From a virus (lineage: Duplodnaviria; Caudoviricetes): 64,000 nt of DNA. Positions 1 through 64,000 of the stretch are shown piece by piece (position 1 is the stretch's first letter; every line of letters starts with the position of its first letter). The position numbers were made by a program, and so were the translations under genes. Below the pieces are notes generated by a model, which saw nothing but the letters and a program-made list of their open reading frames with translations, did not search any database and was not told the DNA's origin. The DNA is taken from positions 96,001 through 160,000 of the IMG/VR virus record IMGVR_UViG_3300033273_000282. The stretch is one strand, 5' to 3'.

Positions 1-244
1 CAGACCAAAAACTTTAGGCTCAATTATTATTCCCAGTGAGGACTGTTTCATTCAGGGAACCCTGATGAAAAAACATTTCGCTTTCAAATGTACAGTGGAC
101 AGGGAGCAATCCTTGGTTGTAACTAAACCCACCTACATTCTTGAGTTTACAACAAACCCAGTCAATACTCTTCAACTGTGTAGAGATTGGTTCCAACAAT
201 ACGAAGACGGACTAATTAAAATCGTTGACAGATCTACTTTATGA
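1..244 (+). CDS. 3' part of a hypothetical protein (truncated by window start)
   Basis: Frame starting at position 2 is open (RPKTLGSIII...KIVDRSTL) to TGA 242-244, which overlaps the next ATG at 241 (ATGA coupling). Confidence 0.65.
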   Translation, partial: RPKTLGSIIIPSEDCFIQGTLMKKHFAFKCTVDREQSLVVTKPTYILEFTTNPVNTLQLCRDWFQQYEDGLIKIVDRSTL

Positions 245-933
245 TTGAGGCTGGAGTAGCAATTCGTGATTTTGGACATAAATTAACCACACTATTCTAC
301 AGTGATTGTCCAAAAGGTTTTAAGTTTATTGGTGACGACCCAGAGAATCAAGTAATCAAGATTCCACCAGAGGTTATTCAATACGGTTTAGACATTCGTG
401 GTCTTACAGGTGATGAGCCTAAGAGACCTGTTAATCAATACTTACATCAATTCTATCTACACAATAGATGTTTGGTGTTCACAAAAGGCATTTGGATGTC
501 AGAGACAGCAGGCGTTCCTCATGCTTTGGTGTACAAACCAGGCACACATCTCAGTTTTAAGATGGCTGGTATGACACGATTGACCTGCCTAACTGATGGT
601 GGGGAGTGTATGTGCGTTGGTCCAGATCCTGCTGATCCTGAACTTGGATATTATGACCGCAAGGTACATAAGGTTGATAGTAAGATCGAACTCAACCCAG
701 AGTCTGATAAGATCGATGTAATCATCGCCACACAACATATGAGGTATGGTGATAAAGAGATCGGTCCTGGTACACCATTTCGTGTCACGAAACCAGATAC
801 ATTGAGGTTGTTAAAACCTGGATATGTGGTAGAATATTGGCTGGCAGACGTGGATTTCTATCGCACGATGCATGAATACTTTGAGATGTGGGAAAGTGAC
901 CGCATTACTTTTGTGGAGCGTAGACCAAAATGA
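241..933 (+). CDS. Hypothetical protein, 230 aa
   Basis: Long ORF with ATGA overlaps at both ends; no motif recognised. Confidence 0.75.
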   Translation: MIEAGVAIRDFGHKLTTLFYSDCPKGFKFIGDDPENQVIKIPPEVIQYGLDIRGLTGDEPKRPVNQYLHQFYLHNRCLVFTKGIWMSETAGVPHALVYKPGTHLSFKMAGMTRLTCLTDGGECMCVGPDPADPELGYYDRKVHKVDSKIELNPESDKIDVIIATQHMRYGDKEIGPGTPFRVTKPDTLRLLKPGYVVEYWLADVDFYRTMHEYFEMWESDRITFVERRPK

Positions 934-1205
934 TTCCTCACAAGCACCTGAAAAGAGAACAACTGGAAGAGTTGTATTCTATTCTGGATGATTATGATAG
1001 TGAGCATGAGCTTACTGAATGGTTTAGATATGTTCTGTGTATGAATGATGGAGACTCCACAATTCATGCGTGTTCTGCTCAAGGACTCCACGTTATTCAG
1101 TGGCATCTAGATGAATGGGATGAAGAAGATGAGGAAAACTATAGATTATGGTGGACCGATGACGATGAGCCTGAGTGGGACTTCGACGATGACGAAGAAG
1201 AGTGA
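930..1205 (+). CDS. Hypothetical protein with very acidic, Trp-rich C-terminus
   Basis: ATGA overlap with upstream gene; 20 of the last 31 residues are D/E. Confidence 0.75.
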   Translation: MIPHKHLKREQLEELYSILDDYDSEHELTEWFRYVLCMNDGDSTIHACSAQGLHVIQWHLDEWDEEDEENYRLWWTDDDEPEWDFDDDEEE

Positions 1206-1258
1206 CAGTTCTCAAACTGGCTGGCATTGTGGCATGAGGTACCAGAATCCGCTATACT
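1202..1258 (+). promoter_or_regulatory. Early promoter cassette (inverted-repeat box + -10)
   Basis: GTGACAGTT-CTCA-AACTGGC at 1202-1221; TATACT at 1253-1258. Confidence 0.65.
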
Positions 1259-1288
1259 ATGAATGTCAACGAAATGACCCACTGTCCA

Positions 1289-1822
1289 ATGAAAGCATTT
1301 TTCGAGGACGTTCTGACCCTCCCATTCAAGACCAACAGTCAGGACAATCCGCTTCACGAGTTACAGGTGAAGGACCTGCTCGATAAGCATAACATTAAGT
1401 ACGAATGGCAGCCCAATGGTAGCCAGAACTTCCCTGATTTCCGTGTTCATCTTGCTAACGGGAAGACCCTTGATCTAGAATGTAAGTCCTCTCAGCAGGC
1501 ACATCCTACTTACAATGGTGGTCTCCCTCATGAAGGTGCTGTGTATATTTTCAGCAGCAAGAAGTACAATGAGACTACAGTATTCTTTGCGGACGATGTA
1601 GTCTCTCAGTCTAAGCGCAATATGTACAACTCCCTGGTGGCAGATCTTCGCGCTGTTCTCAAGACTTATCAGATGGATGATGAGTGGCAGAATGATGAGC
1701 GTGGATTTGACTTCTACGTTCGTAACATGTACACTCAGTCTGGTGGTAAAGAAAAGACTGACTATTTCACCCACGCTGCCCGCTCTCTCTGCGAATCCAA
1801 TGTTCTCAATCATAACTGGTGA
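1289..1822 (+). CDS. PD-(D/E)xK nuclease, type II restriction endonuclease-like
   Basis: FPDFRVHLANGKTLDLECKS gives PD-x13-ExK; overlaps a DNA methyltransferase by 23 nt. Start at 1289 or 1274 preferred, because ATG 1259 abuts the -10 box. Confidence 0.7.
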   Translation: MKAFFEDVLTLPFKTNSQDNPLHELQVKDLLDKHNIKYEWQPNGSQNFPDFRVHLANGKTLDLECKSSQQAHPTYNGGLPHEGAVYIFSSKKYNETTVFFADDVVSQSKRNMYNSLVADLRAVLKTYQMDDEWQNDERGFDFYVRNMYTQSGGKEKTDYFTHAARSLCESNVLNHNW

Positions 1823-2678
1823 TTGCCAGGAAAAGTTGAAAGCCTTTGATGACAACTCTTTCCAGTCATGTATCACTGATCCACCATACGGTATGGGTAT
1901 GGAACACTGGGATCATTCTGTCCCCAATGTAGACGTTTGGCGTGAAGTATTTCGTGTGCTTCGCCCTGGTGCGTTCTGTCTTGCCTTCTGTTCTCCTGAG
2001 TTGTATCACCGTCTCGCATGTAATGTTGAGGACGCTGGTTTCAACATCAAAGATCAGATTATGTGGATGACCACCACAAAGATGCCCAAGCCCAATAGAC
2101 TCAAGCCAGCACATGAGCCTATTGTTGTAGCACAGAAGCCCTACACAGGTAGTATCAAATCCTGTATGGAAAAGTGGGGATGTGGTATGATTGACACTGA
2201 GACCACTCGTATCCCATGGGATAAGTTACCTCCGAAAGGTTGGGTAAAGGGTGGTGGTAAGCGTCGTACATTTGGTAAAGATGGAAACACTAAAGGTTCT
2301 GGTGCTGAGTATGGCACTGTGGATGCTAATCCTGCTGGTCGCTATCCCTCAAACATTATTGGGGAAGTAGAGAGTGAGCATCAGAAGTATTTCTATGCTC
2401 CTCGTGCTACTCGTAAAGAGAAAGGTGAGGACAATAATCACCCTACGGTCAAGCCAGTCTCACTGATGGAGTATCTCATTCGTGTCTATTCTCCTGCTGG
2501 TAGTATTGTTCTGGATCCTTTCTGTGGTTCTGGGAGTACAGGTGTCGCGGCACTCAATGTAAATCGTGATTTCTATGGGATCGAGATTGATTCCAATTAT
2601 GCTGCCATCGCTGAGCGGCGGTGTGCGGATGTTAAAGTGGACGATGTGATCATGGTCGCCACGATCCCTGGTGTATAG
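1800..2678 (+). CDS. Amino (N6-A/N4-C) DNA methyltransferase, beta-class motif order
   Basis: IITGDC..., DPPY (1878-1889) near the N-terminus, HPTVKP, and DPFCGSGSTG near the C-terminus. Start MFSIITGD at 1800 rather than the track's 1677. Confidence 0.9.
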   Translation: MFSIITGDCQEKLKAFDDNSFQSCITDPPYGMGMEHWDHSVPNVDVWREVFRVLRPGAFCLAFCSPELYHRLACNVEDAGFNIKDQIMWMTTTKMPKPNRLKPAHEPIVVAQKPYTGSIKSCMEKWGCGMIDTETTRIPWDKLPPKGWVKGGGKRRTFGKDGNTKGSGAEYGTVDANPAGRYPSNIIGEVESEHQKYFYAPRATRKEKGEDNNHPTVKPVSLMEYLIRVYSPAGSIVLDPFCGSGSTGVAALNVNRDFYGIEIDSNYAAIAERRCADVKVDDVIMVATIPGV

Positions 2679-2699
2679 TATTTCTGTTGAGGCAATCCA

Positions 2700-2849
2700 A
2701 TGAATCTCACTAAAGTCGAAGTTCAGGCAATCATCACTGCTCTCCAGTTGATGAACATTCGTGACCAGAACAATCAGGAGAGGATTCATGGTGTAGACTA
2801 CAGCGACATCGCTAAGAAGATGGAAGACTATCTCTATCGCATGTCGTGA
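2700..2849 (+). CDS. Small hypothetical protein, 49 aa (not in ORF track)
   Basis: MNLTKVEVQAIITALQLM...YLYRMS*, downstream of TATAGT at 2674-2679. Confidence 0.6.
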   Translation: MNLTKVEVQAIITALQLMNIRDQNNQERIHGVDYSDIAKKMEDYLYRMS

Positions 2850-2892
2850 AGTTACTCTTTGTCGTGAGCGGAGTCTGGACACTCCATAACCT

Positions 2893-3333
2893 ATGTCAGT
2901 TGCCATCTCTTTTTCAGGCTATAATCAGCAGCGGAGACTCACCCGCACTGTCATTGATTGGTTTTGCCCCAGATTTATTGGGAAGCATAACATTGCCATT
3001 GATGTAGTAACTCGTGGCATGTTGCGTGAGGGTAACTATGGATCATGTGCTATCATGGATTCATGCTCACGCCCCCGAGAGTTTGAGATTGAGTTACATG
3101 CTCGTCTCAACAAGTTTGACTATCTCACGACGCTGATTCATGAGTTGATTCATGTCAAGCAGCGTGTAAAGCGTGAGCATGTCACAAAATACGATAAGAA
3201 CTATTGGTTCTCTCGTATGATCCCCGATGAGACATCATATGATGATGAGCCATGGGAGATCGAAGCACATAGAGATGAATCATGGATCACAAAGATCTGT
3301 ATTCACGAACTGGGGCTTGACATCCCCGCCTAA
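2893..3333 (+). CDS. Putative zinc metallopeptidase (HExxH)
   Basis: TTLIHELIHVKQ and a downstream YDDEPWEIEA third-ligand-type segment. Confidence 0.75.
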   Translation: MSVAISFSGYNQQRRLTRTVIDWFCPRFIGKHNIAIDVVTRGMLREGNYGSCAIMDSCSRPREFEIELHARLNKFDYLTTLIHELIHVKQRVKREHVTKYDKNYWFSRMIPDETSYDDEPWEIEAHRDESWITKICIHELGLDIPA

Positions 3334-3345
3334 TACTGGTAAAGT
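3317..3345 (+). promoter_or_regulatory. Host sigma70-type promoter
   Basis: TTGACA (3317-3322), 17 nt, TAAAGT (3340-3345), upstream of the 3406 ORF. Confidence 0.6.
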
Positions 3346-3405
3346 AGTTAAGTTGCTCAGGCAAGTCTGCCCCCAGCAACACCAAAGCAAATCTGCTAAA
3401 TTAAC

Positions 3406-4410
3406 ATGCCTAACAAAGCACATTTTGTCAACATCTCCAAGATCTCTGGTCCTTCAGTTAATGACTGTCAGGCTCCGATGATTGATGGTCGTAGTTATAG
3501 CGTCCTGCGTCGTGAGTCTCGTACGCTCAGTAGCATCATCACCGAGAATGAGAGTGGACAGACTTACAATGTCTTCCGCGCTACTGGTACTGACCAAGAG
3601 AATCTGAAGCGCATCCGTAATGCCCTTCGCGTCTTTGGTTATAAAGTCGATGAGGACATTCCCTACATCTTTGATGATGGTCAGTTGATCGATGGTTACA
3701 CTCGTTTCGAGGCTATCGAGCAAGAGGGTTATTCTTCCTGGATCTTTAACGTGGTCCAAGCCAAAGAAGGATTCAACCGTGAAGATGTAGCACGAGAGAT
3801 CGGTCTCGGTAAGAACAACCACTGGAACGCATTTAAGGCAGCCACTCTTAACGACTGGCAGAAAGTGATCGCCGCTCGTATTGAAGAGTTGTGTGATAAT
3901 GATGCTGCCAATATGCCCACCGTGGGTCAGATTGTGGATTTCATTAACACCATCGATCACTCCTTTACTCAGAAGAAGGTAGCCACTCTCGCTGAAGAGT
4001 GTATTGCCAAGAAGATGAGTTCTCTCACCATGGAGAGTTTCAGCACTCGTTCTGCTCGTAAGAAAGCAGTATCTATGCTCGCTGAAGAAGGACGTGCCAG
4101 CAAGAATCTTGTGGTGCTGAATGGATCTGGTGACCGTACTTACATCTACCGTACTATCGTAGAGATCATGGAGAAGTTCTACGCTACTGGTGAAGTTCCT
4201 GATCTAGTCTCCTTCCTCCAAGATGTTCCCGCAGAGGAAGCCGAAGACATGCGCCGTGAGATTCGTCAGAAGATGGATCATTTCAACAACATCATCGATG
4301 CTGTTGTTGCTGCTCGCATGGAGCAAGGCGCATCCTTTAAGCTCTTTGATCTTAAGGGATTCCTGCCCCAGGTGATCGGAGTTGAGAAGAACAGCATCAT
4401 CTCGGTGTGA
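3406..4410 (+). CDS. ParB/Srx-like N-terminal domain protein
   Basis: NLKRIRNALRVFGY...IPYIF..GQLIDGYTRFEAI resembles the ParB-N DG(H/Y)xR core. Confidence 0.55.
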   Translation: MPNKAHFVNISKISGPSVNDCQAPMIDGRSYSVLRRESRTLSSIITENESGQTYNVFRATGTDQENLKRIRNALRVFGYKVDEDIPYIFDDGQLIDGYTRFEAIEQEGYSSWIFNVVQAKEGFNREDVAREIGLGKNNHWNAFKAATLNDWQKVIAARIEELCDNDAANMPTVGQIVDFINTIDHSFTQKKVATLAEECIAKKMSSLTMESFSTRSARKKAVSMLAEEGRASKNLVVLNGSGDRTYIYRTIVEIMEKFYATGEVPDLVSFLQDVPAEEAEDMRREIRQKMDHFNNIIDAVVAARMEQGASFKLFDLKGFLPQVIGVEKNSIISV

Positions 4411-4465
4411 CACTCACCTGAACCGTCCACTGACCCCGCTTCGGCGGGGTTTTTTAGTTTATACT
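4407..4465 (+). promoter_or_regulatory. Early promoter cassette
   Basis: GTGACACT...AACCGTCCAC at 4407-4430, 29 nt, TATACT at 4460-4465. Confidence 0.65.
4433..4455 (+). terminator. Rho-independent terminator lying inside the next promoter spacer
   Basis: ACCCCGC-TTCG-GCGGGGT stem with C(UUCG)G loop followed by a T run. Confidence 0.8.
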
Positions 4466-4487
4466 GATTTCATCAACGCAAGACACG

Positions 4488-5738
4488 ATGTTCACCCTCC
4501 GTCCTCACCAACAGCGTACCGTCAATGCTCTCGCTGCTGCTGACCGTGGCACTGTCTACATCCCCACTGGTGGCGGCAAGACTCTCTGTATCATGGAAGA
4601 CCTCGCTCGCTTCCTCAGCAGCGCCCAGGGACCCTCTGTGACCGTTGTGGTTGCCCCGCGCATCATGCTGGCTCTTCAGCTGTGTGAAGAGTTCCGTGAG
4701 CATCCTGGTGTGATGCGTTCTGACGTGTTCATGGGGCATGTTCACAGCGGCGAGACTCCCCATTTCCGTACAACTAACAGCGACAAGATCGGTCTGTTTG
4801 TTGATATGTGTAAGTCTGCTCAGGCTCACGCTATCATCTTCACCACCTACAACTCTCTGAACAAGATTGTTGACGCTGGTATTCAGATCGACAATCTGTA
4901 TTGTGATGAGGCACACAACAGCGTACAGCGTAACTTCTTCCCTGTTGTTGCTCTCGCTGCTATAGACGCTGCTCGCGCATATTTCTTCACTGCGACTCCT
5001 AAGTATGCTAAGAATGGCAAGCGTGGCATGAACAATGGTCAGATCTACGGCACCAATCTTATCACTGTTGCTGCTCAAGAGTTGATTGAGTGTGGTAGCA
5101 TTGTTGCTCCCACCATCATTACTCACAAGACTGAGGCAATTCGCAACAAAGAGACGATTGCTTTCGTCGATGCTGACACTGTGACTGGTGTGATTGACAC
5201 TCTCGATGAGGATCAAGCCACCAAAGTTCTGGTTGCTGCTCCTTCTGCGCGGAACATCATGAACATGTTTGTCAAGACTGGTCTCAAGCAAGATCTTATT
5301 GAGCGTGGTTATTCTTGGATGATGATTACATCCAAGCATGGCGCAATCATTGACGGTAAGAAGGTCACTCGTGACCAATTCTTTGACACTCTCCACGCTT
5401 GGGGACTCGATGAGGACAAGAAGTTTGTTCTCTTCCACTATTCTATTCTCTCTGAAGGTATCAACGTGCCTGGTCTTACGCACGTTATTCTCCTTCGCCA
5501 GTTGCCAATTATCGAGATGGCGCAGACTATTGGTCGTGTGATTCGTCTTGATCGTGATGACGCGCAAGCAATCTCTAGTGGTGCGCTCACCCCTGGTAAC
5601 TGGGCTAACTATAAGAAAGGCACTGGCTTTGTTACTGTTCCTATCTACAGCAACCACGGTGCTCAGATTGCTTCACGTCTACAGCGTGTGGTAGATTGTA
5701 TCTTCACTAAGGGTAACCCTGCTGCGGCATGGGTCTGA
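4488..5738 (+). CDS. Superfamily 2 DExH helicase/ATPase (type III Res-like)
   Basis: PTGGGKT (Walker A), DEAH, FTAT (motif III), LSEGINVP, QTIGRVIR (motif VI). Confidence 0.9.
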   Translation: MFTLRPHQQRTVNALAAADRGTVYIPTGGGKTLCIMEDLARFLSSAQGPSVTVVVAPRIMLALQLCEEFREHPGVMRSDVFMGHVHSGETPHFRTTNSDKIGLFVDMCKSAQAHAIIFTTYNSLNKIVDAGIQIDNLYCDEAHNSVQRNFFPVVALAAIDAARAYFFTATPKYAKNGKRGMNNGQIYGTNLITVAAQELIECGSIVAPTIITHKTEAIRNKETIAFVDADTVTGVIDTLDEDQATKVLVAAPSARNIMNMFVKTGLKQDLIERGYSWMMITSKHGAIIDGKKVTRDQFFDTLHAWGLDEDKKFVLFHYSILSEGINVPGLTHVILLRQLPIIEMAQTIGRVIRLDRDDAQAISSGALTPGNWANYKKGTGFVTVPIYSNHGAQIASRLQRVVDCIFTKGNPAAAWV

Positions 5739-5771
5739 CCCCTTACAGGCGATTCTAGGAGGGTCTCACGA

Positions 5772-6380
5772 GTGATTAACACGATGTTCTCTATACCTCT
5801 GGTGAGGTACAGTTTGAGTGATTGGAGCAGCAAAAAGCAGTTCCTAATGTCTACTTTGGAATCTAGGCAGCTCACGATGGGTAGCGAGAGGGTATGGTCA
5901 GACTACGCGGAGAAAAGCTCAGAAAATCTATTGTTGAGCACTATCACAGGTACATTGCGCGATGAGTTAGATCAATTCGCGCAAGACTTCAGGTGTGATC
6001 CATCAATAGTGCATGCTTGGTTCGAGAAAGCATATCAAACCAACCATCACCCAGTACATAATCATGGGCATGGTGGTTGGAGTGCGGTATTGTACCTAGA
6101 TTACGATCCTGATGAGCACACACCCACCATATTTGTCAGTCCGTTTGATCATTTCATCACAGGTGAGCAGTTGACATATTTTCCCGACGTGAAAGAAGGG
6201 GATCTTATTCTATTTCCTAGTTTCCTCCACCATTACACACAGCCAAATGAGAGTCAGATCCCTCGTGCTGTGTTGTCATTCAACCTGACAGTGGATGAGC
6301 ACAATACACCATTGGCATGGGAGAGCAAGGTGGACAGTCAGAGAGCTGGACTACCACGCGACCTTTTGCCCTACTGGTGA
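5772..6380 (+). CDS. Fe(II)/2-oxoglutarate oxygenase-like protein
   Basis: HPVHNHG..WSAVLYL...EGDLILFPSFLHHYT...RAVLSFN, typical of cyanophage 2OG-Fe(II) oxygenases. Start may be ATG 5787. Confidence 0.85.
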   Translation: MINTMFSIPLVRYSLSDWSSKKQFLMSTLESRQLTMGSERVWSDYAEKSSENLLLSTITGTLRDELDQFAQDFRCDPSIVHAWFEKAYQTNHHPVHNHGHGGWSAVLYLDYDPDEHTPTIFVSPFDHFITGEQLTYFPDVKEGDLILFPSFLHHYTQPNESQIPRAVLSFNLTVDEHNTPLAWESKVDSQRAGLPRDLLPYW

Positions 6381-6413
6381 CTCTATAATAACTACATCAG
6401 CAAACAACCCCAG

Positions 6414-6584
6414 ATGACTCGCATCGAGATCAACCGTGAGCTCACCCGACTCCGCTTCGAGCGTGAGAAAGCCCAGCGTGAGGTTGACAACATCCAAGCC
6501 TGTATGAACGCTCTCATCCAGAAGCGTAACGACATGGATTTCGAGGCTAAGCACGGCGATCTGTACACCGCAATGTTCTCCTGA
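6414..6584 (+). CDS. Small coiled-coil-like hypothetical protein, 56 aa (not in track)
   Basis: MTRIEINRELTRLRF...TAMFS*, after TATAAT at 6384-6389. Confidence 0.65.
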   Translation: MTRIEINRELTRLRFEREKAQREVDNIQACMNALIQKRNDMDFEAKHGDLYTAMFS

Positions 6585-6586
6585 TC

Positions 6587-6799
6587 ATGCTTTTCCAAGT
6601 TACTGACATTCAATTCGACTGCTATCTTGACGACGAAGATTGGAATGAATCCGATCAAGTCTGTACCGAAGAAAAGCTCAGTGAAGAATACACTGGTTCG
6701 ATCTGGGAAGCAGATGATGGTGATGATCTAATCGAAGAGATCACTGCTGCTTCAGGTTGGTGTATTAAGTCCATTGATTATCGCAACGTTCTAAAATGA
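6587..6799 (+). CDS. Small acidic hypothetical protein
   Basis: 70-aa ORF tightly packed with its neighbours. Confidence 0.7.
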   Translation: MLFQVTDIQFDCYLDDEDWNESDQVCTEEKLSEEYTGSIWEADDGDDLIEEITAASGWCIKSIDYRNVLK

Positions 6800-6930
6800 C
6801 ACCCGAAGAGTTTGAAGAAAACGCACGCATTGTCAGTGGTAATCCACTCTGGACACTTGACAATCGCATTGAAGATGTAACTGACTCCCCTGAAGATTGG
6901 GAAGACTTCTGGCACAATGAAGCCAAGTGA
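6796..6930 (+). CDS. Small acidic hypothetical protein, 44 aa (not in track)
   Basis: ATGA overlap; MTPEEFEENARIV...DWEDFWHNEAK*. Confidence 0.55.
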   Translation: MTPEEFEENARIVSGNPLWTLDNRIEDVTDSPEDWEDFWHNEAK

Positions 6931-7141
6931 TTTAATGCACTATCGCATCCAAGCAGCGATGCGAGAGAATACTTTTCCTCCTGAGGAGTTAGAGTATCTT
7001 GGTAAGCGTGGTGATGAGCACTGGTATAGAATTGCTGGTGAGCATGACGTACCAGTGAGCCATATTACCATGTTTGAAGACTGTGACGATCCTGGAACTG
7101 ACCCAGGTGACCTCCATGACCTTTTCGATCCATTAGACTAA
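6917..7141 (+). CDS. Small hypothetical protein
   Basis: 74-aa ORF in a packed gene run. Confidence 0.6.
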   Translation: MKPSDLMHYRIQAAMRENTFPPEELEYLGKRGDEHWYRIAGEHDVPVSHITMFEDCDDPGTDPGDLHDLFDPLD

Positions 7142-7145
7142 CAGC

Positions 7146-7355
7146 ATGAACAACGCATCCACCATGCCCATCATTGACCGCGACGCTCTCCAGCAAGCCT
7201 ACATCGATCGTATCCTGGATGGTATGGACATCAAAGATATGATGACCATTATTGCTGAGCAATTCGATGAGAATCTCGACAAGTATAGTGTCGATGAGCT
7301 GATTGAAGAGGTTGAGCAATACTATCCTGATCTGCTGGAGGACTCGGCTATCTGA
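7146..7355 (+). CDS. Small acidic helical hypothetical protein
   Basis: 69-aa ORF in a packed gene run. Confidence 0.7.
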   Translation: MNNASTMPIIDRDALQQAYIDRILDGMDIKDMMTIIAEQFDENLDKYSVDELIEEVEQYYPDLLEDSAI

Positions 7356-7411
7356 CCAGTTCAAGAACTGGTCCACTGCTCCTCCAGTCAGCACTGACCT
7401 GGCTCTATACT
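7354..7411 (+). promoter_or_regulatory. Early promoter cassette (perfect palindrome)
   Basis: GACCAGTTC-AA-GAACTGGTC-CAC at 7354-7376, 29 nt, TATACT at 7406-7411. Confidence 0.75.
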
Positions 7412-7434
7412 AAGTTCATCAACGCAAGAGACCA

Positions 7435-7614
7435 ATGCCTCTGATCAGCGACGACACCATCGATCTCCAGCTGCGCCGCACCATCATCAAGAGTATTGAG
7501 AGTTACGACATCGGCACTCTAAAGCGTATTGCCTATGAGGTACGATGTGAAGAGATGGGATTGTTTCCCGACAACACTTACATTGAGTACGGTATCACTG
7601 ACATGGAGTATTGA
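7435..7614 (+). CDS. Small hypothetical protein, 59 aa (not in track)
   Basis: MPLISDDTIDLQLRR...DMEY*, directly after the promoter cassette. Confidence 0.65.
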   Translation: MPLISDDTIDLQLRRTIIKSIESYDIGTLKRIAYEVRCEEMGLFPDNTYIEYGITDMEY

Positions 7615-7781
7615 TGATTACTTCCAAAGCACAGATGCTCAAGGTGATTGCTACTACTTCTAAAGAGTACAATCTCACCCGAGAGGAAAAGTTTCAAGTC
7701 TTCTGTAACGTGTGTGACAACATGTTGAAGGAAGGACGCATCTCCAAGGTACAGCACGAACGCTGGACTGAGATCTTCTGA
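7614..7781 (+). CDS. Small hypothetical protein, 55 aa (not in track)
   Basis: TGATG overlap; MITSKAQMLKVI...RWTEIF*. Confidence 0.65.
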   Translation: MITSKAQMLKVIATTSKEYNLTREEKFQVFCNVCDNMLKEGRISKVQHERWTEIF

Positions 7782-7838
7782 GGACATTTGCGGAAGTGGC
7801 ACACCACCGCTTCCGCTGCTCACCATCTACCCTATAAT
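7782..7838 (+). promoter_or_regulatory. Early promoter cassette
   Basis: GGACATTT-GCGG-AAGTGGCAC at 7782-7802, 30 nt, TATAAT at 7833-7838. Confidence 0.7.
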
Positions 7839-7864
7839 ACAAAGGTAATCAAGGGAACCACTCC

Positions 7865-8233
7865 ATGACCACCATCAACACTGCTGATTCCTTCTTCGAT
7901 TTCATTCAGACTGCTGATGCTCGCAACACGATTCAGCTCAACATTGTCAAGTATTGCCTGATGCTGTGTGATGCTCTAGAGCAAGGTGCGCCGAAGGATT
8001 ATACCTTCCGTCTTGATAGTTCTGGGCGTAAGTATCACAGAATCCACATGTGGATTGGTGAGCGTCGTGATAGTATTCATGCGTTCATTGATAAGAAGAC
8101 TGGTGAAGTGTACAAGCCCGCATCAATCAAGGGACCAGCCAAAGGAGTGCGCTTTAACCTGTGTATCATCTCCGATCGTGAGAAGTGCCTGGAGTGTGCC
8201 GATTGGGCAGGTGGCTACCTTTACGCTCGCTGA
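7865..8233 (+). CDS. Conserved phage hypothetical protein
   Basis: IHAFIDKKTGEVYKPAS..GPAKGVRFNL is a signature I recognise from small myophage early proteins. Confidence 0.75.
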   Translation: MTTINTADSFFDFIQTADARNTIQLNIVKYCLMLCDALEQGAPKDYTFRLDSSGRKYHRIHMWIGERRDSIHAFIDKKTGEVYKPASIKGPAKGVRFNLCIISDREKCLECADWAGGYLYAR

Positions 8234-8278
8234 GTGTTCAGCCACCCTATAATAAGCACATCGACAAGGGAACCACCC

Positions 8279-8506
8279 ATGGGCAACACCAACGTCTTCT
8301 ACAGGGTTGAGATCGACTTCTACGAGTCTCCCGAGCATCCCATCATCTACTTCCGCAAGGCAAAGCGTTGTAAGACTGCTAAGGGTGCCGACCGTCAAGC
8401 CAATCGCATGGTGAACGAGGCAGTGGAGGCATGGCGTCCATTCTCTCAGCAGATCATGCGCTACACCGTCTCCCGTGTGCCAGCGAGCGAAGTGGTGGAG
8501 GCATGA
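8279..8506 (+). CDS. Small hypothetical protein
   Basis: ATG 8279 follows TATAAT (8248-8253) and an AAGGGA leader. Confidence 0.7.
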   Translation: MGNTNVFYRVEIDFYESPEHPIIYFRKAKRCKTAKGADRQANRMVNEAVEAWRPFSQQIMRYTVSRVPASEVVEA

Positions 8507-8555
8507 CCCACAGACCACCATTTCACCCTATACTAAGCACATCAGCAAACGACCC

Positions 8556-8795
8556 ATGCGACTCCACACCTCCGCCACCCAGATCGACTTCTATCCCATT
8601 GGCACTGGCAAGCGTTTCGTCAAGCGTGTCATCTGGCATCCTGGTGATGAGCAGACTGAGATGACTTCATTCTCCACCCGTAACAAGACCGACATGGTGT
8701 ATGATGTGAACTGCTACCTTGCTAATGGTGCTACTATCAGTGACTTCAACCTCAACGAATACACTGGCACTGACTACACTCCCATGTATGTCTAA
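8556..8795 (+). CDS. Small hypothetical protein
   Basis: ATG 8556 follows TATACT at 8529-8534. Confidence 0.7.
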   Translation: MRLHTSATQIDFYPIGTGKRFVKRVIWHPGDEQTEMTSFSTRNKTDMVYDVNCYLANGATISDFNLNEYTGTDYTPMYV

Positions 8796-8801
8796 GCCAC
8801 T

Positions 8802-8993
8802 ATGGATGACCGTAAGTATTCCCCATTTGACAAAGGTGACCGAGTTACCTATAATAACCTAACTGGAGTCGTTAATTTCATTTGTGACCGCTACATTACT
8901 ATCACCACTCGCAATGGAGAGCACAAATCCCAAGACACCAATCTCGTTGTGTTCAATGATGACTGGTGCGATGTACAGCCAGTATGTAAATAA
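8802..8993 (+). CDS. Small hypothetical protein, possibly SH3/KOW-like beta fold
   Basis: FDKGDRVTYNNLTGVVNFI pattern. Confidence 0.55.
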   Translation: MDDRKYSPFDKGDRVTYNNLTGVVNFICDRYITITTRNGEHKSQDTNLVVFNDDWCDVQPVCK

Positions 8994-9108
8994 TAAGGAG
9001 CTGTACAATGAGGTATGCCGTTATTTTGAAGAGACAGAAGAAGAGAAAGGTATCTACTGTAAAGATACCATTTCTGTCTATCACGGACGCAATACACTAC
9101 GAAAGTAA
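8971..9108 (+). CDS. Small hypothetical protein
   Basis: 3' part of track ORF 8884-9108; start position uncertain. Confidence 0.4.
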   Translation: MYSQYVNNKELYNEVCRYFEETEEEKGIYCKDTISVYHGRNTLRK

Positions 9109-9164
9109 TATAAGACTCCACGACCCCAAAGTAACACACACCGAAGTTATTCCTCTATTTTCTG

Positions 9165-9362
9165 ATGAAGCACCAGTTTGAAGTCAACAACACTCAGATC
9201 GTCATTGATCTCAAGCAAAAGCGTAAAGGTGTGTATTGGTCTTATCAAGACACCCCATATAACTATGGACCATTCAAGAGTGACCAACAAGCCCTGAATG
9301 ATGCTAAACTCTACTCCCAGTATGGAACAACAAATAAACTCCTCATTCCTGAATCCAAGTAA
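9165..9362 (+). CDS. Small hypothetical protein
   Basis: 65-aa ORF. Confidence 0.6.
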   Translation: MKHQFEVNNTQIVIDLKQKRKGVYWSYQDTPYNYGPFKSDQQALNDAKLYSQYGTTNKLLIPESK

Positions 9363-9942
9363 AGTAGAGCCACGCTTACTTGTACTCAAACGGTTCAATG
9401 ATCAGATCAGAAAGGAGTTTGACAAAGCATTACCTAATCTAGAGTTTAGAGACTTTGCTTCCTATCAAGAGAACTATATCTCTAAAGAAGGCAAGGGATT
9501 TCCTATACTAGAGAAAGAGTACTATCAGGCACCACAAAGAACAACAACGAATCCTAGTTGGTGTATTGCTCCGATCCTATACAACAGCCAACGCTATAAA
9601 CGTAATAGCGTACTGATGCCTAAACTAACCAAGATGATTGAGTTCATTGGTCATACCACATATGCTGGTATTACTGTACTCGATCCTGGCTATGGATTAG
9701 ATTGGCACTATGATGATGACCCATGTGAAGGAGTCATCCAATTCAGATCTTTCTATAATATCTCTACTGACAATGGTACATTCCTAGAAGTACAAGAGAC
9801 AGAGAAGAGAGTCGTAAGAAAGTATTTCATGGAGTCAGAGTATATGATCTTCAGAGCAAAGAAGAAACATAGAGTGTACAATGAGGGTAAGGCTCCGCGT
9901 TATTCTGTGGTGATAGATGTACTCAAACAACAGTTAATCTAA
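9322..9942 (+). CDS. Aspartyl/asparaginyl beta-hydroxylase-like Fe(II)/2OG oxygenase
   Basis: AGITVLDPGYGLDWHYD (HxD) ... IFRAKKKHRVYNEGKAPRYSVVIDV (distal His and Arg). Start 9298 or 9322. Confidence 0.75.
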   Translation: MEQQINSSFLNPSKVEPRLLVLKRFNDQIRKEFDKALPNLEFRDFASYQENYISKEGKGFPILEKEYYQAPQRTTTNPSWCIAPILYNSQRYKRNSVLMPKLTKMIEFIGHTTYAGITVLDPGYGLDWHYDDDPCEGVIQFRSFYNISTDNGTFLEVQETEKRVVRKYFMESEYMIFRAKKKHRVYNEGKAPRYSVVIDVLKQQLI

Positions 9943-9949
9943 ACAACCC

Positions 9950-10003
9950 TGTGGAAAACCCTGTGGAATCTGTGGAAAAACCTGTGGAAAACTCTGTGGA
10001 AAA
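9950..10003. repeat. Tandem array of five TGTGGAA(AA) units (reverse complement TTTTCCACA, DnaA-box consensus)
   Basis: TGTGGAAAA at 9950, 9971, 9983 and 9995; TGTGGAATC at 9962; followed by an A/T-rich run to 10020. Confidence 0.85.
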
Positions 10004-10051
10004 AAATGTATTAAAAAATGTGTTTGTGTGAGCTAGTCGGCGGAAAGGGAT

Positions 10052-10084
10052 GGGAATGTCTGGGAATGTCTAGGATTGTCTAGG
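10052..10084. repeat. 10-bp tandem repeat GGGAATGTCT x2 plus AGGATTGTCT
   Basis: Read directly from 10052-10084. Confidence 0.75.
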
Positions 10085-10131
10085 TGCCTTTGGGGCTTAG
10101 CACGCAACCTATCGAAAGTCAACCACTCGAA

Positions 10132-10188
10132 GTACACTTTGAGAACTGTCACAGAACCCTCCGAAACCCTCCGAATTGGCTGTATAAT
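10132..10188 (+). promoter_or_regulatory. Early promoter cassette
   Basis: GTACACTTT-GAG-AACTGTCAC at 10132-10152, 30 nt (containing AACCCTCCGA x2), TATAAT at 10183-10188. Confidence 0.7.
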
Positions 10189-10215
10189 TACAGAGTAATC
10201 AAAAGGGATCAAACC

Positions 10216-10503
10216 TTGGCACCACGAAAGAAAAAAGCAACTCCGCCGAAAGCTGCCACAATTGTGAGTCCTGTTACTTTTGATGTAAAAGAGTACAGCA
10301 CAGCTATTGACACCATTTCGGTAGACTCTGAGAAAGTTAGTGTAACCTTCGCAAGTCAAGAGAAAGTGTATGATTATACTTTCTCAGGGGATTTGAAAGA
10401 ATTTGTTGAAACCCTTGAAAAGTATACAAAAGAGCAGCATTTGTCTCTTGGTAAGTATTTCAATGGTTTGGTGAAAGATGGTAGTCTTTCTCAAAAAGTA
10501 TAA
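10216..10503 (+). CDS. KTSC-like domain protein
   Basis: STAIDTISVD...VTF...YDY...SLGKYFN resembles KTSC. TTG start at 10216 lies after the promoter and an AAGGGA leader. Confidence 0.55.
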   Translation: MAPRKKKATPPKAATIVSPVTFDVKEYSTAIDTISVDSEKVSVTFASQEKVYDYTFSGDLKEFVETLEKYTKEQHLSLGKYFNGLVKDGSLSQKV

Positions 10504-10543
10504 CTATTAGTGAAACCTTTGAGTTTAGACAAAAGTAACACAA

Positions 10544-10735
10544 ATGGCTAAAACCTGGAACAATAGAGGTAGTAATCGCAATTCCTCTTTTAGTAAGAAG
10601 AAGAGAGAATATGCTGAGTATCTTGATCTTGAGAGCAGTGGCTATCTTGATCAGATTGCCAATGCTAAGAGGATCAAGAACTATAGCAAAGACATCACCA
10701 ACTACGATGACATCGATGACTACTACTCTGAATGA
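10544..10735 (+). CDS. Small hypothetical protein (basic N-terminus, acidic C-terminus)
   Basis: 63-aa ORF. Confidence 0.65.
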   Translation: MAKTWNNRGSNRNSSFSKKKREYAEYLDLESSGYLDQIANAKRIKNYSKDITNYDDIDDYYSE

Positions 10736-10895
10736 GTTTGTAACACCAACTGATCAGGTAGATTATGTTCAGTATCTGTTGGACACTGATTTGATCAACG
10801 ATCATCCTGAATATCGGAAGATTGCTGACTACTACCTGATGGAGGGTTTGTGTTACGAAGTGTTTGTGGGAGACGATTACAACAACTCTCAGTGA
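10716..10895 (+). CDS. Small hypothetical protein
   Basis: 3' part of track ORF 10611-10895 from ATG 10716. Confidence 0.55.
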   Translation: MTTTLNEFVTPTDQVDYVQYLLDTDLINDHPEYRKIADYYLMEGLCYEVFVGDDYNNSQ

Positions 10896-10963
10896 GTTTG
10901 TGTTAGTAACTGTGTCCGACTAATTGACACTATGCGATGAGCCGCCCGATCGCAAGGGGTTGT

Positions 10964-11023
10964 GTGCCACTTTAATGAACTGTCCACCTAACCCCCCAGA
11001 TCGCGGGTGCCTGTGCCTATACT
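10964..11023 (+). promoter_or_regulatory. Early promoter cassette
   Basis: GTGCCACTTT-AATG-AACTGTCCAC at 10964-10987, 30 nt, TATACT at 11018-11023. Confidence 0.75.
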
Positions 11024-11029
11024 AGTCAC

Positions 11030-11197
11030 ATGAACAAAACCACCAACCCCTACGCTCAGCAGATCCTCGCTAAGGGACGCGACCTGCCCACGACCCCCGC
11101 ACCTAAGCGGGAGTTCCCCTGTACTATCCACGGTCGCCGCTTCGAGACTCAAGAAGAGTATAACGAAGCACTCGCAGATTTCCTGAACGGTAACTGA
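11030..11197 (+). CDS. Small hypothetical protein, 55 aa, probably leaderless (not in track)
   Basis: MNKTTNPYAQQILAKG...FLNGN*; ATG lies 6 nt after the -10 box. Confidence 0.65.
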   Translation: MNKTTNPYAQQILAKGRDLPTTPAPKREFPCTIHGRRFETQEEYNEALADFLNGN

Positions 11198-11201
11198 AAC
11201 T

Positions 11202-11381
11202 ATGTCTGACATGTTTAACTCTGTTCTCGAATCTCTGCCTCAATTCATCTCTGAAATGGAGGCAGATTGGTGTATGGTTTATGACTTCATGGAAGCACAG
11301 ATTGGTGTGCTTACTGAAGATCAATGGGATCAAGTTGAGATGGTATACTGGCAGCATGGTCTAGAAGATCAGCGCTTCTGA
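11202..11381 (+). CDS. Small acidic hypothetical protein, 59 aa (not in track)
   Basis: MSDMFNSVLESLPQF...EDQRF*. Confidence 0.6.
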   Translation: MSDMFNSVLESLPQFISEMEADWCMVYDFMEAQIGVLTEDQWDQVEMVYWQHGLEDQRF

Positions 11382-11432
11382 GTATACCTTACTCACTCCT
11401 GAGTTCTTTATACTTAGGGCGGCTCGCATGGG

Positions 11433-11491
11433 GTGCCAGCTGGCATACTGTCCACCAAACACCCCAAAGCAGCATCCCCTGGCTCTATACT
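11433..11491 (+). promoter_or_regulatory. Early promoter cassette
   Basis: GTGCCAGC-TGGCAT-ACTGTCCAC at 11433-11455, 30 nt, TATACT at 11486-11491. Confidence 0.7.
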
Positions 11492-11497
11492 CATTCC

Positions 11498-11698
11498 ATG
11501 ATCAACATCAACTGCAGCACGTCCACCTCAGTCTGGACTCTCAAGGTCAATCCCCTGACTGGCACATGTAAGGTACGCTGGTTCAAAGGGTGCCTGACTG
11601 AGTATACGTTCAAAGCATCCAAGCGTGCCATCCTAGCGCTGCTGATCGCCCACGACCGTTCCTTGGGACAGTGGGTGAACTGGCACTGCTTCGCTTGA
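11498..11698 (+). CDS. Small KTSC-like protein, probably leaderless
   Basis: STSVWTLKVN...VRWF...EYTF...SLGQWVN; ATG lies 6 nt after the -10 box. Confidence 0.6.
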   Translation: MININCSTSTSVWTLKVNPLTGTCKVRWFKGCLTEYTFKASKRAILALLIAHDRSLGQWVNWHCFA

Positions 11699-11722
11699 TC
11701 TGCCAGCTCCTGGCTCTATACT
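11665..11722 (+). promoter_or_regulatory. Early promoter cassette whose box lies inside the upstream CDS
   Basis: GGGACAGT-GGGTG-AACTGGCAC at 11665-11686, 30 nt, TATACT at 11717-11722. Confidence 0.65.
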
Positions 11723-11750
11723 AAGCACAGTTCAAACAACCACCGCAACC

Positions 11751-12077
11751 ATGCGTAAGATCGAACGCCTGATGAACGACGCCATTTCCGAGGGTCGCAA
11801 CTGGACCAGCGGTAACACTAGCGTTACTCACACCGACGAGGTGGCAGAGGTTCGCCTTCACGGAAACCTGATCGCTGAGGTGGGAGACACCTTTATCCGT
11901 CTCTTTGATGGCGGTTGGCAGTCGAATACCACGAAGTCACGCCTTAACGCGATCCTGCGGGAGCATGGCGAGCAGGGCGACGGCGTGTTCCAGAAGGACT
12001 GGGCATGGTTCGTCACCATGAACACCGCCCAGGGACTGACGACCGTCCCATTCTTCTCTTCCATGCGTCTCGGGTGA
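11751..12077 (+). CDS. Conserved phage hypothetical protein
   Basis: MRKIERLMNDAI...VRLHGNLIA...DGGWQSNTTKSRLNAIL, a recurrent cyanophage early-gene signature. Confidence 0.75.
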   Translation: MRKIERLMNDAISEGRNWTSGNTSVTHTDEVAEVRLHGNLIAEVGDTFIRLFDGGWQSNTTKSRLNAILREHGEQGDGVFQKDWAWFVTMNTAQGLTTVPFFSSMRLG

Positions 12078-12136
12078 GACATTACAGAGTGTAACAACAG
12101 GGTGCCACCAGGCACCCTTTCCTATAGAATGAACCC

Positions 12137-12358
12137 ATGAAACAAATCAAGATGAGGCAGGCACGCAAGATGCTCGCCAAGGTGCCAGGCGTTCAGATCC
12201 GCAGGGGTCGCTCAGGTCATGACAAGATCTCGCACCCTAACCTCAGTGAGACATTCCCCCTCCCTATCCATGGATCAGGCAGCAGCCACGAGCTTTCCCC
12301 TGGGGTAACGAAGAACTTCATGAAGTTCTACGATCGCCTGGTGGCAGCAGCCAATTGA
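12137..12358 (+). CDS. hicA: HicA-like mRNA interferase family protein
   Basis: 73 aa, basic; RRGRSGHDKISHP...FPLPIHG...ELSPGVTKNFMK matches the HicA GxH / PxH / elxxGt pattern. Confidence 0.65.
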   Translation: MKQIKMRQARKMLAKVPGVQIRRGRSGHDKISHPNLSETFPLPIHGSGSSHELSPGVTKNFMKFYDRLVAAAN

Positions 12359-12405
12359 GGCACTGTCCACCATTTCCCCCAAAGCACCCCAGGACCTGCC
12401 ATACT
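12350..12405 (+). promoter_or_regulatory. Early promoter cassette
   Basis: GCCAATT-GAGG-CACTGTCCAC at 12350-12370, 29 nt, CATACT at 12400-12405. Confidence 0.6.
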
Positions 12406-12411
12406 AAGAGC

Positions 12412-12594
12412 ATGACAAACGAAACCAACTTCGACCGCTTCACCTTCGCCGCTCTCGCTGGTCGGGCAGGTCAGACCCCCGCCAACTACGCCAACGACAT
12501 GGGCGACGGCGACTTCGACGACTACTTCACCGCTGAGGATTACGACCGACGCCGCTACGAGACCGAGCGACGCCGCCAGCGTTACGGGTACTGA
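12412..12594 (+). CDS. Small hypothetical protein, 60 aa, probably leaderless
   Basis: ATG lies 6 nt after CATACT; acidic middle and Arg-rich tail. Confidence 0.65.
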   Translation: MTNETNFDRFTFAALAGRAGQTPANYANDMGDGDFDDYFTAEDYDRRRYETERRRQRYGY

Positions 12595-12647
12595 TCATGT
12601 GGGCAGCACTGACTAAACCCCGCTCTCCATCCTACCACCGACGCGCC

Positions 12648-12764
12648 ATGCTTAAGGTTGCCCTGATCGCCCTTGTCCTCTATGTTGCCTGGGAGCCAAT
12701 CCGTCCCCTTCGGGTGATCACCGCTGATATCATCCTGGCAGCACAGCACGAGCTCAGGAAGTAG
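12648..12764 (+). CDS. Small membrane peptide, 38 aa (not in track)
   Basis: MLKVALIALVLYVAWEPIRPLRVITADIILAAQHELRK*; hydrophobic N-terminus. Confidence 0.5.
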   Translation: MLKVALIALVLYVAWEPIRPLRVITADIILAAQHELRK

Positions 12765-12841
12765 GGCAGTCGGCAAGGTGTCCCCTCTGCCGCTGGATTG
12801 GCAGGGGGAGCGCCTAGGATACATACAACAAAGCAAAGCAC

Positions 12842-13063
12842 ATGAACCACACCTTCGCAGTCCAACCCGCAGCATGGGGCAAGTTCGATCCTCACGGGTG
12901 CGACTGGGCAACGGACATCAACCACGCCTACCGCATCGCTAAGCAATGGGGCGAATCCTGCATGATCTGGATGTGCCCCCCTTCTGGTGATCCGATCCGT
13001 TGGTGCCGCGCCGATGCCAACACGAACGCCATCGCTGATCTGGTCTTTGGGGTTGACCGCTGA
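12842..13063 (+). CDS. Small hypothetical protein
   Basis: Follows TAGGAT at 12815-12820 and a hairpin at about 12781-12809. Confidence 0.65.
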   Translation: MNHTFAVQPAAWGKFDPHGCDWATDINHAYRIAKQWGESCMIWMCPPSGDPIRWCRADANTNAIADLVFGVDR

Positions 13064-13106
13064 CCCCAGACCCTGTACAATACACACAACACACACAAAC
13101 GACACG

Positions 13107-13355
13107 ATGAACGGTTGGGCAAATTACGAGACCTGGAACGCTGCCCTCTGGGTTGGCAACGACGAGTTCCTCTACAACACCGCCAAGGCGTGCGTGGAGT
13201 TCGCCGCTGAGGGTGAGAGTCCCTGGGCGAAGTTCGTCCGCTGTATGACCGACGGGCAGATCGGACGCCACCTCGTCACCACTGGCGACGGCGTGCGTTG
13301 GGATGACCCCGCCATCAACGTGGCAGAGATGGAAGACATGATGACCGACCTCTGA
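13107..13355 (+). CDS. Conserved phage hypothetical protein
   Basis: MNGWANYETWNAALWVGNDEFLY signature; follows TACAAT at 13076-13081. Confidence 0.75.
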   Translation: MNGWANYETWNAALWVGNDEFLYNTAKACVEFAAEGESPWAKFVRCMTDGQIGRHLVTTGDGVRWDDPAINVAEMEDMMTDL

Positions 13356-13469
13356 TCCTACCACTGACAGAGGCACTGGGGGGTTGGTCGCCCCCCGCCC
13401 CCCCTAGCTAAAAGGGACCCGCAAGCCTAATCTATAAAGTCTTGCTCTCGCCCACCCGATAGAACGTCA

Positions 13470-13931
13470 ATGCTTTTTCATAGGATCCCTATTTTCAAAA
13501 TTTTTTCCGAGAAAAAATTCCGAGTATACCTTTTTGATAACCCCAAGGAGAGTCATTCCGAGATTATCCGACTGTGTATCGCAGACTGGCTGGATGGTCG
13601 GTTAGACTGTTTTGCGCCCGCCCATGTCCATTGGAGTAAGTCCGACACAGGCACATGGCTTGCTGTTGCGGTGAGTTCCAAGCGTATTGGGGTAGACATT
13701 GAAACAATGCGAGAGCGCAACTATGAAAAAATTTCAAAAAGATTCTTTGACCCATCCGAGGTTACCGACGATATAGAAAAGTTCTACATAGAATGGGTAA
13801 GGAAAGAAGCGTACTGGAAGAAAGCTAAAAAAGGTATCGGAGGGCGCTTAGGGGTTGCTATTCCAAAAGGTCACGGTATAATTACATTAGAGGGATTACC
13901 CGACAACCTTGCTGGAGCAGTTTCACTATGA
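13470..13931 (+). CDS. Sfp/HetI-like 4'-phosphopantetheinyl transferase
   Basis: HWSKSDT (SxSHS equivalent), IGVDIE, KRFFxxxE, FYIEWVRKEAYWK...GIG; motif order matches Sfp-type PPTases. Start uncertain. Confidence 0.8.
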   Translation: MLFHRIPIFKIFSEKKFRVYLFDNPKESHSEIIRLCIADWLDGRLDCFAPAHVHWSKSDTGTWLAVAVSSKRIGVDIETMRERNYEKISKRFFDPSEVTDDIEKFYIEWVRKEAYWKKAKKGIGGRLGVAIPKGHGIITLEGLPDNLAGAVSL

Positions 13932-14128
13932 TCAACCTGGACGACCGCTTTCACTCATACCTCGCAGGTACAAAGCAGTTCTGTATCGACGGTATATGCG
14001 AGAGAGTGAGAACGTACGGCTTCCATTCTTCTGATGATCAAAACGTAGACGGCTTTTATGTTGTCACTGACAATCACAAGCTGATTTACAATCTACAAGA
14101 GCAGTGTATTTCCTGTGAGACTCTATGA
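13928..14128 (+). CDS. Small hypothetical protein
   Basis: ATGA overlaps at both ends. Confidence 0.7.
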   Translation: MINLDDRFHSYLAGTKQFCIDGICERVRTYGFHSSDDQNVDGFYVVTDNHKLIYNLQEQCISCETL

Positions 14129-14292
14129 ATGAACTCGAAATGATTCTTCTACTAAAGAGTCAGGTAGAAGCACTTGAAAAGCGTTTGAATGATATGACAC
14201 TCCTCATGAAGCGCCCAGGCTCAGAGGAATATGAAAAACTCGTTGATGTCGTTTGTGACCATGAAAATCGGTTAAATAAACTTGAGGCTTAA
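14125..14292 (+). CDS. Small hypothetical protein, 55 aa (not in track)
   Basis: MNELEMILLLKSQVEALEKRL...NKLEA*. Confidence 0.65.
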   Translation: MNELEMILLLKSQVEALEKRLNDMTLLMKRPGSEEYEKLVDVVCDHENRLNKLEA

Positions 14293-14325
14293 AAATCGCG
14301 TAAAAACCCGCGAACTCTAAGGGTC

Positions 14326-14973
14326 ATGGCAACGTTATCAAAATCATCATTCAATGACGCCACGATAGGTGTACCATTCAGTGATTCCATTACTATTATT
14401 CCAGAAATCTGTACTGGTACCACTCTAGAGGTGTTTGTGTCAGTATCGATGACTTCGGTATCACCATCAATACCTACTGGGATCGAGCCTGGGTTGTGCC
14501 CAGGTTTTCCTGTAGGTGGATTAACATACGTACCTACAGAAACTCCTCTTAGTACCAGTCCAATATTGACCATCAATGGGACGTTTAATGAAACGTACTT
14601 TGATGAGCGTGAGTGGGAGTACAGGGACGATACAACAGGTAAGAGTATCCATACCCCTATCATTGAGTTAGAGTCTACTGAGAGCGACGGTGGACGTATC
14701 TACAACGTCACTAAGAACAGTGCTGCCAATCCATACAGTACAGGTGGTCAATTTGAAGATGAGATTCCAGATCCTTGCGACACTCTGATCAGATACAAGC
14801 CTGACTTCAGGTCACAGAGGGTTGTGACATATACATATACAGTGAACCTGCTCTGTGCGGGTGCTCCATTTACCCAAGTATTCAATATTCCTCATACTAT
14901 CCTGAATAATTGGGATCTAGGGCGCGATAAAATGAAAGATATCCTAGCAAACAAGATTAGGTACGGTACGTAA
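14326..14973 (+). CDS. Hypothetical protein, probably baseplate-associated
   Basis: 215 aa, coupled (TAATG) to the PAAR gene; TAAATA at 14273-14278 upstream. Confidence 0.65.
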   Translation: MATLSKSSFNDATIGVPFSDSITIIPEICTGTTLEVFVSVSMTSVSPSIPTGIEPGLCPGFPVGGLTYVPTETPLSTSPILTINGTFNETYFDEREWEYRDDTTGKSIHTPIIELESTESDGGRIYNVTKNSAANPYSTGGQFEDEIPDPCDTLIRYKPDFRSQRVVTYTYTVNLLCAGAPFTQVFNIPHTILNNWDLGRDKMKDILANKIRYGT

Positions 14974-15287
14974 TGGCATCAACTCCAGCAGTACAAGGTG
15001 GTTATTCCACTGGTCATGGGTGTTTCCCCCCAACAGCCTGTATAGAAGGGTCTCCAAACGTCTTTGCGGGCGGTCAGAACGTCGCTAGAGTGGGTGACAG
15101 GTACGCTGCTCACAGTTGTGGCAACACTACACACCCTACAAGTAGCAGAAATATCACCAATGGGTCCACTACTGTCTACGTAAACGGCATTTTGTGCGGC
15201 AGATTGGGCTCAGATCACGGTTGTGGAGACGCAACAGGCAACCATGGACTGTCAGAGGGTGCTAAAAAGGTGTACATCGGGGACTGA
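14973..15287 (+). CDS. gp5.4: PAAR-repeat baseplate spike-tip protein
   Basis: GHGCFPP...GSPNVF..GQNVARVGD..AAHSC...GSTTVYVNGILCGRLG...CG: PAAR repeats with His/Cys metal ligands. Confidence 0.9.
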   Translation: MASTPAVQGGYSTGHGCFPPTACIEGSPNVFAGGQNVARVGDRYAAHSCGNTTHPTSSRNITNGSTTVYVNGILCGRLGSDHGCGDATGNHGLSEGAKKVYIGD

Positions 15288-15288
15288 G

Positions 15289-15317
15289 TTGACAAAAAAC
15301 CCTTTTGGCTCTATCAT
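15289..15317 (+). promoter_or_regulatory. Host sigma70-type promoter inside the late region
   Basis: TTGACA (15289-15294), 17 nt, TATCAT (15312-15317). Confidence 0.7.
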
Positions 15318-15345
15318 TTCTAGGTAAAACACACGAAAAACGACC

Positions 15346-15489
15346 ATGGCAAAGCGTCCTTCCCTGACTGGTGGTAAGAAAATCGAGACTAAGCCCAAGA
15401 CTACTCGCCAGGGAGACTCTAAAAACACCAAATACTCTGCTACTGCTCGTAACAAAGCGAAGAAAAAGTACCGTGGACAGGGTAAGTAG
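15346..15489 (+). CDS. Small highly basic protein, 47 aa (not in track)
   Basis: MAKRPSLTGGKKIETKPKTTRQGDSKNTKYSATARNKAKKKYRGQGK*; 16 K/R versus 2 D/E. Confidence 0.75.
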   Translation: MAKRPSLTGGKKIETKPKTTRQGDSKNTKYSATARNKAKKKYRGQGK

Positions 15490-15518
15490 GTCTAAATAAC
15501 TACTCACGGAGATAGCAA

Positions 15519-15561
15519 CCTCCTAAAAAGTTCTCTTTTGAGACTTTTAGGAGGATTTTTT
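15519..15561 (+). terminator. Long hairpin plus U tract; 3' arm contains the SD of the next gene
   Basis: CCTCCTAAAAAGTTCTC-TTTT-GAGACTTTTAGGAGG then ATTTTTT; AGGAGG at 15549-15554, ATG at 15562. Confidence 0.65.
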
Positions 15562-15750
15562 ATGGCTAATTCACCTGTAGACTTGGGAAAAGAGTTTATC
15601 GAGAGCGGAATGACGCTAATTACGTCTCCAGCTGCCGATAAATACCTCAATAGGGTTCGGAAAAAGCGTAATGATCCCCCACAAGACCGCCTGTCGCGTC
15701 AATGTGGTGGTAAAGACGGGTTCGACGACTATGTTGAACGCTGGGAATGA
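15562..15750 (+). CDS. Small hypothetical protein, 62 aa
   Basis: Strong SD 7 nt upstream; TAAATA at 15493-15498. Confidence 0.7.
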   Translation: MANSPVDLGKEFIESGMTLITSPAADKYLNRVRKKRNDPPQDRLSRQCGGKDGFDDYVERWE

Positions 15751-15770
15751 GGCACCTTTCTGAAACCTGC

Positions 15771-15776
15771 TAAATA
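15771..15776 (+). promoter_or_regulatory. T4-type late promoter core (TAAATA)
   Basis: Intergenic, 22 nt upstream of gp25. Confidence 0.65.
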
Positions 15777-15797
15777 CATCAGGTCGAATTGTGGCAA

Positions 15798-16187
15798 ATG
15801 GCATCCACCAGCCGTTCGTTTAAGGATTTTGATCTTTCCTTTAGGAAAAATCCTGTAACGAAGGACGTTAACACCCTAAAAAACGAAGCGGCGATCAAAG
15901 AGGCTGTAAAGAACATCGTTCGTTACAACTTCTATGAGAAGCCATTTTTGCCAGCCTTTGGTGGAAACTTATATACGCCTCTTTTTGAGCTTTGGACTTC
16001 AGGTAACAAAATCCAGTTTGAGGAAAGAGTAAAAACTCTTATCAATGCTTATGAACCTCGCGTCGTATGTTATGACGTTAAAGTGAACTTCACTGAAGAC
16101 CAAAATGATCTTAACGTTGAGATCTATTATCTGATCACTGGTCTACCAAACGTTATTGACAACATCGCAGTCATCCTCAAGAAGTAA
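15798..16187 (+). CDS. gp25: Baseplate wedge subunit gp25
   Basis: FKDFDLSF..NPVTKDV...AIKEAVKNIV...EKPFLPAFG...YEPRV; lies directly before gp6. Confidence 0.9.
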   Translation: MASTSRSFKDFDLSFRKNPVTKDVNTLKNEAAIKEAVKNIVRYNFYEKPFLPAFGGNLYTPLFELWTSGNKIQFEERVKTLINAYEPRVVCYDVKVNFTEDQNDLNVEIYYLITGLPNVIDNIAVILKK

Positions 16188-18040
16188 TGGCACTTACCCA
16201 GGTAAACTCGTTAGAATTTAACGAGATCAAAGCCCAATTAAAAGCATATCTCTCTGGTCAGGATGAATTTTCTGATTATGACTTTGAAGGATCGTCCATG
16301 TCGGTCCTTTTGGACGTTCTTGCTTACAATACTTACTATTCGGCGGTCAGTTCCAACCTGATTGTCAATGAAAACTTCCTCGACAGCGCAATTTTACGCG
16401 AAAATGTCGTAAAACTGGCTAAACTGATCGGTTACACGCCCAGAAGCTACAGATCGGCGCGTGCTAACTTCACAGTTCAAGTCCAAACGCCTTATCCATA
16501 CCCACAATCGGTCCAAATCAACGCTGGAATCTTCGCAAGTTTCGTTGGCGAAGAAAATAGCAACTATATTTTCTCAATTCCCAAAGATTTGGTCGTTTCC
16601 GTGAACACTTTGAACGGAATTGCGACTTTTAATGATGTCGTTGCCTATGAGGGCATCTTCATTAAGGATACTTTTGTAAAAAACACCTCTGATCGCCAAA
16701 GATTTATTCTTGGTAACGAAAAAGCCGATACAACGACTCTAAAAGTTGAAGTTACTCGCGGTACCATAACTGACGCCTATCTTTTGGCGACTGATATTAC
16801 CAGAGTTGACAAAACTAGCAAAAACTTCTTTTTGGAAGAATCTGAGTATAGAAGATTTGAACTTATCTTCGGTGATGGCATCATCGGAGAGGCACTTTTG
16901 AATGGAGACGTGATTGAAGCGACATATTCGCTATCTAGCGGTTCTGGTGCTAACGGATTGGACGATTTTACGTTCGCTGGCACAATTAAGGACTCGGCTA
17001 ACAACCCAATCACCTCTGGAATCACTCTAACGCTCGATACACCTCCTGACGGCGGTTCTGAAGCGGAAACAGTGACTTCTATCAAGTATTCTGCTCCAAA
17101 ATTCTACTCTAGTTTCGGTAGAGCAGTAACTACGAAAGATTATGAGTCGATTATTCCTCAAATCTATCCAAACGTTCAATCTATTGTCGCATTTGGTGGA
17201 GAACAAGCAGAACCTCCAGAATACGGCAAAGTTATGATTGCCATTAAGCCTAAAAACGCAGATAAACTCTCTATCTCGGAAAAAGAGGCAGTTCTTAAGA
17301 AAATCCGTGATTATTCTGTAGGTGCGGTCGAGCCAAAGATCATAGATCCATCCGTTGTCTATATTGATCTTACCTCTTTTGTATATTTCAATCCAAACCT
17401 CACCAGACGCTCCCAGGAGGAGCTGAAACAGGTTATTTTCACAACTCTGACCTCTTTGAACCAGACGAAAGAGTTTAATAAGTTTGGAGGCAAATTTAAG
17501 TATTCCAAACTACAGAAAATTATCGATGATGCTGAAAAGTCAATTACGTCGAACATTACTCGCATCAGAATGCGTAAGAATGTCAACGTAACACTCAACC
17601 AGCGTTTTAACTACACCATTTGCTATGGTAATAGAATTAACGCTCAACTTGAATCGCCAAGTTTCCTCTCTAATGGATTTAAGAGAGTAGACGGCGGTAA
17701 TTTCATATATTATTTGAATGACGACGGTCTTGGCACCGTTAGGCTTTTTTACATCACCGATGCGGGTGCCACACAATATATTGGTGGCAACTGGGGGACT
17801 GTTGACTACGAAAGAGGCGAAATTACCATTAACGACTTGATCATTGATGAAGTTGTTGGTAGCAGCCAAAATACCCTCCAGTTCTCGGTCGTACCTGAGT
17901 CAAATGATCTCGTAGCACTCCGAGAAACCTATTTGACATTGGGTATAGATAACCTAGTGGTAAATGTAATAGATGATGAGATTGCGAGCGGTTCTAATAC
18001 CGCAGGTACAGGTATTATCCCAGAATCCAGCTATAGTTAA
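16187..18040 (+). CDS. gp6: Baseplate wedge subunit gp6
   Basis: LEFNEIKAQLKAYL...FSDYDFEGS.MSVLLDVLAYNTYY...FLDSA; RAVTTKDY; YGKVMIAIKP. Confidence 0.93.
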   Translation: MALTQVNSLEFNEIKAQLKAYLSGQDEFSDYDFEGSSMSVLLDVLAYNTYYSAVSSNLIVNENFLDSAILRENVVKLAKLIGYTPRSYRSARANFTVQVQTPYPYPQSVQINAGIFASFVGEENSNYIFSIPKDLVVSVNTLNGIATFNDVVAYEGIFIKDTFVKNTSDRQRFILGNEKADTTTLKVEVTRGTITDAYLLATDITRVDKTSKNFFLEESEYRRFELIFGDGIIGEALLNGDVIEATYSLSSGSGANGLDDFTFAGTIKDSANNPITSGITLTLDTPPDGGSEAETVTSIKYSAPKFYSSFGRAVTTKDYESIIPQIYPNVQSIVAFGGEQAEPPEYGKVMIAIKPKNADKLSISEKEAVLKKIRDYSVGAVEPKIIDPSVVYIDLTSFVYFNPNLTRRSQEELKQVIFTTLTSLNQTKEFNKFGGKFKYSKLQKIIDDAEKSITSNITRIRMRKNVNVTLNQRFNYTICYGNRINAQLESPSFLSNGFKRVDGGNFIYYLNDDGLGTVRLFYITDAGATQYIGGNWGTVDYERGEITINDLIIDEVVGSSQNTLQFSVVPESNDLVALRETYLTLGIDNLVVNVIDDEIASGSNTAGTGIIPESSYS

Positions 18041-18046
18041 ACCCTA

Positions 18047-21000
18047 ATGGCAGTTGAAAGGTCATCTTGGCGCGTAGCGTCTTGGCAGACTCCCTCCACC
18101 CAGGTGGGAGTCTCTCCAATTGATGCTACAGTCTCACCTGAGGTTAAAGACAGGATATCTGATAGAGTTGAGGAATTCTTACCCCAATTCATCAGAGAGG
18201 ATTATCCTGATTTCATTCAGTTCCTGAAGTATTACTACAGGAGTCAGGAACTGAAGGGTAACCCCCTGGACATCATTGGGAACTTTGATGACTACTATAA
18301 TATCGACAATCTTAATGATCTTGTCGAATCTACCGTCACCTCTGGTTCCGTAAGCATTGATGCGTCTATTATTGACGTACAGAACACTAAGGACTTCCCA
18401 TCTGAGGGTTTGATCCTTATTGACGAAGAAATTATATACTACAGAGAAAAAACTAACACTCAGTTTAGAGGGTGTGTTCGTGGCTTCCATGCGACCACGA
18501 ATATTGGTCTAATTAAGGAATATACGTTTGCTGAGTCTGAACCAGCAGAACATACGTTCCAATCTGAGGTAATTAACCTCAATAACTTCTTTGCGCTGTT
18601 TATTCTCGAAAGATTCAGAACTCAGTTCTCAGAATCGTTCCCTAACAAGTTTGCCGACGGTATTAGAGATTCTTCGGTCACAAAACGACTGAAAGACTTC
18701 TATGCGGCTAAAGGAACCTCCAGATCTTTCAAATATCTGATGAGGGTTCTCTTTGGTGTAGAATCTACCATTCTATATCCAAAAGATAGAATTTTCAAGC
18801 CATCTGATGCTTACTATAGCACCAGAGAGATTATTCGCGCTAAAGCCATCTCTGGTAACCCTGTAGAACTTACAGGGGAAGTTTTGTACCAAGATGCTGA
18901 CCCAAATGATCCAAATGTAGGCAATGCCCGCATTTACGTTAAAACTGTTGTAGAGGTTTTCACCGAAGACGGTAAAATCTACGAATTGGATGTAGATACC
19001 GAAAATGGCACTGGATCCTTCACCACACCTTACAAAACTATTCTTGCTGAAGATACCAGCTCAAACTTAAGTCAAGATTTCATTACTGTTGACTCCACAC
19101 TTGGTTGGCCAGAGACTAAAGGAAGTTTCCGAATCAATAATGAAGTCTTTGAGTATGACGAGAAAACTGTTACACAATTCCTTGGTGTAACCCGTGCTAG
19201 ACAAGATACTCTAGCAGCTAACCATCTTGCTGGTTCTGAGGTTATCTCTGCCTTTGGTATTTACGGTTATTCCAATGTAGATGGCAGTAGAATTGATATT
19301 GCTGTATTTGGCGGCACTAGAGGTGTCAATCTGACCAATGGAGGCAAATATTACGTACAAGACTCTAAAGTCACTACTCCTGCCGCTCCTGGCTTCGATT
19401 CACTCGATCCTATCTGGAGTTCCTTCATTTACAACGTTAGAAAGCTTCTGACGGGTACGAAGATCGAACTTTCTTCTCCAGACTCCCAAGGAAGAGTAGA
19501 AGCACTGATCACAACCTCCAAACCCCATGGTTTGAGACGTGATGACAAAGTGGTCGTTCTTAATGCTCCAGAAGACGTTTACAACAGAGAGTTTATTGTT
19601 GTTGGTACAGCAAACGATACTCAGTTTACTGTGCGTCTCCCAGTCATTCCTATTGCTGGTGTAAACGTTGATTTCTTAGTAACTAGAGAATTTGCGAAAT
19701 CTAGTTCTACAGACACAAGTATTAACCTGAATATTAAGGATGTTCCCGCAGACATCCAGAATACTTATAGATCAGATACCCACGCTATCGTAGCGTCTTC
19801 TGGTTTGCCAAGCCATCAAATTGGTCCATTCGCCCAAGGTATTGACCTTGATCCTGGCAACCAACGCTATCTGAAGCGTATCCCACTGACTACACTTACA
19901 AAATCGACAAAAACCCCAACTCCAGTTGGTCAAGTCGGTATTGGTGTTAATGGTGTACCATTTTTCTCATATAAGTCGGAAGACTTCCGACTTTATGGTG
20001 GTGTTAAAGAAATTAGCGTAATTAACGCTGGTGATGGTTACGACATCACCAATCCCCCTATTGTGGAGTTTGAGCAACTTTGGAAACCAGGAACTAACTA
20101 TTTCCTCAACCAAAGAGTCCGCAATAGCGTAGGTAACAGATATAAAAACCTTGGCAGTGGTAAATCCGCAGAACGTGGAACTGAACCCACTGCTACTGAC
20201 GGTAGCCTTACTGTAGACGGTTCCTGCCTTTGGGAACTTGAGGGTGTCTCTGCCGAGGCAACTGTTTCGGTTTCGGGTCGAGTTTTTGCGATTAACGTAA
20301 CAAATGGTGGTCAAAATTATACCACTGCTCCTACTGTCTCTATTAGTGGTGGTAACCCTACGGTTCAGGCAGCTGCTACTGCCACTATTACTTCTGGCGT
20401 GGTCACTGCTATTAGTGTCACTGCTGAGGGTTCTGGATACACTAGCGTCCCAGTTGTCACTCTAAGTGGTGGCGGCGGTAGTGGTGCTACAGCAGAAGCC
20501 GTTGTTCGTGGCGGTCTGGAAGCAGATGGCATTACTATTACAAACCCAGGTTCTAACTATTCAGAAAGACCTTCTATCACTCTGATTTCTGGTACAGGTG
20601 CTGTAGCATATCCTTCCATTGTTAATGGGAAGATTGCTTCTATCATTCTGACATATGGTGGTAAAAACTACTATGGTCCTCCTGACGTTATCATTACTGG
20701 TGATGGTGTAGGTGCTGTGGCATTTGCTGAGATTGATTCTAATACACAGCAAGTTACTTCTATTAGAGTTACAAACGGTGGTATTGGATATACCGCTGGT
20801 AAAACATTTGTAGATATTGTATATCCTGGTACTGGCGCTTCTTTCCAAGTAGAACTGCCCATCCTCAACTATAACAAAGCCGCAACTCCAGAAGAGTTTG
20901 GATTGACAAGTGCTCAGATGACTGCGTACAAGATTGCTGATGCTGCCAGTGGCGTTTCCATTAAAGGTGCCAACTTTGCCGTATATGGCGGTGAATATGG

Positions 21001-24000
21001 ATACATGTACAATCCCAAGAAGCTTCGCTTCTTACTGAAGGATAACGTCAGCGACGGAAACAACTCAGAACTCAATCCAACTAGACACTCACCTATTATT
21101 GGTTGGGCTTTTGATGGTCATCCCATCTATGGTCCTTACGGATACGCTGATAAAGAGAATAAAAACCCATTCAACCAATACAAGCAGATGGTTTCCAGCT
21201 ATAGGCTGAGAACCAACAGAGATGCGCTTGTACAAGGTTTAACTGACCGTATGGGTACGTATATTGAAGATTACGAATATGTTGAAGGGTCTGGTGACTT
21301 GGACCGATACAACGGGCGTTATTGCGTAACACCAGAATTTCCTAATGGCGTATACGCATACTTCTGTGCCATTGATGGTACAACTGGTAATCCCAAGTTC
21401 CCATACTTTATTGGTCCAGAATTCTACTCACAAGCAGACAGCATTAACTGGACAGGTAATGGTCTTCAGCGCCTCTTCACTGAAGACGCTGTACGTTACA
21501 AGGCTCCATATATTGCCGTTGATGAAGCCGTTGTTAGAAGAAAATATCTTGGGGAAGGAACTGAGTTCCTGTTGGCAATGGAAGATGCCACAACTCCCAT
21601 TGTTCTTGAAAACTACGCCAACAATAACACGGAACCTGTATATATTGTATTTGACGATGTTGGTATTGGATACTATGATTACTTCCCAACAATCAAGGGT
21701 GGTAAGACTGATTCTCTGTATGTTTCGGCTACAAACAGATACTTCTCCGAAGGTATTGACCAGTACCTGATCGAAGGTGCTGGATTTGGATATAAAGTCA
21801 ATGATAGACTTATATTTGACGAGACTGGCACTGGAGGCAGTGGCATTTCTGCTCGTGTTGGTAGAATTACTGGCGAAACTGTAAGTGGCATGACTTACTC
21901 CGTCAATCCCGACACTGATGTAATCACAGCAACCATTACAACTGAAAGTGACCACTTTATCAAGCCAGATGAATTTATTGATGTCACTATCACAGACAAT
22001 TATGTCAATGAAGACATCAAGGTCAAGATCATCAACGATAAGTACCACTTTAGCTATTTTGACGCTACTGACTATCGCCAAAGCAGCCCAGGTAGACTTC
22101 AGCAAGGTGATCTAACTATTACTGGCGGTCAAGATTATCTAAACGGCACTTATAACAATATTCGCCTCAGTGGTGGATCTGGCGAAGGTGCTATTGCTAA
22201 TATCATCGTTACTGGCGGAGCAGTCACCAATGTAACTATTACCGACCAAGGTAAGAACTATCTGGACAATGATGTCCTGACAGTTAACGATGCTCAACTC
22301 GGCGGGGGCGGTGGATCTGGCTTTAGTATTGATGTTGGTGAAGTTCTTAAGACTGGAGAACTGATCGATCAGAACTGGACCATTTTTGCTGGTAGTGGAT
22401 ACACTACAGGTGTATACTATAACGTTCCACTGTTCAATGGTCAGTCTTCTGGTGAAGGTGCTGAGTTTACTATTACAGTTAACAACAACCAAGAAGTTTC
22501 TAGTGTTGTTCTAACTAAGGCGGGTTCTGGATACAGAGCTGGAGAACCATTGACTGCCAACAATCTTGATATCGGTAATGGCAATGGTTTCACTCTTACA
22601 CCAACACAAGTTTCGATTGAATATACCCTAAGAGCCAGTGCTGCTCACAATCTTAAGGTTGGCGATACTGTTGTTATCACAAACAGCAATCCCGCTGAGT
22701 ATGATGGTACTTTTGTTGTTACAGGTACTTCTACTCAGAGAAGATTCCAATTTAAGAATCCAACAAGCCAGTTTGTTCCCAACGAAGCAATTCCAACAAC
22801 TACAGTCATTTACTGTAGGGAACCTAACCTTAATCTGATCAACGGACACGCTTACACCTTTGATACTTCTGATACCTCTAATACAGATAGAAGACTGGAG
22901 TTCACCTTCGATAAGGAGAATACCAATATCTTCACCTACAAGAATATCACCGATGTAGATAATGACCCTGTAACTGGACAACAACTGTCCACTCAGGTTC
23001 TCATTAAGGACATTCCTGGCACACTGTTCTATTTTGATATCAACGGCAACGTTGACGGTAGCTTCTTCAGCGTAATCCAAGATCCTTACATCGGATCGAA
23101 TACGGTCACATCTGTAACTGCTACAACTGTATCATTTGTACTTCCAAATGAGCCTGACTCTGGATATGCTAAGAGCAATGGTGTAATCTACTCTACAAGT
23201 TCCATTTACCCAAGCGGCGGTATCGCTTCTATCAATATTGGTGACAAAGGTAGAAACTATTCCACTCTTCCCAAATTCACCAGTGTTACTAGATCTGGTA
23301 ACGGTGCTACTGCTACATGTACTATTTCTGGTTTTGTAGAAGACGTTGCTGTTATTGAAAATGGAACTGGTTACGAATCTAGCCAACCACCCTCTGTATA
23401 CTGCTCACTTCCAGATTTTGTAGATCTTACCCTCGATAAAGTCTTTGGTACTTTCTCCACAGGTGATGTTGTCACCTCGGAGCAAGTCCTCACTGGAGAT
23501 AGTGCTCGTGGTAAGGTAATTAGCTGGGATGCTAACACATCGACTCTCAGAGTTCAACCCCTGAGAAATAATATTACTGGTGCTACAGATCGTGGCTTCC
23601 TGATGTTCAACCAAGGAATTGCTGCTCGTAAGAACGTCTTTAGTGGTCCAAACCAAGCAGAAATTACTAACGTTGTTGGTACACAGGCAACTGTTGCTGC
23701 TATTGTTCCTGCTTCTGGTCCTGAACTTGGTACTATCTCTAACATTGCTATTAACAATAGCGGTAGTCATTATAGAAAGGCACCTACAATTTACATTGAT
23801 GATCCTTACTATGGTGGCGTCAAAGCAGTTACTATCACCAATCAGAACACTTCTGCCAATTTCCAAGCTGGCACATACACTGGAGTAACTCAAAAATCCG
23901 TCGCACCTACTGGTGGTATTGGCGTTGAGTTTACAGTAGTAGTTGACGCTGCTACATTTGACATCACTTCGGTGACGGTGGAGAGTGGCGATGAGGGTAG

Positions 24001-27000
24001 TACATATTCTCTTGGTGACCTGATCACAATCTCTGGTGCCCAAATCACTGGTGGTGTTGATGGTACTGATGACTTTGTTGTGTCAGTTAGCGAACTGAAG
24101 TTTGTAAGACCTGCTCAAACTTCTACTACAATTAACGCATCTATTGATGAAGTTAAGCTGACCAGTGCTGGTTCTGGTTATTTGTCTGCTCCAGATGTCA
24201 CTATCTCTGGCGGTACTGGTATCGATGCAGTATTGAGAGCCGAAATTGTAGATGAATCTGTAACTAAAATTATTATTGAGAATGCTGGTTCTAAGTTCCA
24301 GAATGCTCCAATTATTGCTATTAGACAAGAAATAGGTAGAGGTGCTTCTATCTTGCTGAAATCTAGTAACCTCGGTAAGATCATCAACCTCGGTGGTGAC
24401 AACATCACCTACAACTATTCCCACGATAGAACCCTTAAACCAGAGGTTAATACCACCTACAACCTTCAATTGGTTAGAACTCAGATTGTTGACTTCTTCA
24501 CTGTAACTAACGGTGGATATTCCTTTGTTTCCACACCAACTATTGAGTTTGTTGGTGGTGGTGGATCTGGCTTTGAAGCAAAGGTAAATGTAGATAACGA
24601 AGTTATCCAAAGCATTGACGTAGTAAACCCAGGTAAGGGTTTCTCATCCACACCCGATGTTCTGGCTAGAGTTACTCACCAGTTTACACCACTAACTTCC
24701 AATAGCACTCTCAACTTCCCATACAATACTAAAATTCCTACAGGAACTAAAGTTACTTTGGTGGAAGTTGATGGAACTCTTCCAGCTCCACTTCTGACTG
24801 ATACTACTTACTACGCAATTGCTCCAACTACAGCAAACGGACTTGGTTCTAACCAGATGCTGCTTGCTACCACTTTGGCTAACGCAGTTAGTGGCAGTGC
24901 GATCACATTGACAGGCGTAGCTTCCGTTGGTAATGGAGGCACTGCTACTTTCCAACTTACAACTACGGACCTGGGAGACAATATCAGTGTCACATTGACA
25001 CCAGCATCTTTTGCTGTTGGTGAAAAAGTTTACCAAGGTGTTTCTACTGCTTCCTTCAATGCTGTCGGTATTGTTAAGGCATGGGATCCATTTGGTAGAA
25101 TTCTTTCGGTCGAAGTTCAGTCTGGCGAATTTGAACTCAACCAACCAGTCTTCGGTCTTGAAACTAAGGCATTTGGTGAGATTCACGACTTCGATAAAGC
25201 AGACGCTACTTTCCAAGTTTCTCCAATCGCTACTGCTACGGCTCAATTCAAGAGAACCACTGGTATTCTTGATCTTAATGAGCAGCGTTTGTATGACTCG
25301 GATAGATTCCAAGAATTCTCTTATGTTGTAAGTTCCCCCATCAACGTAAAAGAATGGAAGAACCAATTTAAGAAAACAGCACACCCTGCTGGATTTAAGG
25401 TTCTTGGTACTCAGATTATCTCTCAAACAGCGTTTAAGAGATACAACGCATCCTCCTTCTACAACCCAGCAAACCCAGATCCAAACAACTGGTGGGTACA
25501 AAGAACTGGAAATGAGTACCAATCCTTTAATGGAACCACGTTCTTTACTCCTAAGCCTTCTGCTTCTAACGCTGGTAAACTTTCTACCATCCAGAACTAC
25601 TTCATGGGCAAGCCAGACTATACAGCGTCTGTCCCAACCAATGTTCTAGTCGAAGGTAAGCAACTTCTGGATATCCAGAGAATCCTTAGCGCAATCGTCA
25701 ATAAGCTTGACAAGATTGAAAGCAGAACTATCACATTTGACGGTTCCGACAGCAATGTCGTTGTTACTGCTAGCGATCAACTTGCTGTAACTAACCACGG
25801 TTTCATTACTGGTCAAAAGGCAAATTACTCTGCTCCTGCTGACAGATATCAGGATGCTAGAGAACTGATCCTTCAGAACATCGACTATATTATTGACCAA
25901 TCTGTTCAGTATCTGGAAGCACAGTATCCTGCCCTGACGGATGGTACTAAGCCAGATTATGATAGAACTATCTGTGCTCGTGACTTGAGACTGGTAGTTG
26001 TTGCTTGGTGTAATGACCTCCGCTTTGGTGGCAACGCTTTTACTTGGGATGCTGTACAAGAATATATTGGTGGAGTCGGTACTATTGGTAACCGATATGC
26101 CAACGCTAGACAGAGCATCCTGGATAACAAGAAACTGATTGCTGAGGAAGCAGTCGGTAGAATGCTTGCTGATCCAAATAACATCGCATTTACGGTTCCC
26201 ACGGGAAACAATCAAGATTGTATTGATGACGTTATTGACGTTCTGGAAGCACTCGCTTATAACCTGTCATTTGGCGGAAACAGCGAGGTATACGATGCTG
26301 CTAACCTGTACATCACAGGAGCACACGTATCTGGTGAAGAAACTCAGACAGTTGAGGTATTCAACTACGCTAGAGACATGGCAATCCAAGCCATGCAGAA
26401 CTACCCAATCAATCCAACCTATACAGGAGAATCTCAAGTATTTGACCTTACTATCACTAAGGATCCTGCTGGTTACATTAGTGACAGACATGCTGATGCT
26501 AGAGATCTAATTCTCGCAAATAAGACTCAGATTGCGGTTACTGCTGTTGACAGAATGCTGGCTAACTTCCCAGTATTCTCTGTTCCAACTGGCAGAACTA
26601 ACTGTGAGGATGACATTGTAGATATCCTTGAAGCAGTTGCCGAGAACATGTCTCGCGGTGGCAACGACGAAGTTTGGGATGCCGCAAACTACTATGTCAC
26701 AGGAACACACATCCTGGGTGAAGAAGTAGAGTCCGTCTATGCTGTAGAGCAAGCAAGAGACATTGCTGTTTTGGTAATCCAAAACAAGGTTGTTAGTGAC
26801 ATGGCGGGTCAGGTATTTGATCTGACAATTACCGACGACACTGCTCCTCCTGACCAACCAGGCTATGTTAAGTGTGCTACTCAGGTAGCTGCCATCAATA
26901 CTTTGATGGATATGGTTACTGCTGCCATTCAGGCACCTCTGTCGCATCTTATTTCTAACAGAACTGAAAAGACTGGTGGTTATGTCGCATCCTGCCAGAA

Positions 27001-30000
27001 CGTTGCTAGCAGCATCACATCTCTGATGTCTATCGTAACCGATGCTGTTGCTTCTGGCGCTAACGGTCCATTCGCTAACATCACAAGAACTGTTCCTAAC
27101 AACAGCATCTACCATATCGGTGGAGAGGAAGAAGAGACTATCGTTGCTATTCAATATGCTAGAGATCTGGCTAAGCAAGCAGTTGTCAATCAACTCCCAT
27201 ACACTGATATTACGATTACCCTTGACATTGGTGGTTGTGCCGACGTTAAGTCCACGATTGATACCTTAGCTCAAGTTGTTTGGGGTGGTATTGATAATCC
27301 TTCCAGTATTCCCGATAGAAACCCAGGTTACTATCCAGAGGTTGCCAATTCTACTCCTATCGGCGGTCTAAACGCTGGTGAAGACTACTACATCATCAGA
27401 GTCGATGATGACAACCTTAAATTGGCAACAACTAAAGCTAATGCTCTTGCTGGTACCGCAGTTCCTCTGACTGGACTTTCAACTGGCGAGAAACACAAAC
27501 TGATTGTCGCATTCGACGATGAAACAACTGATTATCAGTTAAGATTTAGAGATGCTGCGGTAACACCACAAAACAAGAATCAGTTGATGGTTGTCATCAA
27601 CGGTATTGTTCAAAACCCCGTTTCCTACAGTGTATCTGGTAGCACGCTCACATTTACTGAGCCTCCTATCAAAAACTCTGTTTGTATCATCATGTACTAT
27701 CAACGTGCTGATATTAGCGGTAACTTCCAACTGGATGTCTTCGGTGATGTTATTACTTCGCTGAATACTACAGATGGCATCTATCAGGGCAGTGGTTATA
27801 CCGCTGGTGTTTATAATGCTGTTCCTCTGATCAATAAGCGTGGTAACACTGGTAGTGGTGCTACTGCCGACATTACAATCACCAATGTTCTCGATACGGC
27901 TACTAACGTAACCGCTGATAGATTTGGCGATGCTCGTGTACTGATCAACAACAACGCAGTTCTCATCGCAGATGTTGCTGTTGGTTTGATGAACAAGTTT
28001 GGTACTCCTGTAGCGAATCGTTTCGCTGATGCCGCTACTCTGATCACAACCAATAAGAACTTCATCGCTAACGAAGCCGTTGAGCGTATGCTGCTTGACA
28101 TTCCTTATGAGGTTCAGAGCAACAGACACTTTGACGCATACAACACAATCCTCGCTAATAAGAACCTGCTGGCACACGAAGCTTATCACCTGATGAGCAC
28201 CGTAGACTTCCCTGGTTTCACAACCCCAACAGGTGATCCTCAGGATTGTATTGATGACCTTCTGGACATCGTAGATGCTGTAGCATTTAACGTTCTCCAT
28301 GGTGCTAACAATAAAGTCTGGGATGCTGCCAATTATTACGTTGGCACAACCCACATTGATGGCGAAGAACAAGAAACTCTTGCTGCTATTGCCAGACTTG
28401 AAGAACTGATGGAACTGGCTATCGATAACCAGACAATTACCATCAGTGGTTCTCATGGATACACCCAGACGATCGATAGCGGAATCACCAACGTATCTGG
28501 CGGTTGTACAAACGTAATCGCTGGTGTCAATACTCTGATCAATATCATTGAGTTGGCAATCCAAACAGATCTGATGACTCATGCCACCAGAACTGAACCC
28601 GCTGCTTTCACTGTACCTAATGGCAATATCAACTGTATTGATGACGTTGTTGATGTTATGGAAGCGCTTTCCATCAATGTCAAGTATGGCTCTAACAGCG
28701 AGATCTATGATGCTGCTGCTTACTACGTAGGCACCTCACATCTGGATGGGGAAGAAATTCACTCTAAGTACGTTTATAGAGAAGCAACCAAAATTGCTAA
28801 GGAAGTAATCGACAATACTTCTGTTACCGTTCGCGGTAGTCATGGCATTGCTCAGGTTACAGATTCTAGCATCACTAACGTTGTTGGTGGTTGTACAAAC
28901 GTAACTGCTGCGATTGATACTCTGATGAACATCATCGAAGTTGCGATCGACACCGATTCCCTCTCTACATTTACTAGAACTGCTCCTACTGGATTTAACT
29001 CTCCTGGTATTGGTGATGCTCAGTGTAAATCTGACACTGTTGATATCCTGCGTGCTGTTGGCGTTAACGTAGCATTCGGTGGTAACCACATTCTGTGGGA
29101 TAACCTCGATATGTACTTCAATGGAGGTCATGTACAGGGTGAAGAAGCCGAGACTCAATACGTGTTTGAAGAAGCACGTCAGATGGTCAAGAAGGCAATT
29201 AACAATGAAACTTATGAGACCTATCCACAGTATAACTTCAGCACAAGAAGTCAGTATAAAGATCCTAGCATTACTTCAATTTCTGGCGGTTGTACAAATG
29301 TAATTTCTGCTATTGAAACCCTGATGGATTTTGCCTACACCGTTATCGGTCAGGGCAACTTTAATACCTTTACTAGAACTGTTGGTCAGTGTGGTGATGG
29401 TTATGAAAATTCTCCAACAATCACTCAATCTGGATACACTGCTGCTGTTGACGGTGAAGTTACTGCGGTTCTGTCTGCTGAAGGCTTCATTAAGAGCATC
29501 GCAGTTAACCAAGCAGGAGTTGGATACACCAATGCTCCAACTGTTGTAATTAAGTCTAACAGCGGTTTCAATGCCACTGCTACTGCTACAGTTTCTGGTG
29601 GTGCGGTCACTGGAATCAATGTTACTTACGGTGGATATGGTTATGATGATGTTGTTGTCGAACTGATACCAAACCCAGCAGACACAATTACAACTACCGC
29701 TCTGGCTTCTGCTACCGTCGGTAGATTTATCGAACGCCTTGAGGTTCAACTTACAGGTAAAGACTACAACCAAGCACCTACCCTGACATTCACTGGTGGC
29801 AATCCAACAACTGCTGCTACCAATCCTATTGCTAGACTCACAGGTGCCGTTACCGATATAACTCTGGTTAGCGGTGGTTCTGGTTACCTCAATACCGACA
29901 TGCTTGGCGTTGACGCTGCTGACGTTGGTGGCACTGTCGTCAACTCCTTCCAAGTTGAAGTTGGCACAGTTACCTTCGATGGCGTACAGACTGCGTTCAA

Positions 30001-31390
30001 CGCTAAAGTTGGTGGCACTGGATATAACCTGCCAGGTAACGATAGATTCCTGCTGTTCCTCAACTCTCACATTCAGGAACTGGGTGTTTCCTACTCCTAC
30101 ACAGGAACTCCTTCTGTAATCACATTTACAGAAGCTCCTCTGGGCAACATGGACTTCTACTGCTTCTACGTTGGTCAGTTGAGAGATCTGGATCCTATTG
30201 CTCCATTCTTCGATAATACTAGAAAAACGTTCATTCTCAAGAAGAACGATCAGCCATTCTCGCTGGAATCCGATTCACCTGCTGTTATCCCAGCAAACAA
30301 CTTGATCATCTTCCTGAATGGTGTGTATCAAGAACCAGAAGTCTCCTATATTCTTAACGGTTCCATCCTGGAATTCACCGAGGCACCAAGAGCAGGTTCT
30401 GAGTGTCTGATCTTTATCTTCACTGGTTCCGACACTGATATCACTGTTGAGGATACTTACAACAGCGTTGACCCAGGTGACCTGTTGAGAATCGATTCGG
30501 AAGGTCAAGATCGTATCTTGGCTCAAATCGCATCCTCCAGTTCGCTCGAAACATACGAGTACACTGGTCTCCAACCATCAGTTGCTTCTTTTGAGTCTGT
30601 AGTTGTTGGGGGTAAGGTTGTCAAGGTTAACATTATTGATCCTGGTGGCAACTATGAATACCCACCATTCCTCTCCTTCAATGGCGGTGGTGGCACTGGC
30701 GCTAGCGCTAGAACAGTTATTGAGCAAGGTAGCGGTAAGGTTATTGATGTAATCGACCTTAAGGGTGGTTCAAATTACATCAACGCCCCAACCGTACAAA
30801 CCTTCCATCCAGTTGCTGTCGAAAGAACGCAAAGAGATCGCGCCATTTCTAATGGTAGATTCCTCTATAGCGCAATTCTTTCTTCCTCGATTACAGATAT
30901 CGCAACTACCATTCCTTGCCAAGACTTTGGCTATGATGCTGGTGAAGGTTTCCCAAGTAACGGTGAAATTATGATCCCTTACTGGAATGGTAGCAATTGG
31001 AGTGTTGAAAGAATTCTTTATGGTACTGTTGATTACAATGCTAATACATTCACAGTAACTACTAATGGTAGAGGTTATAAGCGCACTGGTCCTAGCCTGG
31101 GTGTTGGTCACAATATCAGCATCGAGAATGGCACATGGAGCGCAAATGGTGTTGTAGTTTCTGTAAGCATGTCTAATGATCACCATCTCCAGACTGGTAT
31201 GGAAAGGTACATTAAGTTTACCTCTGGTGGTGCTGTACCTGGAGGTGGTGGTGCTACTTACAGTAATCTTGACGGTGTATACAAAATCACCAGAACAGGA
31301 GATCAAACCTTTACAATCACCACGACCGTGCCTCTCCAAGAGACTAGTCAAACACTCCAGATTCGTCCTATCGTCAGACTCTACGCATAA
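18047..31390 (+). CDS. gp7: Giant baseplate wedge protein, gp7-like (4447 aa), with many inserted modules
   Basis: Position between gp6 and gp8. N-terminal LPQFIREDYPDFIQFLKYYY...FYAAKGTSRSFKYLMRVLFG; HPAGFKV; GGxxY Gly-rich modules, split YHYH-like domain, Cys-bearing helical repeats. Confidence 0.8.
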   Translation: MAVERSSWRVASWQTPSTQVGVSPIDATVSPEVKDRISDRVEEFLPQFIREDYPDFIQFLKYYYRSQELKGNPLDIIGNFDDYYNIDNLNDLVESTVTSGSVSIDASIIDVQNTKDFPSEGLILIDEEIIYYREKTNTQFRGCVRGFHATTNIGLIKEYTFAESEPAEHTFQSEVINLNNFFALFILERFRTQFSESFPNKFADGIRDSSVTKRLKDFYAAKGTSRSFKYLMRVLFGVESTILYPKDRIFKPSDAYYSTREIIRAKAISGNPVELTGEVLYQDADPNDPNVGNARIYVKTVVEVFTEDGKIYELDVDTENGTGSFTTPYKTILAEDTSSNLSQDFITVDSTLGWPETKGSFRINNEVFEYDEKTVTQFLGVTRARQDTLAANHLAGSEVISAFGIYGYSNVDGSRIDIAVFGGTRGVNLTNGGKYYVQDSKVTTPAAPGFDSLDPIWSSFIYNVRKLLTGTKIELSSPDSQGRVEALITTSKPHGLRRDDKVVVLNAPEDVYNREFIVVGTANDTQFTVRLPVIPIAGVNVDFLVTREFAKSSSTDTSINLNIKDVPADIQNTYRSDTHAIVASSGLPSHQIGPFAQGIDLDPGNQRYLKRIPLTTLTKSTKTPTPVGQVGIGVNGVPFFSYKSEDFRLYGGVKEISVINAGDGYDITNPPIVEFEQLWKPGTNYFLNQRVRNSVGNRYKNLGSGKSAERGTEPTATDGSLTVDGSCLWELEGVSAEATVSVSGRVFAINVTNGGQNYTTAPTVSISGGNPTVQAAATATITSGVVTAISVTAEGSGYTSVPVVTLSGGGGSGATAEAVVRGGLEADGITITNPGSNYSERPSITLISGTGAVAYPSIVNGKIASIILTYGGKNYYGPPDVIITGDGVGAVAFAEIDSNTQQVTSIRVTNGGIGYTAGKTFVDIVYPGTGASFQVELPILNYNKAATPEEFGLTSAQMTAYKIADAASGVSIKGANFAVYGGEYGYMYNPKKLRFLLKDNVSDGNNSELNPTRHSPIIGWAFDGHPIYGPYGYADKENKNPFNQYKQMVSSYRLRTNRDALVQGLTDRMGTYIEDYEYVEGSGDLDRYNGRYCVTPEFPNGVYAYFCAIDGTTGNPKFPYFIGPEFYSQADSINWTGNGLQRLFTEDAVRYKAPYIAVDEAVVRRKYLGEGTEFLLAMEDATTPIVLENYANNNTEPVYIVFDDVGIGYYDYFPTIKGGKTDSLYVSATNRYFSEGIDQYLIEGAGFGYKVNDRLIFDETGTGGSGISARVGRITGETVSGMTYSVNPDTDVITATITTESDHFIKPDEFIDVTITDNYVNEDIKVKIINDKYHFSYFDATDYRQSSPGRLQQGDLTITGGQDYLNGTYNNIRLSGGSGEGAIANIIVTGGAVTNVTITDQGKNYLDNDVLTVNDAQLGGGGGSGFSIDVGEVLKTGELIDQNWTIFAGSGYTTGVYYNVPLFNGQSSGEGAEFTITVNNNQEVSSVVLTKAGSGYRAGEPLTANNLDIGNGNGFTLTPTQVSIEYTLRASAAHNLKVGDTVVITNSNPAEYDGTFVVTGTSTQRRFQFKNPTSQFVPNEAIPTTTVIYCREPNLNLINGHAYTFDTSDTSNTDRRLEFTFDKENTNIFTYKNITDVDNDPVTGQQLSTQVLIKDIPGTLFYFDINGNVDGSFFSVIQDPYIGSNTVTSVTATTVSFVLPNEPDSGYAKSNGVIYSTSSIYPSGGIASINIGDKGRNYSTLPKFTSVTRSGNGATATCTISGFVEDVAVIENGTGYESSQPPSVYCSLPDFVDLTLDKVFGTFSTGDVVTSEQVLTGDSARGKVISWDANTSTLRVQPLRNNITGATDRGFLMFNQGIAARKNVFSGPNQAEITNVVGTQATVAAIVPASGPELGTISNIAINNSGSHYRKAPTIYIDDPYYGGVKAVTITNQNTSANFQAGTYTGVTQKSVAPTGGIGVEFTVVVDAATFDITSVTVESGDEGSTYSLGDLITISGAQITGGVDGTDDFVVSVSELKFVRPAQTSTTINASIDEVKLTSAGSGYLSAPDVTISGGTGIDAVLRAEIVDESVTKIIIENAGSKFQNAPIIAIRQEIGRGASILLKSSNLGKIINLGGDNITYNYSHDRTLKPEVNTTYNLQLVRTQIVDFFTVTNGGYSFVSTPTIEFVGGGGSGFEAKVNVDNEVIQSIDVVNPGKGFSSTPDVLARVTHQFTPLTSNSTLNFPYNTKIPTGTKVTLVEVDGTLPAPLLTDTTYYAIAPTTANGLGSNQMLLATTLANAVSGSAITLTGVASVGNGGTATFQLTTTDLGDNISVTLTPASFAVGEKVYQGVSTASFNAVGIVKAWDPFGRILSVEVQSGEFELNQPVFGLETKAFGEIHDFDKADATFQVSPIATATAQFKRTTGILDLNEQRLYDSDRFQEFSYVVSSPINVKEWKNQFKKTAHPAGFKVLGTQIISQTAFKRYNASSFYNPANPDPNNWWVQRTGNEYQSFNGTTFFTPKPSASNAGKLSTIQNYFMGKPDYTASVPTNVLVEGKQLLDIQRILSAIVNKLDKIESRTITFDGSDSNVVVTASDQLAVTNHGFITGQKANYSAPADRYQDARELILQNIDYIIDQSVQYLEAQYPALTDGTKPDYDRTICARDLRLVVVAWCNDLRFGGNAFTWDAVQEYIGGVGTIGNRYANARQSILDNKKLIAEEAVGRMLADPNNIAFTVPTGNNQDCIDDVIDVLEALAYNLSFGGNSEVYDAANLYITGAHVSGEETQTVEVFNYARDMAIQAMQNYPINPTYTGESQVFDLTITKDPAGYISDRHADARDLILANKTQIAVTAVDRMLANFPVFSVPTGRTNCEDDIVDILEAVAENMSRGGNDEVWDAANYYVTGTHILGEEVESVYAVEQARDIAVLVIQNKVVSDMAGQVFDLTITDDTAPPDQPGYVKCATQVAAINTLMDMVTAAIQAPLSHLISNRTEKTGGYVASCQNVASSITSLMSIVTDAVASGANGPFANITRTVPNNSIYHIGGEEEETIVAIQYARDLAKQAVVNQLPYTDITITLDIGGCADVKSTIDTLAQVVWGGIDNPSSIPDRNPGYYPEVANSTPIGGLNAGEDYYIIRVDDDNLKLATTKANALAGTAVPLTGLSTGEKHKLIVAFDDETTDYQLRFRDAAVTPQNKNQLMVVINGIVQNPVSYSVSGSTLTFTEPPIKNSVCIIMYYQRADISGNFQLDVFGDVITSLNTTDGIYQGSGYTAGVYNAVPLINKRGNTGSGATADITITNVLDTATNVTADRFGDARVLINNNAVLIADVAVGLMNKFGTPVANRFADAATLITTNKNFIANEAVERMLLDIPYEVQSNRHFDAYNTILANKNLLAHEAYHLMSTVDFPGFTTPTGDPQDCIDDLLDIVDAVAFNVLHGANNKVWDAANYYVGTTHIDGEEQETLAAIARLEELMELAIDNQTITISGSHGYTQTIDSGITNVSGGCTNVIAGVNTLINIIELAIQTDLMTHATRTEPAAFTVPNGNINCIDDVVDVMEALSINVKYGSNSEIYDAAAYYVGTSHLDGEEIHSKYVYREATKIAKEVIDNTSVTVRGSHGIAQVTDSSITNVVGGCTNVTAAIDTLMNIIEVAIDTDSLSTFTRTAPTGFNSPGIGDAQCKSDTVDILRAVGVNVAFGGNHILWDNLDMYFNGGHVQGEEAETQYVFEEARQMVKKAINNETYETYPQYNFSTRSQYKDPSITSISGGCTNVISAIETLMDFAYTVIGQGNFNTFTRTVGQCGDGYENSPTITQSGYTAAVDGEVTAVLSAEGFIKSIAVNQAGVGYTNAPTVVIKSNSGFNATATATVSGGAVTGINVTYGGYGYDDVVVELIPNPADTITTTALASATVGRFIERLEVQLTGKDYNQAPTLTFTGGNPTTAATNPIARLTGAVTDITLVSGGSGYLNTDMLGVDAADVGGTVVNSFQVEVGTVTFDGVQTAFNAKVGGTGYNLPGNDRFLLFLNSHIQELGVSYSYTGTPSVITFTEAPLGNMDFYCFYVGQLRDLDPIAPFFDNTRKTFILKKNDQPFSLESDSPAVIPANNLIIFLNGVYQEPEVSYILNGSILEFTEAPRAGSECLIFIFTGSDTDITVEDTYNSVDPGDLLRIDSEGQDRILAQIASSSSLETYEYTGLQPSVASFESVVVGGKVVKVNIIDPGGNYEYPPFLSFNGGGGTGASARTVIEQGSGKVIDVIDLKGGSNYINAPTVQTFHPVAVERTQRDRAISNGRFLYSAILSSSITDIATTIPCQDFGYDAGEGFPSNGEIMIPYWNGSNWSVERILYGTVDYNANTFTVTTNGRGYKRTGPSLGVGHNISIENGTWSANGVVVSVSMSNDHHLQTGMERYIKFTSGGAVPGGGGATYSNLDGVYKITRTGDQTFTITTTVPLQETSQTLQIRPIVRLYA

Positions 31391-31428
31391 AGTAGCTAAA
31401 GCTCATCCTTGAACCCGCTACACTGTAG

Positions 31429-31457
31429 AGTCTACTCCTGAATCCCTTCTTTGTCAA
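31429..31457 (-). promoter_or_regulatory. Antisense sigma70-type promoter
   Basis: Minus strand TTGACA (31457-31452), 17 nt, TAGACT (31434-31429). Confidence 0.5.
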
Positions 31458-31458
31458 G

Positions 31459-31466
31459 TATAAATA
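31459..31466 (+). promoter_or_regulatory. T4 late promoter TATAAATA
   Basis: Exact gp55-type consensus, 20 nt before gp8. Confidence 0.85.
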
Positions 31467-31485
31467 CATCTAAAAGCTTTGTCTG

Positions 31486-33009
31486 ATGGCTCTTGTAACC
31501 GACAAATTTAGAATCTACGCTGCCGAGGCGTTCCGAAACACCTTGGGCAGCGCAGGCACTGATGCCAACAAAGTTTACCTCTTTGTGGGTAGACCTAAGG
31601 CATGGTCTGGCAATACAGACTCACCCCCAACGGATGAGCCTATTGATTCGTTTACATACCATCGTCAGGTATACTCTGATTCGGTAGCATACAAGCGTGT
31701 AGATATTTCTGACACTGCTCTCGTTATTCCTAGAGTTGACTGGATTGATCCAACGGAAACTACTGGTGGTACTGGTCGTACATACTCCATGTACAAACCA
31801 GATTATTCACCATCAAAGACGACAGCAAATGGCGCGACCCGTTTGTATGACTCTAACTTCTATGTGATGAACTCGGACTTTAATGTCTACAAGTGTCTGT
31901 ATAATGGTCAGACTCCAGAGTTCCCCAAAGGTCGTCCTTCGCTGGTAGAGCCAACTGGCACTTCGACCACGGTTATTGAAACAAACGATTCTGCTGACTA
32001 TAAGTATCGTTGGAAGTATATGTACACCATCGATGCTGACAATATTCTAAAGTTTGTTACTTCTGAGTTTATTCCTGTTCTGGAGAACCCTCTTGTAGAA
32101 GCTGCCGCAGGTGCTGGGTCTGTTGATACTATCGTTATTGAGAATGCTGGTGCTGGTTACAACAATGGTACATATACTAACGTCCCCATTCGCGGAGACT
32201 GGGAAATCAACGGTGGATCTCAAGCCTATTGCTCCATCACTGTGATTTCTGGTTCTATTAGCAATGTTACTGTTACTCAGTCTGGATCTAACTACAGTTT
32301 TGGCACTATTGACGTTGGTCTGATTCCAAACATCGGTACTGGTGCTAACGCTGATCTAGATGTTATTATTCCTCCTAATGGTGGTCATGGTTCTGATGCC
32401 ATCAGAGAACTCGGTTCTTACCGTCTGATGTTTGCTTCTAAACTTGAGACCTCTACTGCTTTTGTTGACTTCCCAACTGACCTCACATTCCGTAGAGTCG
32501 GTCTGGTCCTTAATCCATATGACTACAACACCACAACGGTGTCTTCTCAAAATACAAGATCTGGCGTAAAGGCTATGATCTTCCCACAGTCAGGAACTGG
32601 TTCTCCCAGTGGTACTTTCCAACCTGGCACAACTATTTCTCAGGCAACTACCCTAGCAAAGGGATATGTAGTTTCCTACGATTCTAATACTAAGATTCTA
32701 AAGTATTATCAAGACTCATTTGATGGTACCACTTCTGGTAATATTATTGAGTTTTCTGGTAATTATGAAATCACATCATCTGATTTGATTACTGCCACCC
32801 CTGATTCTACTTTTGGTACAGCATCTGTTCCTAAGAGCCAGATTCAGATCGGTGTTTCTGTCTATGAACTTGGTCTCTCTTTTGTAGAGGGATACGCAAA
32901 CGGTGAAGTTGAAATCAACTCTGGAGAAATCCTCTACATAGATAATAGGAACCCGATTTCCAGATCGGCGGATCAGAACGAAGAGCTCAAAGTAGTAATT
33001 GAATTCTAA
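31486..33009 (+). CDS. gp8: Baseplate wedge subunit gp8
   Basis: ALVTDKFRIYAAEAF...YLFVGRP..W...IPRVDW...NFYVMNSDFNVYKCLYN...YRWKYMYTI...SGEILYIDNR.PISR...Q.EELKVVIEF. Confidence 0.92.
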   Translation: MALVTDKFRIYAAEAFRNTLGSAGTDANKVYLFVGRPKAWSGNTDSPPTDEPIDSFTYHRQVYSDSVAYKRVDISDTALVIPRVDWIDPTETTGGTGRTYSMYKPDYSPSKTTANGATRLYDSNFYVMNSDFNVYKCLYNGQTPEFPKGRPSLVEPTGTSTTVIETNDSADYKYRWKYMYTIDADNILKFVTSEFIPVLENPLVEAAAGAGSVDTIVIENAGAGYNNGTYTNVPIRGDWEINGGSQAYCSITVISGSISNVTVTQSGSNYSFGTIDVGLIPNIGTGANADLDVIIPPNGGHGSDAIRELGSYRLMFASKLETSTAFVDFPTDLTFRRVGLVLNPYDYNTTTVSSQNTRSGVKAMIFPQSGTGSPSGTFQPGTTISQATTLAKGYVVSYDSNTKILKYYQDSFDGTTSGNIIEFSGNYEITSSDLITATPDSTFGTASVPKSQIQIGVSVYELGLSFVEGYANGEVEINSGEILYIDNRNPISRSADQNEELKVVIEF

Positions 33010-36000
33010 ATGGCACAGAATACCAACCTTAATATCTCCCCTTATTTTGACGACTTCGACGAGGATAAGGGGTTTCTAAAGGTACTGTTTAAGCCTGGAT
33101 ACCCAGTCCAAGCCAGAGAACTAACTACCCTACAATCGCTGCTCCAGAACCAAATTAACTCATTTGGTCAGGGTATCTACCGCGAGGGTAGTATGGTTGT
33201 GCCTGGGGGTATTACCCTCAATAAACAGTATCCAGTTGTACTGGTACAAAATAACTACCTCAACCTTCCCGTTGAGCTCTATAGGGAATCTCTGAATAAT
33301 AAAGTTATTAAAGGTTCTAACTCGAACATTCGTGCTAGGGTCAATTTCAGTATTAGTGCCACTGAGTCTGACCGTGGATACGTATCGTTCTACCTGACAT
33401 ATCTGACAAAGGCAGACGACAATACTACTAGCGTCTTCCAGGCTGGCGAAGTTCTGACTTGCGAAGAAGATATTACTTACAGCACATCTACCATTGTTGC
33501 TGGTACACCTTTGGCTCAGTTGCTAAACTCCAACAGCACTGCCATTGCTTCTACCGCCAACATTGGTAGAGGTGTTTATTTTGTTCGTGGTTACTTTGTA
33601 ACTGTACCCGAGCAAACAATTGTTCTTGATCAATACAGCAACAACCCCTCATACAAGGTTGGTCTGAAGGTTGAAGAGAGAATCATCACCGCTGACGAGG
33701 ATGCCAGTCTGTATGATAATGCTATTGGCAGCACTAACTTCTCTGCTCCTGGTGCCGATAGATTCAAGATCAATCTCACCCTGATCAAAAAGGAACTCAA
33801 GGACCCTAACTCTGCTGACTTTATTGAACTTCTCCGTACCAATGAAGGTAAACTGGAGAGTAAGGTAGAGCGTAGTGACCTTAGCTACATCAATGACATC
33901 CTGGCTCTTAGAACTAAGGAAGAGTCTGGTGACTATTATGTCAAGAGATTTAGTATCGATGTCAGAGAGAATCTGAACGATGCTTTCAATAATGGTGTCT
34001 ATGAAGCAGATGCCACTACTCAAGATGGCAATGAACCATCTGAGTCTAAAATGGCAGTACAGATTTCCCCAGGTACCGCCTACATTTCTGGTTATAGAAC
34101 CGAGAAGTTATCAAATACATTTAAGGATTCTGATAAGCCCAGAACATTTACTGCTGCCGATTCCCAGTCATTTGCTTCTGATTTTGGTAACTATGTTCTG
34201 ATTGATGATCTTTATGGTGGTGTTGAACTTTATGACACCATCGAGCTTCGTGATAGAATTGTAACTACCAACGGCACTGCTGCTGGTAATGTTATTGGTC
34301 TTACTAGAGTCTTGGGCTTTAGTTTTGACTCTGGTGTTAGAGATTCAACTAGCACTATCTACCGAGTTAATATCTCGGATACGACGTTGTTTACCACCCT
34401 CACCATGTCTGGTGCGGTAACTTGGGTCCAAGGAACCAAGATTGTAGGTGTCAACTCTGGCGCGTCTGGCTTCGTTAGAACTAATGGTTCTAACTCTACA
34501 TGTACTGTCTACGGTATCACTGGCAACTTTGTTTCTGGTGAAGCTGTTAGATATGAGAATGCTACCAGCAATCTGGGTACAATCTCTTCTGTTTATGGAT
34601 ATCAGTTTAGTGATATCCGTTCTATGTCCCTTAGTGGTACCTTTACTGCTAACATCCTTTTGGATGTACAAGCAACTCTTGCTGCTAATGGTCCTGTTCT
34701 GAGTGGTGTTTCTGGTGGCAATGCCACCGTCACTGCTAGTCTGTCTAATTTTACTGCTCAATTGAGAATCGGTGACATCATTAGATTCTCCAACAATAAC
34801 CAGCAGCATGTCGCTAGAGTTACCGCAGTAACTAATAACTCTAGTTTCACTATTACTAGAGAGGGTTCTACTACTCTGGCTAATGGTGCTGTAACTTCAC
34901 CAATTACTCTGACGAGACCTCAGATTCAGTTCGCTACTAAGCGTGCTCTGATTACTCCTATTCCTAAGGCTGCTGTTAAGTCTACCAGCACAAACAGTCA
35001 AGGTGCTTCTGTAACTCCTTTGGGTTACTTCCGCAAGTCTTACGTTATCCCTTCTTCGGAAATCACTAGCGGTTCGTTCTCTCTTTCTGCTGGATCTAAC
35101 CTCGTGTTTAGAGCAGCGCAAGATGCTGATGACTTCCAAATTATCGTAACCAGTGTAAGTTCTGGCAGTGGTGTTCTCGGTAACACCTACACCTATCCTA
35201 ACTTCACTACATCGACAGGATCTAACTCTGCCTCCGTTTCTGTCTCTGGTCTTCCTACTACAGTAAACGGTTGTATCGTAATTGCTACTGTCTACTCCAG
35301 CAATAGATCTGCTAAGTCCAAGACCACCGAGCGTATGAAGGTGGCTCTGATTAACAGATCTTCTCAGGGTGCTGTTAATGGTCTTACCAGCTACACCGCT
35401 GGTTATGGTACTAGAGTTCAAGATCGTACCATTTCTCTCGGTTGCCCTGACGTATTCAAGGTCAAAGCAATCTACGAATCAAAGGATTCTCAAGATCCCG
35501 TTATCCCACACTTCGCATATACTAACTTAGTTGGTTCTTATGAGATTAACCAGATTTTAACTGGTGCTTCTTCTGGTGCTAAAGCACAGATTGTATCTTT
35601 TGATAGTAACTATGTTTACTTTGTGATGCTGACAGATACTTTGTTTGATAACGCAGAGATTATTACTACTCCTACAACTACTGCTCGTATTGTAGCCAAT
35701 AGCATTCAAGAAGGTAGTTCTAATGTTACTAGCGCTTTTGATCTTGATAATGGTCAAAGAGAGCAGTATTATGACTACTCTAGAATTGTAAGAAAGAGTG
35801 GTTATTCGCCTGTATCCCATAAACTTCTTGTTATCTTTGATAGATTTGTAACCACTGGTGGCGACGGTTTCTATACTGTAGATTCTTATTCTTCTGACGT
35901 TTATAAGGAGATCCCTGAGTTTGAACTTTTCTCTCTGAGAAACGTTCTGGATTTCCGTCCAATGGTCCCAAGCCAGATTTCTGGTTCTGGTACTAGACTG

Positions 36001-39000
36001 TCTCCTTTTGAACACACCTCTTCTGGTAAACTTGATTTTGATAACAGAGACTTTACTGGTAACTATGTTGGTCTGCCTGGTCAGTCTGACACTACCATTC
36101 TGTCTTATGAATATTATCTCGGTAGAACTGATAAGATCTTCATCAACAAAGATAATAAAATCCAACTCGTCAAGGGTGAGCCTGCTGAGAATCCAGTAGA
36201 ACCCGCCGAGATTGAAGATGCCATGCTTTTGGCTACCATCTTCATGCGTCCATATGTCTTTGACATTGACAAAGATGTAGACATCACCCAGACAAACTAT
36301 AAGAGATATACCTTTAGAGACATTCAGCAACTTGAGACCAGAATTAAAACTCTGGAATACTATACTCAACTGTCTCTTCTTGAAACTGAAACCGCTACTC
36401 TTCAGATTAGAGATACCAACGGTCTGGATAGATTCAAGAATGGTTTCATTGTTGATAACTTTGCTTCTCTGGGAACTAGCGATACTTTCCACCCAGATTA
36501 TAGAGTCTCTATTGACTTTGAAGAAGGTCATCTGCGTCCTTCCCACTACACAACTAACGTCCCTCTGATCTTTAGCTCTAATTCCACCAACATTCAGCAG
36601 ACTGGTGATATTATCACCCTGCCATATACTGATGTTGTTTTGGTTGATCAGCCATTTGCTTCTGCTCTGGAGAATGTCAACCCATTCAACGTCTTTACTT
36701 TTGTGGGTGATATTAAACTTTATCCTGAGTCCGATGACTGGGTAGATACTAAGTCACTGGCTGCTCTTCAGGGTCCAACTGTTGAAGGTAACTACCAGAC
36801 TACTCTCCGTGATATGAGAGCGGATCAAAATGGTATTACTCCTATCCAGTGGGGTTCCTGGCAGACTACATGGTCTGGTCGTATCTGGTTTACACGTCAG
36901 GTCAGCACTGGTAAAGGTAAGAACCGTAGCACTAGAACTGAGAGATTCTCTAGAGTTAGAACTGATCAGACAAGAACTGGTGTACGTTATAGAATTACTC
37001 CTATTATTGAACAGCAGTCGCTGGGCAACAGAGTTGTTTCTGTTGAGCACATCCAGAACATGCGTTCTAGAAACATCGAGTTCAAAGCAGAGAAACTCAA
37101 GCCTAAGACTCGTTTCTATGCTTTCTTTGATGGTGTTTCCGTCAAATCTTATATCACACCCAAGATGCTTGAGGTGACAAAGAATCCTAATGATGACTCC
37201 GCAACAAACAGCATCCCATTCCAAGTCGGTGAGACTGTTAAAGGTCAAACTTCTGGTTGTACGCTCCGTATTCTGGAGCCAAATAATGAGTATAATGTCA
37301 ATCCATATACCAACCAGAACATCGCATCCGTCAGCGACTACACCGCAAACCTCGGTTGGATCAACCTCGACACTTCTTCTCTTGCCGCTCAAGCCCTTGG
37401 TGCTTACTCTGGTAACCCCATTGCTGGTGAAGTCCTGGTTGGACAGTCTTCAGGCGCAAGAGCCAAAGTTAAAGAAAGAAGACTTGTCACCGACAACGCA
37501 GGTTTCCTTAAGGGTACCTTCTTCATTCCAGATCCTAGCAAGTCTACCAATCCTAAGTTTAAGACTGGTACTCGTGTATTCCGTCTTTCGGATACTACGA
37601 ATGATTCGCAGGTAGTTGGTGAGTCTGAGTCCAGCGCACAGACAGAATACAGCGCAACTGGTATTCTCCAAACCACTCAGGAAACAATCATCTCTGTTCG
37701 TAATGCTAAACTTGACGAAGAGAGACTGACTCAAAACAGAACTCTGTGGTCTGACCCACTGGCTCAAACCTTCCTGATTCAGGACGATGAGCTTGAGGGT
37801 GGTGTATTCCTTACTAAGATCGATCTGTACTTCCAGCAAAAGGATTCTGAGATTCCCGTTGCTATTGACATTCGTACAGTGGAAAATGGTACTCCAACCC
37901 AAACTATTCTTCCTTTCTCTAAGGTAATTAAGAAAGCAGCAGACGTTGTTACATCTGCCGATGCTTCTGCTCCAACCACATTTACATTTGAATCTCCAGT
38001 ATTCATTCCTCACCAGCAGGAACATGCTATTGTCGTAACCTCTGACTCTAACCAGTTCAAGGTATTCATCTCGCTCCTGGGCGAAGATGCTATTGACGCA
38101 GCACACGCTGGTGAAAAGATCTCTGAACAACCTTATATTGGTGTACTGTTCAAGTCGCAGAACGCTTCTACTTGGACACCTTCCCAGTTTGAGGACTTGA
38201 TGTTCAAGATCTATAGAGCAGAATTCACTCTGCCTACTACACTGGCTCAGTCTCAAGTCTTCCTGAACAACGCTACTCTCGAAGAGAACAACGGTGGTTT
38301 CCTGCCACTGCTGCCAAACTCGATTGCTGTAACTGACAATCAAGCATACATTGATGTTTTCCACAGCAATCACGGAATGCAAAGTAATGCCAACTATGTG
38401 ATTATAAGTGGTGTTATTTCCGAAGTTGGCAATACTGCCACAACTAGCGCAGTATCAGCAACTGCCTCCCAGATTATTGTTTCTGACGCTTCGCTATTCC
38501 ACCGCTGTATCGGCGGCAATGCCACTCAAGCCGCTTCTCTGACCGCTTCCAACACTGGTCCTGGTAACGCCGCTCCTGCGGTCTCTGACACCAATCCTGG
38601 ATTCATCAAGATCGATGACGAGATCATTGCTTATGAGTACATTAACAATGGTTCCCCCAACTGGGTTATCAACGTTCTGGGTCACAACTCTGGTACCGTC
38701 TCTGGTAGAAACTGGGATCCATCCTCTAACTCTGGCGGTGCTTCTGGTTCTGCTCATGATAATGGTGCTACTGTTGAGTGCTACAACCTTGCTGGTATTC
38801 CTCTTACCAAGATCAATGGTACCCACCACACCACAACCTTTGGTGGTCTCAGCACACTCAATAGTCCCCATAAGTACAGACTGAACATCACTGGATTCAA
38901 GTCCCACAAGACTATCAACGCTGGTGGTGAAAATATCCTGGCTTCCCAGAACGTTCCCTGGGATGTTCTGACACCTCAGATCCAGACCCAAATTCAGCCT

Positions 39001-39690
39001 GGTTGTTCTATCGCTGCTAGAGCAAGAGCTACTAGCGGTACCTCCTGTGGTCCTTTCCCATCAGGAGTCACCCCTGAGACTTCTTTCCAAGCAGATTCTA
39101 CTTGGAGAGAAATTACTCTTAACGATATTAACTACTTCCTGTCCCATAAGATTATTGCTTCCAAGCAGAACGAAATCAGCAACATGTCTGGTGGTAAGTC
39201 TCTAACTCTGGAACTGAACTTCTTCTCTGATGTAAGCCATCTGTCGCCTGTTCTTGACACCCAACGTATGAGTGTCACTACGACTGCTAACCTCATCAAC
39301 TACGCTACACCTAGTCAGGGTATCGGTGATGAGAACGCCGCTATATACATCACGAGACTTGCTAGATTGGAAAATTCGTCTACAGGCGTTAAGGTTGCTT
39401 TGTCTGCTAATACATTCGAGTTCTCAGACATCGTTGCTATGTACAAACTCGTTCCTGCTGGTTACACTGGCGATCCCGACGATATCAACTTTGAATTCTT
39501 CAATACTGATGGTCGTCCTGATAGCGGAAAGATGGTTCCTCAAAACGATCCATTTGTCTGGAATGATTACGAGTATACCCTGAATGACGCGGCTGCTTTC
39601 GATGGATTCCAACTGAAGTTGGTACTGAGAAACTATAATCAGCCATACATTCCAAGAGTTAAGGATCTTAGAATCATCGCTCTGGCATAA
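33010..39690 (+). CDS. vrlC: VrlC-like (DUF4815-type) large virion structural protein
   Basis: MAQNTNLNISPYFDDFD...VLFKPGYPVQARELTTLQSLLQNQI; DRFKNGFIVDNF; DPLAQTF; PRVKDLRIIALA. Confidence 0.85.
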   Translation: MAQNTNLNISPYFDDFDEDKGFLKVLFKPGYPVQARELTTLQSLLQNQINSFGQGIYREGSMVVPGGITLNKQYPVVLVQNNYLNLPVELYRESLNNKVIKGSNSNIRARVNFSISATESDRGYVSFYLTYLTKADDNTTSVFQAGEVLTCEEDITYSTSTIVAGTPLAQLLNSNSTAIASTANIGRGVYFVRGYFVTVPEQTIVLDQYSNNPSYKVGLKVEERIITADEDASLYDNAIGSTNFSAPGADRFKINLTLIKKELKDPNSADFIELLRTNEGKLESKVERSDLSYINDILALRTKEESGDYYVKRFSIDVRENLNDAFNNGVYEADATTQDGNEPSESKMAVQISPGTAYISGYRTEKLSNTFKDSDKPRTFTAADSQSFASDFGNYVLIDDLYGGVELYDTIELRDRIVTTNGTAAGNVIGLTRVLGFSFDSGVRDSTSTIYRVNISDTTLFTTLTMSGAVTWVQGTKIVGVNSGASGFVRTNGSNSTCTVYGITGNFVSGEAVRYENATSNLGTISSVYGYQFSDIRSMSLSGTFTANILLDVQATLAANGPVLSGVSGGNATVTASLSNFTAQLRIGDIIRFSNNNQQHVARVTAVTNNSSFTITREGSTTLANGAVTSPITLTRPQIQFATKRALITPIPKAAVKSTSTNSQGASVTPLGYFRKSYVIPSSEITSGSFSLSAGSNLVFRAAQDADDFQIIVTSVSSGSGVLGNTYTYPNFTTSTGSNSASVSVSGLPTTVNGCIVIATVYSSNRSAKSKTTERMKVALINRSSQGAVNGLTSYTAGYGTRVQDRTISLGCPDVFKVKAIYESKDSQDPVIPHFAYTNLVGSYEINQILTGASSGAKAQIVSFDSNYVYFVMLTDTLFDNAEIITTPTTTARIVANSIQEGSSNVTSAFDLDNGQREQYYDYSRIVRKSGYSPVSHKLLVIFDRFVTTGGDGFYTVDSYSSDVYKEIPEFELFSLRNVLDFRPMVPSQISGSGTRLSPFEHTSSGKLDFDNRDFTGNYVGLPGQSDTTILSYEYYLGRTDKIFINKDNKIQLVKGEPAENPVEPAEIEDAMLLATIFMRPYVFDIDKDVDITQTNYKRYTFRDIQQLETRIKTLEYYTQLSLLETETATLQIRDTNGLDRFKNGFIVDNFASLGTSDTFHPDYRVSIDFEEGHLRPSHYTTNVPLIFSSNSTNIQQTGDIITLPYTDVVLVDQPFASALENVNPFNVFTFVGDIKLYPESDDWVDTKSLAALQGPTVEGNYQTTLRDMRADQNGITPIQWGSWQTTWSGRIWFTRQVSTGKGKNRSTRTERFSRVRTDQTRTGVRYRITPIIEQQSLGNRVVSVEHIQNMRSRNIEFKAEKLKPKTRFYAFFDGVSVKSYITPKMLEVTKNPNDDSATNSIPFQVGETVKGQTSGCTLRILEPNNEYNVNPYTNQNIASVSDYTANLGWINLDTSSLAAQALGAYSGNPIAGEVLVGQSSGARAKVKERRLVTDNAGFLKGTFFIPDPSKSTNPKFKTGTRVFRLSDTTNDSQVVGESESSAQTEYSATGILQTTQETIISVRNAKLDEERLTQNRTLWSDPLAQTFLIQDDELEGGVFLTKIDLYFQQKDSEIPVAIDIRTVENGTPTQTILPFSKVIKKAADVVTSADASAPTTFTFESPVFIPHQQEHAIVVTSDSNQFKVFISLLGEDAIDAAHAGEKISEQPYIGVLFKSQNASTWTPSQFEDLMFKIYRAEFTLPTTLAQSQVFLNNATLEENNGGFLPLLPNSIAVTDNQAYIDVFHSNHGMQSNANYVIISGVISEVGNTATTSAVSATASQIIVSDASLFHRCIGGNATQAASLTASNTGPGNAAPAVSDTNPGFIKIDDEIIAYEYINNGSPNWVINVLGHNSGTVSGRNWDPSSNSGGASGSAHDNGATVECYNLAGIPLTKINGTHHTTTFGGLSTLNSPHKYRLNITGFKSHKTINAGGENILASQNVPWDVLTPQIQTQIQPGCSIAARARATSGTSCGPFPSGVTPETSFQADSTWREITLNDINYFLSHKIIASKQNEISNMSGGKSLTLELNFFSDVSHLSPVLDTQRMSVTTTANLINYATPSQGIGDENAAIYITRLARLENSSTGVKVALSANTFEFSDIVAMYKLVPAGYTGDPDDINFEFFNTDGRPDSGKMVPQNDPFVWNDYEYTLNDAAAFDGFQLKLVLRNYNQPYIPRVKDLRIIALA

Positions 39691-40004
39691 TGGATTTTGA
39701 TAAAATTGAGGATATAGTTCGGAAGCGAGAACAAGAAGTTCTCGCTCGTCGTGATCAATCTGAGTATGAAAAAAATAGAGACATCAGAAGAGAACTTGGT
39801 CTGATGAAAGTTGAGGGTCATGAGCATCTTGGTCGTGACCCTAAAACTAATGCGATCGTAAACACTGACAAGAGTGGATACAAAGCCTACATTGAAGCAA
39901 GAGATAAGAACAAACTTAAACTCACTGAAACTCAAGAACTGAAGAACGAGATTAACGAACTGAAGGAAATGCTCAAACTTCTAGTCGAGAAGAACGATAA
40001 ATAA
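39690..40004 (+). CDS. Conserved hypothetical protein with coiled-coil C-terminus
   Basis: KVEGHEHLGRDPKTNAIVNTD...ELKNEINELKEMLKLL. Confidence 0.75.
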   Translation: MDFDKIEDIVRKREQEVLARRDQSEYEKNRDIRRELGLMKVEGHEHLGRDPKTNAIVNTDKSGYKAYIEARDKNKLKLTETQELKNEINELKEMLKLLVEKNDK

Positions 40005-40012
40005 GAGTGAGC

Positions 40013-40018
40013 TAAATA
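40013..40018 (+). promoter_or_regulatory. Late promoter core TAAATA
   Basis: Intergenic, 21 nt before ATG 40040. Confidence 0.65.
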
Positions 40019-40039
40019 CTAAAGAGAATATCTTAGCGA

Positions 40040-40378
40040 ATGGCATCTGCTGTATCCAACTTATTGATCTATCAGGGTGCTGATTTCACCATCGACTTTT
40101 CTGTCGAAAATGATAATGGCACTGAGTTCAATTTGTCAGGCTACTCTGCGGCATGTAAAATCAAGAAGCACTATACAAGTTCTTCCTCTGTAACTGTTAC
40201 TGCCGCGATTATTTCACCAGAGACGGCAGGACGTATTCAACTTTCGCTTAATAACTCGCAGACGGCAGCAATGAAGTCTGGTCGTTATGTTTATGATGTT
40301 GTTATCACTGCACCATCTGGTCTAAAAACTAGAGTGCTTGAGGGTACTGTTAGTGTTCTGGAGGGCGTTACACTCTAA
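40040..40378 (+). CDS. Virion structural protein (Ig-like, BppU-N-like)
   Basis: NLLIYQGADF...LSGYSA...G.IQLSL...T..MKSGRYVYDVVI...RVLEGTVSV. Confidence 0.75.
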   Translation: MASAVSNLLIYQGADFTIDFSVENDNGTEFNLSGYSAACKIKKHYTSSSSVTVTAAIISPETAGRIQLSLNNSQTAAMKSGRYVYDVVITAPSGLKTRVLEGTVSVLEGVTL

Positions 40379-40599
40379 TGGCAAGATTAAGATTCGGAGA
40401 TCAGTCAGTTCCTAGAGTGACCCGTGTCGCCACTGGTGGTGGCGGCGGAACAATTGGCGCACTTGCGGACATTGACTTGACCGACACATCGTTGGGTGGC
40501 TTACAGGATGGCAGCTTGCTCGTTTATGACAGCAACTCAACTAAATTCATTCCTACTACGGTTCTGAACAACATCACAGTTAACGGGGGTACCTTTTAG
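40378..40599 (+). CDS. Small fibre-associated structural protein
   Basis: LADIDLTD..L.DGSLLVYD repeat typical of fibre proteins; ends in GGTF like the next gene. Confidence 0.7.
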   Translation: MARLRFGDQSVPRVTRVATGGGGGTIGALADIDLTDTSLGGLQDGSLLVYDSNSTKFIPTTVLNNITVNGGTF

Positions 40600-42287
40600 T
40601 GGCATCGGAAATTCTAATTAAAAGAAGTACAGGCACAGTTGCGCCTGGTACTATCAATTACGGTGAACTTGCCGTAACCGTCGGCTCAGGTACTCAAGGT
40701 AACCTGGGCGACCGTCTTTTTGTTGGTGATAATAACTCCGCTGCTCAGGTAGTTGGTGGTAAGTATTTCACCGACATGCTGGATCAGGTACATGGTACTC
40801 TGACCGCATCTAGTGCTGTAATCGTTGACAGCAATCTCAAAGTTGATCAATTCCTGGTTGACAACATTACCCTTGATGGTAATACAATTACCACCAACGT
40901 AACCGATAGTGATCTGATCCTCGGTGCTAACGGTGCTGGTAAAGTTGTCCTCCTGGATGGTCAGGAGATTGAGTTCGGTACATCTGGTGATATCGAACTG
41001 GCTTGGAACGACACCACTGGTGACGTAGAGATTCGCAGATCAGGCGGTAACGCTAATGCTGCTTTGTTGGTACAGGACGACATCCCCCTGAAGTTCGGTA
41101 GTAACAATGATGCTCGCGTTTACTACGATGAGGCGACTCTCGATAAACTGCGTTGGGCTGGCGCTGATCAAGAATTTGATCTTGGTGTCCAAGTAAAGTT
41201 TGCTGACAATACTGCTGCTACTTCTACAGCAACTGGCGCTGTCCAAGTTGTTGGTGGTGTGGGTGTTGGTGGTACAGTCTGGGCAAATGGTTTGGCTGTT
41301 GATGGTGATGCCACCATTGGTGATACCACTTCTGATAACCTGACTGTCAACTCTGCTACTACCTTTAACGGCAATGTTATCTTTAATGGTACTAGCACCG
41401 TTAGTGGTAACACCTCTCAGACTGGTTACATTGACATTGACCAACTGAGACTTGATGGTAACGCTCTGTCTACCACTTCTGGTACAGAACTGATCATTGA
41501 CCCCTTCCCCGCTGGCGGTGATGCTGAGGGTCTGGTTATCATCAAAGGTGACCTCCAGATCGACGGTACTACAACCACTGTTAACTCGGCTTCTATGTCG
41601 GTTAACGATCCTACTATCGAACTGGGTGATCCCACTACTGTCCTGACAGTAACTACTAATGCTCTGTCTGGTGCTACTACCCTTGAGGTAGATAAGGTAG
41701 ATGGTATTGCTATCAATGATACAATTTCTGGTACTGGCATTCCTGCTGCTACCACAATTAGCAACATCTCTTCTGCTGGTTCTCCAGTAGTTCACACTCT
41801 TACTTTGAGTGCTGCTCTCACCGCAAACTGTAATGCTGGTGAGCAACTGACAGTTGTAAGGGACACCAACGACGCTCTTGATCGTGGTGTTAAACTTCAC
41901 TACCATGATGGTAGTGCTGCCAAATTTGGCTTCTTTGGTTACGATCGCAGCGGTGGTGCTGACGGTCAGGGTGCTTGGACCTTCATCGAAGATGCTACCG
42001 ACGTTGGCACCGTATTCGGTGTAAATGGTCAACGCGGTACTGTTGTACTGGGCGACTTGGAACTCGATACTGATCTTGCTGTTCAGTATGGTGGTACTGG
42101 TGGTTCTACCTTTACTCAGTATGGTATTATCTACGGTAATGCCGCCAATCCTTTCCAAGTAACAGATGCTGCCAATATGGGAGCTCCTGGAACTGGTAGC
42201 GATGCTACTACCTCTTACCAAATCCTGACAGTGACCTCTGCTGGGATCCCCGTCTGGACTAACGTCCTAGATGGAGGAACTTTCTAG
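40599..42287 (+). CDS. Tail fibre protein, 562 aa
   Basis: ILIKRSTG..APG.INYGELAV N-terminal fibre attachment pattern; T/G-rich beta repeats; GTG start. Confidence 0.8.
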   Translation: MASEILIKRSTGTVAPGTINYGELAVTVGSGTQGNLGDRLFVGDNNSAAQVVGGKYFTDMLDQVHGTLTASSAVIVDSNLKVDQFLVDNITLDGNTITTNVTDSDLILGANGAGKVVLLDGQEIEFGTSGDIELAWNDTTGDVEIRRSGGNANAALLVQDDIPLKFGSNNDARVYYDEATLDKLRWAGADQEFDLGVQVKFADNTAATSTATGAVQVVGGVGVGGTVWANGLAVDGDATIGDTTSDNLTVNSATTFNGNVIFNGTSTVSGNTSQTGYIDIDQLRLDGNALSTTSGTELIIDPFPAGGDAEGLVIIKGDLQIDGTTTTVNSASMSVNDPTIELGDPTTVLTVTTNALSGATTLEVDKVDGIAINDTISGTGIPAATTISNISSAGSPVVHTLTLSAALTANCNAGEQLTVVRDTNDALDRGVKLHYHDGSAAKFGFFGYDRSGGADGQGAWTFIEDATDVGTVFGVNGQRGTVVLGDLELDTDLAVQYGGTGGSTFTQYGIIYGNAANPFQVTDAANMGAPGTGSDATTSYQILTVTSAGIPVWTNVLDGGTF

Positions 42288-42299
42288 ACCTAAATTAAC

Positions 42300-42509
42300 A
42301 TGGATGTAAACCTTATTATTTCTACATTACAACGTAAAGTTTCTGAGTTGACCTTGAGTAACATTATGTTGGAAGCGAAAATTCTCGATTTAACTAACCA
42401 GTTAAATAGTATCAACCAAGAAAAAAACTCACCAGAGAATGCTATAAATGGCAACGAGGATCAAACTCAAAAGCTCAGTAACAGCCAGCCAGGTTCCAAC
42501 GACTTCTGA
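42300..42509 (+). CDS. Small coiled-coil hypothetical protein
   Basis: LIISTLQRKVSELTLSNIMLEAKI heptad pattern. Confidence 0.65.
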   Translation: MDVNLIISTLQRKVSELTLSNIMLEAKILDLTNQLNSINQEKNSPENAINGNEDQTQKLSNSQPGSNDF

Positions 42510-45500
42510 CTTAGAAGATCGTGAAGTTGGCTTAAATATTACTGACAAAAAATTATACGTCAATAACAATGGTACGATTGAGGAGGTGGCTAACGCCGAA
42601 CCCAATCCTGCTAGTGTTACTACGGCGATGCTTGCCACGGACATTACTAATGGTCCTGGGGCAACTTGGTTTGTCGCTCAAAATGGTACTGATGTAACCA
42701 CCCTAGGTGGTGGTGGAGCAAACGGTAAACACCCTGATACTCCATTCCTAACTGTTGCTAAGGCTTTGAGCGTTGCTCAGCCTGGTGATTCTATTGAGAT
42801 TGCTGCTGGTTCATATGTAGAGACCTTTCCTCTTACCATTCCTGATGGGGTTCATGTTAGGGGTTCTGGTATTCGCCAAACAGAAATTAAACCATCTGGC
42901 GGCACAAATGATCTGAACGCATTCGTCCTTAACGGTGATGTCACTGTTGAGGATCTTACTATTCGTGACTTTTTCTACAACAGCACGAATGACACTGGTT
43001 ATGGTTTTGTATGTGCTAATAATTGGAACTCCGAGAGAAGCGCATACATTCAAAGAGTCACTATCCTCAACAAAGGTAGTGTAACTTCTGGCTCTGACCC
43101 ATATGGTTTCCAGCAAGGTGATGCTGGACGTGGTGCTAAGCTGGATGGTTCTATTGCTAACAGCGCTGGTATTGAAGCTGCTGTTCTTTTCAACGAATGT
43201 ACGTTCATCGTACCTAATTCCGTTGGTCTGTATCTGACTAATGGTATTCGTGTAGAGTGGCTTAACGGCTTCATCTACTTTGCTGATGAAGGTATTAAAG
43301 GTGTTCAGGGTGCCACTGGTGCGTTTGGTACTGGTAGAACACGTCTTAGACTTTCTGGTACCTCTGGTACATTTGCTGCTGGTGAAGAGATCTATCAACT
43401 GGAAGACCAATTCCAGTCTGGTACTTATTCGAGATCTGGTACCACAGTTACCATTACCAGAAATGCTCACGGTCTGGTAAATGGTGACCGTGTATACGCT
43501 GACTTTATTACTGGTACTGCTACTGACAATTTCTATGTCGTCGGTGGAGTTACCACAAATACATTTACTCTAACTGATAGCGCTTCTGGATCCACAAGCG
43601 GCAACGTAACTTATAAGAAAGCCGACGCTTACGGTTTAATTACTCTTAACGATGGTAGCTACATTTACCTGAGTGGTAAGGGTGAGGGTCAATTTACAAC
43701 CACCGTTGAGGGTGGTAAGACTGCTGTACCTAATGCTGATGCTCAGGCAGATAACTCTGTCAAGAAGTTTGGTACTGGATCTCTGTTACTTGATGGTACT
43801 GGCGACTACGTTAACTATGCTTCCGAAGCTGACTTTGGTTTCGGTACTGCTAACTTCTGCGTTGAGACTTGGATCTACGCAAACGCTCTTTCTGGCACTC
43901 AGACTCTGCTTGACTTTAGAGGATCTGCTGCCGACATTGCTCCAACTCTGAGACTTAATGGTGGAACCGTTGAGTACGCTGTTGGCGGCACAACTCAGAT
44001 TTCTGGTGGCTCTCTTACCACTGGTACCTGGGTACATATCGCCGTTGCTAGATTCAACGGATCTACAAAACTCTTTGTTGCTGGTAACCAAGTAGGTTCT
44101 ACCTATACCGATACTAACAACTATGGTGCTGAGAAAGGACTGAAGATTGGTGCTCAGTATGACAACAGCACTAATTATAATGGTCACCTTGATGAAATCA
44201 GAGTAAGTAAGGGTACTGCTCGTTTCACTGGTAATTTTACTCCATCTTCTGCTGAGTACGGAACTGACATCTTTACAGTTCTGCTGCTCCACTTCAATGC
44301 CAATGATGGCGCTACAATCTTCATAGACTCTGGTTCTGCCATTAAGGACATCCGTTCTAATGGTGGCGACTCGGCTACTGGCATTGCTCTGGTTGACTAC
44401 AACCAGTTTGGCGCTGAACTTAGATCGATTGCTTCGGCAAACGTTTATGGTAATAAGGGTGTTGTTGCTGATGGCAACGGTGTAAAACTCCTTCTTACTG
44501 CTCACAACTTTGCTTATATTGGTGCTGGACAAGACTTCACCAATGATGGTTCTCTCGCTGCTCAGAGCAACGAAGTAGAAGAACTGAATGGTGGTCGTGT
44601 CTTCTACTCCTCTACTGACCAGAAAGGTGACTTCCGTGTAGGTAACGTCTTCCTGGTTGACCAGGAAACTGGTAACGTTAATTTTAGTTCTACCTCTACC
44701 TCTCAGGAAGCCGCTAGCATCACCCTGTCTGATGTTACTGGTACTACAAATATCTTCCCAGCGTATATTGAAACTGGGAACCTGCGTCTTGCTGGCAACA
44801 CGGTCTCCACTACGAGTGGTGATATTATCTTTGATCCCGCTGGTAACCAGGACGTTATATACAATGCTGAAGTCGTCTTCACTGAAGGTGTCTACTACGA
44901 TCAACCAAAATCCGCTAACTTTAAGACTGATGTCCCTGGTAACTTAGGTTTCTATGAGGGTCAGAATCAAAGACGTGGTGGATTTAATGGTTACGGTGTA
45001 CAATCTGACACCAACTTCTACTTAACCAAAGAACAAGTCACTACAGTTACTGTAGATACTGAAGGTGATGGATACACTGGCGGCGCGGCAACAATTGATG
45101 CCGATACTAACCCTCCAGTAGTATGTACCGCTACCCTGACACTGGATCTTCAGGACGGTGCTCTCAAGGAGATCAACGTTACCGCAGGGGGTGACAACTA
45201 TGTCTCTGATCCTACGGTTGGGTTTAGTGCTCCACAAGATGCTGGTGGATCTACTCCTTCTGTTTCTGCTGTTCTTTTCAGCTATGGTGACGTTCAGGCA
45301 ATCACTGTAGATGATGGTGGTGCTGGTTATGCTGCTGCCCCAGGTCTTGTTATTGACGCTCCTGGTGGTATCTCTTTCGATACTGAATCGGACATTTCTG
45401 GAAATGCCATTCAGTCGGCTAACCACCCGATGCGAAATGGTGATCGCGTTGTTTATAGTCAGAATCAAGGTGCCGAAAATATCGGTCTTACCGATGGCAC

Positions 45501-48500
45501 AACATACTTTGTTGTTAACGCTGTTAACGACTCGATTGGTGCTGGTGTAAGTTTCCAACTTTCTGCTACCCAAGGTGGCGCTGTTATTCCTCTGACTGCC
45601 TCTGCTTCTGGTAGTGGAGAGTCTCAAGCAATCAATGGTGTACAAGCCACCGCAACTTGTACTTTGTCGGGTGATGCTATTGCTAGCGTTACCATCACCG
45701 AACCTGGATCTTTGTATGACAGAGGTGCTGGTGTTTCTGTCCAAGAAGATGGATCGCAGTCTCCAACAACCGCTGCTACTCTGACAGTTTATATTGGGTC
45801 TCCTCTCTCTGGATTTATCATCAATAGCAGAGGTAGTGGATATAATGCTGCTCCAACAGTAAGCTTTACCAATGCTGCCGTTGATACTTATGGTGCTGGT
45901 GCTGCTGCTACAACTACCATTGGATTCCCACTCGCCCAAGAACCTGCTGGTCTAACTGTAACTAACGCAGGTGCTGGTTATGCCTTTGCTCCTCAGTATA
46001 AACTGAGTGGTGGCAATCCTGTTACAGAAGCAGTTCTGTCACCAACCCTCGATAAGAAGAAAGGTAATATCAGTTCAGTTGGTATCACTGGTTTTGGTGT
46101 TGGATATTCGTCTGCTCCTACCGTAACATTCTATGGTGGCGCTGGTGACGGAGCCAGACTCACTGTTAATGTTCAATCCTTAGATGGTACCATCACTAAT
46201 GGTGGTACTGGATACGTTGCTGGTAAGTACCAGAGTGTAGAACTTGAATATGTTTCTGGTGGTAGTGGTGCCCCTGCTAGCAATGCTACCGCAGACTTCA
46301 CTGTCGCTGGTTGGACTGGTAACGTCACCAATGCTGGTAGTGGTTATATTGACGGTCAGTATGACGGTCACGTTATGTACAACGTGCCTGCTGCTACTTA
46401 TACCGTAACGGTTATTACCAACCCTGGAGCTGCGCCACCAGATAACGTATATGTTATCAATGGTACTACCCAAGCTTCTCTTAACTTTGTTGAGGGTAAT
46501 ACTTATCGCTTTGATCAGTCTGATTCTTCCAACAGTGGTCATCCACTTCTCGCTGGTAGAGAAGATGGTGGAACCCTTTCTACTGATATTCTTGCCGTTA
46601 GTTATGGTACTCCTGGTGACGCAGGTGCCTTCACTGACATTATCGTAAAGCCAGGTACTGCTGGCGAAGTCCTTGATTATATCTGTAGCAACCATTCCAA
46701 CATGGGTGGCAGCGTTACCATTGGTACTGGTGCTGCTGGTAACTATGGTACTGGTCTTTCGGCAAATGTGACCGTCTCAGGCGGACAGATTACTGCTATT
46801 GAGTCTGCCGCTCAAGGTACTGACTACGCTGTTGGTGATACAGTTTCTGTCAATCCATATGCCATGGATACCAGTGGCGCTGGTAGTGGCTTTTTGTGGA
46901 CTCTTGCTGCTAATGACACAACTATTAGTGTCGTAGACAACATCAGTTTGACTGGTGGTCCATACGAAGTTGGCATGATTCTGTCGGTTGACGTACAGAA
47001 TGTCGGCGGCTCTGGTTCTAACTTTACCTATACTGTATCTAAAGCAGGTTTTGTAAAAGATGTTGACGTAGTTCAGGGTAGTGAAGGTTATGGATACACC
47101 GCAGGTGAAATTCTCTATCCAAGAATTGACCCAACCACAACAGGCAATGCTTTCCAACTCACTGTAGGTAGCACAACTACAACACCCGTTTGGGAATTTA
47201 CTCACGATGGTAGCATTGTAAACTCAGCATTTAATGTTGCTGGTACTAAGGACCCAACTTATGACCCAGGTACTCTGAGTCTCGGTTCTGGTGTTCCTAA
47301 GATTGTAATGGAGACCGAGTTTGGTAACATTACAACCGACGGTAACCTCACTGTTAAGGGCAATCTTACTCTTGGCGATGATGCTGCTGTTGACACAATT
47401 ACAGTTGCTGCTTCTACAACTGCTACTGGTGATACTACTCAGACTGGTGATTTCTCCCTGACAGGAGATATGACCATCGATGGTATCTTTACTCAGTCTG
47501 GTGGTGCTTCCTTCCTTGAGGAATTAACTGGTACCATTGCTGATGGTACTGCCGCTGCTCCTTCTCTGGCTCTTAACACCAGTCCCACCACTGGTTTGTT
47601 CTGGGCAGACACTGACATCATTGGAATTTCTAATGCTGGTGTTGAGACTGGCAGAATTGGTCCTGCTGCTTATGCCGTTGGAACTAGATTCCAAGTTGGT
47701 TCTAGTTCCATAACCGCATCTCCTCTCCTCGATGCTAACCCAGCAACTAACCTTGTAAGAATTGGTAGTTCTGCTAGTGGTCTTAGTATCAGTAGCACTG
47801 GACTCATTGAAGGTAATGGTACCGATGCTAATATTGGTATTACACTTCAACCAAAAGGTACAGGCAACGTTACTGTTGTTGGTGGTACTGATAAAGACTT
47901 TGTTCTGAACGATGGTACTTCTCTCGAACTGTTCAAGGTTGATTTAGATAGTGGTGACGCTAATCTTAAGGGTGGTCTGACTCTTAACAGCAGACTGGAG
48001 ATTAAAGATTACACACTCACTAACCAGTCTCTCGCTACTGCGTCCTTTGGCGAAGTCGTTTCGTTTGATACCAGTGGTACAGCAACTCTGTTTACCGATG
48101 GTAGTTTCACTAACGTCAACATTACCGCAACTGGTACTGGAAAAGGTACTGGTGGTCAGGTAGACGTTACTGTTGTCGGCGGTACTATCACTACCGTTGT
48201 TAAAGCCATTTCTGGATCTGCTGGTAGAGACTATGTTCTCGGGGATACAATTACAATTGACCCCGCTATTATCGGTACTGATCCTGCCCAGACAATCACC
48301 ATCACCGATGTTTCTGGTGCTGGTATTGACCTGAAACCACAGGCTCGTAAGAACGTTAGAATTAACGGTACAGGTACATTTGTCGTTCCCGTTGGTGGAA
48401 CAAATGATAGACCTGTCGCTGACGATCTCTACGTTGGTGGCATCAGATATAACACAACTACCTCTCAGTTTGAAGGATATAACGGCATTGACTTTGTATC

Positions 48501-49626
48501 TCTGGGTGGTGTTCGTGACGTTGACCAAGATACCTACATCCTTACTGAGGTAAGTCCTGGATCTGACGAGGATACCTTCGAGTTCTACAACGCTGGTTTT
48601 AACAGCCTGAGCATTGATGTTAATACCATCACGCTTAAGACTGCCAGAACAATGGACGTTGAGGGTACACTAACCCTTAATGGAACAACAGGTTTGGATA
48701 CGCTGGATGTTCAGCGTAAGTCTACTTCTATTGTCAAAGTAAGAACAACCAAGGATCTGGAGATCACTGGTGGTTTCTATCTCAAGAACCAGTTGGCTGC
48801 TGGTACCATTGCTAGCTTTGATGATGGTACTCTGGGTGCCTCTCCTGGATCCTTCAACAGCGCAGGTAATGTATATACTCCATCTCAAACATTTAGTGCT
48901 GTTGCTGGTGTATCTGAGTTTGCTGGATCTGGATCCACATTCGATGTTGTAACTAACGCTAGTGGTGGCATTACTAGCATCAGCATTGTTAGTGGCGGTT
49001 TTGTTTATGAGGTTGGTGAAATCATCACCATCCCAGGTGGTTTGCTTGGTGGTGGCGTTGGTTCTGATGTTACCTTCACTGTTGCTAGCATCAGCAACGC
49101 TGACGTTGCTCACGGTAAAGTTAGTGCTCTCCAGAGTGAACTTCGCTTTAACCTGAACGGCGACAAGCAATTCCTCAGCCTTGATTCTAATCTTACAGAA
49201 GCTCGACTTAAAGTCAACAGAGACTATGCCACTGGTGGGCAGAACTATCTGACAGTTCTGGACTCCACAGCAAAATTTGTTGAACTCAATGATGCCAGAG
49301 TGGAGGGTGGTGAGATTACCTCCTTCTCCACAACCGTAACTATCACCCAGTTTGAGAAGACTCAGTATAAGGGTGCTAAGACTTTGATCACTCTTGAGAG
49401 TGATGATGGTAAGGTACACATGTTTGAAGTAACAACCATCTGTGCCGCTAGTGGGACTGTGGCTCACGCTACCGTCACAAACTCCATCACATCCGACAAT
49501 GATTTGATGGATGCTTCAGTATCGGTTGCTGGCAACAACGTCCAGATTTCCTTGGCAAAATCGTCGCAGGCAACCTCTTCTTCGACCTTTACAGGTAGAT
49601 ATACAACTACCAAGGTCAAGGTATAA
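42448..49626 (+). CDS. Large tail fibre/structural protein, 2392 aa (beta-helix, LamG-like and cupredoxin-like modules)
   Basis: TRIKLK.S...VP...DLE..EVGLN N-terminus; PFLTVAKALSVAQPGDSIEIAAGSY beta-helix start; FGTANFCVETWIY...WVHIAVAR...GHLDEIRVSKG (LamG). Confidence 0.85.
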   Translation: MATRIKLKSSVTASQVPTTSDLEDREVGLNITDKKLYVNNNGTIEEVANAEPNPASVTTAMLATDITNGPGATWFVAQNGTDVTTLGGGGANGKHPDTPFLTVAKALSVAQPGDSIEIAAGSYVETFPLTIPDGVHVRGSGIRQTEIKPSGGTNDLNAFVLNGDVTVEDLTIRDFFYNSTNDTGYGFVCANNWNSERSAYIQRVTILNKGSVTSGSDPYGFQQGDAGRGAKLDGSIANSAGIEAAVLFNECTFIVPNSVGLYLTNGIRVEWLNGFIYFADEGIKGVQGATGAFGTGRTRLRLSGTSGTFAAGEEIYQLEDQFQSGTYSRSGTTVTITRNAHGLVNGDRVYADFITGTATDNFYVVGGVTTNTFTLTDSASGSTSGNVTYKKADAYGLITLNDGSYIYLSGKGEGQFTTTVEGGKTAVPNADAQADNSVKKFGTGSLLLDGTGDYVNYASEADFGFGTANFCVETWIYANALSGTQTLLDFRGSAADIAPTLRLNGGTVEYAVGGTTQISGGSLTTGTWVHIAVARFNGSTKLFVAGNQVGSTYTDTNNYGAEKGLKIGAQYDNSTNYNGHLDEIRVSKGTARFTGNFTPSSAEYGTDIFTVLLLHFNANDGATIFIDSGSAIKDIRSNGGDSATGIALVDYNQFGAELRSIASANVYGNKGVVADGNGVKLLLTAHNFAYIGAGQDFTNDGSLAAQSNEVEELNGGRVFYSSTDQKGDFRVGNVFLVDQETGNVNFSSTSTSQEAASITLSDVTGTTNIFPAYIETGNLRLAGNTVSTTSGDIIFDPAGNQDVIYNAEVVFTEGVYYDQPKSANFKTDVPGNLGFYEGQNQRRGGFNGYGVQSDTNFYLTKEQVTTVTVDTEGDGYTGGAATIDADTNPPVVCTATLTLDLQDGALKEINVTAGGDNYVSDPTVGFSAPQDAGGSTPSVSAVLFSYGDVQAITVDDGGAGYAAAPGLVIDAPGGISFDTESDISGNAIQSANHPMRNGDRVVYSQNQGAENIGLTDGTTYFVVNAVNDSIGAGVSFQLSATQGGAVIPLTASASGSGESQAINGVQATATCTLSGDAIASVTITEPGSLYDRGAGVSVQEDGSQSPTTAATLTVYIGSPLSGFIINSRGSGYNAAPTVSFTNAAVDTYGAGAAATTTIGFPLAQEPAGLTVTNAGAGYAFAPQYKLSGGNPVTEAVLSPTLDKKKGNISSVGITGFGVGYSSAPTVTFYGGAGDGARLTVNVQSLDGTITNGGTGYVAGKYQSVELEYVSGGSGAPASNATADFTVAGWTGNVTNAGSGYIDGQYDGHVMYNVPAATYTVTVITNPGAAPPDNVYVINGTTQASLNFVEGNTYRFDQSDSSNSGHPLLAGREDGGTLSTDILAVSYGTPGDAGAFTDIIVKPGTAGEVLDYICSNHSNMGGSVTIGTGAAGNYGTGLSANVTVSGGQITAIESAAQGTDYAVGDTVSVNPYAMDTSGAGSGFLWTLAANDTTISVVDNISLTGGPYEVGMILSVDVQNVGGSGSNFTYTVSKAGFVKDVDVVQGSEGYGYTAGEILYPRIDPTTTGNAFQLTVGSTTTTPVWEFTHDGSIVNSAFNVAGTKDPTYDPGTLSLGSGVPKIVMETEFGNITTDGNLTVKGNLTLGDDAAVDTITVAASTTATGDTTQTGDFSLTGDMTIDGIFTQSGGASFLEELTGTIADGTAAAPSLALNTSPTTGLFWADTDIIGISNAGVETGRIGPAAYAVGTRFQVGSSSITASPLLDANPATNLVRIGSSASGLSISSTGLIEGNGTDANIGITLQPKGTGNVTVVGGTDKDFVLNDGTSLELFKVDLDSGDANLKGGLTLNSRLEIKDYTLTNQSLATASFGEVVSFDTSGTATLFTDGSFTNVNITATGTGKGTGGQVDVTVVGGTITTVVKAISGSAGRDYVLGDTITIDPAIIGTDPAQTITITDVSGAGIDLKPQARKNVRINGTGTFVVPVGGTNDRPVADDLYVGGIRYNTTTSQFEGYNGIDFVSLGGVRDVDQDTYILTEVSPGSDEDTFEFYNAGFNSLSIDVNTITLKTARTMDVEGTLTLNGTTGLDTLDVQRKSTSIVKVRTTKDLEITGGFYLKNQLAAGTIASFDDGTLGASPGSFNSAGNVYTPSQTFSAVAGVSEFAGSGSTFDVVTNASGGITSISIVSGGFVYEVGEIITIPGGLLGGGVGSDVTFTVASISNADVAHGKVSALQSELRFNLNGDKQFLSLDSNLTEARLKVNRDYATGGQNYLTVLDSTAKFVELNDARVEGGEITSFSTTVTITQFEKTQYKGAKTLITLESDDGKVHMFEVTTICAASGTVAHATVTNSITSDNDLMDASVSVAGNNVQISLAKSSQATSSSTFTGRYTTTKVKV

Positions 49627-49629
49627 ATA
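49622..49629 (+). promoter_or_regulatory. T4 late promoter TATAAATA
   Basis: Exact consensus overlapping the stop codon of the 42448 gene. Confidence 0.8.
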
Positions 49630-49649
49630 ACGAAAGGTAACCTAAAACA

Positions 49650-50186
49650 ATGGCGATTAAGAACTTTTCATCGGTAGGGGGGTTTGCCGTAGGCTCAACT
49701 GAGGTGCTCAACACCGAGTTTGAACTTAAAAATATCTCAGCCATCCACATGGTTAGTGATAATTTTAGCGATGCTACAAATGACTTGTACATTGCTAAAA
49801 GGACAACCGACCCCTCGAATACAGTTCTTCGTTTGAGCCTTGATGGTAGCACTAACATTGATACCAACACGCCAGCTTTGGGACACAATAGTGTGGCGTT
49901 TATTAAGTCTAAAATCTTTGGGCAAGAGCAAAATGACAACACCTATATCCTTGCGGGTATAGATGAGTCAGTGGTTACGGTTGATGCTAGTGGGGTCCCA
50001 ACACTTCAAGCAACTTATAAAACTGTTATTCACGAGCATCTGCCTGGTACGGAAACCTGGAGTTTTACTCCAGTAGCATTCCAAATTGGTGCTGCTGCTT
50101 ACTTCAGTTATGACGTTGAGACGGTAACTAATACCTCTACTGTAAAATGGCTTGCGATGATTGAAATCACTAATGTCACAACATAA
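49650..50186 (+). CDS. Virion structural hypothetical protein
   Basis: 178 aa, under a late promoter, between two fibre genes. Confidence 0.7.
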   Translation: MAIKNFSSVGGFAVGSTEVLNTEFELKNISAIHMVSDNFSDATNDLYIAKRTTDPSNTVLRLSLDGSTNIDTNTPALGHNSVAFIKSKIFGQEQNDNTYILAGIDESVVTVDASGVPTLQATYKTVIHEHLPGTETWSFTPVAFQIGAAAYFSYDVETVTNTSTVKWLAMIEITNVTT

Positions 50187-50206
50187 AGACTTCGGAGTAT
50201 CCTTAG

Positions 50207-53200
50207 ATGAGCTTAAGCCTTAATTCTTCACAGCAAAGACTTGAGGGTAGCGGTCTAGTCCCCCAGGGTCCCTGGACTTCCGCTACTTATGGTAGAGCTA
50301 ATGGTATCGTCACTGTTACTTCCGTTGCTCACAGATTAAACGATGAAGAAAGAATCTATATCAAGTTTGGCGAAGACCAACTTTTGAGAACGATTCCTGC
50401 TGGTCAGCATGAAATCAATGTAGTTGACGACGATACATTTACCATTACTGGTACTGGGCAGAACTTTATTGAGGCTGCTACTGCTTGTTCTTATCGTCTG
50501 GTAAGATCCTTTGTACTTAACGCCACCGACTCCATGGCGTTCACCGTTGGCACTGGAGCCAACGAAGATGATGCTGTCTTCATTAACAAAGGTCCTACTG
50601 GAAACATCCGTGTTGGTATTAACAACACTAACCCTGAGTTTGACCTCGACGTTGAAGGTCAGATCAGAACCACTCGATCCATCATTTCTGATACAGCGCA
50701 AATCAGAAACCTGGATGTTACCAACGAGTTTGTAACCAAGGGTCTGGATCTGCGTGGTCCTAACCTTATTAACTTTGAGGAAACTGATCCTACCGCTAGT
50801 GACTTCGGTACGATCTACTATCCTACTGCTGACAACCCTCCACGTCAGACACAGAATAATAGAATTGCTACAACCAAGTTCGTATATGACGTTGCTACTG
50901 CCGATAACGGCGGTCGTGTATACGTATCTTCGGTCCCTGGTATTGGTGATGACGAGAACGATGGTCGTTCCGCCGCTAAGCCAGTTCGTACTATTAAGAA
51001 GGCAGCACAGATTGCCTACTCCCTCCAGCAGGACACTGAAGTACCTGAGTACGTGTCCATCATTGTATCGGGTGGTGACTATGTTGAAGACAACCCAATC
51101 TCGCTGCCTTACAACTGCTCGCTGATTGGTGATAACCTTCGTCGTGTTATCCTGCGTCCTCTGAACCAGGATCGCCACATGATCAAGGCGTCCAACGAGA
51201 CGTATGCTGCTGGCGTTGTTTTCAGAGATCACCTCGACAACACTGGAACTCCAGACTGGACCTGGAAGTACGCTTACGTATTTGACGACAAACAGCGTCT
51301 GTACTACGAGCCTGAAATTGCTCCATTCTCCTTCTCTCCTGGTCTTGAGAACCAAGGTCGTAACCTTTTTGCTATCACCTTTGAGAACCATACTGGTGAT
51401 AACACAACCCTTCTCGTCGGTTATGCCGTTGAGGGTGGTTCTTCGTCCTCTAGAGGTATCATTGAATCTGTAGTATTCACTGGTCCCAATGCTTCTCCAT
51501 ATTCTTCTGGTACCATTCAGGTATTGATGAGTGACGATCAGTCAACATTCCTGTTGGCTGAAAAACTATACTATGCTGACATCTACGCCAACATCGTTAA
51601 GACAGGTGCTTCCCCATCTGACTCTCTTGACGTTGCTGACCGTGAATCTCAGAGACCAGAAACTGAGGTTATCAAGCACCAGAGATATCAGCACGTTATT
51701 AGTTCTGAGACTGAGACTCTGCGCTTTGATGGTACAGATCTTAATAATGTCATTGATACTACTGACAACAGAATTACAATCCCACTCCACAGATTGTATA
51801 CTGGTGCCAAGGTAATCTATAAAGTTCAGAATGAAGACGGCGCTCCCGTTGAGGGTCTGACTGATAACACCACTTACTTTGTTCGTGTTATCAATGACAA
51901 TACTATCGAGTTGTATGATACTTGGCTGGATGCTACAAGTCTCCAGACTACAACTGGTATTAGAAACCTGAGTGATGAAGGTAGTGGCGATGAGCACACC
52001 CTGTTCACATGTAGGGTTTCGGTCAACGACGACACTATCTACTTCCCCAACCATGGTCTGTTTACGGGCAATGGTATTTACTACCGTGCTTCTAAGGCAG
52101 GCGGTATTGGTGGTCTTAATGACAACTCTCTGATCTTTGTCTATAGAGTAGACAGCCATCACTTTAAGCTTGCTAATACTCAGGCAGATGCTACCAATAA
52201 GAACATTTCTGGTGAAGATGCTCCAGTAATTCTGCCTCTGACTTCTGAGGGTATTGGTTATCAGCGCTTTGAGAAAGCAATCAACGTTGTTGACATCTCT
52301 AGCGTAACTACTGACGTTGCTACTCAGCAAGCATACAACGGTATCATCTATGAAGTCACTGCGGCTTCTAGAGTTATTGAAGGTATTAACTTCGTTGGTC
52401 ATGACTATGAAGTCGGTCAAGAAGTACAAATCTATGGTCTTCCTTACACCGCACTGAGTTTCGGTAGCGGTGCTAGTGCTACCTATACTCAAACAGCAAA
52501 CCTGATTACAGTTACGGTCTCCAATACAGACCCAACTGTAATGAACGTTCTTTGGCCAAACCTCAAGACCCTTGGTCCTGTTGGTGGTAAGGGCGTTGGT
52601 GTTCGCATGGTCTTTGACGATGCTGGTAACACTGGACATATCAATAAGTCTTTCCACATCGCCACGTATCAAGACGGTACACTGGCTCAAACCCAGTCCG
52701 ATTTTAATGCTTATCTGGGCAGCCCATCTAACCTGGGCGCTGGTGTTGCTAGATATAATTCTTCTACTAATGAGGTTTACTTCCTCCTTAGAGCAGTAGA
52801 CTCTGCTACCAGAAGTGGTACAGTAACTGTCTTCGACAACCTTGGCGACTTCAATGGTCGTAAGTACGTTACTCATCGTATTGAGCGTGCTGACGGCTAC
52901 TCTGTTAAGTTCGTAACTAGAGGTTCTTGCTCTAGAATTGCTACGGCTCTTGACCCATCTGGTGACCAGCAGGTTTGTTCTGCTACCAACTATGCTTTGA
53001 TGTCGCTGAGGAACTCTCCTTATGCGTTCGATAAAGTAGAGTTTGGCGCTAACGTCCAAGAATCTGCTAAGCAAAGAGACGCTGCTGAGACAATCAACAA
53101 TAACCTCAGCTTCATTGCTGAGGAATCTTACGCTTATGTTAAGTCCCAGTACAACGCTGGTACTAACACAAGTTTCTCCAGAACTGGTACATACACCTGC

Positions 53201-56200
53201 TCTGGCAATGTAATGACTGTTACTTGCCCTAGAGGTTCTGCTGTATTTGCCAAGAACTCCTACGCTTTTAACTTCAGCGGTGCCACTACAGACGGTGCTT
53301 ACATCGTTGATGACTGTGAGGATCACAGAAGATTCACAATCATCCTCCCTGCTGCTAGCACGGATTCTGGTACAGTAACTATCACCATCCCTGCTCCTTG
53401 GCAGACACCAAACTCTGTTCCTCCCGTTGACAGAGCTGCTGATGGCACATCTTTGATTCTGGCTAACAAGCAACTGATTGCTCAAGAAGCAGTTGCTCGT
53501 ATGTTGATTGCTAACCCAACCTTCAACATTCCAACTGGCAACCAGGCTTGTATTGATGATGCTGTTGACTTCCTGGAAGCAATGGCATACAACCTTGCTT
53601 ACGGTGGTAACGATCAGGTCTATGATGCCGCTAAGTATTATGTTGATGGCGCTCACGTTGTAGGTGAGGAAGATGAATCTGTAGAGGTCTTCAACAACGC
53701 CAGAGACATTGCTATTCAAGTAATGCGTAACCAGACGGTTACCATCCAAGGTAGCCATGGTCTGACTCAGATTAAAGACTTTACCATCTCCCCCGACTCT
53801 GCTAACTCTGGAGTCGGTGATCGCTTCAGTGATGCTCGCAACCTGATCTACAAGAACAAAGAGTTCATTGCTGAGATCGCTGTCGGCAGATTGAATGCCA
53901 ACCTCGGATATGAGGTTGTAGATTCCAGACACATGGATGCCCACGATCTGCTGATCGCTAACCTGGACTTCATTGCTGAAGAAGCATATGCTGTTCAGTT
54001 GGCTGCCGATCCTAATCTGACCACCCCAACAGGTGATCCTCAGGATTGTATCGATGACGTTAGAGACATCCTTACCGCAGTTGCTTTCAACGTACAGCAT
54101 GGTAGCAACAACCAAGTCTGGGATGCTGCTAACCTGTATGTTGGTACACCTCACATTCAAGGTGAAGAAGCTAACTCTATTGCGATTATCAACCACGCAA
54201 GAGACATTGCTAAACTGGTAATCACCAACAGAACTCACACTAAAGTTGGTAGTCACGAATACACCCAGTCCTTCGATACCACCATCACCCACGATCAATC
54301 TGCTTCTGGTGGCGCTTACAGTTCTGCTGATTGCGCTAACGTCCAGAGCACCATTGATTCTCTGATGCTGATCGTTACCGATGCGATCACCAACCAGACT
54401 CTGAATGGTGTTACTAAGACTACCCCTGCTACCTTCTCCGTTCCAACTGGCAACCAGTCCTGTATTGATGACATCATCAATATTCTGGAAGTTGCTTCCT
54501 GGAACTTGGCTATGGGTGGCAACGACTTCACCTATGATGCTGCTAACCTGTACATCACAGGCAACCACGTCGTTGGCGAAGAGAACCACTCCATCTATGC
54601 TTTCCGTCAGGCAAGAGATATTGCCATCGAGTGTTTCCAGAATGAAGATGTAACTACTGGTGGATACACCCAACGCACTCAATTTAAGGATCTTACGATC
54701 ACTCAGGACACAGGTCTTCCAATCTGTGCTAACGTAATCGCATCACTTACTGCGTTGATGAACGTTGTTGAAGTTGCTATTGATACCCAGTCTCTGTCTT
54801 CTTTTACTAGAACGGATTCTTACGCAAACAGATGTTCTGACACTGCTGCTGCCATCACCTCTCTGACTGGTGTTGTTACAGGTGCTATTGGTAGCACTGG
54901 TAACCCTGGTAGCCTGAGTGGTGTTGTTAGAACATATCCAGTTAGCGACCAACAGTGTATTGATGACGTATATCACGTACTCCGTGCTTGGATGTACGAC
55001 ATGCGTTATGGCGGTAACTCCAAGACTATTGAAGCCGCACAGAAGTACATCCAAGGTACTAACGTTAACTACGTTACTAATGAAGTACCTCAAACTCGTG
55101 AGGTATATACAAGAGCCGAGCAACTTGCTACTCTTGCTATTCGTAACCAACTCCCTCAGGGTGAGTTCTCGCAGATTGCTCCATTCCACAACGCATCTAC
55201 AACAGTTGATAGCAACCAACCCGAGTGTGGTGCTTCTATCACCTTCCTGAATGGTCTTGCTACCATTCTGGATGACGCGCTGTCAACTGCTGGAACATCA
55301 CTTTCCAATGTTACTCTCACCGAGCCAAGCACACTCCTGAAAGATGACAGTGGACTTAAGATTGTCCCAATGTTGGCTGACAACCTTGACCTACCTGTTA
55401 TTGAGGCATCGCCTTACATCCAGAACGCATCGCTGATTTCGTTCCTGGGTGCGTCTGGTGCTGAGATCGATGGTGCTAAGGTTGCTTCTCCCAACGTTCC
55501 CCGTCCTGGTGTATTCCTCGACGGTAACGGTGTTGAGCGTTCTACTTTCCCACCTCAGGGTAAGTCGATGGTTGCCAACGCCTTCACGATCATCTCGGTC
55601 AACGGCGGTGTTGGATATAACATTCTGAACGATGGTTACACCCAGCTGGTGTCGGTCTTTGTCATCTTCGGTGGAGATGGTGTTATTGTTCAGTCTGGTG
55701 GTTATGCCTCACTGACTAACTCTGCTTCTAACTTTGGTACCCGTGCTCTGAAGGCAACTGGTTACCGTTCTGAGGCTTATGAGTTTGACGTTGGTACCGT
55801 AACCCAGATCAGAAACCAAACAGACAACAACGGTGCTCAAACTGGTCGTCAGATCATTGAGGTCGGTGGTCCTATCACCAACTTCCCTGTTGAAGACTAT
55901 ATCATCAAATTTGAAGGATTTAGAAATTCTGATCCTGCTAAGGAATACTTCGTCCTTGGTACGGAACAACTGTCTGGTTCGATCGGTACTCAGATTACCG
56001 CTAACGTTACTACTAACGACGGTCTGGGTCTTGATCTGATCAGAGAGTCCGATAGCACAAACGTGTCGTTCCAGAACGGCAACCTGGATCTGCTGAACAA
56101 TGCGGTCATCAAATTCCACAGACCTTCGATCTGTAACTCCTCCTCCCACACCTGGGAATATGTTGGTGCTGGTGATACCTATAACGCTCTGCCTCAAAAC

Positions 56201-59200
56201 GGTGGTGTTGGTATTCCTGCTAACGAAGCAGTTGAAGAAGCATACGGTCAGGTCTACACCTCTGGTACTAACGAATTCGGTGACTTCAAGGTTGGTGACT
56301 TTGTTACCATCTTCAACAGAACTGGTAGTATCAGCTTCGTTGGTACTGTTAGTATCTCCGAACTGTCTTCGATTAAGATCGTTGGTGGCTCTATCACCAT
56401 TACTGGATTCTCCGACAGTGATGAACTGGGTGGTGCTTTTGCTTCTGACTCCTTGCTGCCTACACAGGCTGCTGTTAAGGACTACATCACCAACAAACTT
56501 GGTCCATACCTGAACCAGCCATACTCAACCAACGCTGTTCCTAGCGCTCTGGTTCAGTTGACCACTAGCGGTAAGATCAACATTGAACAGATCCCCGCTC
56601 TGCGTCCTTTCAATATCACATCTGTTGCCTCTACTGCCGAGCGTCTTGCTATTGAAGATGCCAGCGCTGGTGACATCGCTATTGAAACAACTTCGACTTC
56701 TTATCAAGTTGCTCCTTCTAGCGTTGATATTGTCAATGAAGTTATCACCATTCCTTCTCACGGTCTTACCACTGGCGATATTCTGACCTACTTCCAAGGT
56801 ACCTCCAACATTGGTAACTTGGCTGATGGTGCTAACTACTATGTAATTCAACATGCTATTGGTGCTAACACCACCGACTACATCAAACTCGCTACTTCCT
56901 TGGCTGATGCTCAGGCAGGCACTGCGAGAAACCTGACTTCTCAAGGTACTGGCACCCACGTCTTCCGTACTGAAGGTGCTGCTATTTCCTACATTCTGGA
57001 AAATGACCTTGATACAATGTATGCTGCGTTTGTTCCTAACAGCGCATACGTATTCAGCAACAACTCTCTGATTATTGGTTCTCAGTCTACTGCTCAGGTA
57101 ATCGTCACCAACTACGAAGGTGGTGTCGTCAGAGACATTCTGATCGATGATCCTGGTTCTGGTTACGCTACTGCTCCTGGTATTAGCATCAGTGCTCCAC
57201 CTAGCGGTACTCAAGCAACTGCGAGTTGTACTATCACTAATGGTCAGGTAGCGTCGATCACCATTACCAACCCTGGTTCTGGTTACTACACAGCACCTAC
57301 AGTTTCTTTCACAGGTGCTCCTACAGGCGGTACAACTGCTACTGCTCAGGGCAATGCTGCTAGAATTGAAGCCAGACTTTATGTTGATCTTGCTAATAAT
57401 ATCAAGATCTCTGACATTGACTTCATTCTTGACGAAGCAAACGTCACCGTAGCCAGCGGCGTATACACCCACGATACCTTCGATATCACAATTACTGAAA
57501 CCAATCACGGATTTAGCCAAGGTGATACGGTATATCTGGAATTCACATCTGGTTCTTCGACCAGTGGTTTCTACTCTGTTGATAGTATTGTCAACGCAAA
57601 CGAGTACACGGTTGTTGCTCAGACAGCACTCCTTACCTCTGGTAACTACAACAGAAAGAGAATCGTTGACATCACCAGAGTTGTTAACACCTCTGCTTCT
57701 AACGCTCAGAACTGGACTCAGTTGTCCTCCACTAACATCGATGCTTCTAACATCGTTGCTGGTGTTATTGACCCACAGCGTTTGGCTGACACTGGTGTTG
57801 CTAACTCCTTCACCTTCCTTAGAGGTGATGCTTCCTTCCAGTATGCTGTTCAGTCGATTAAATTTACTACAGACGATGTTCTGGTTGGTGAATCTTCGAT
57901 TCAGGATAACAGCTACATTGAGAAAGTTAATATCGTTAACCCTGGTTCTGGTTATACCGTTGGTACATACCAGAACATCCCAATGGTCGGCGGTAACGTT
58001 CAGATCTCTGAGCAAGGCGTTGCTCGTGCTACCTATACCGTCGCTGACGTTGTAACTGGTGGTATTGTAGATAGCGTAAGTAACCTGTCGTTTACCCCAG
58101 GATCTTACACCCCCAGCAGCACATTTGACGTTTCTGTTTCTACCACCGATGGCGCTGGTCTCGGTGCTCAGATCAGATTCGTAACTGATGTCAACGGTGA
58201 TATCGCAGTTGATATCATTCTCGATGGTGGATCTGGATACAATGGTGGCGATACTCTTGAATTTGACGGTCCACTCTTCGGTGGTACTGTACAGCAGGGC
58301 GTAAGCGTAACTGTATCCACGTTGACTTCCAGCACAACCCTTGGTGCTATCACTAGCGTTTCGGTTGTTACTCCTGGTACTGGATACACCTCTGACTTTA
58401 CACTCACAGTTCCTAGCGAACTGGGTCAACCAGTTCAGGCAGGTAGTCTGACTGCTGTTAAGGGTACATTGTCTCGTTACTACGGTAACGCTTCGTTTGA
58501 CCTTCTCAAGGCAAACAACCTTACCCCAACAACCCTCCAGGCTGGCGGTTCGGTCTTCGGTAACTATGGTATCGCCAAGTTCCGTAAGCCAGCTGCTGAG
58601 CAAGCGCTCGCTAACCAAGACCTCGGTGGTTTCGTTATTACCACTGCTGGTGAAGTTACCATTGACCAGGGTCCTGGTTCTAAACTGAACGCTGATAAAC
58701 TGGATGGTAACGAAGGTTCCTTCTACCAGAACGCTACCAACCTTATTGAGGGTATTCTTGATCCTCAGCGCCTGGCAAACACCACCTACAACATCTCGAT
58801 CTCTGGTACAGCAGACTACGCAAACACTCTGTTCTGCGAAACAACTGCTCCATCTTCCGCTAACGCTTCCCTCGTCAGCGCTGCTAACGTAGGTACCCAG
58901 CTTGCCCTGAGATCCAACTCCGTAACTGGTATTCCTACCGATGCTGGTGGAACCAGAGCGGGTATCATGACGTTCCGTCGTTCCGCAACTGGTAACTCTG
59001 TTGCTCAGTTGGCTTTCTCTGCCACCGACAACCTGTACCTGAGAGGCAACTCTGACACTGGTACTGTATATGGTCAGTGGGCGAAGATCTGGTCTTCTGA
59101 GAACGATGGTGCTCCCGATCCTAACGATCCTCGTCGTGGCACTCTGCCTGGTCCAGATGCCGACTACCTCGATGGTAAGCAAGGTCTCTGGTATCAAGGT

Positions 59201-61108
59201 GGTTACAACATCAATGACCAGCGTGTTGCTGGTGTCATCGGTGACACTGCTCTGCCCGAGCTGCTGGGTCGTAATAAGTATTTCGCTGACAACCTGTATC
59301 TGGTTGCTTCAAGTGAGACTTACGAACTGTATGTTCCCGACTTCTTCTGTGCTACTGGTACTGCTCCTGTTGGTAACTTGGCTAACAATGGAGTTTATAC
59401 ACTCTACTCCGATGAAGCCGCTGTCAATAACATCGGTACAATCACCATTCTTGCTAACGGTATTTCCGAAGTTAACGACACCACTACTGGTTCCATCTAC
59501 ACAACGATTAGAGGTACAATCAGTTTCGTTGGTAACTACACCAACAAAGATATCAAGGTCTTTGGTCCTAACCCTGGTACTAAGTGGACTGTTACTTCTT
59601 CCAACCTGCTGACCACTGGCGCAAGTCAAGTGTTCGCTATGAGCAACACCGCTAACGGTGCTCTGCTTGAAATTGGTAGAACTAACATCGTTGCTACCCC
59701 AACCATTGACTTTAGATCTGGTGCTCTGGCTTCTGACTATGATGTAAGATTTGAAGTTAGCGGTGGCACCGCACAGAACGGTGAAGGTGTTATCGAACTG
59801 AAGACCAGTTCCTTCACCCTGAACGGCAACACTGTATGGCACTCTGGTAATGACGGTGTTTCCTCTCAGTTGGACGCACACTATGTTGATGGTTACATCC
59901 AGAGCTCTTCTAACACAAACAATGCTCTTGTAAGAAGAACATCAAGCGGCGACATTAACATCTCTGACGTATACGCTGATCAAGGTATCTTCGCCAACAC
60001 TGGTGAATCCATCCTTCAACTTGCTGATAGCAACGGTATCAACCTCGGTAAGGCAGGCACTAACGTTCTGTCCCTCAGAGGTAGACAGAATACCAATACT
60101 GGTTACATTGAGTTTGGTAATGATTCCAAGAAACTTGGTTGGAACGGTACTCACCTGTCCTACGGTACAATCTACTTCCGTAACAACAGAATCGGTATTG
60201 GCAATGATAACCCACAATATGATCTTCACGCCGCAGGTGATATCGTCACTGGTAGCACAAGCAGATCCGCTAATACAGTTGTTCGTGCTCTCTCGGGAGA
60301 CAGCAACCAAGCAGGCTTTGAAGCGTACGGTAACAGCCAAGGTACTGGTTACCTGTACATAGGTCAGTCTACTTCTTATGGTGGTGGTATTGCCTATAAC
60401 GGCGACAACTCCCCCGCAGCGTTCGGTTCTGAACAGGGTGACGATATCACCTTCTACAGAAGAAACAACGGCACTGACACCCGTGTCATGAAGTACCGTT
60501 ATAATGATTCTACCGTTCACTTCTTCGGTCAGATTCGCTCTCGCGTTGCTACTGGTACCGCTCCCGTCGATGTAGACTCCACTACAGTATGTAATAACCT
60601 GAACGCTGACCTGCTCGATGGATACCAGGCAAACAACCTGCCTTACCTGTCCAGAGCAGTCAACACCTGGATTACTGATGCGAACGGTCAGCAGAGATTC
60701 TACTTCTCTAACAACTCTCATACATACTTCAGAACTGGTAATGACTTCTTCTTCAGAAATGATTCTGATCAGACATTCTTGTCGATGGATGAGGGTGGTA
60801 GAGTTCACTTCCACGAGCCAGGTAGCAACAGCATTCAGAGCAGCTACAGACTCCAAGTTACTGGAGATAGTGGTCTTAACATTAACGCTTCTGAAAGTCT
60901 CTCTAGTGGTCAGAAGTCTACTGTTCTCAGAGCAACTGGAGACAAGCAGTATCTTGACTCCTATGGTATAATCAAGAGAAACCGTCAGAACATTAGCGAG
61001 TCTATCACCATCAACAACGGTGATTCTTGTGGATCCTTTGGTCCTATCACTATAAATAATAATGTGACCATTCAAGTCGCCCCAGGCGGTGCCTGGGTAA
61101 TTCTCTAA
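50207..61108 (+). CDS. Giant tail fibre protein, 3633 aa
   Basis: Split beta-helix domain, helical Cys repeats, repeated ASNIVAGVIDPQRL / ATNLIEGILDPQRL trimer motifs, NADKLDG shaft repeats, C-terminal GPITINNNVTIQV..GGAWVIL. Confidence 0.88.
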   Translation: MSLSLNSSQQRLEGSGLVPQGPWTSATYGRANGIVTVTSVAHRLNDEERIYIKFGEDQLLRTIPAGQHEINVVDDDTFTITGTGQNFIEAATACSYRLVRSFVLNATDSMAFTVGTGANEDDAVFINKGPTGNIRVGINNTNPEFDLDVEGQIRTTRSIISDTAQIRNLDVTNEFVTKGLDLRGPNLINFEETDPTASDFGTIYYPTADNPPRQTQNNRIATTKFVYDVATADNGGRVYVSSVPGIGDDENDGRSAAKPVRTIKKAAQIAYSLQQDTEVPEYVSIIVSGGDYVEDNPISLPYNCSLIGDNLRRVILRPLNQDRHMIKASNETYAAGVVFRDHLDNTGTPDWTWKYAYVFDDKQRLYYEPEIAPFSFSPGLENQGRNLFAITFENHTGDNTTLLVGYAVEGGSSSSRGIIESVVFTGPNASPYSSGTIQVLMSDDQSTFLLAEKLYYADIYANIVKTGASPSDSLDVADRESQRPETEVIKHQRYQHVISSETETLRFDGTDLNNVIDTTDNRITIPLHRLYTGAKVIYKVQNEDGAPVEGLTDNTTYFVRVINDNTIELYDTWLDATSLQTTTGIRNLSDEGSGDEHTLFTCRVSVNDDTIYFPNHGLFTGNGIYYRASKAGGIGGLNDNSLIFVYRVDSHHFKLANTQADATNKNISGEDAPVILPLTSEGIGYQRFEKAINVVDISSVTTDVATQQAYNGIIYEVTAASRVIEGINFVGHDYEVGQEVQIYGLPYTALSFGSGASATYTQTANLITVTVSNTDPTVMNVLWPNLKTLGPVGGKGVGVRMVFDDAGNTGHINKSFHIATYQDGTLAQTQSDFNAYLGSPSNLGAGVARYNSSTNEVYFLLRAVDSATRSGTVTVFDNLGDFNGRKYVTHRIERADGYSVKFVTRGSCSRIATALDPSGDQQVCSATNYALMSLRNSPYAFDKVEFGANVQESAKQRDAAETINNNLSFIAEESYAYVKSQYNAGTNTSFSRTGTYTCSGNVMTVTCPRGSAVFAKNSYAFNFSGATTDGAYIVDDCEDHRRFTIILPAASTDSGTVTITIPAPWQTPNSVPPVDRAADGTSLILANKQLIAQEAVARMLIANPTFNIPTGNQACIDDAVDFLEAMAYNLAYGGNDQVYDAAKYYVDGAHVVGEEDESVEVFNNARDIAIQVMRNQTVTIQGSHGLTQIKDFTISPDSANSGVGDRFSDARNLIYKNKEFIAEIAVGRLNANLGYEVVDSRHMDAHDLLIANLDFIAEEAYAVQLAADPNLTTPTGDPQDCIDDVRDILTAVAFNVQHGSNNQVWDAANLYVGTPHIQGEEANSIAIINHARDIAKLVITNRTHTKVGSHEYTQSFDTTITHDQSASGGAYSSADCANVQSTIDSLMLIVTDAITNQTLNGVTKTTPATFSVPTGNQSCIDDIINILEVASWNLAMGGNDFTYDAANLYITGNHVVGEENHSIYAFRQARDIAIECFQNEDVTTGGYTQRTQFKDLTITQDTGLPICANVIASLTALMNVVEVAIDTQSLSSFTRTDSYANRCSDTAAAITSLTGVVTGAIGSTGNPGSLSGVVRTYPVSDQQCIDDVYHVLRAWMYDMRYGGNSKTIEAAQKYIQGTNVNYVTNEVPQTREVYTRAEQLATLAIRNQLPQGEFSQIAPFHNASTTVDSNQPECGASITFLNGLATILDDALSTAGTSLSNVTLTEPSTLLKDDSGLKIVPMLADNLDLPVIEASPYIQNASLISFLGASGAEIDGAKVASPNVPRPGVFLDGNGVERSTFPPQGKSMVANAFTIISVNGGVGYNILNDGYTQLVSVFVIFGGDGVIVQSGGYASLTNSASNFGTRALKATGYRSEAYEFDVGTVTQIRNQTDNNGAQTGRQIIEVGGPITNFPVEDYIIKFEGFRNSDPAKEYFVLGTEQLSGSIGTQITANVTTNDGLGLDLIRESDSTNVSFQNGNLDLLNNAVIKFHRPSICNSSSHTWEYVGAGDTYNALPQNGGVGIPANEAVEEAYGQVYTSGTNEFGDFKVGDFVTIFNRTGSISFVGTVSISELSSIKIVGGSITITGFSDSDELGGAFASDSLLPTQAAVKDYITNKLGPYLNQPYSTNAVPSALVQLTTSGKINIEQIPALRPFNITSVASTAERLAIEDASAGDIAIETTSTSYQVAPSSVDIVNEVITIPSHGLTTGDILTYFQGTSNIGNLADGANYYVIQHAIGANTTDYIKLATSLADAQAGTARNLTSQGTGTHVFRTEGAAISYILENDLDTMYAAFVPNSAYVFSNNSLIIGSQSTAQVIVTNYEGGVVRDILIDDPGSGYATAPGISISAPPSGTQATASCTITNGQVASITITNPGSGYYTAPTVSFTGAPTGGTTATAQGNAARIEARLYVDLANNIKISDIDFILDEANVTVASGVYTHDTFDITITETNHGFSQGDTVYLEFTSGSSTSGFYSVDSIVNANEYTVVAQTALLTSGNYNRKRIVDITRVVNTSASNAQNWTQLSSTNIDASNIVAGVIDPQRLADTGVANSFTFLRGDASFQYAVQSIKFTTDDVLVGESSIQDNSYIEKVNIVNPGSGYTVGTYQNIPMVGGNVQISEQGVARATYTVADVVTGGIVDSVSNLSFTPGSYTPSSTFDVSVSTTDGAGLGAQIRFVTDVNGDIAVDIILDGGSGYNGGDTLEFDGPLFGGTVQQGVSVTVSTLTSSTTLGAITSVSVVTPGTGYTSDFTLTVPSELGQPVQAGSLTAVKGTLSRYYGNASFDLLKANNLTPTTLQAGGSVFGNYGIAKFRKPAAEQALANQDLGGFVITTAGEVTIDQGPGSKLNADKLDGNEGSFYQNATNLIEGILDPQRLANTTYNISISGTADYANTLFCETTAPSSANASLVSAANVGTQLALRSNSVTGIPTDAGGTRAGIMTFRRSATGNSVAQLAFSATDNLYLRGNSDTGTVYGQWAKIWSSENDGAPDPNDPRRGTLPGPDADYLDGKQGLWYQGGYNINDQRVAGVIGDTALPELLGRNKYFADNLYLVASSETYELYVPDFFCATGTAPVGNLANNGVYTLYSDEAAVNNIGTITILANGISEVNDTTTGSIYTTIRGTISFVGNYTNKDIKVFGPNPGTKWTVTSSNLLTTGASQVFAMSNTANGALLEIGRTNIVATPTIDFRSGALASDYDVRFEVSGGTAQNGEGVIELKTSSFTLNGNTVWHSGNDGVSSQLDAHYVDGYIQSSSNTNNALVRRTSSGDINISDVYADQGIFANTGESILQLADSNGINLGKAGTNVLSLRGRQNTNTGYIEFGNDSKKLGWNGTHLSYGTIYFRNNRIGIGNDNPQYDLHAAGDIVTGSTSRSANTVVRALSGDSNQAGFEAYGNSQGTGYLYIGQSTSYGGGIAYNGDNSPAAFGSEQGDDITFYRRNNGTDTRVMKYRYNDSTVHFFGQIRSRVATGTAPVDVDSTTVCNNLNADLLDGYQANNLPYLSRAVNTWITDANGQQRFYFSNNSHTYFRTGNDFFFRNDSDQTFLSMDEGGRVHFHEPGSNSIQSSYRLQVTGDSGLNINASESLSSGQKSTVLRATGDKQYLDSYGIIKRNRQNISESITINNGDSCGSFGPITINNNVTIQVAPGGAWVIL
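61051..61058 (+). promoter_or_regulatory. T4 late promoter TATAAATA within the 3' end of the fibre gene
   Basis: Exact consensus 58 nt before ATG 61117. Confidence 0.65.
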
Positions 61109-61116
61109 GTAAATCT

Positions 61117-61869
61117 ATGAGTAGGTTATACGTAAATAATATCCGCGCTTACAGCGGATCAACTATTTCCATTCCTGCCACTACTGCCCTCTCTCTTGGT
61201 GGAGCCAAGATTGACGAGAACTCTGTTCTGCCCAGTGCTTCTGGGCAGGCTAACCGAGCAGTTGGTAGTGATGGTGAGCAAGTTGTATATGACACTTACG
61301 GTGCTCAGTCGATCCAAGTGTTCCAAAGTTCTGGAACATACACTAAATCGGCTGGCGTCAATACCGTTCTTGTCAGGCTTGTAGGTGGCGGTGGTGGTGG
61401 TTCAGGTCATGCTGAATCTGGTGGTGCTGGTGGATACGCTGAAAGAGTTTGCGATGTATCTGGAGTAAATACAGTATCCGTTGTCGTTGGACAGGGTGGT
61501 GCTGGTACTTACTACTCTGGTAGATCGAGCCAAGGTGGTTCTACTTCATTTGGTTCTTTCTGTTCTGCTACTGGTGGCGATGGCGCTAACCAGTCTTTCC
61601 AACATGCTGGTGGACTGGGGGGAATCGGTGCTGGTGGAGATGTTAATATGTACGGCGGCGGTGGATCTGCCCACGGTAGATATAACGGAGCAGGTGGATA
61701 TTCCTTCTTCGGTGGTTGCGCTGCTAGAGGACACCCCCGTGGTGGCGACTATTCAAGAAACCACCAATCAAGATGTGCTCCTGGATCGGGTGGCGCTAAC
61801 GGCTGGTTTCGATCCTACCTCGGACCAGATGGTAAACACGGTATGGTAGTAATCTGGGAATTTAAGTAA
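61117..61869 (+). CDS. Glycine-rich fibre-tip/adhesin-like protein, paralogue 1
   Basis: MSRLYVNNI..., F.SSGTYT...V.LVGGGGGG...GGAGGY...GxxGMVVIWEF. Confidence 0.75.
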   Translation: MSRLYVNNIRAYSGSTISIPATTALSLGGAKIDENSVLPSASGQANRAVGSDGEQVVYDTYGAQSIQVFQSSGTYTKSAGVNTVLVRLVGGGGGGSGHAESGGAGGYAERVCDVSGVNTVSVVVGQGGAGTYYSGRSSQGGSTSFGSFCSATGGDGANQSFQHAGGLGGIGAGGDVNMYGGGGSAHGRYNGAGGYSFFGGCAARGHPRGGDYSRNHQSRCAPGSGGANGWFRSYLGPDGKHGMVVIWEFK

Positions 61870-61872
61870 ACA

Positions 61873-62634
61873 ATGTCTATTCTTAAGGTCAATGAATTGA
61901 GAGCCCAGTCGGGCAGTAACGTAACCATTCAAAGTGGTTATAGTCTTCGCCTGGGAACTAAGACACTGGATGCTTCTAGTGTTATGCCCTCGCCCTCTGG
62001 TCAGAATGGTAAAATTCTTACCAGTAATGGATCTACTAGATCATGGACTGAACATGGTGCCGTATCGATGCAGGTATGGACTTCCAATGGAACTTGGAGC
62101 AGACCATCTGGGGTAAAGAGAATTCTTGTTAGAATCTCTGGTGCTGGCGGTGCTGGCTCGGGTGTTGGTGAAGCAGGTGGTGCTGGTGGATACGCTGAAG
62201 AAATTATCGACGTTACTGGTATCTCTTCTGTTTCTATTACTGTAGGTCAGCCTGGTTCCTGGGGTGGTACTTACTACTCAGGTGGTGCTGCTAATGGCGG
62301 TACTACTTCTTTCGGTAACTATCTCTCTGCCTCTGGTGGTAACGGTGCTAACCGTAATTACCAGCACTGTGGAGGACTTCCTGGCGTAGGCTCAGGTGGT
62401 CAACTTAACATCTACGGTGGCGGTGGATCTGGTCACGAGTATTGGTCTGGTTATCCTGGTGGCGGTTCCTTCTGGGGTGGCGCAGGTGCGACTGGTCACC
62501 CTCGCGGTGGTCACTATGCTTACACCCACCAATATAGAGCCGCTCCTGGTAGCGGTGGTTCTCCTGGGTATCACACTTCTCGTCGTGGTGCTAGGGGTAT
62601 GGCTGGAATCGTAGTAGTTTGGAACTTCGCATAA
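61873..62634 (+). CDS. Glycine-rich fibre-tip/adhesin-like protein, paralogue 2
   Basis: Colinear with its neighbours. Confidence 0.75.
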   Translation: MSILKVNELRAQSGSNVTIQSGYSLRLGTKTLDASSVMPSPSGQNGKILTSNGSTRSWTEHGAVSMQVWTSNGTWSRPSGVKRILVRISGAGGAGSGVGEAGGAGGYAEEIIDVTGISSVSITVGQPGSWGGTYYSGGAANGGTTSFGNYLSASGGNGANRNYQHCGGLPGVGSGGQLNIYGGGGSGHEYWSGYPGGGSFWGGAGATGHPRGGHYAYTHQYRAAPGSGGSPGYHTSRRGARGMAGIVVVWNFA

Positions 62635-62637
62635 ACA

Positions 62638-63393
62638 ATGTCTAATATCCGTATCAATGAACTCGACGCTGCGTCGGGAACTACTATTCTTATCCCCGAT
62701 GGATACAATCTATCCCTCGGCGGCACTACGCTGAACAAGAACTCGATTCCCCCACCACCAGCGGGGAACGCTGGTAAGTTTCTTGTTAGTGATGGAACTT
62801 CTGCGTCGTATAAAAACATCGGTCCCGCTAGTATTCAGACTTTCTATAGCAGTTCTACTTGGACTAGACCTCCTGGGATTAACCGTGTTCTGGTCCGTGT
62901 AGTCGGCGGCGGCGGCGGTGGATCTGGACACTCAGAATCAGGCGGAGCAGGTGGCTATTCTGAAGAGGTAATCGATGTCCGTGGAATCTCGTCTGTTACT
63001 ATTACTGTGGGCAATGGCTCTACGGGCGGCACTTATTATTCTGGTAATGGCGGAGGCGGTCAGACATCCTCATTCGGAAACTACCTTTCTGCGTCGGGTG
63101 GTCTCGGTGCTAACCAGTCTTACCAACATTGCGGTGGTCTTGGTGGTTTGGGCTCTGGTGGCAATTTGAATATCTACGGTGGCGGTGGTATCGGACACAT
63201 GAACTACATGGGTCATGGTGGCGGATCATTCTTTGGTTGTGGCACCATGAGCGCTCATGGTAATTGGGTACAAGGTACCCGTTCTAACCAACTTCGTGCT
63301 GCTTATGGTGCTGGTGGAACGTCTGGTTATCAGCGTTCTTATCAAGGTGCCAATGGCATGCAGGGGTGCGTTATTGTAATGGAGTTTATTTAA
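62638..63393 (+). CDS. Glycine-rich fibre-tip/adhesin-like protein, paralogue 3
   Basis: Colinear with its neighbours. Confidence 0.75.
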   Translation: MSNIRINELDAASGTTILIPDGYNLSLGGTTLNKNSIPPPPAGNAGKFLVSDGTSASYKNIGPASIQTFYSSSTWTRPPGINRVLVRVVGGGGGGSGHSESGGAGGYSEEVIDVRGISSVTITVGNGSTGGTYYSGNGGGGQTSSFGNYLSASGGLGANQSYQHCGGLGGLGSGGNLNIYGGGGIGHMNYMGHGGGSFFGCGTMSAHGNWVQGTRSNQLRAAYGAGGTSGYQRSYQGANGMQGCVIVMEFI

Positions 63394-63396
63394 TTC

Positions 63397-63402
63397 TAAA
63401 TA
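63397..63402 (+). promoter_or_regulatory. Late promoter core TAAATA
   Basis: Intergenic, 23 nt before ATG 63426. Confidence 0.6.
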
Positions 63403-63425
63403 GTTACCAAGGAATCTAGAGTAAA

Positions 63426-63941
63426 ATGGCTAAAAGTTGTCTTGTAGATTACAGAGGATTTATCACCGACATCAGAGAATGCGGTGATGAATTTGAAGTA
63501 TACCAAGGTCCCGATTCTCATATCCGCTGGGTCATTTGTGATGATGACAACGTGGATAATACTTGGGTCCTTTATAACGGGGAGTTTTTCCCTGGAGATC
63601 TTCGCCTGGAACGTAACCAGGATATGAAGCGTAAGGTTGCTTACGGATCGATCGAAGAGCAGTTGGACATGATGTACTGGGATCAGGTCAACGGAACGAC
63701 CACCTGGAGAGATCATATTGGCTCGATCAAATCAGCGGAACCCACTCAGTCCGTTGCTGACGCTGATCCTACCTTCTACGCTGATAAGCGAGAGTTTGAG
63801 ATGGGTACTGAGGATGCTCCTGCCTGGGAAACTCTTCCCGCAGTAAAGCGTCAGAAGATCACCACCTTCAAGAATGGGACAGTTTATGAAGAGGGCTGGG
63901 GTCCTGACCCTGTGACTGGCAAACCTGTTAGACTGGCTTGA
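63426..63941 (+). CDS. Fibre-associated protein (assembly chaperone-like)
   Basis: RKVAYGSIEEQLDMMYWD..NGTTTW.DHI..IK motif recurrent next to cyanophage fibre genes. Confidence 0.65.
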   Translation: MAKSCLVDYRGFITDIRECGDEFEVYQGPDSHIRWVICDDDNVDNTWVLYNGEFFPGDLRLERNQDMKRKVAYGSIEEQLDMMYWDQVNGTTTWRDHIGSIKSAEPTQSVADADPTFYADKREFEMGTEDAPAWETLPAVKRQKITTFKNGTVYEEGWGPDPVTGKPVRLA

Positions 63942-63958
63942 GGATATCCATCTAGATT

Positions 63959-64000
63959 ATGATTGATAAAATTTGTATTGTTGGCGGCGGCACCGCTGGA
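63959..64000 (+). CDS. 5' end of an FAD-dependent tryptophan-halogenase-like protein (truncated by window end)
   Basis: MIDKICIVGGGTAG is the Rossmann GxGxxG start typical of PrnA-like proteins; only 14 codons visible. Confidence 0.65.
   Translation, partial: MIDKICIVGGGTAG

Follow-up and report, generated by a model that had tools for sequence, protein, structure and literature searches.

The window analysed here, a 64,000-nt stretch of an IMG/VR virus record (IMGVR_UViG_3300033273_000282, positions 96,001 to 160,000), carries two overlapping genes, coding for a small predicted PD-(D/E)XK nuclease and for a beta-class DNA methyltransferase (MTase). Since the two genes are kept together across many phages, they probably constitute a phage-borne Type II restriction-modification (R-M) module. 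The initial annotation had described them as a complete type II-like R-M pair. This description holds as far as genes, fold and linkage are concerned: both genes are intact, the nuclease model has a restriction-enzyme-like fold, and the linkage is reciprocal. The nuclease likely stands for a restriction enzyme family that is new and made up of small proteins (177 aa). Features of the locus are listed in Table 1.

Table 1. Features of the nuclease-methyltransferase locus (window positions)
Feature	Position	Strand	Description
Promoter-like cassette	1202..1258	+	Intergenic; palindromic box at ~1204-1222; TATACT at 1253-1258, ~30 nt downstream
Nuclease gene	1289..1822	+	177 aa from ATG 1289; phrog_18119; candidate Type II restriction endonuclease, PD-(D/E)XK
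Nuclease catalytic signature (putative)	1355..1486	+	H33-E34 at 1355-1360; P59-D60 at 1433-1438; E74-x-K76 at 1478-1486
RGFDFYxRxMY segment of nuclease	1700..1732	+	Conserved among homologues; falls in predicted homodimer interface
Nuclease/MTase overlap	1800..1822	+	23 nt; 3' end of nuclease gene over 5' end of MTase gene
Beta-class DNA methyltransferase gene	1800..2678	+	292 aa from ATG 1800; DPPY at 1878-1889; FCGSGS at 2520-2537

Both open reading frames, as well as the PD-x13-ExK, DPPY and FxGxG motifs, are located where the initial annotation had placed them, and the 23-nt overlap is real. A nuclease start at position 1259, however, has to be corrected. The longest frame (ORF 1259..1822, 187 aa, whose ATG 1259 starts the residue numbering used here) contains two upstream in-frame ATGs, 1259 and 1274; the conserved core, as delimited by homologues and by the PHROG profile, starts only at residue 11, which corresponds to ATG 1289. 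Because the -10-like TATACT hexamer directly abuts ATG 1259, ATG 1289 is the likelier translation start.

In the nuclease, P59-D60 is followed, after exactly 13 residues, by E74-C75-K76 (nt 1433-1486). Residues E34, P59, D60, E74 and K76 do not vary among 32 diverse homologues sharing 28-52% identity with the window protein, so this motif is more than a chance occurrence. The signature is likewise invariant in 25 close homologues, and no damaged copy of the nuclease was seen across 83 loci. Marine viral metagenomes are rich in the family (330 close homologues), and IMG/VR matches in the family of the R-M pair number 123 and 176. Giant-virus-like contigs and Micromonas pusilla virus SP1 contain remote relatives, recognised by structure and by sequence; a scan of bacterial and archaeal genome contigs with the close-family alignment retrieved no relative. 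In PHROG the family (phrog_18119) is annotated as "unknown", and its members are called "hypothetical protein" in every phage record found. Sequence searches of Pfam, NCBIfam, PADLOC and PDB sequences with the nuclease gave no match, and our literature search found no paper describing this family or this gene pair.

The structural model of the nuclease (AF2, pLDDT 84) confidently displays a PD-(D/E)XK fold that is nearest to EcoRV-type restriction enzymes. EcoRV itself is the top solved structure in the fold search (Z 8.1, rmsd 3.1, 110 aligned residues), and further matches include ThaI, HincII, SwaI, NlaIV, NhoI, HhaI and PvuII. Among ESM Atlas models, the nearest foreign structure cluster is PF09233 Endonuc-EcoRV (TM 0.49), and the AFDB structure matches include one "Type II restriction endonuclease". 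Foldseek search of the model against PDB returned nothing at E <= 1e-3. The scores overlap the common range of PD-(D/E)XK proteins, in which I-Ssp6803I reaches Z 7.5 and one non-nuclease Z 7.7.

Homodimer prediction gave a score of 0.72, compared with 0.01 for the best of three controls; the score mark used is reached by 20 of 30 proteins whose solved structure is a pair of one chain and by 1 of 23 proteins solved as single chains. Separate runs share at least 93% of contacts, with a partner pLDDT of at least 89, and the predicted interface comprises residues 146-163 in the C-terminal helical region. As a prediction, the model favours association of the two chains: the nuclease is probably a symmetric homodimer, as befits a palindromic target (Type IIP), with the qualification that the favourable score may reflect likeness, because dimers of similar nucleases have already been solved.

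The same fold comparison accommodates an alternative that we consider unlikely, namely that the MTase is an ordinary anti-restriction ("orphan-like") enzyme, while the nuclease serves another process (recombination, repair or packaging) and shares just the operon. It might then act, for example, as a junction resolvase of the Hjc/RecU type or as a nuclease that degrades host DNA in general. Hjc-type resolvases (up to Z 7.6) and RecU-like PBP-related factor A nearly match EcoRV in the fold search (Z 6.7-7.6; range for Hjc/RecU-type resolvases, Z 6.2-7.6), a Pfam scan of the 32 diverse family members yielded weak matches only, to NERD, Hjc, TnsA and Vsr, and solitary MTases are common in phages (PMC4176335). 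However, the nuclease possesses the extra C-terminal helical dimerisation region, which Hjc-type resolvases (~115-135 residues) do not have. This alternative is also opposed by the genomic distribution of both genes, described below.

The MTase belongs to the PF01555 N6_N4_Mtase family (E 1.7e-38; 133.2 bits, Pfam cut-off 26.7; profile positions 4-220 of 221) and matches the PADLOC profile MTase_II (E 1.1e-42). Motif IV (DPPY, aa 27-30) is located N-terminally to motif I (FCGSGS, aa 241-246), and the DPPY sequence suggests that the modification is probably N6-adenine. Relatives in PDB comprise a DpnA-named MTase, CcrM, RsrI and MboIIA. These are uninformative on specificity, because the C-terminal catalytic part alone aligns. 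In the 200-kb carrier genome, the MTase is the sole PF01555 gene found, and a search for D12-class Dam found none.

Linkage of nuclease and MTase in other phages had been set in advance as a check on the R-M reading, and both genes proved to be reciprocally linked across phage lineages. Wherever the nuclease occurs in the phage database (nine records), an MTase of more than 60% identity is present in the same record, and these nine are the only records in that database with an MTase so close. In 64 of 83 nuclease-centred loci (3 phage records and 80 from IMG/VR), the MTase is found at most 4 kb away, mostly with the 23-nt overlap. Five records in which the nuclease appeared solitary were tested: three contain a 79% identical MTase about 10 kb off; the remaining two, merely 13-20% complete, revealed no PF01555 MTase. 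Viewed from the side of the MTase (80 IMG/VR loci), a nuclease of the family is present in the same record in 77 cases; it lies within 3 kb upstream in 70 loci and about 10 kb distant in three, and in four loci the family is represented by a remote homologue (hhalign probability 96.5%).

Distant nuclease homologues adjoin three different MTase architectures, which amounts to partner swapping. The neighbour is a P0002-like MTase (66-67% identical) in L094 and L095, a putative MTase of the SPPY type in L091 and L096, and a gamma-class Eco57I/N6_Mtase enzyme in L087 and L097; in two further cases (P0192 and P0148), no MTase was found beside the nuclease. A resolvase would not be expected next to unrelated MTase classes. 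Together with the near-obligate, reciprocal linkage, maintained within the same genome even at 10 kb separation, this argues against separate jobs of the two proteins and for an R-M pair. A shared third gene was considered as well and rejected. The ParB-like protein encoded at 3406-4410 was compared with products of genes that separate R from M in other phages (the phrog_2615 gene and a 465-aa gene); there was no significant similarity, and just a short LxDxxTRxE match was obtained.

The carrier record has 200,309 bp and is 100% complete according to CheckV. Its baseplate gp6 is 63% identical to that of P-HM1/P-HM2/MED4-213, and a search for a tyrosine integrase gave no match. These features agree with the earlier designation as a lytic cyanophage and fit a complete T4-like marine cyanomyovirus of virulent type. 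Megablast search with positions 1-6000 of the window retrieved no match in the phage collection. The carrier genome strongly avoids CCGG, GGCC, TGCA, AGCT and CGCG (in 200 kb, there are 0 copies of CCGG, 13 of GGCC and 64 of TGCA). As an indication of the site recognized by the pair, palindrome avoidance was rejected, since AGCT, GGCC, TGCA and CCGG are avoided in pooled loci of other cyanophages, too.

Further, we examined how the two genes might be expressed. The cassette preceding them contains the palindromic box GACAGTT-N4-6-AACTG, situated ~30 nt before a TATACT-like -10; this combination is present about nine times in the window. A plain sigma-70 scan at this cassette detects only GTGGCA-18-TATACT (9/12), with no TTGACA-like -35, and sigma-70 sites are not enriched in region 1-6500 (12 found versus 10.7 expected). 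Judged by its sequence, the promoter-like site of the window is weak. In relatives, TTGACA-N17-TATAAT-like sites occur at a fixed position upstream of the nuclease gene: a sigma-70-like site scoring at least 10/12 is present in 20 of 60 distinct upstream regions, and the mean best score is 8.8, compared with 7.2 in shuffled sequences. Among public runs, no RNA run is listed as holding the stretch; all 20 runs with part of it are DNA metagenomes, each with at most 0.41 of sampled words.

The 23-nt overlap, which probably leads to translational coupling, is found in S-SKS1 as well, and the end of the nuclease gene and the start of the MTase gene overlap with the same alignment offset in 55 of 80 IMG/VR loci retrieved with the MTase. 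Given the shared promoter region and the overlap, both genes are most likely co-transcribed and translationally coupled. The earlier proposal that the nuclease is expressed first finds no support in this arrangement.

On the R-M reading, the pair would be transcribed as one bicistronic unit from the cassette. The 177-aa protein would act as a Mg2+-dependent PD-(D/E)XK endonuclease that cleaves, as a symmetric homodimer, a short palindromic site, and the 292-aa beta-class MTase would methylate the same site (probably to m6A), thereby protecting phage DNA. We infer sequence specificity of the nuclease, inhibition of its cleavage by methylation, and also the timing of expression. Unmethylated DNA in the infected cell, be it the host chromosome, co-infecting phages or both, would be cut, and premethylated and hemimethylated phage DNA would be spared. 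An R gene located before M would be tolerable for a lytic phage, because the incoming genome would already be methylated.

Whether such a module is used as an offensive weapon and not for defence is a separate matter, and we regard this role as possible, though doubtful. In that case, the nuclease would be made soon after entry from a promoter read by host RNA polymerase, and it would shred the unmethylated host chromosome and co-infecting phage DNA, with methylated DNA of the carrier surviving. The pair would then do in a bacteriophage what R-M pairs do in chloroviruses, and it would correspond to the hydroxymethylcytosine (hmC) system of T4 with methylation as the mark; EcoRV-like phage enzymes could then partly drive the extreme avoidance of 4-bp palindromes in marine cyanophages.

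A different use of the pair, as a selfish mobile cassette, seems rather improbable to us. The nuclease would, like a free-standing homing endonuclease, cut the genomes of co-infecting cyanophages that do not have the cassette, the MTase would immunise the carrier, and repair from the carrier would spread the cassette by means of flanking promoter/stem-loop repeats. Several observations are consistent with mobility. The phages that carry the pair have unrelated backbones, among them several genera of T4-like myoviruses as well as S-SKS1, which is not T4-like; its position relative to a uvsW-like helicase differs among loci, and its own promoter and leader travel along. The fold matches also include the PD-(D/E)XK homing enzyme I-Ssp6803I, but its score does not discriminate.

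Free-standing homing enzymes known from T4-like phages are GIY-YIG or HNH proteins. The nuclease studied here is encoded by a free-standing ORF between small genes, not in an intron, intein or conserved gene, and a protective MTase typifies R-M systems, not homing. A homing-type role of the nuclease is unlikely; moreover, a selfish cassette would concern what an R-M pair does, not what the two proteins are. With respect to the repeats, the about nine palindromic boxes with TATACT-like -10 at fixed spacing may be compared with promoter-early stem-loop (PeSL) cassettes, in which an intergenic stem-loop precedes an early sigma-70 promoter and which recur many times beside variable genes. Such cassettes have been proposed as a means of module shuffling in T4-type phages (PMC2839356, PMC4122927; these descriptions do not cover cyanophages). 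The copy preceding the nuclease gene is devoid of the TTGACA-like -35 that many relatives have.

Finally, it is very improbable that the nuclease is a modification-dependent (Type IIM/IV-like) enzyme or a strand-discriminating, MutH-/Vsr-like nicking enzyme reading the mark of the MTase for repair or replication control: DpnI, MutH and Sau3AI are among its fold matches (Z 4.4-4.8), one family member matches Vsr weakly (E 0.026), and E. coli dcm and vsr genes also overlap, but these fold matches are far weaker than the EcoRV-type ones, a methyl-dependent cutter encoded next to the producer of its substrate would amount to self-destruction, the MTase class varies among homologues, and the full two-metal-type PD...ExK site is kept along with the predicted symmetric dimer.

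Complete R-M systems are reportedly nearly absent from virulent phages (PMC4176335), and cyanophage MTases are usually taken as counter-defence (e.g. PMC12801897). Our analysis identifies an unannotated nuclease family, abundant in marine viromes, as a near-obligate partner of one cyanophage MTase, so that an "orphan" MTase becomes a probable R-M module. Such a module may provide some cyanomyoviruses, which do not have the hmC system of T4, with a means to destroy DNA of hosts or rivals while sparing their own. Cultured carriers, S-CAM4 and S-SKS1, represent tractable material for this question.

Among known systems, the R-M pairs of chloroviruses (PBCV-1 and relatives; CviAI, CviAII, CviJI) also consist of adjacent genes in lytic viruses, coding for a small site-specific endonuclease and an MTase; the viral DNA carries methylation, and that of the host is degraded at an early stage (PMC7019647). 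In contrast, the present pair belongs to a tailed T4-like phage with a bacterial host. The earlier statement on intact pairs in chloroviruses goes too far if only those are meant, since cyanomyovirus records annotate such pairs, too: in GenBank, a "restriction endonuclease" is found beside a "DNA adenine methylase" in P-HM2, Syn33, S-RIM12, ACG-2014a and S-MbCM100. In P-HM2 (PHM2_148/149) and the other phages named, the architecture is the same, with a ~200-aa nuclease encoded upstream of a beta-class PF01555 MTase, and the two P-HM2 genes overlap by 23 nt as well. However, P-HM2-type MTases are only 28% identical to the MTase described here, and the annotated P-HM2 endonuclease was rejected as a homologue of our nuclease (hhalign probability 0.1%).

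The best structural neighbours of the nuclease are found in the EcoRV branch of blunt-cutting Type IIP enzymes (HincII, SwaI, NlaIV, ThaI, PvuII, NgoPII-like). Common features are the alpha/beta PD-(D/E)XK core, the E...PD...(D/E)xK signature, small size and a symmetric homodimer, in our case predicted. On the other hand, sequence identity to these enzymes is just 8-12%, Z 8.1 and TM 0.49 are not decisive, and the predicted dimer interface of our nuclease uses the C-terminal helical region. The partner MTase of EcoRV itself is of another class.

In phage T4, hydroxymethylcytosine marks self, and endonucleases II and IV degrade cytosine DNA. The logic proposed here would be analogous, in that phage DNA bears a covalent mark and DNA in the same cell without this mark can be destroyed by a phage nuclease, although T4 relies on global base replacement and unrelated nucleases, whereas here the mark would be site-specific methylation.

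R-M systems on phages are rare: nine systems were detected in 831 phage genomes, mostly temperate ones (Oliveira et al. 2014, PMC4176335). The pair shares with them that a phage genome carries complete Type II-like R-M genes; it differs in that this genome is T4-like and of virulent type, without an integrase match, and in belonging to a family that is abundant in marine viromes.

The window opens with a series of small genes, all on one strand, among which the nuclease ORF and the ORF of the methyltransferase (P0002) overlap by 23 nt (see table). The methyltransferase matches PF01555 (N6_N4_Mtase) over the whole profile (E 1.7e-38) and the PADLOC Type II methyltransferase model (E 1.1e-42). 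The initial annotation, a PD-x13-ExK nuclease overlapping a DPPY/FxGxG methyltransferase, is thereby confirmed. The nuclease most likely starts at ATG 1289, giving 177 aa, because residue 11 of the ORF is where every homologue, and also the PHROG profile, begins, the -10-like hexamer TATACT (1253-1258) directly abuts ATG 1259, and the leader "-10, 8 nt, CAACG" is common to other promoter cassettes of the window.

Features of the cassette, its surroundings and related loci (window coordinates unless a locus of a relative is named)
Feature	Position	Strand	Description
Gene directly upstream	930-1205		91 aa; phrog_25880, function unassigned in PHROG
Promoter-like cassette	1202-1258		intergenic; member of a repeated element, palindromic box then TATACT-like -10
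Nuclease ORF	1259-1822	+	187 aa; P59-D60, x13, E74-C75-K76
Methyltransferase ORF	1800-2678 (ATG 1800)	+	292 aa, different frame from nuclease; DPPY near N terminus, FCGSGS near C terminus
HExxH protein	2893-3333		small; weak SprT-like match; phrog_10499
334-aa protein	3406-4410		phrog_27790; LIDGYTRFE motif
Helicase	4488-5738		UvsW-like ResIII/DEAD
Baseplate genes gp25/gp6	16187-18040
Giant ORF	18047-31390		4447 aa
Giant ORF	33010-39690		2226 aa
Giant ORF	42448-49626		2392 aa
Giant ORF	50207-61108		3633 aa
Inserted genes	L001:4631-5584; L014:4092-5054; L125:2039-3001; L003:4503-5900		between nuclease and methyltransferase
Divergent nuclease	L125:1283-1960		also in L126, L131, L151 (IMG/VR contigs)

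No match to the nuclease was found in Pfam, NCBIfam, PADLOC or PDB sequences; its family, PHROG 18119, is labelled "unknown function" and its GenBank homologues "hypothetical protein". Close homologues (n=330; at least 63% identity among the 120 listed) come nearly all from marine metagenomes, and a profile search, taken to E 0.001, retrieved 712 cluster representatives. Residues E34, P59, D60, E74, K76, P83, N86 and R155 are invariant in 32 representatives, 28-52% identical to the window protein; this set comprises the classical PD-(D/E)XK metal-binding site and a few further residues. The catalytic site is thus intact and under purifying selection.

The AlphaFold2 model, for which 25 sequences were used (mean pLDDT 84), was compared exhaustively with 48,161 solved chains. 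The best match is EcoRV (Z 8.1, rmsd 3.1 Å, 110 aligned); NhoI, HhaI, ThaI, HincII, SwaI, NlaIV, DpnI and PvuII were also retrieved, and Hjc resolvases (Z 6.2-7.6) and the homing enzyme I-Ssp6803I (Z 7.5) score little below EcoRV. The first foreign cluster found by structure in the ESM Atlas is the EcoRV family (TM 0.49), language-model features retrieve clusters with NgoPII, NgoBV, SwaI-like and ThaI domains, and AlphaFold DB clusters contain a 24%-identical protein at TM 0.71 as well as a "Type II restriction endonuclease". The model thus places the nuclease in the PD-(D/E)XK superfamily, nearest to the EcoRV-like branch, such scores being no proof of a restriction enzyme. Two copies are predicted to associate with a score of 0.72 (0.01 for the best of three controls). 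Of 30 proteins solved as one-chain pairs, 20 reached the mark, as did one of 23 single-chain structures. Contact agreement between runs is at least 93% and partner pLDDT at least 89; the predicted interface is formed by helix 117-138 together with the conserved RGFDFYxRxMY segment. The model supports a symmetric homodimer without showing binding, and its score may partly reflect likeness, because similar nuclease dimers have already been solved. Taken together, the searches show a complete methyltransferase and, as modelled, a nuclease of restriction-enzyme-like fold.

Gene linkage provides the decisive evidence. Whether the two genes occur together across cyanophages, a check proposed in the initial annotation, was answered in the affirmative. 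In the phage collection, the nuclease is present in nine records (four S-CAM4, two ACG-2014j, two S-SKS1 and marine virus AG-345-F15), and methyltransferases more than 60% identical to that of the window occur in these nine only (9/9). S-SKS1 is not T4-like, and its overlap is also 23 nt. When 83 loci (three phage records and 80 from IMG/VR) were surveyed from the nuclease, the methyltransferase lay within 4 kb in 64, mostly overlapping; an insert of 0.2-1.4 kb separates the genes in about 17 loci. The 19 loci with no methyltransferase nearby belong mostly to one subfamily adjoining a ligase-like gene. A 79%-identical methyltransferase lies about 10 kb away in three of five such records tested, the other two being 13-20% complete.

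A survey of 80 IMG/VR loci from the methyltransferase gave a similar picture: the nuclease overlaps it in 55, is separated by an insert in 15 and lies about 10 kb away in three, while two loci are cut by the contig end and one falls into no class. In the remaining four, a divergent 224-225-aa protein stands upstream, a remote member of the nuclease family (hhalign probability 96.5%, E 8e-10) with PDF...ECKS intact. This branch, detected by profile comparison only, substitutes for the usual nuclease beside the same methyltransferase (76% identical). The nuclease evolves far faster than its partner, and the surveys show near-obligate co-inheritance.

More distant homologues change partners. Loci L094 and L095 (33-36% identical to the window nuclease) carry a P0002-like methyltransferase (66-67% identical, 17-20 nt overlap); L091 and L096 (38-40%) carry another putative methyltransferase, in which motif I precedes TSPPY and whose two copies share 65% identity. 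In L097 (tandem) and L087 (convergent), giant-virus-like contigs, nucleases of 28-31% identity accompany gamma-class Eco57I/N6_Mtase enzymes. No methyltransferase was seen near homologues P0192 and P0148 (32-37%). Being nearly always beside a DNA methyltransferase of any class, the family bears the signature of restriction enzymes, not that of resolvases or repair nucleases.

The promoter-like cassette combines a palindromic box (GACAGTT, 4-6 nt, AACTG) with a TATACT-like -10 about 30 nt downstream; nine copies in the window were confirmed by eye. A generic sigma-70 scan gives GTGGCA-18-TATACT (9/12) here, and the region contains no excess of such sites (12 against 10.7 expected). Near-consensus TTGACA-N17-TATAAT is often found upstream of homologous nuclease genes in related phages: among 60 distinct upstream regions, 20 reach 10/12 or more (mean best 8.8, 7.2 in shuffles), and in 13 of these 20 the distance from the end of the -10 to the conserved Met is 38-42 nt. 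A private promoter, as initially annotated, is therefore a conserved feature of the cassette; its sigma-70 character would suggest early firing. A look for RNA data among public sequencing runs turned up none. Since the genes overlap and share this promoter, both proteins are most likely produced together, and the earlier proposal that the nuclease is expressed first finds no support.

Leaders of related nuclease genes (L002, L003, L006, L014, L016, L036, L039, L071 and others) share a hairpin in a constant position, 10-35 nt before the start, in the order CAAC, 5-7-bp stem, loop, stem, GAGA, ATG. Stems differ wholly between lineages (CGGGC/GUCCG, CUUACGC/GCGUAAG, CGCACU/AGUGCG, CGAAA/UUUCG, CUAACG/CGUUAG), which looks like covariation. 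Of 42 distinct leaders, 28 reach a folding energy of -6 kcal/mol or lower. The hairpin may control nuclease translation; it is lost from the window's own leader (1259-1288).

Genes inserted within the pair in about 15-17 of 80 loci encode either phrog_2615 (317-329 aa) or phrog_33124 (465 aa), neither with an assigned function or a Pfam match. In some loci they overlap the methyltransferase start by 1 nt, and they could be a third component or mobile inserts. The window's 334-aa protein, whose motif resembles ParB/sulfiredoxin-type DGxxR motifs, has no significant similarity to them. The 91-aa protein is found only in the closest relatives; its C-terminal third is very acidic, with D/E runs and W, a composition that, at a guess, recalls DNA-mimic anti-restriction proteins. 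Of the 83 loci, 10 have the HExxH protein close to the cassette and 36 have the helicase at up to about 3 kb, on either side, so the pair sits in a variable region beside this helicase.

The complete record (G000; 200,309 bp, 100% complete by CheckV, the window being bases 96001-160000) holds one nuclease-family copy, one PF01555 methyltransferase and no detected D12-class Dam. Baseplate gp6 shares 63% identity with its counterparts in the T4-like cyanomyoviruses P-HM1, P-HM2 and MED4-213, and no tyrosine integrase was found in the genome; "lytic T4-like cyanophage" is a fair description. The four giant ORFs following gp25/gp6 presumably encode structural or fibre proteins.

Short palindromes are extremely avoided throughout this genome, window included. 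CCGG is absent (about 200-450 expected), TGCA has 64 copies (about 800 expected), GGCC 13, CGCG 108 and AGCT 258; at least 12 6-bp palindromes, e.g. CTCGAG, GTCGAC, GACGTC, ACGCGT and GGCGCC, have none (21-36 expected). GATC, GANTC, TCGA and CTAG are not avoided. As pooled loci of other marine cyanophages also avoid AGCT, GGCC, TGCA and CCGG, more weakly, avoidance was rejected as a pointer to the recognition site of the pair. The cassette itself shares the profile, and therefore has not been acquired recently from a genome of different bias.

As a Type II restriction-modification module, the pair would work as follows. The nuclease dimer would cut a short palindrome, on which the DPPY enzyme would place N6-methyladenine; phage DNA would enter the cell already methylated, so that the order nuclease before methyltransferase would be harmless, and unmethylated DNA inside would be cut. 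Candidate targets are the host chromosome (nucleotide recycling, shut-off) or rival phages; alternatively, the pair may be mainly a selfish module.

Phage-borne restriction-modification systems are known but rare: a survey of 831 phage genomes counted nine, mostly in temperate phages (PMC4176335). The idea of such a pair in a cyanomyovirus is not new, because a "restriction endonuclease" beside a "DNA adenine methylase" is already annotated in GenBank for P-HM2, Syn33, S-RIM12, ACG-2014a and S-MbCM100. The P-HM2 pair also overlaps by 23 nt, although its nuclease is unrelated to ours. What is new is the assignment of an abundant unannotated nuclease family as partner of this methyltransferase, P0002; we found no paper describing it. 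The closest known analogue is that of chloroviruses, whose packaged enzymes are considered to degrade host DNA within minutes but not to cause mutual exclusion (PMC7019647).

Follow-up and report, generated by a model that had tools for sequence, protein, structure and literature searches.

A tandem array of host-type DnaA boxes in a conserved promoter cassette of a T4-like cyanophage, with a possible role in early transcription

INTRODUCTION

Several phages and plasmids draw on the DnaA protein of their host. At lambda pR/ori, P1 oriR, pSC101 and pPS10, host DnaA boxes lie by an A/T stretch, direct repeats, a promoter inverted repeat and a small gene, and in lambda, P1 and the iteron plasmids DnaA acts as an auxiliary and not as the sole factor. 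Bacteria also possess DnaA-titrating clusters of boxes, such as datA of Escherichia coli and the DnaA-box clusters of Bacillus subtilis. An array with four or five perfect boxes characterises origins and titration sites more than DnaA-regulated promoters (dnaA, nrd, mioC), and in E. coli it is the TGTGG side of box R1 that faces the unwinding element. Within bacterial origins, tandem co-oriented boxes with gaps of at most 3 bp recruit and oligomerise DnaA (PMC8287927, PMC10721633), and a co-oriented box pair with such a gap is part of the definition of the basal unwinding system (PMC8287927). The cyanobacterial box listed in Ori-Finder and DoriC is TTTTCCACA, which is bound by DnaA of Cyanothece in vitro (PMC2275245, PMC4674748).

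The T4-like phages are described in other terms. At oriF and oriG of T4, a promoter is followed by a downstream A+T-rich unwinding element and replication is primed from an R-loop; the review of T4 replication that sets this out makes no mention of DnaA (PMC3016281). Our literature search turned up no account of DnaA boxes in cyanophages. Here we analyse a 64-kb window (bases 96001-160000 of a 200,309-bp viral record) in which an earlier note, made from the sequence alone, had read an oriC-like or DnaA-titrating element in a T4-like phage. We find that the boxes belong to a conserved cassette with an early-type promoter, and we tentatively propose that they serve as an input to this promoter.

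RESULTS

A tandem array of perfect boxes between two genes

Four perfect copies of TGTGGAAAA were found by inspection of the sequence and by pattern search, all co-oriented on the (+) strand and starting at 9950, 9971, 9983 and 9995. A fifth copy on the same strand, TGTGGAATC at 9962, has two mismatches. The resulting spacing of 12, 9, 12 and 12 bp leaves 3-bp gaps at 9971/9983/9995, and both positions and spacing are exactly as first read. Tandem Repeats Finder reports the same stretch as a 12-bp array of 5.2 copies (9945-10003). The array lies within 273 bp between the stop of a hydroxylase-like ORF (9942), which precedes the first box by 7 bp, and the likely TTG start of the next gene at 10216. 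Such copies are more numerous than composition predicts: the 64-kb window holds 5, with 0.79 expected, and the 200,309-bp genome holds 13, compared with 1.1-2.8 expected under Markov models of orders 1-4 and with 1 copy of the reversed word. Seven of the 13 copies fall in two cassettes, one of them in the window, and the other six are singles within long reading frames.

The repeated word is the cyanobacterial DnaA box

All four perfect copies match TTTTCCACA at 9/9 positions and fit the general TTWTNCACA consensus. Together with box clusters upstream of dnaN in the hosts, this bears out the earlier identification of the 9-mer as the cyanobacterial DnaA-box word (PMC2275245, PMC4674748). The relatives of the phage are Kyanoviridae and its psbA is 94% identical to that of marine/estuarine Synechococcus/Cyanobium, in agreement with its description as T4-like. 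DnaA is encoded in all five host-type Synechococcus genomes examined, and in these five, boxes that differ from the word by one mismatch at most are clustered upstream of dnaN (e.g. 5 in 170 bp in one genome, G005); the window array is denser and more perfect than these clusters. The perfect word occurs 8-23 times in each host genome (2.4-3.3 Mb), no more commonly than a reversed control, and 0-1 times upstream of dnaN. This absence of genome-wide enrichment is what one would predict for DnaA, but not for a general regulator.

We also compared 59 forward boxes (at most one mismatch) from the corresponding position, hereafter the slot, of related viral cassettes. Variation was confined to few positions and fell mostly at the W position of TTWTNCACA, giving a recurrent variant, TGTGGATAA, that is the canonical DnaA consensus.

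Paired boxes occur elsewhere in host Synechococcus as well. Three genomes share an inverted pair, TTTTCCACA/TGTGGAAAA, 44 bp apart at one locus (L260:1502-1554, L261:1557-1609, L262:1398-1450), and two share a tandem pair 21-22 bp apart at another locus (L263:1492-1522, L264:1444-1473). These conserved pairs may be DnaA-controlled sites outside the origin.

Box positions are conserved in two orthologs

The window copy has an ortholog in two viral contigs (L293, L294), where the upstream protein is 94% identical. In a three-way alignment of the window copy with both contigs, none of the 36 positions of the four perfect boxes had changed, compared with 9 of 18 spacer positions (Fisher's exact p = 9e-6). 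Judged from this alignment, the boxes are under purifying selection. The degenerate TGTGGAATC copy is not conserved in the two orthologs. The earlier note would have abandoned its reading if the 9-mer were not conserved in relatives; all 36 positions are kept, and the boxes recur in many phages.

The array is one part of a promoter cassette

The features around the array are collected in Table 1. They follow the order box slot, AAATGTATTAAAAAA tract, variable 10-11-bp repeats, core block, dyad with two short direct repeats, TATAAT and phrog_4357 gene, which we refer to as the cassette. The A/T tract is the right border of the exchangeable slot and the breakpoint of the slot swap described below. 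The repeat segment beyond it differs by lineage in both copy number and sequence, with TACTGTAAAG-type units elsewhere. In the window, where Tandem Repeats Finder places this 10-bp array at 10053-10084, GGGAATGTCT stands at 10052 and 10062, and the GGGAATGTCT-type 10-mers that had been reported are present; however, two of the three units are an expansion seen only in this genome. Relative to its two orthologs the window has 20 extra bases, equal to two more GGGAATGTCT units, and their absence from the orthologs makes the 10-mers a recent expansion and not a conserved element.

Table 1. Features of the box array, its cassette and the flanking genes (positions in the window)
Feature	Position	Strand	Basis or remark
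Upstream gene, Asp/Arg beta-hydroxylase-like 2OG oxygenase	9298..9942	+	PF05118, E = 3e-9
Box slot: four perfect TGTGGAAAA (= TTTTCCACA) and degenerate TGTGGAATC	9950..10003	+	Sequence, pattern search, repeat finder
A/T tract, AAATGTATTAAAAAA-type, 21 bp, directly 3' of last box	10004..10024	+	In nearly all cassettes; AAAAAAATGTATTAAAAAATG at 10000-10020
Tandem 10-bp repeats, GGGAATGTCT type, 3.2 copies	10052..10084	+	Tandem Repeats Finder
Core block TTAGCACGC-N3-CTA-N2-GA-N2-GTCAA, most conserved in cassette	10097..10122	+	Box-blind pattern scan
Imperfect dyad GTACAC-N8-CTGTCAC	10132..10152	+	Other cassettes have TGTGCCAG-N8-GTGGCACA there
Two direct AACCCTCCGA repeats, -35 to -10 region of early promoter	10155..10175	+	10-bp array, 2.1 copies (Tandem Repeats Finder)
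TATAAT -10 hexamer, presumed early promoter, no canonical -35	10183..10188	+	Invariant in orthologs
First downstream gene, 95 aa, TTG start, phrog_4357	10216..10503	+	phrog_4357, E = 2e-15
Second small operon gene, 63 aa, phrog_38633	10544..10735	+	ORF list, PHROG match

Read on the minus strand, the core block contains TTGACT, 17 nt and TAAGCC, a weak candidate for a leftward promoter; a sigma-70 consensus scan does not retrieve it, and the final T of a -10 hexamer is missing. A GTGC...GCAC hairpin around the core block was considered and dropped, as it is not universal among cassettes. Between the dyad and the -10 hexamer, the AACCCTCCGA repeats have a counterpart in CCCTCAGA-type repeats of other cassettes. 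In many cassettes this interval holds a direct repeat pair of the type CCCTC(C/A)GA, which may be an activator site replacing the -35 element. Co-variation of iterons and dyad was unconvincing by eye.

The phrog_4357 gene at 10216 has an AAGGGA ribosome site about 8 nt upstream of its TTG and is paralogous to the gene that follows the other cassette of this genome (E = 7.5e-24 there). Its protein has homologs in P-HM1 and P-HM2, and a match to KTSC is weak. With respect to RNA genes, Rfam was blank over 9000-11500 and ARAGORN found no tRNA.

The cassette recurs in the same genome and across cyanophages

A second box cluster, made up of two direct boxes and an inverted one, lies at genome 828-871. 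The two copies have in common the AAATGTATTAAAAAA tract, a GGCTTAGCACGC...GTCAA block, a TATA-type -10 and the paralogous phrog_4357 genes; they differ in that the window copy has additional boxes, none of them inverted, and lacks a meltable leader. When the core region is placed on a tree, the window copy clusters with its two ortholog contigs and the other copy with different contigs, which suggests that the two are either old paralogs or separate acquisitions. The HNH homing-endonuclease-like ORF that precedes the other cassette (L001:309-917, genome 309-917) runs through its three boxes, and a similar case occurs in contig L149.

When viral contigs were scanned for box pairs with 1-5 bp between them, more than 118 loci were found, a clear subset of which have the whole cassette layout. 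To avoid circularity, we also scanned with the core block only, which gave 48 viral contigs and, from these, 46 unique cassettes. Some 20 of the 46 carry boxes just upstream of the A/T tract, with 12-bp spacing in 26 of 37 cases. Most cassettes have 2-3 boxes, compared with 4-5 here, and in many a long, very A/T-rich leader precedes the gene. Among named phages, the cassette is present in S-PM2, S-RSM4, S-H9-1, S-WAM2, S-MbCM7 and P-HM2, with a match to the core block pattern in S-PM2, S-RSM4, S-H9-1 and S-MbCM7. Cassettes with DnaA-type boxes were found in S-CAM1, S-CAM3, S-RIM32, S-RIM44, Syn1, several Sf- phages, S-H38, S-CREM1 and DSL-LC03. Cassette and phrog_4357 gene co-occur, in both copies of this genome and in the named phages.

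Nearly all records of named phages leave the stretch unannotated, the exceptions being a hypothetical-protein call in Syn1 and misplaced tRNAs in two S-PM2 records. A tRNA-Leu under the S-PM2 match was rejected as a misplaced RefSeq annotation, ARAGORN finding no tRNA at the locus. The S-PM2 RefSeq record NC_006820 (L128:688-1515) lists six tRNA features here (five named and one pseudo-tRNA), several of which overlap a CDS and one of which reaches the cassette. ARAGORN finds none of the six, so the tRNA coordinates of NC_006820 look shifted. In P-HM2, the annotated 42-aa CDS PHM2_052 (L127:2335-2463) lies over the conserved non-coding core and is probably a spurious gene call. A different shared cassette was seen in contigs L021, L027, L028, L030, L031, L051, L057 and L087 (G+C 0.32-0.39), with four or five TGTGGAAAA copies at mixed 11- and 21-24-bp spacing.

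The box slot is exchanged between phages

The cassettes of S-RSM4, S-H9-1 and S-WAM2 are present in genomes that contain no TGTGGAAAA at all. In these phages and in S-MbCM7, the slot (L129:1330-1460, L130:1330-1460 and L131:1340-1460 for S-RSM4, S-H9-1 and S-WAM2, and L132:1330-1430 for S-MbCM7) holds ATTGAGAATCAAT-type words and an inverted GTTCTCAAT in place of DnaA boxes. We call these slots B-type, and those with DnaA boxes A-type. In S-RSM4, S-H9-1 and S-WAM2, the first slot word overlaps the last codons and the stop of a small upstream gene, whose product could be the reader of the B-type slot. The B-type word, considered as a candidate site of a host regulator, occurs as TTGAKAATCAA 23 times in the five host genomes, compared with 1 occurrence of the reversed word; most copies are in low-GC islands, and half of all copies are inside long ORFs. 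A literature search with TTGAKAATCAA found nothing relevant.

Other slots differ again, with GATTTCATAG repeats in P-HM2 and no repeated word in some cassettes. The cleanest case is a pair of close relatives, L155 and L160, which share about 93% identity from the A/T tract on and are unrelated across a slot of about 40 bp, one slot having TGTGGATAA and TGTGGAAAA and the other TTGAGAATCAA. One and the same host strain is infected by S-PM2, with DnaA boxes, and by S-RSM4, with ATTGAGAATCAAT. That sister phages of one host strain have unrelated slot words indicates that DnaA is not essential to the core job of the cassette; a slot that can be exchanged or left empty is an add-on input and not the engine of the cassette. 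The clean swap of about 40 bp and the empty slots suggest that the role of the slot is modulatory.

DISCUSSION

We regard host DnaA as the probable reader of the array. DnaA domain IV was absent from the phage genome in a domain search. The genes upstream of A-type cassettes also differ, with a hydroxylase in the window, an HNH endonuclease before the other copy and, in S-PM2, p059, and the lack of a constant neighbour fits a host-encoded reader. Tandem TGTGGAAAA arrays occur in unrelated viral contigs as well, among them L034, which resembles an actinobacterial phage and has an actinophage-like terminase, and this points to a shared cellular reader.

What such a reader would do is a more tentative matter. 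We propose, at somewhat short of an even chance, that the array serves to dock host DnaA and thereby to modulate the early promoter of its cassette. Host DnaA, in its ATP form and cooperatively, would occupy the array early in infection, and its effect would be relayed through the adjoining A/T tract and core block. The output in the window copy would be the TATAAT promoter (10183) of the two-gene phrog_4357 operon, and early-gene expression would thereby be coupled to the state of host DnaA and hence of host replication. Here we infer DnaA binding to the boxes, an effect on transcription, the sign of that effect and its path over 180 bp to the promoter. Of the three functions that the earlier note had offered, namely a first round of replication primed by host DnaA, a datA-like sink and control of the downstream early promoter, the last fits the window copy best. 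Several observations count against it, however. Some 180 bp separate the boxes from the -10 hexamer downstream, a long distance for direct contact with RNA polymerase, and the cassettes of S-RSM4, S-H9-1 and S-WAM2 are without any such box. The order of boxes, A/T tract, direct repeats, promoter dyad and small gene is like that of an iteron-plasmid origin, and the number of perfect boxes is more usual for an origin or a titration site. Different slot words in phages of the same host also allow lineage-specific phage readers, with the DnaA-box match secondary.

RNA from S-PM2 (four RNA runs of one study) bears on the promoter to a small degree. Upstream contigs end at 6508-6640, and the boxes lie at 6604-6637; 6641-6777 is outside contig coverage, a gap that is evidence neither way. 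One low-depth contig begins at the early -10 hexamer, which is weak evidence, and contig breaks near 6952-6957 correspond to tandem repeats.

An alternative for the identity of the reader is a DNA-binding protein encoded by the phage, which would read the slot words as iterons, each lineage pairing its own reader and word, so that identity with the DnaA box would be incidental or mimicry. Phages with hosts in common have at least three unrelated types of slot word (TGTGGAAAA; ATTGAGAATCAAT with GTTCTCAAT; GATTTCATAG in P-HM2), close relatives differ in the slot only, and the small gene upstream of B-type slots ends in the first box, so that a reader could travel with the slot. We nevertheless consider this improbable: a 9/9 match to the host box, with the TGTGGATAA variant recurring in the slot, is hardly expected by chance, no gene is constantly tied to A-type slots, the phage lacks a DnaA-like domain, and tandem arrays extend to unrelated viruses such as L034. 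If DnaA is the reader, the array might instead act as a sink, with multiplying phage genomes draining free DnaA through hundreds of perfect boxes and stopping re-initiation in the host. Like datA and the B. subtilis clusters, it is a non-origin cluster of perfect, predicted high-affinity boxes; it has 4 of these in 54 bp (7 in the two cassettes of the genome), whereas entire host genomes of 2.4-3.3 Mb hold only 8-23, and it is expanded relative to most cassettes. Unlike those clusters it is much tighter (54 bp), virus-borne and fixed in place and orientation inside a promoter cassette, which a pure sink would not need, and sister phages manage without it, all of which leaves a sink very improbable. 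A coding origin of the repeats, as a (P)VE(N/K) peptide repeat that might end a lost or adjacent gene, is scarcely credible, although a frame from 9948 gives PVENPVESVEKPVEN... until a stop at 10031, the HNH endonuclease ORF of the other copy does extend across the boxes, and two of the spacings, 12 and 21 bp, are divisible by three. The upstream ORF is in a different frame and ends at 9942, and a GTG at 9951 has no preceding ribosome site. In S-PM2 and most cassettes the boxes lie outside ORFs or in peptides of about 10 aa, direct copies are often accompanied by an inverted one, and some spacings are 8 or 11 bp.

An origin of replication was the other main reading of the locus: array-bound DnaA would help to open the A/T tract or stabilise an R-loop at the cassette promoter and so start the first phage DNA synthesis, either as a DnaA-assisted T4-type origin or as one like those of iteron plasmids. 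Its parts follow an order similar to that of pSC101/P1/pPS10-type origins. Unlike lambda, P1, pSC101 and pPS10, however, the locus has no Rep-family initiator (the downstream protein is phrog_4357) and belongs to a lytic T4-like phage that encodes a full replisome of its own. The 10-bp repeats differ in count and in sequence between relatives as close as 94% identity, which, like the missing Rep family, counts against an iteron-type origin. The co-oriented perfect boxes, 3 bp apart beside an A/T-rich stretch, do correspond to the box part of the bacterial oriC basal unwinding system (PMC8287927, PMC10721633). The resemblance of the window copy ends there. The A/T tract of the earlier note exists, at 10000-10020, but it is short, it lies on the AAAA side of TGTGGAAAA, unlike the unwinding element of E. 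coli oriC, and its surroundings do not melt unusually easily: the best windows of 30, 60 and 100 bp rank in the top 1.2%, 6.7% and 36% of the genome. DnaA-trios, scored as at least three (3'-GAT-5') within about 16 bp of the boxes, are absent from both flanks and both strands, the best runs being no better than those in shuffles. The T4 comparison divides the two copies. Both belong to the same virus class as T4 and have an early-type promoter, and at the other copy and in S-PM2 the promoter is followed by the easiest-melting DNA of the genome (top 0.04-0.16%), which is the layout of oriF/oriG (PMC3016281). In the window copy, the gene starts about 21 nt after the promoter, with no A/T-rich leader between TATAAT at 10183 and the TTG at 10216, so the oriF/oriG layout is absent here and present at the other copy. 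The 'oriC-like' description is thus not supported for the window copy, which has no meltable region, no trios, unconserved 10-mers and a gene that follows closely on its promoter; the other copy, given its very meltable leader, is the better origin candidate. The 'iterons' of T4 oriE are unlike the array, being 24-nt coding repeats in gene 5 of unrelated sequence; in the T4 gene 5 stretch inspected (L296:2927-3058), the 24/48-nt oriE direct repeats have no likeness to DnaA boxes. Cumulative GC skew reaches its minimum and maximum at genome 5,863 and 100,389 (window about 4389), each about 5 kb from one of the two cassettes, but these extremes are also borders of the late structural block and hence not diagnostic, and they probably mark those borders rather than replication. 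Most important, sister phages exchange the slot or leave it empty, and we consider an origin at the window array unlikely.

Promoter control by DnaA remains our preferred, if tentative, account of the window array. A wider reading, which we hold to be doubtful, is that T4-like cyanophages, unlike T4, recruit host DnaA. The arrays would then be either DnaA-assisted origins, with the window array as a second origin, or a DnaA trap that shuts down host initiation, and phage replication would be tied to the light- and growth-dependent activity of DnaA. The replication origins and early-timing signals of T4-like cyanophages are unmapped, and these viruses kill much of the picocyanobacteria of the ocean. 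The same module is present in the laboratory phages S-PM2, S-CAM1 and Syn1. The slot swap narrows the hypotheses, in that DnaA would be an optional input, and phages with A-type and B-type slots that infect the same host are natural controls. An array of perfect host DnaA boxes, conserved among relatives, offers a testable link between phage development and the replication state of the host.

What the first reader, a model, noticed from the sequence alone, without database searches (positions are those of the whole stretch)
13470..13931. Phage-encoded Sfp-type phosphopantetheinyl transferase with no carrier protein in the window
Seen: GVDIE (13689-13703) and WVRKEAYWK (13794 onward), the Mg/CoA-binding motifs, are intact; the usual SHS motif is SKS and the protein is compact (153 aa or less). 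Established: PPTases convert apo- to holo-ACP/PCP for fatty acid, polyketide and NRPS pathways. Inference: an auxiliary metabolic gene that boosts or redirects host lipid synthesis, activates a phage carrier protein encoded elsewhere, or modifies another target. A halogenase-like gene also begins at 63959, but no link is demonstrated.
Basis: partly seen in the sequence, partly recalled or inferred. Interest (0 to 1): 0.68.

Follow-up and report, generated by a model that had tools for sequence, protein, structure and literature searches.

The report
Cyanophage mini-PPTase paired with phage ACP
A marine cyanobacterial virus carries a real but miniature enzyme that attaches the phosphopantetheine arm to carrier proteins, and its likely target is the virus's own unusual acyl carrier protein encoded 28 kb away; the gene pair was already annotated in 2010 and nobody knows yet what the carrier carries.

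Summary
The ORF at 13470-13931 (+) is real, intact, under purifying selection, and encodes a 153-aa Sfp-type 4'-phosphopantetheinyl transferase (PPTase). It is about two thirds the length of Sfp but keeps both lobes and the Mg/catalytic residues.

It is not an orphan. The same 200-kb T4-like cyanophage genome encodes one carrier protein, a 166-aa AcpP-like ACP with conserved tails, 28 kb upstream and outside the window. Orthologues of both genes sit at the same positions in P-HM1, P-HM2 and MED4-213. Sullivan et al. (2010) already called them "ACP and its synthetase". An earlier agent of this scan reached the same reading from the ACP side of this genome (e1-5339562).

New here:
- Every PPTase-bearing genome I could assess also has the tailed ACP, while three ACP-bearing records lack any PPTase.
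- In published P-HM2 RNA-seq both genes are middle genes, cluster B in the light.
- The genome holds none of the four acyl-loading or acyl-using families I searched for.

Best reading: it primes the phage ACP, which then works with host enzymes. The ACP's cargo is unknown. This is a new member of a known, unstudied kind, of moderate interest.

The parts
13470..13931 (+). Gene for a 153-aa miniature Sfp-type 4'-phosphopantetheinyl transferase (family T4-GC500 / phrog_23098). N-lobe is about residues 9-70 and C-lobe about 72-153. Predicted Mg ligands are D76, E78 and E113, and the catalytic Lys is K117. S58-D59-T60 stands in place of Sfp S89-H90-S91.
   Evidence: ORF. PF01648 scores 28.7 bits, above the 25-bit cut-off. 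The family profile's best PDB match is Sfp 1QR0/4MRT at E 4e-8. The AF2 model has pLDDT 91.3. VIA-align gives Sfp 4MRT_A Z 13.0, rmsd 3.3 A, 135 residues aligned. Invariant residues are listed. dN/dS is 0.13-0.40.
13378..13396 (+). GC-rich hairpin (GGGGGG-TTGGTCG-CCCCCC) between the upstream DUF7249 gene and the PPTase gene. Probably a terminator or RNA-end element of the upstream unit.
   Evidence: Read from the sequence. In the alignment of six phage loci, three stem pairs switch CG to GC with pairing kept. No T-run follows, and the terminator scan did not call it.
13404..13451 (+). Near-invariant non-coding leader upstream of the PPTase start (CTAGCTAAAAGGGACCCGC ... CTATAAAGTCTTGCTCTCGC). 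It is a candidate promoter and 5'UTR of the PPTase transcription unit and contains a TATAAAG box resembling the T4-type late-promoter box.
   Evidence: It is identical or nearly so in loci whose PPTase proteins are only 67-83% identical to this one. Both halves occur only once in the window and in the 200-kb genome. No Rfam match. The function is inferred, not shown.
13928..14292 (+). Two small conserved ORFs of 66 aa and 55 aa. The first overlaps the PPTase stop (ATGA). They form the fixed downstream border of the PPTase slot and precede a 215-aa ORF, PAAR, gp25 and gp6. They are context, not part of the priming system.
   Evidence: ORFs. They match phrog_6312 and phrog_23214. They occur downstream of the PPTase in all related loci. 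The 55-aa ORF has a homologue in both PPTase-less genomes examined, and the 66-aa ORF in G007 only.

Best explanation
The gene encodes an active, miniature, single-chain two-lobed (Sfp-type) phosphopantetheinyl transferase. It is made in the middle phase of infection. Its main job is to transfer the 4'-phosphopantetheine arm of CoA onto the serine of the LEADSLD motif (Ser59) of the phage's own 166-aa AcpP-like carrier protein. That protein is encoded 28 kb upstream at G000:C1:81525-82025. The transfer would make the phage's holo-ACP supply independent of the host's PPTase.

The holo-ACP keeps the canonical helix-II docking surface. Four acyl-loading or acyl-using families were searched for in the genome and none was found. 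The ACP is therefore then most likely charged and used by host type-II fatty-acid/lipid enzymes. Its conserved basic and acidic tails suggest an added, unknown targeting or binding role.

Shown: the enzyme family, fold, catalytic residues, selection, gene co-occurrence, and co-expression in a relative. Inferred: catalytic activity, the ACP as substrate, and everything downstream of priming.
For: Enzyme:
- PF01648 scores above its cut-off.
- The family profile's best PDB match is Sfp, E 4e-8.
- The AF2 model has pLDDT 91.3.
- The top 34 Foldseek PDB matches are all Sfp-type PPTases.
- VIA-align gives Sfp Z 13.0 across both lobes. AcpS-type chains match only residues 72-153, with Z 8-9.
- D76, E78, E113, K117 and W109 are invariant across the phage clade; D76, E113, K117 and W109 are also invariant across 129 relatives.
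- dN/dS is 0.13-0.40.

Partner:
- The only PP-binding domain in the 200-kb genome is a 166-aa ACP.
- Its core is strongly AcpP-like; the best PDB ACP scores E 4e-16.
- In the phage collection, the only close ACP relatives (51-56% identity) are in P-HM1, P-HM2 and MED4-213. These are the only three phages there that hold a PPTase relative.
- Both genes also lie on IMG/VR record G006.
- Both lie 25.7 kb apart on one ENA contig of 117.7 kb.
- A further lineage carries both, seen on overlapping contigs with the same gene order.
- Sullivan et al. 2010 named them 'ACP and its synthetase'.
- Three ACP-bearing records lack any PPTase: G005 (189 kb, 100% complete), G007 and G010. The PPTase holders are thus nested within the ACP holders.

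Expression:
- In P-HM2 RNA-seq the PPTase PHM2_076 is Mid(B) in light and dark.
- The ACP PHM2_029 is Mid(B) in light and Mid(C) in dark, while the flanking structural genes are Late (PMC5082946 S2 Table).

Docking:
- The complex prediction gave 'weak support': score 0.52 against 0.00 for the best control.
- That mark was reached by 58 of 80 solved complexes and 2 of 110 mismatched pairs. At 0.60 or under it was reached by only 7 of those 80 and by both mismatches that passed.
- The three runs agree in at least 81% of their contacts, and the partner's pLDDT is at least 82.
- Like complexes are solved (4MRT, 6RCX), so the pass may come from memory.

No phage acyl enzymes:
- No AMP-binding, ketoacyl-synthase, fatty-acid desaturase or PlsC-type acyltransferase domain was found in the genome.
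Against: - No activity has been measured for any member of the family.
- The N-lobe lacks the Sfp-type His: S-D-T replaces S-H-S. The Lys of the 'GKP' motif is not kept either; the consensus reads GKP where this protein reads F-A-P. CoA binding may therefore differ or be weaker.
- The ACP is about four times commoner than the PPTase in IMG/VR, 237 against 57 contigs. It also occurs in a complete genome without a PPTase. The ACP therefore does not need this enzyme, and the host enzyme can presumably prime it.
- The two genes are 22-28 kb apart, not in one operon.
- The genomes that hold both belong to a few related lineages, so co-occurrence partly reflects shared descent.
- The lipid-synthesis role rests only on the AcpP-like core and on the absence of the four families searched for.
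Confidence: 0.68

Rival explanations
1. It is a general host-directed auxiliary metabolic enzyme. Its main substrate is the host's own AcpP, or another host carrier protein, and it keeps host fatty-acid synthesis supplied with holo-ACP after host gene expression is shut off. Presence of the phage ACP in the same genomes is parallel, not dependent.
For: Sfp-type PPTases are typically broad in substrate range (established knowledge, not tested here). The phage ACP core is close to bacterial AcpP, so an enzyme that fits one may fit the other. The ACP exists without the PPTase in G005, G007 and G010. The two genes are unlinked, 22-28 kb apart.
Against: In all seven assessable cases the PPTase is found only in genomes or lineages that also carry the tailed ACP. 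A host-directed enzyme has no reason to be restricted in that way. The many cyanomyoviruses in the phage collection that lack the ACP also lack the PPTase.
Confidence: 0.15
2. The ACP and PPTase belong to a phage-private tailoring pathway. The holo-ACP would carry an acyl or aminoacyl group that phage Fe/2-oxoglutarate oxygenases or flavin halogenases modify and that ends up on a virion or fibre protein or on a small molecule.
For: The genome holds two Trp-halogenase-family genes. Carrier-tethered substrates are known for some halogenases and TauD-like hydroxylases (established knowledge). Both genes sit at the edges of baseplate and fibre gene blocks: gp5-ACP-cpeT-fibres, and PPTase-PAAR-gp25-gp6.
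Against: No adenylating or condensing enzyme that could load the carrier was found. The halogenases lie 50 kb away. In a published survey halogenases occur in 20 of 153 cyanophages but the ACP in only 2 of 153 (PMC10452541). In P-HM2 the ACP and PPTase are middle genes while the neighbouring structural genes are late.
Confidence: 0.1
3. It is catalytically weak or dead. Having lost N-lobe CoA-binding residues, it would act by binding ACP, for example to sequester or chaperone apo-ACP.
For: The Sfp His90 equivalent is Asp, and the GKP lysine is not kept. The enzyme is a third shorter than characterised Sfp-type enzymes.
Against: All three metal ligands and the catalytic Lys are invariant in the phage clade. 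Selection is purifying. S-D-S variants of the motif also occur in otherwise ordinary cellular relatives, P0017, P0028 and P0051. An invariant Lys (K57) next to the Asp could take over phosphate binding, which is an inference.
Confidence: 0.07

Closest known systems
T4-GC500 '4'-P-pantetheinyl transferase' (ACPS) and T4-GC457 'ACP' of Prochlorococcus phages P-HM1 and P-HM2, with the unannotated orthologues in MED4-213 (Sullivan et al. 2010, PMC3037559)
   Same: The proteins are orthologous: PPTase 43-45% identity over 86-91% of its length, ACP 51-56% identity including part of the tails. They have the same length class and the same invariant residues. They sit in the same genome positions: PPTase just upstream of PAAR, gp25 and gp6, and ACP just downstream of gp5.
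   Different: This phage is a different, higher-GC lineage whose nucleotide matches are to Synechococcus phages. More genes lie between its ACP and cpeT. Its PPTase carries a conserved leader that I aligned only among the Synechococcus-type loci; the P-HM group was not included in that alignment.
Sfp of Bacillus subtilis (PDB 1QR0, 4MRT) and other group II PPTases (human AASDHPPT, PcpS, PptT, PptAb)
   Same: It has the two-lobed pseudo-dimeric fold in one chain, the GxDxE and WxxKEAxxK motifs, and the metal ligands and catalytic Lys.
   Different: It is 153 aa against 220-320 aa, and both lobes are trimmed. S-D-T replaces S-H-S, and the GKP lysine is missing. Sequence identity to Sfp is only 24-28% over the aligned part.
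AcpS (group I) holo-ACP synthases
   Same: The C-lobe (residues 72-153) superposes on AcpS monomers at Z 8-9 with rmsd about 2.0 A. The presumed substrate is also an AcpP-type ACP.
   Different: AcpS has one lobe per chain and works as a trimer. This protein has its own N-lobe, and every full-length structural match is Sfp-type.
Other phage-encoded ACPs (phrog_5934; Serratia phiMAM1-like, Vibrio, Acinetobacter and Pseudomonas phages)
   Same: They share the PP-binding domain with the DSL serine.
   Different: Those are matched only over the ACP core (query residues about 15-95), at 36-60% identity. I did not check whether they travel with a PPTase. The cyanophage ACP forms its own family (phrog_27464) with a conserved N-extension, a KANKGKKRK basic block, a PxPxxP stretch and an acidic end.

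Membership tests
4'-phosphopantetheinyl transferase superfamily (Pfam PF01648) | Profile match above the curated gathering score | tested here: met
   28.7 bits against a cut-off of 25, residues 72-127. The whole-genome scan gives 29.2 bits.
Sfp-type (group II) PPTase | Two pseudo-symmetric alpha/beta lobes in one polypeptide | tested here: met
   AF2 model with pLDDT 91.3. Sfp 4MRT_A gives Z 13.0, rmsd 3.3 A, 135 residues aligned, model 17-153 against Sfp 1-206. AcpS-type chains align only to residues 72-153.
Sfp-type (group II) PPTase | Metal-binding acidic residues and catalytic Lys (Sfp D107, E109, E151, K155) within the GxDxE and (W/F)xxKE(A/S)xxK motifs | tested here: met
   D76, E78, E113 and K117 align to them. 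All four are invariant in the phage clade. D76, E113 and K117 are also invariant across 129 relatives.
Sfp-type (group II) PPTase | N-lobe CoA-binding motif (F/W)N(I/L/V)SHS with its His, and the preceding GKP lysine | tested here: not met
   The aligned residues are W-S-K-S-D-T, so His is replaced by Asp59. F-A-P stands where the consensus reads G-K-P. S-D-S variants also exist in some cellular relatives.
Sfp-type (group II) PPTase | Length of about 220-240 aa or more | tested here: not met
   153 aa, with the phage clade at 146-163 aa. Compact relatives of about 155-160 aa exist in bacteria, for example a Clostridia MAG protein.
Sfp-type (group II) PPTase | CoA-dependent transfer of phosphopantetheine to an apo carrier protein | not testable with these tools
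   Needs an enzyme assay or complementation.
AcpS-type (group I) PPTase | Single lobe of about 120 aa that forms active sites between the subunits of a trimer | tested here: not met
   The protein has an N-lobe of its own (residues 9-70) that aligns with the N-lobes of Sfp-type enzymes.
Cyanophage ACP/ACPS pair (T4-GC457 + T4-GC500) | Orthologues of both genes in one genome at the conserved positions | tested here: met
   The PPTase is at G000:C1:109470-109931, upstream of PAAR, gp25 and gp6. The ACP is at 81525-82025, downstream of gp5. The arrangement is the same as in P-HM1, P-HM2 and MED4-213.
Type II acyl carrier protein (partner gene, Pfam PF00550) | PP-binding profile above its cut-off, the DSL serine, and an acidic helix II | tested here: met
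   29-30 bits against a cut-off of 20.8. The motif [26 protein letters not shown] is present. The best PDB ACPs score E 4e-16.

The most novel reading that the evidence does not exclude
The phage PPTase and the tailed ACP form a co-evolved, semi-private priming pair. In all seven assessable PPTase-bearing genomes or lineages, the ACP residue three positions before the modified serine is Glu, Asp or Asn. That position is the canonical Gly of DLGxDS. In the three PPTase-less records it is Gly or Met. If the polar or acidic residue makes the ACP a poor substrate for the host enzyme, the miniature PPTase would rescue it. Its own altered N-lobe (His to Asp, with a new invariant Lys) might be part of that fit. 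The phage would then have a holo-ACP pool insulated from host control.
Probability: 0.2. Interest if true: 0.6.

Novelty: new member of a known kind. Interest (0 to 1): 0.36.

Why it matters
T4-like cyanophages kill a large share of the ocean's Prochlorococcus and Synechococcus, and their host-like genes show which host processes limit virus production. A virus-encoded carrier protein with its own activating enzyme suggests that acyl-carrier chemistry is one such limit for one abundant phage group. The tailed ACP occurs on at least 237 IMG/VR contigs. Some of its variants occur on hundreds of metagenome contigs.

The enzyme may also interest biochemists as a very small natural Sfp-type PPTase, at 146-163 aa, with a changed CoA-binding motif. 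I searched for papers on this and found none that tests any member. The phage family is labelled "unknown function" in PHROGs.

The gene itself is not a discovery. It was annotated in 2010, and this scan had already found the pair on this genome.

Tried and rejected
- The first AF2 model, from an 11-sequence alignment, was poor (pLDDT 54.7). I replaced it with a model from a 129-sequence alignment.
- The ACP search in four PPTase-bearing IMG/VR fragments (G001-G004) found nothing. Those contigs end 1-26 kb upstream of the PPTase, short of or at best barely reaching the 22-28 kb spacing, so the result says nothing.
- The ENA contigs behind L018-L020 cannot be searched whole. I walked along them with exact-protein look-ups instead.
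- I tested the 245-aa gene next to the ACP as a possible third partner and rejected it. It has no Pfam family. It has remote relatives in ACP-less Synechococcus phages. It is unrelated to the gene at that position in P-HM2.
- I considered a strict 'acidic residue at -3 equals PPTase present' rule and weakened it, because one PPTase-bearing lineage has Asn there.
- Literature searches for a functional study of a cyanophage PPTase or ACP found none.
- Searches for the role of Sfp His90 found nothing usable. What I say about that residue's role is from memory.
- A scan of 185,579 species genomes with the phage-family patterns found only core-region matches of at most 46% identity over about 50-115 residues. 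These were in Clostridia, Bacteroidota and others, with no cyanobacterium among the best 80. A recent capture from the host is therefore not supported. The pattern pre-filter limits what this scan can show.
- The deep alignment A4 had no stretch conserved enough for that scan.
- Rfam has no match to the leader.

Full report
**What is in the sequence**

An ORF of 153 codons runs from the ATG at 13470 to the TGA at 13931 on the + strand. The protein matches Pfam ACPS (PF01648) at 28.7 bits, above the curated 25-bit cut-off. It matches NCBIfam models of Sfp-type enzymes (AusB, HetI, EntD) far below their equivalog cut-offs.

The window is bases 96001-160000 of a 200,309-bp IMG/VR virus record that CheckV rates as 100% complete. 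Its nucleotide matches are to Synechococcus T4-like myoviruses. Its neighbours are PAAR, gp25, gp6 and a giant gp7-like gene.

**Is the gene alive?**

All relatives found are 146-163 aa, apart from fragments. The short length is therefore the family's normal state and not a truncation. Pairwise dN/dS between this gene and its relatives is 0.13-0.40.

In Prochlorococcus phage P-HM2 the orthologue is PHM2_076. It is transcribed as a middle gene, cluster B, in both light and dark (Thompson et al. 2016, PMC5082946, S2 Table). The "pseudogene or not expressed" refutation fails for the family. I could obtain no read data for this particular phage.

**What kind of PPTase?**

- A profile of the phage family finds Sfp of B. 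subtilis as the best solved relative, at E 4e-8.
- An AlphaFold2 model built on 129 relatives has mean pLDDT 91.3.
- The 34 best Foldseek matches in the PDB are all group II (Sfp-type) enzymes.
- VIA-align gives Sfp 4MRT_A Z 13.0, rmsd 3.3 A, with 135 of 153 residues aligned, spanning model 17-153 and Sfp 1-206.
- AcpS-type chains match only residues 72-153, at Z 8-9 and rmsd about 2 A.

The protein is therefore a single-chain, two-lobed Sfp-type enzyme in miniature, with lobes of about 60 and 80 residues.

The Sfp metal ligands and catalytic lysine correspond to D76, E78, E113 and K117. All four are invariant in the phage clade, and D76, E113 and K117 are also invariant across the 129 relatives.

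HMMER's alignment and the fixed spacing to GxDxE in 60 relatives place Sfp S89-H90-S91 opposite S58-D59-T60. The His is an Asp that is invariant in the clade. K57, also invariant, stands where Sfp has Ile88. The Lys of the usual GKP motif is also absent.

From memory, these N-lobe residues contact the phosphates of CoA in Sfp. I could not check this in a paper. S-D-S variants occur in some cellular relatives. Compact forms of 155-160 aa exist in bacteria, for example a Clostridia MAG protein. Neither oddity is therefore unique to phages.

**It is not an orphan**

A whole-genome scan with PF00550 finds exactly one carrier domain, in a 166-aa ORF at G000:C1:81525-82025. That is 28 kb upstream of the PPTase and outside the window. 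Its core, [26 protein letters not shown], is strongly AcpP-like; the best PDB ACPs score E 4e-16.

It carries a roughly 25-aa N-terminal extension and a roughly 65-aa tail. The tail has a basic block (KNKGKKRK), a Pro-rich stretch and an acidic end. These features are conserved across a large family: 1414 database hits, and 237 IMG/VR contigs.

**Link between the two genes**

- In the collection of 50,697 phage records, PPTase relatives occur only in P-HM1, P-HM2 and MED4-213. The only close relatives of the tailed ACP occur in those same three phages.
- Sullivan et al. [quoted passage not shown]
- Both genes lie on IMG/VR record G006, 24 kb apart.
- Both lie on ENA contig ERZ27251987:k141_252680, 25.7 kb apart.
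- Both occur in a further lineage, seen on overlapping contigs with identical gene order.
- Three ACP-bearing records lack any PPTase by both the family profile and, for G005 and G007, PF01648. They are G005 (189 kb, 100% complete), G007 and G010, the latter two with more than 70 kb downstream of the ACP. G006 served as a positive control in the same searches.
- In G005 and G007 the slot upstream of the conserved small ORFs, PAAR and gp25 holds other small genes.

PPTase holders are thus a subset of ACP holders. This is what one expects if the PPTase serves the ACP and the ACP can also be primed by the host enzyme. The genomes involved belong to only a few lineages, so this is suggestive and not statistical proof.

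In P-HM2 the ACP (PHM2_029), its neighbour PHM2_030 and cpeT form a small island of middle genes between late structural genes. The ACP and the PPTase share cluster B in the light.

A complex prediction of the PPTase with the ACP core, CoA and Mg gave "weak support". The score was 0.52 against 0.00 for the best control. That mark was reached by 58 of 80 solved complexes and 2 of 110 mismatched pairs. At 0.60 or below it was reached by only 7 of those 80 and by both mismatches that passed. The runs agree in at least 81% of contacts and the partner's pLDDT is at least 82. Similar complexes are solved, so the pass may come from memory.

**What the holo-ACP does**

This is not known. The genome has no AMP-binding, ketoacyl-synthase, fatty-acid desaturase or PlsC-type acyltransferase domain. 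Any loading and use must therefore fall to host enzymes or to unrecognised phage proteins. The intact helix II argues for host type II fatty-acid enzymes. The conserved tails argue for an extra, unknown interaction.

The two Trp-halogenase genes start at window position about 63968 and just beyond the window. They are 50 kb away. In a published survey of 153 cyanophages, halogenases occur in 20 and the ACP in 2 (PMC10452541). I see no link.

**Origin**

The phage clade stands apart. Four 50%-identity clusters score E below 1e-30, and the next complete (non-fragment) proteins score about 1e-13. In 185,579 species genomes the best matches reach only 28-46% identity over the catalytic core. They are mostly in Clostridia and Bacteroidota, with no cyanobacterium among the best 80. 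Recent capture from the host is not supported.

**A lead**

The ACP residue three positions before the serine is E, D or N in the seven PPTase-bearing genomes or lineages, and G or M in the three PPTase-less ones. This may mark co-adaptation of carrier and enzyme, or merely lineage.

**Verdict**

The orphan reading is wrong. The function as primer of the phage ACP is well supported but unproven. The pair is already in the literature as an annotation and was found before by this scan on this genome (e1-5339562).

Noticed in passing
window 13378-13451: A GC hairpin with compensatory stem changes is followed by a 48-nt non-coding block. The block is nearly identical in phage lineages whose PPTase proteins are only 67-83% identical, and it occurs once in the 200-kb genome. 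It is a candidate promoter or leader of the PPTase unit.
   Followed up: partly
window 13470-18040 compared with loci L006 and L009: Identity is mosaic. The PPTase is 83% identical to L006 and 67% to L009, but the genes just downstream (66-aa ORF, gp25, gp6) are 92-93% identical to L009 and 52-77% to L006. This implies a recombination joint at the 3' end of the PPTase gene.
   Followed up: partly
G000:C1:81525-86754 (outside the window); L018-L020, L240-L243, L249-L251: In every lineage examined the tailed ACP lies just after gp5 and a few genes before cpeT and the long fibre genes. In P-HM2 the genes ACP, PHM2_030 and cpeT form a middle-expressed island inside late structural genes.
   Followed up: partly
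window 12001-13400: A block with 55% GC, against about 45% elsewhere, holds DUF7249 and Kyano_Gp96 genes. It is the only part of 10000-20000 with about 84% nucleotide identity to cultured Synechococcus phages (S-B43, S-WAM2, S-RSM4).
   Followed up: no
L016:4303-7244 (IMGVR_UViG_3300005583_000005): A different viral contig holds a plain 85-aa ACP, without tails, directly after a P-loop kinase-like gene and before two 2OG-oxygenase-like genes. This is another carrier-protein context in marine viruses.
   Followed up: no
proteins P0024, P0025, P0026, P0034, P0050: Compact Sfp-like PPTases of 155-160 aa with a normal SHS motif exist outside the phage clade; one is named from a Clostridia MAG. A short Sfp-type class seems to exist that I have not seen described.
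   Followed up: partly
window 14326-15287: A 215-aa ORF with no family match lies directly before a PAAR-motif protein. Its counterpart in P-HM1 and P-HM2 is annotated 'putative RTX toxin'. The pair is conserved upstream of gp25.
   Followed up: no
window about 63968 and G000:C1:161532-162824: Two full-length Trp-halogenase-family genes lie in tandem (PF04820, 309 and 351 bits).
   Followed up: partly
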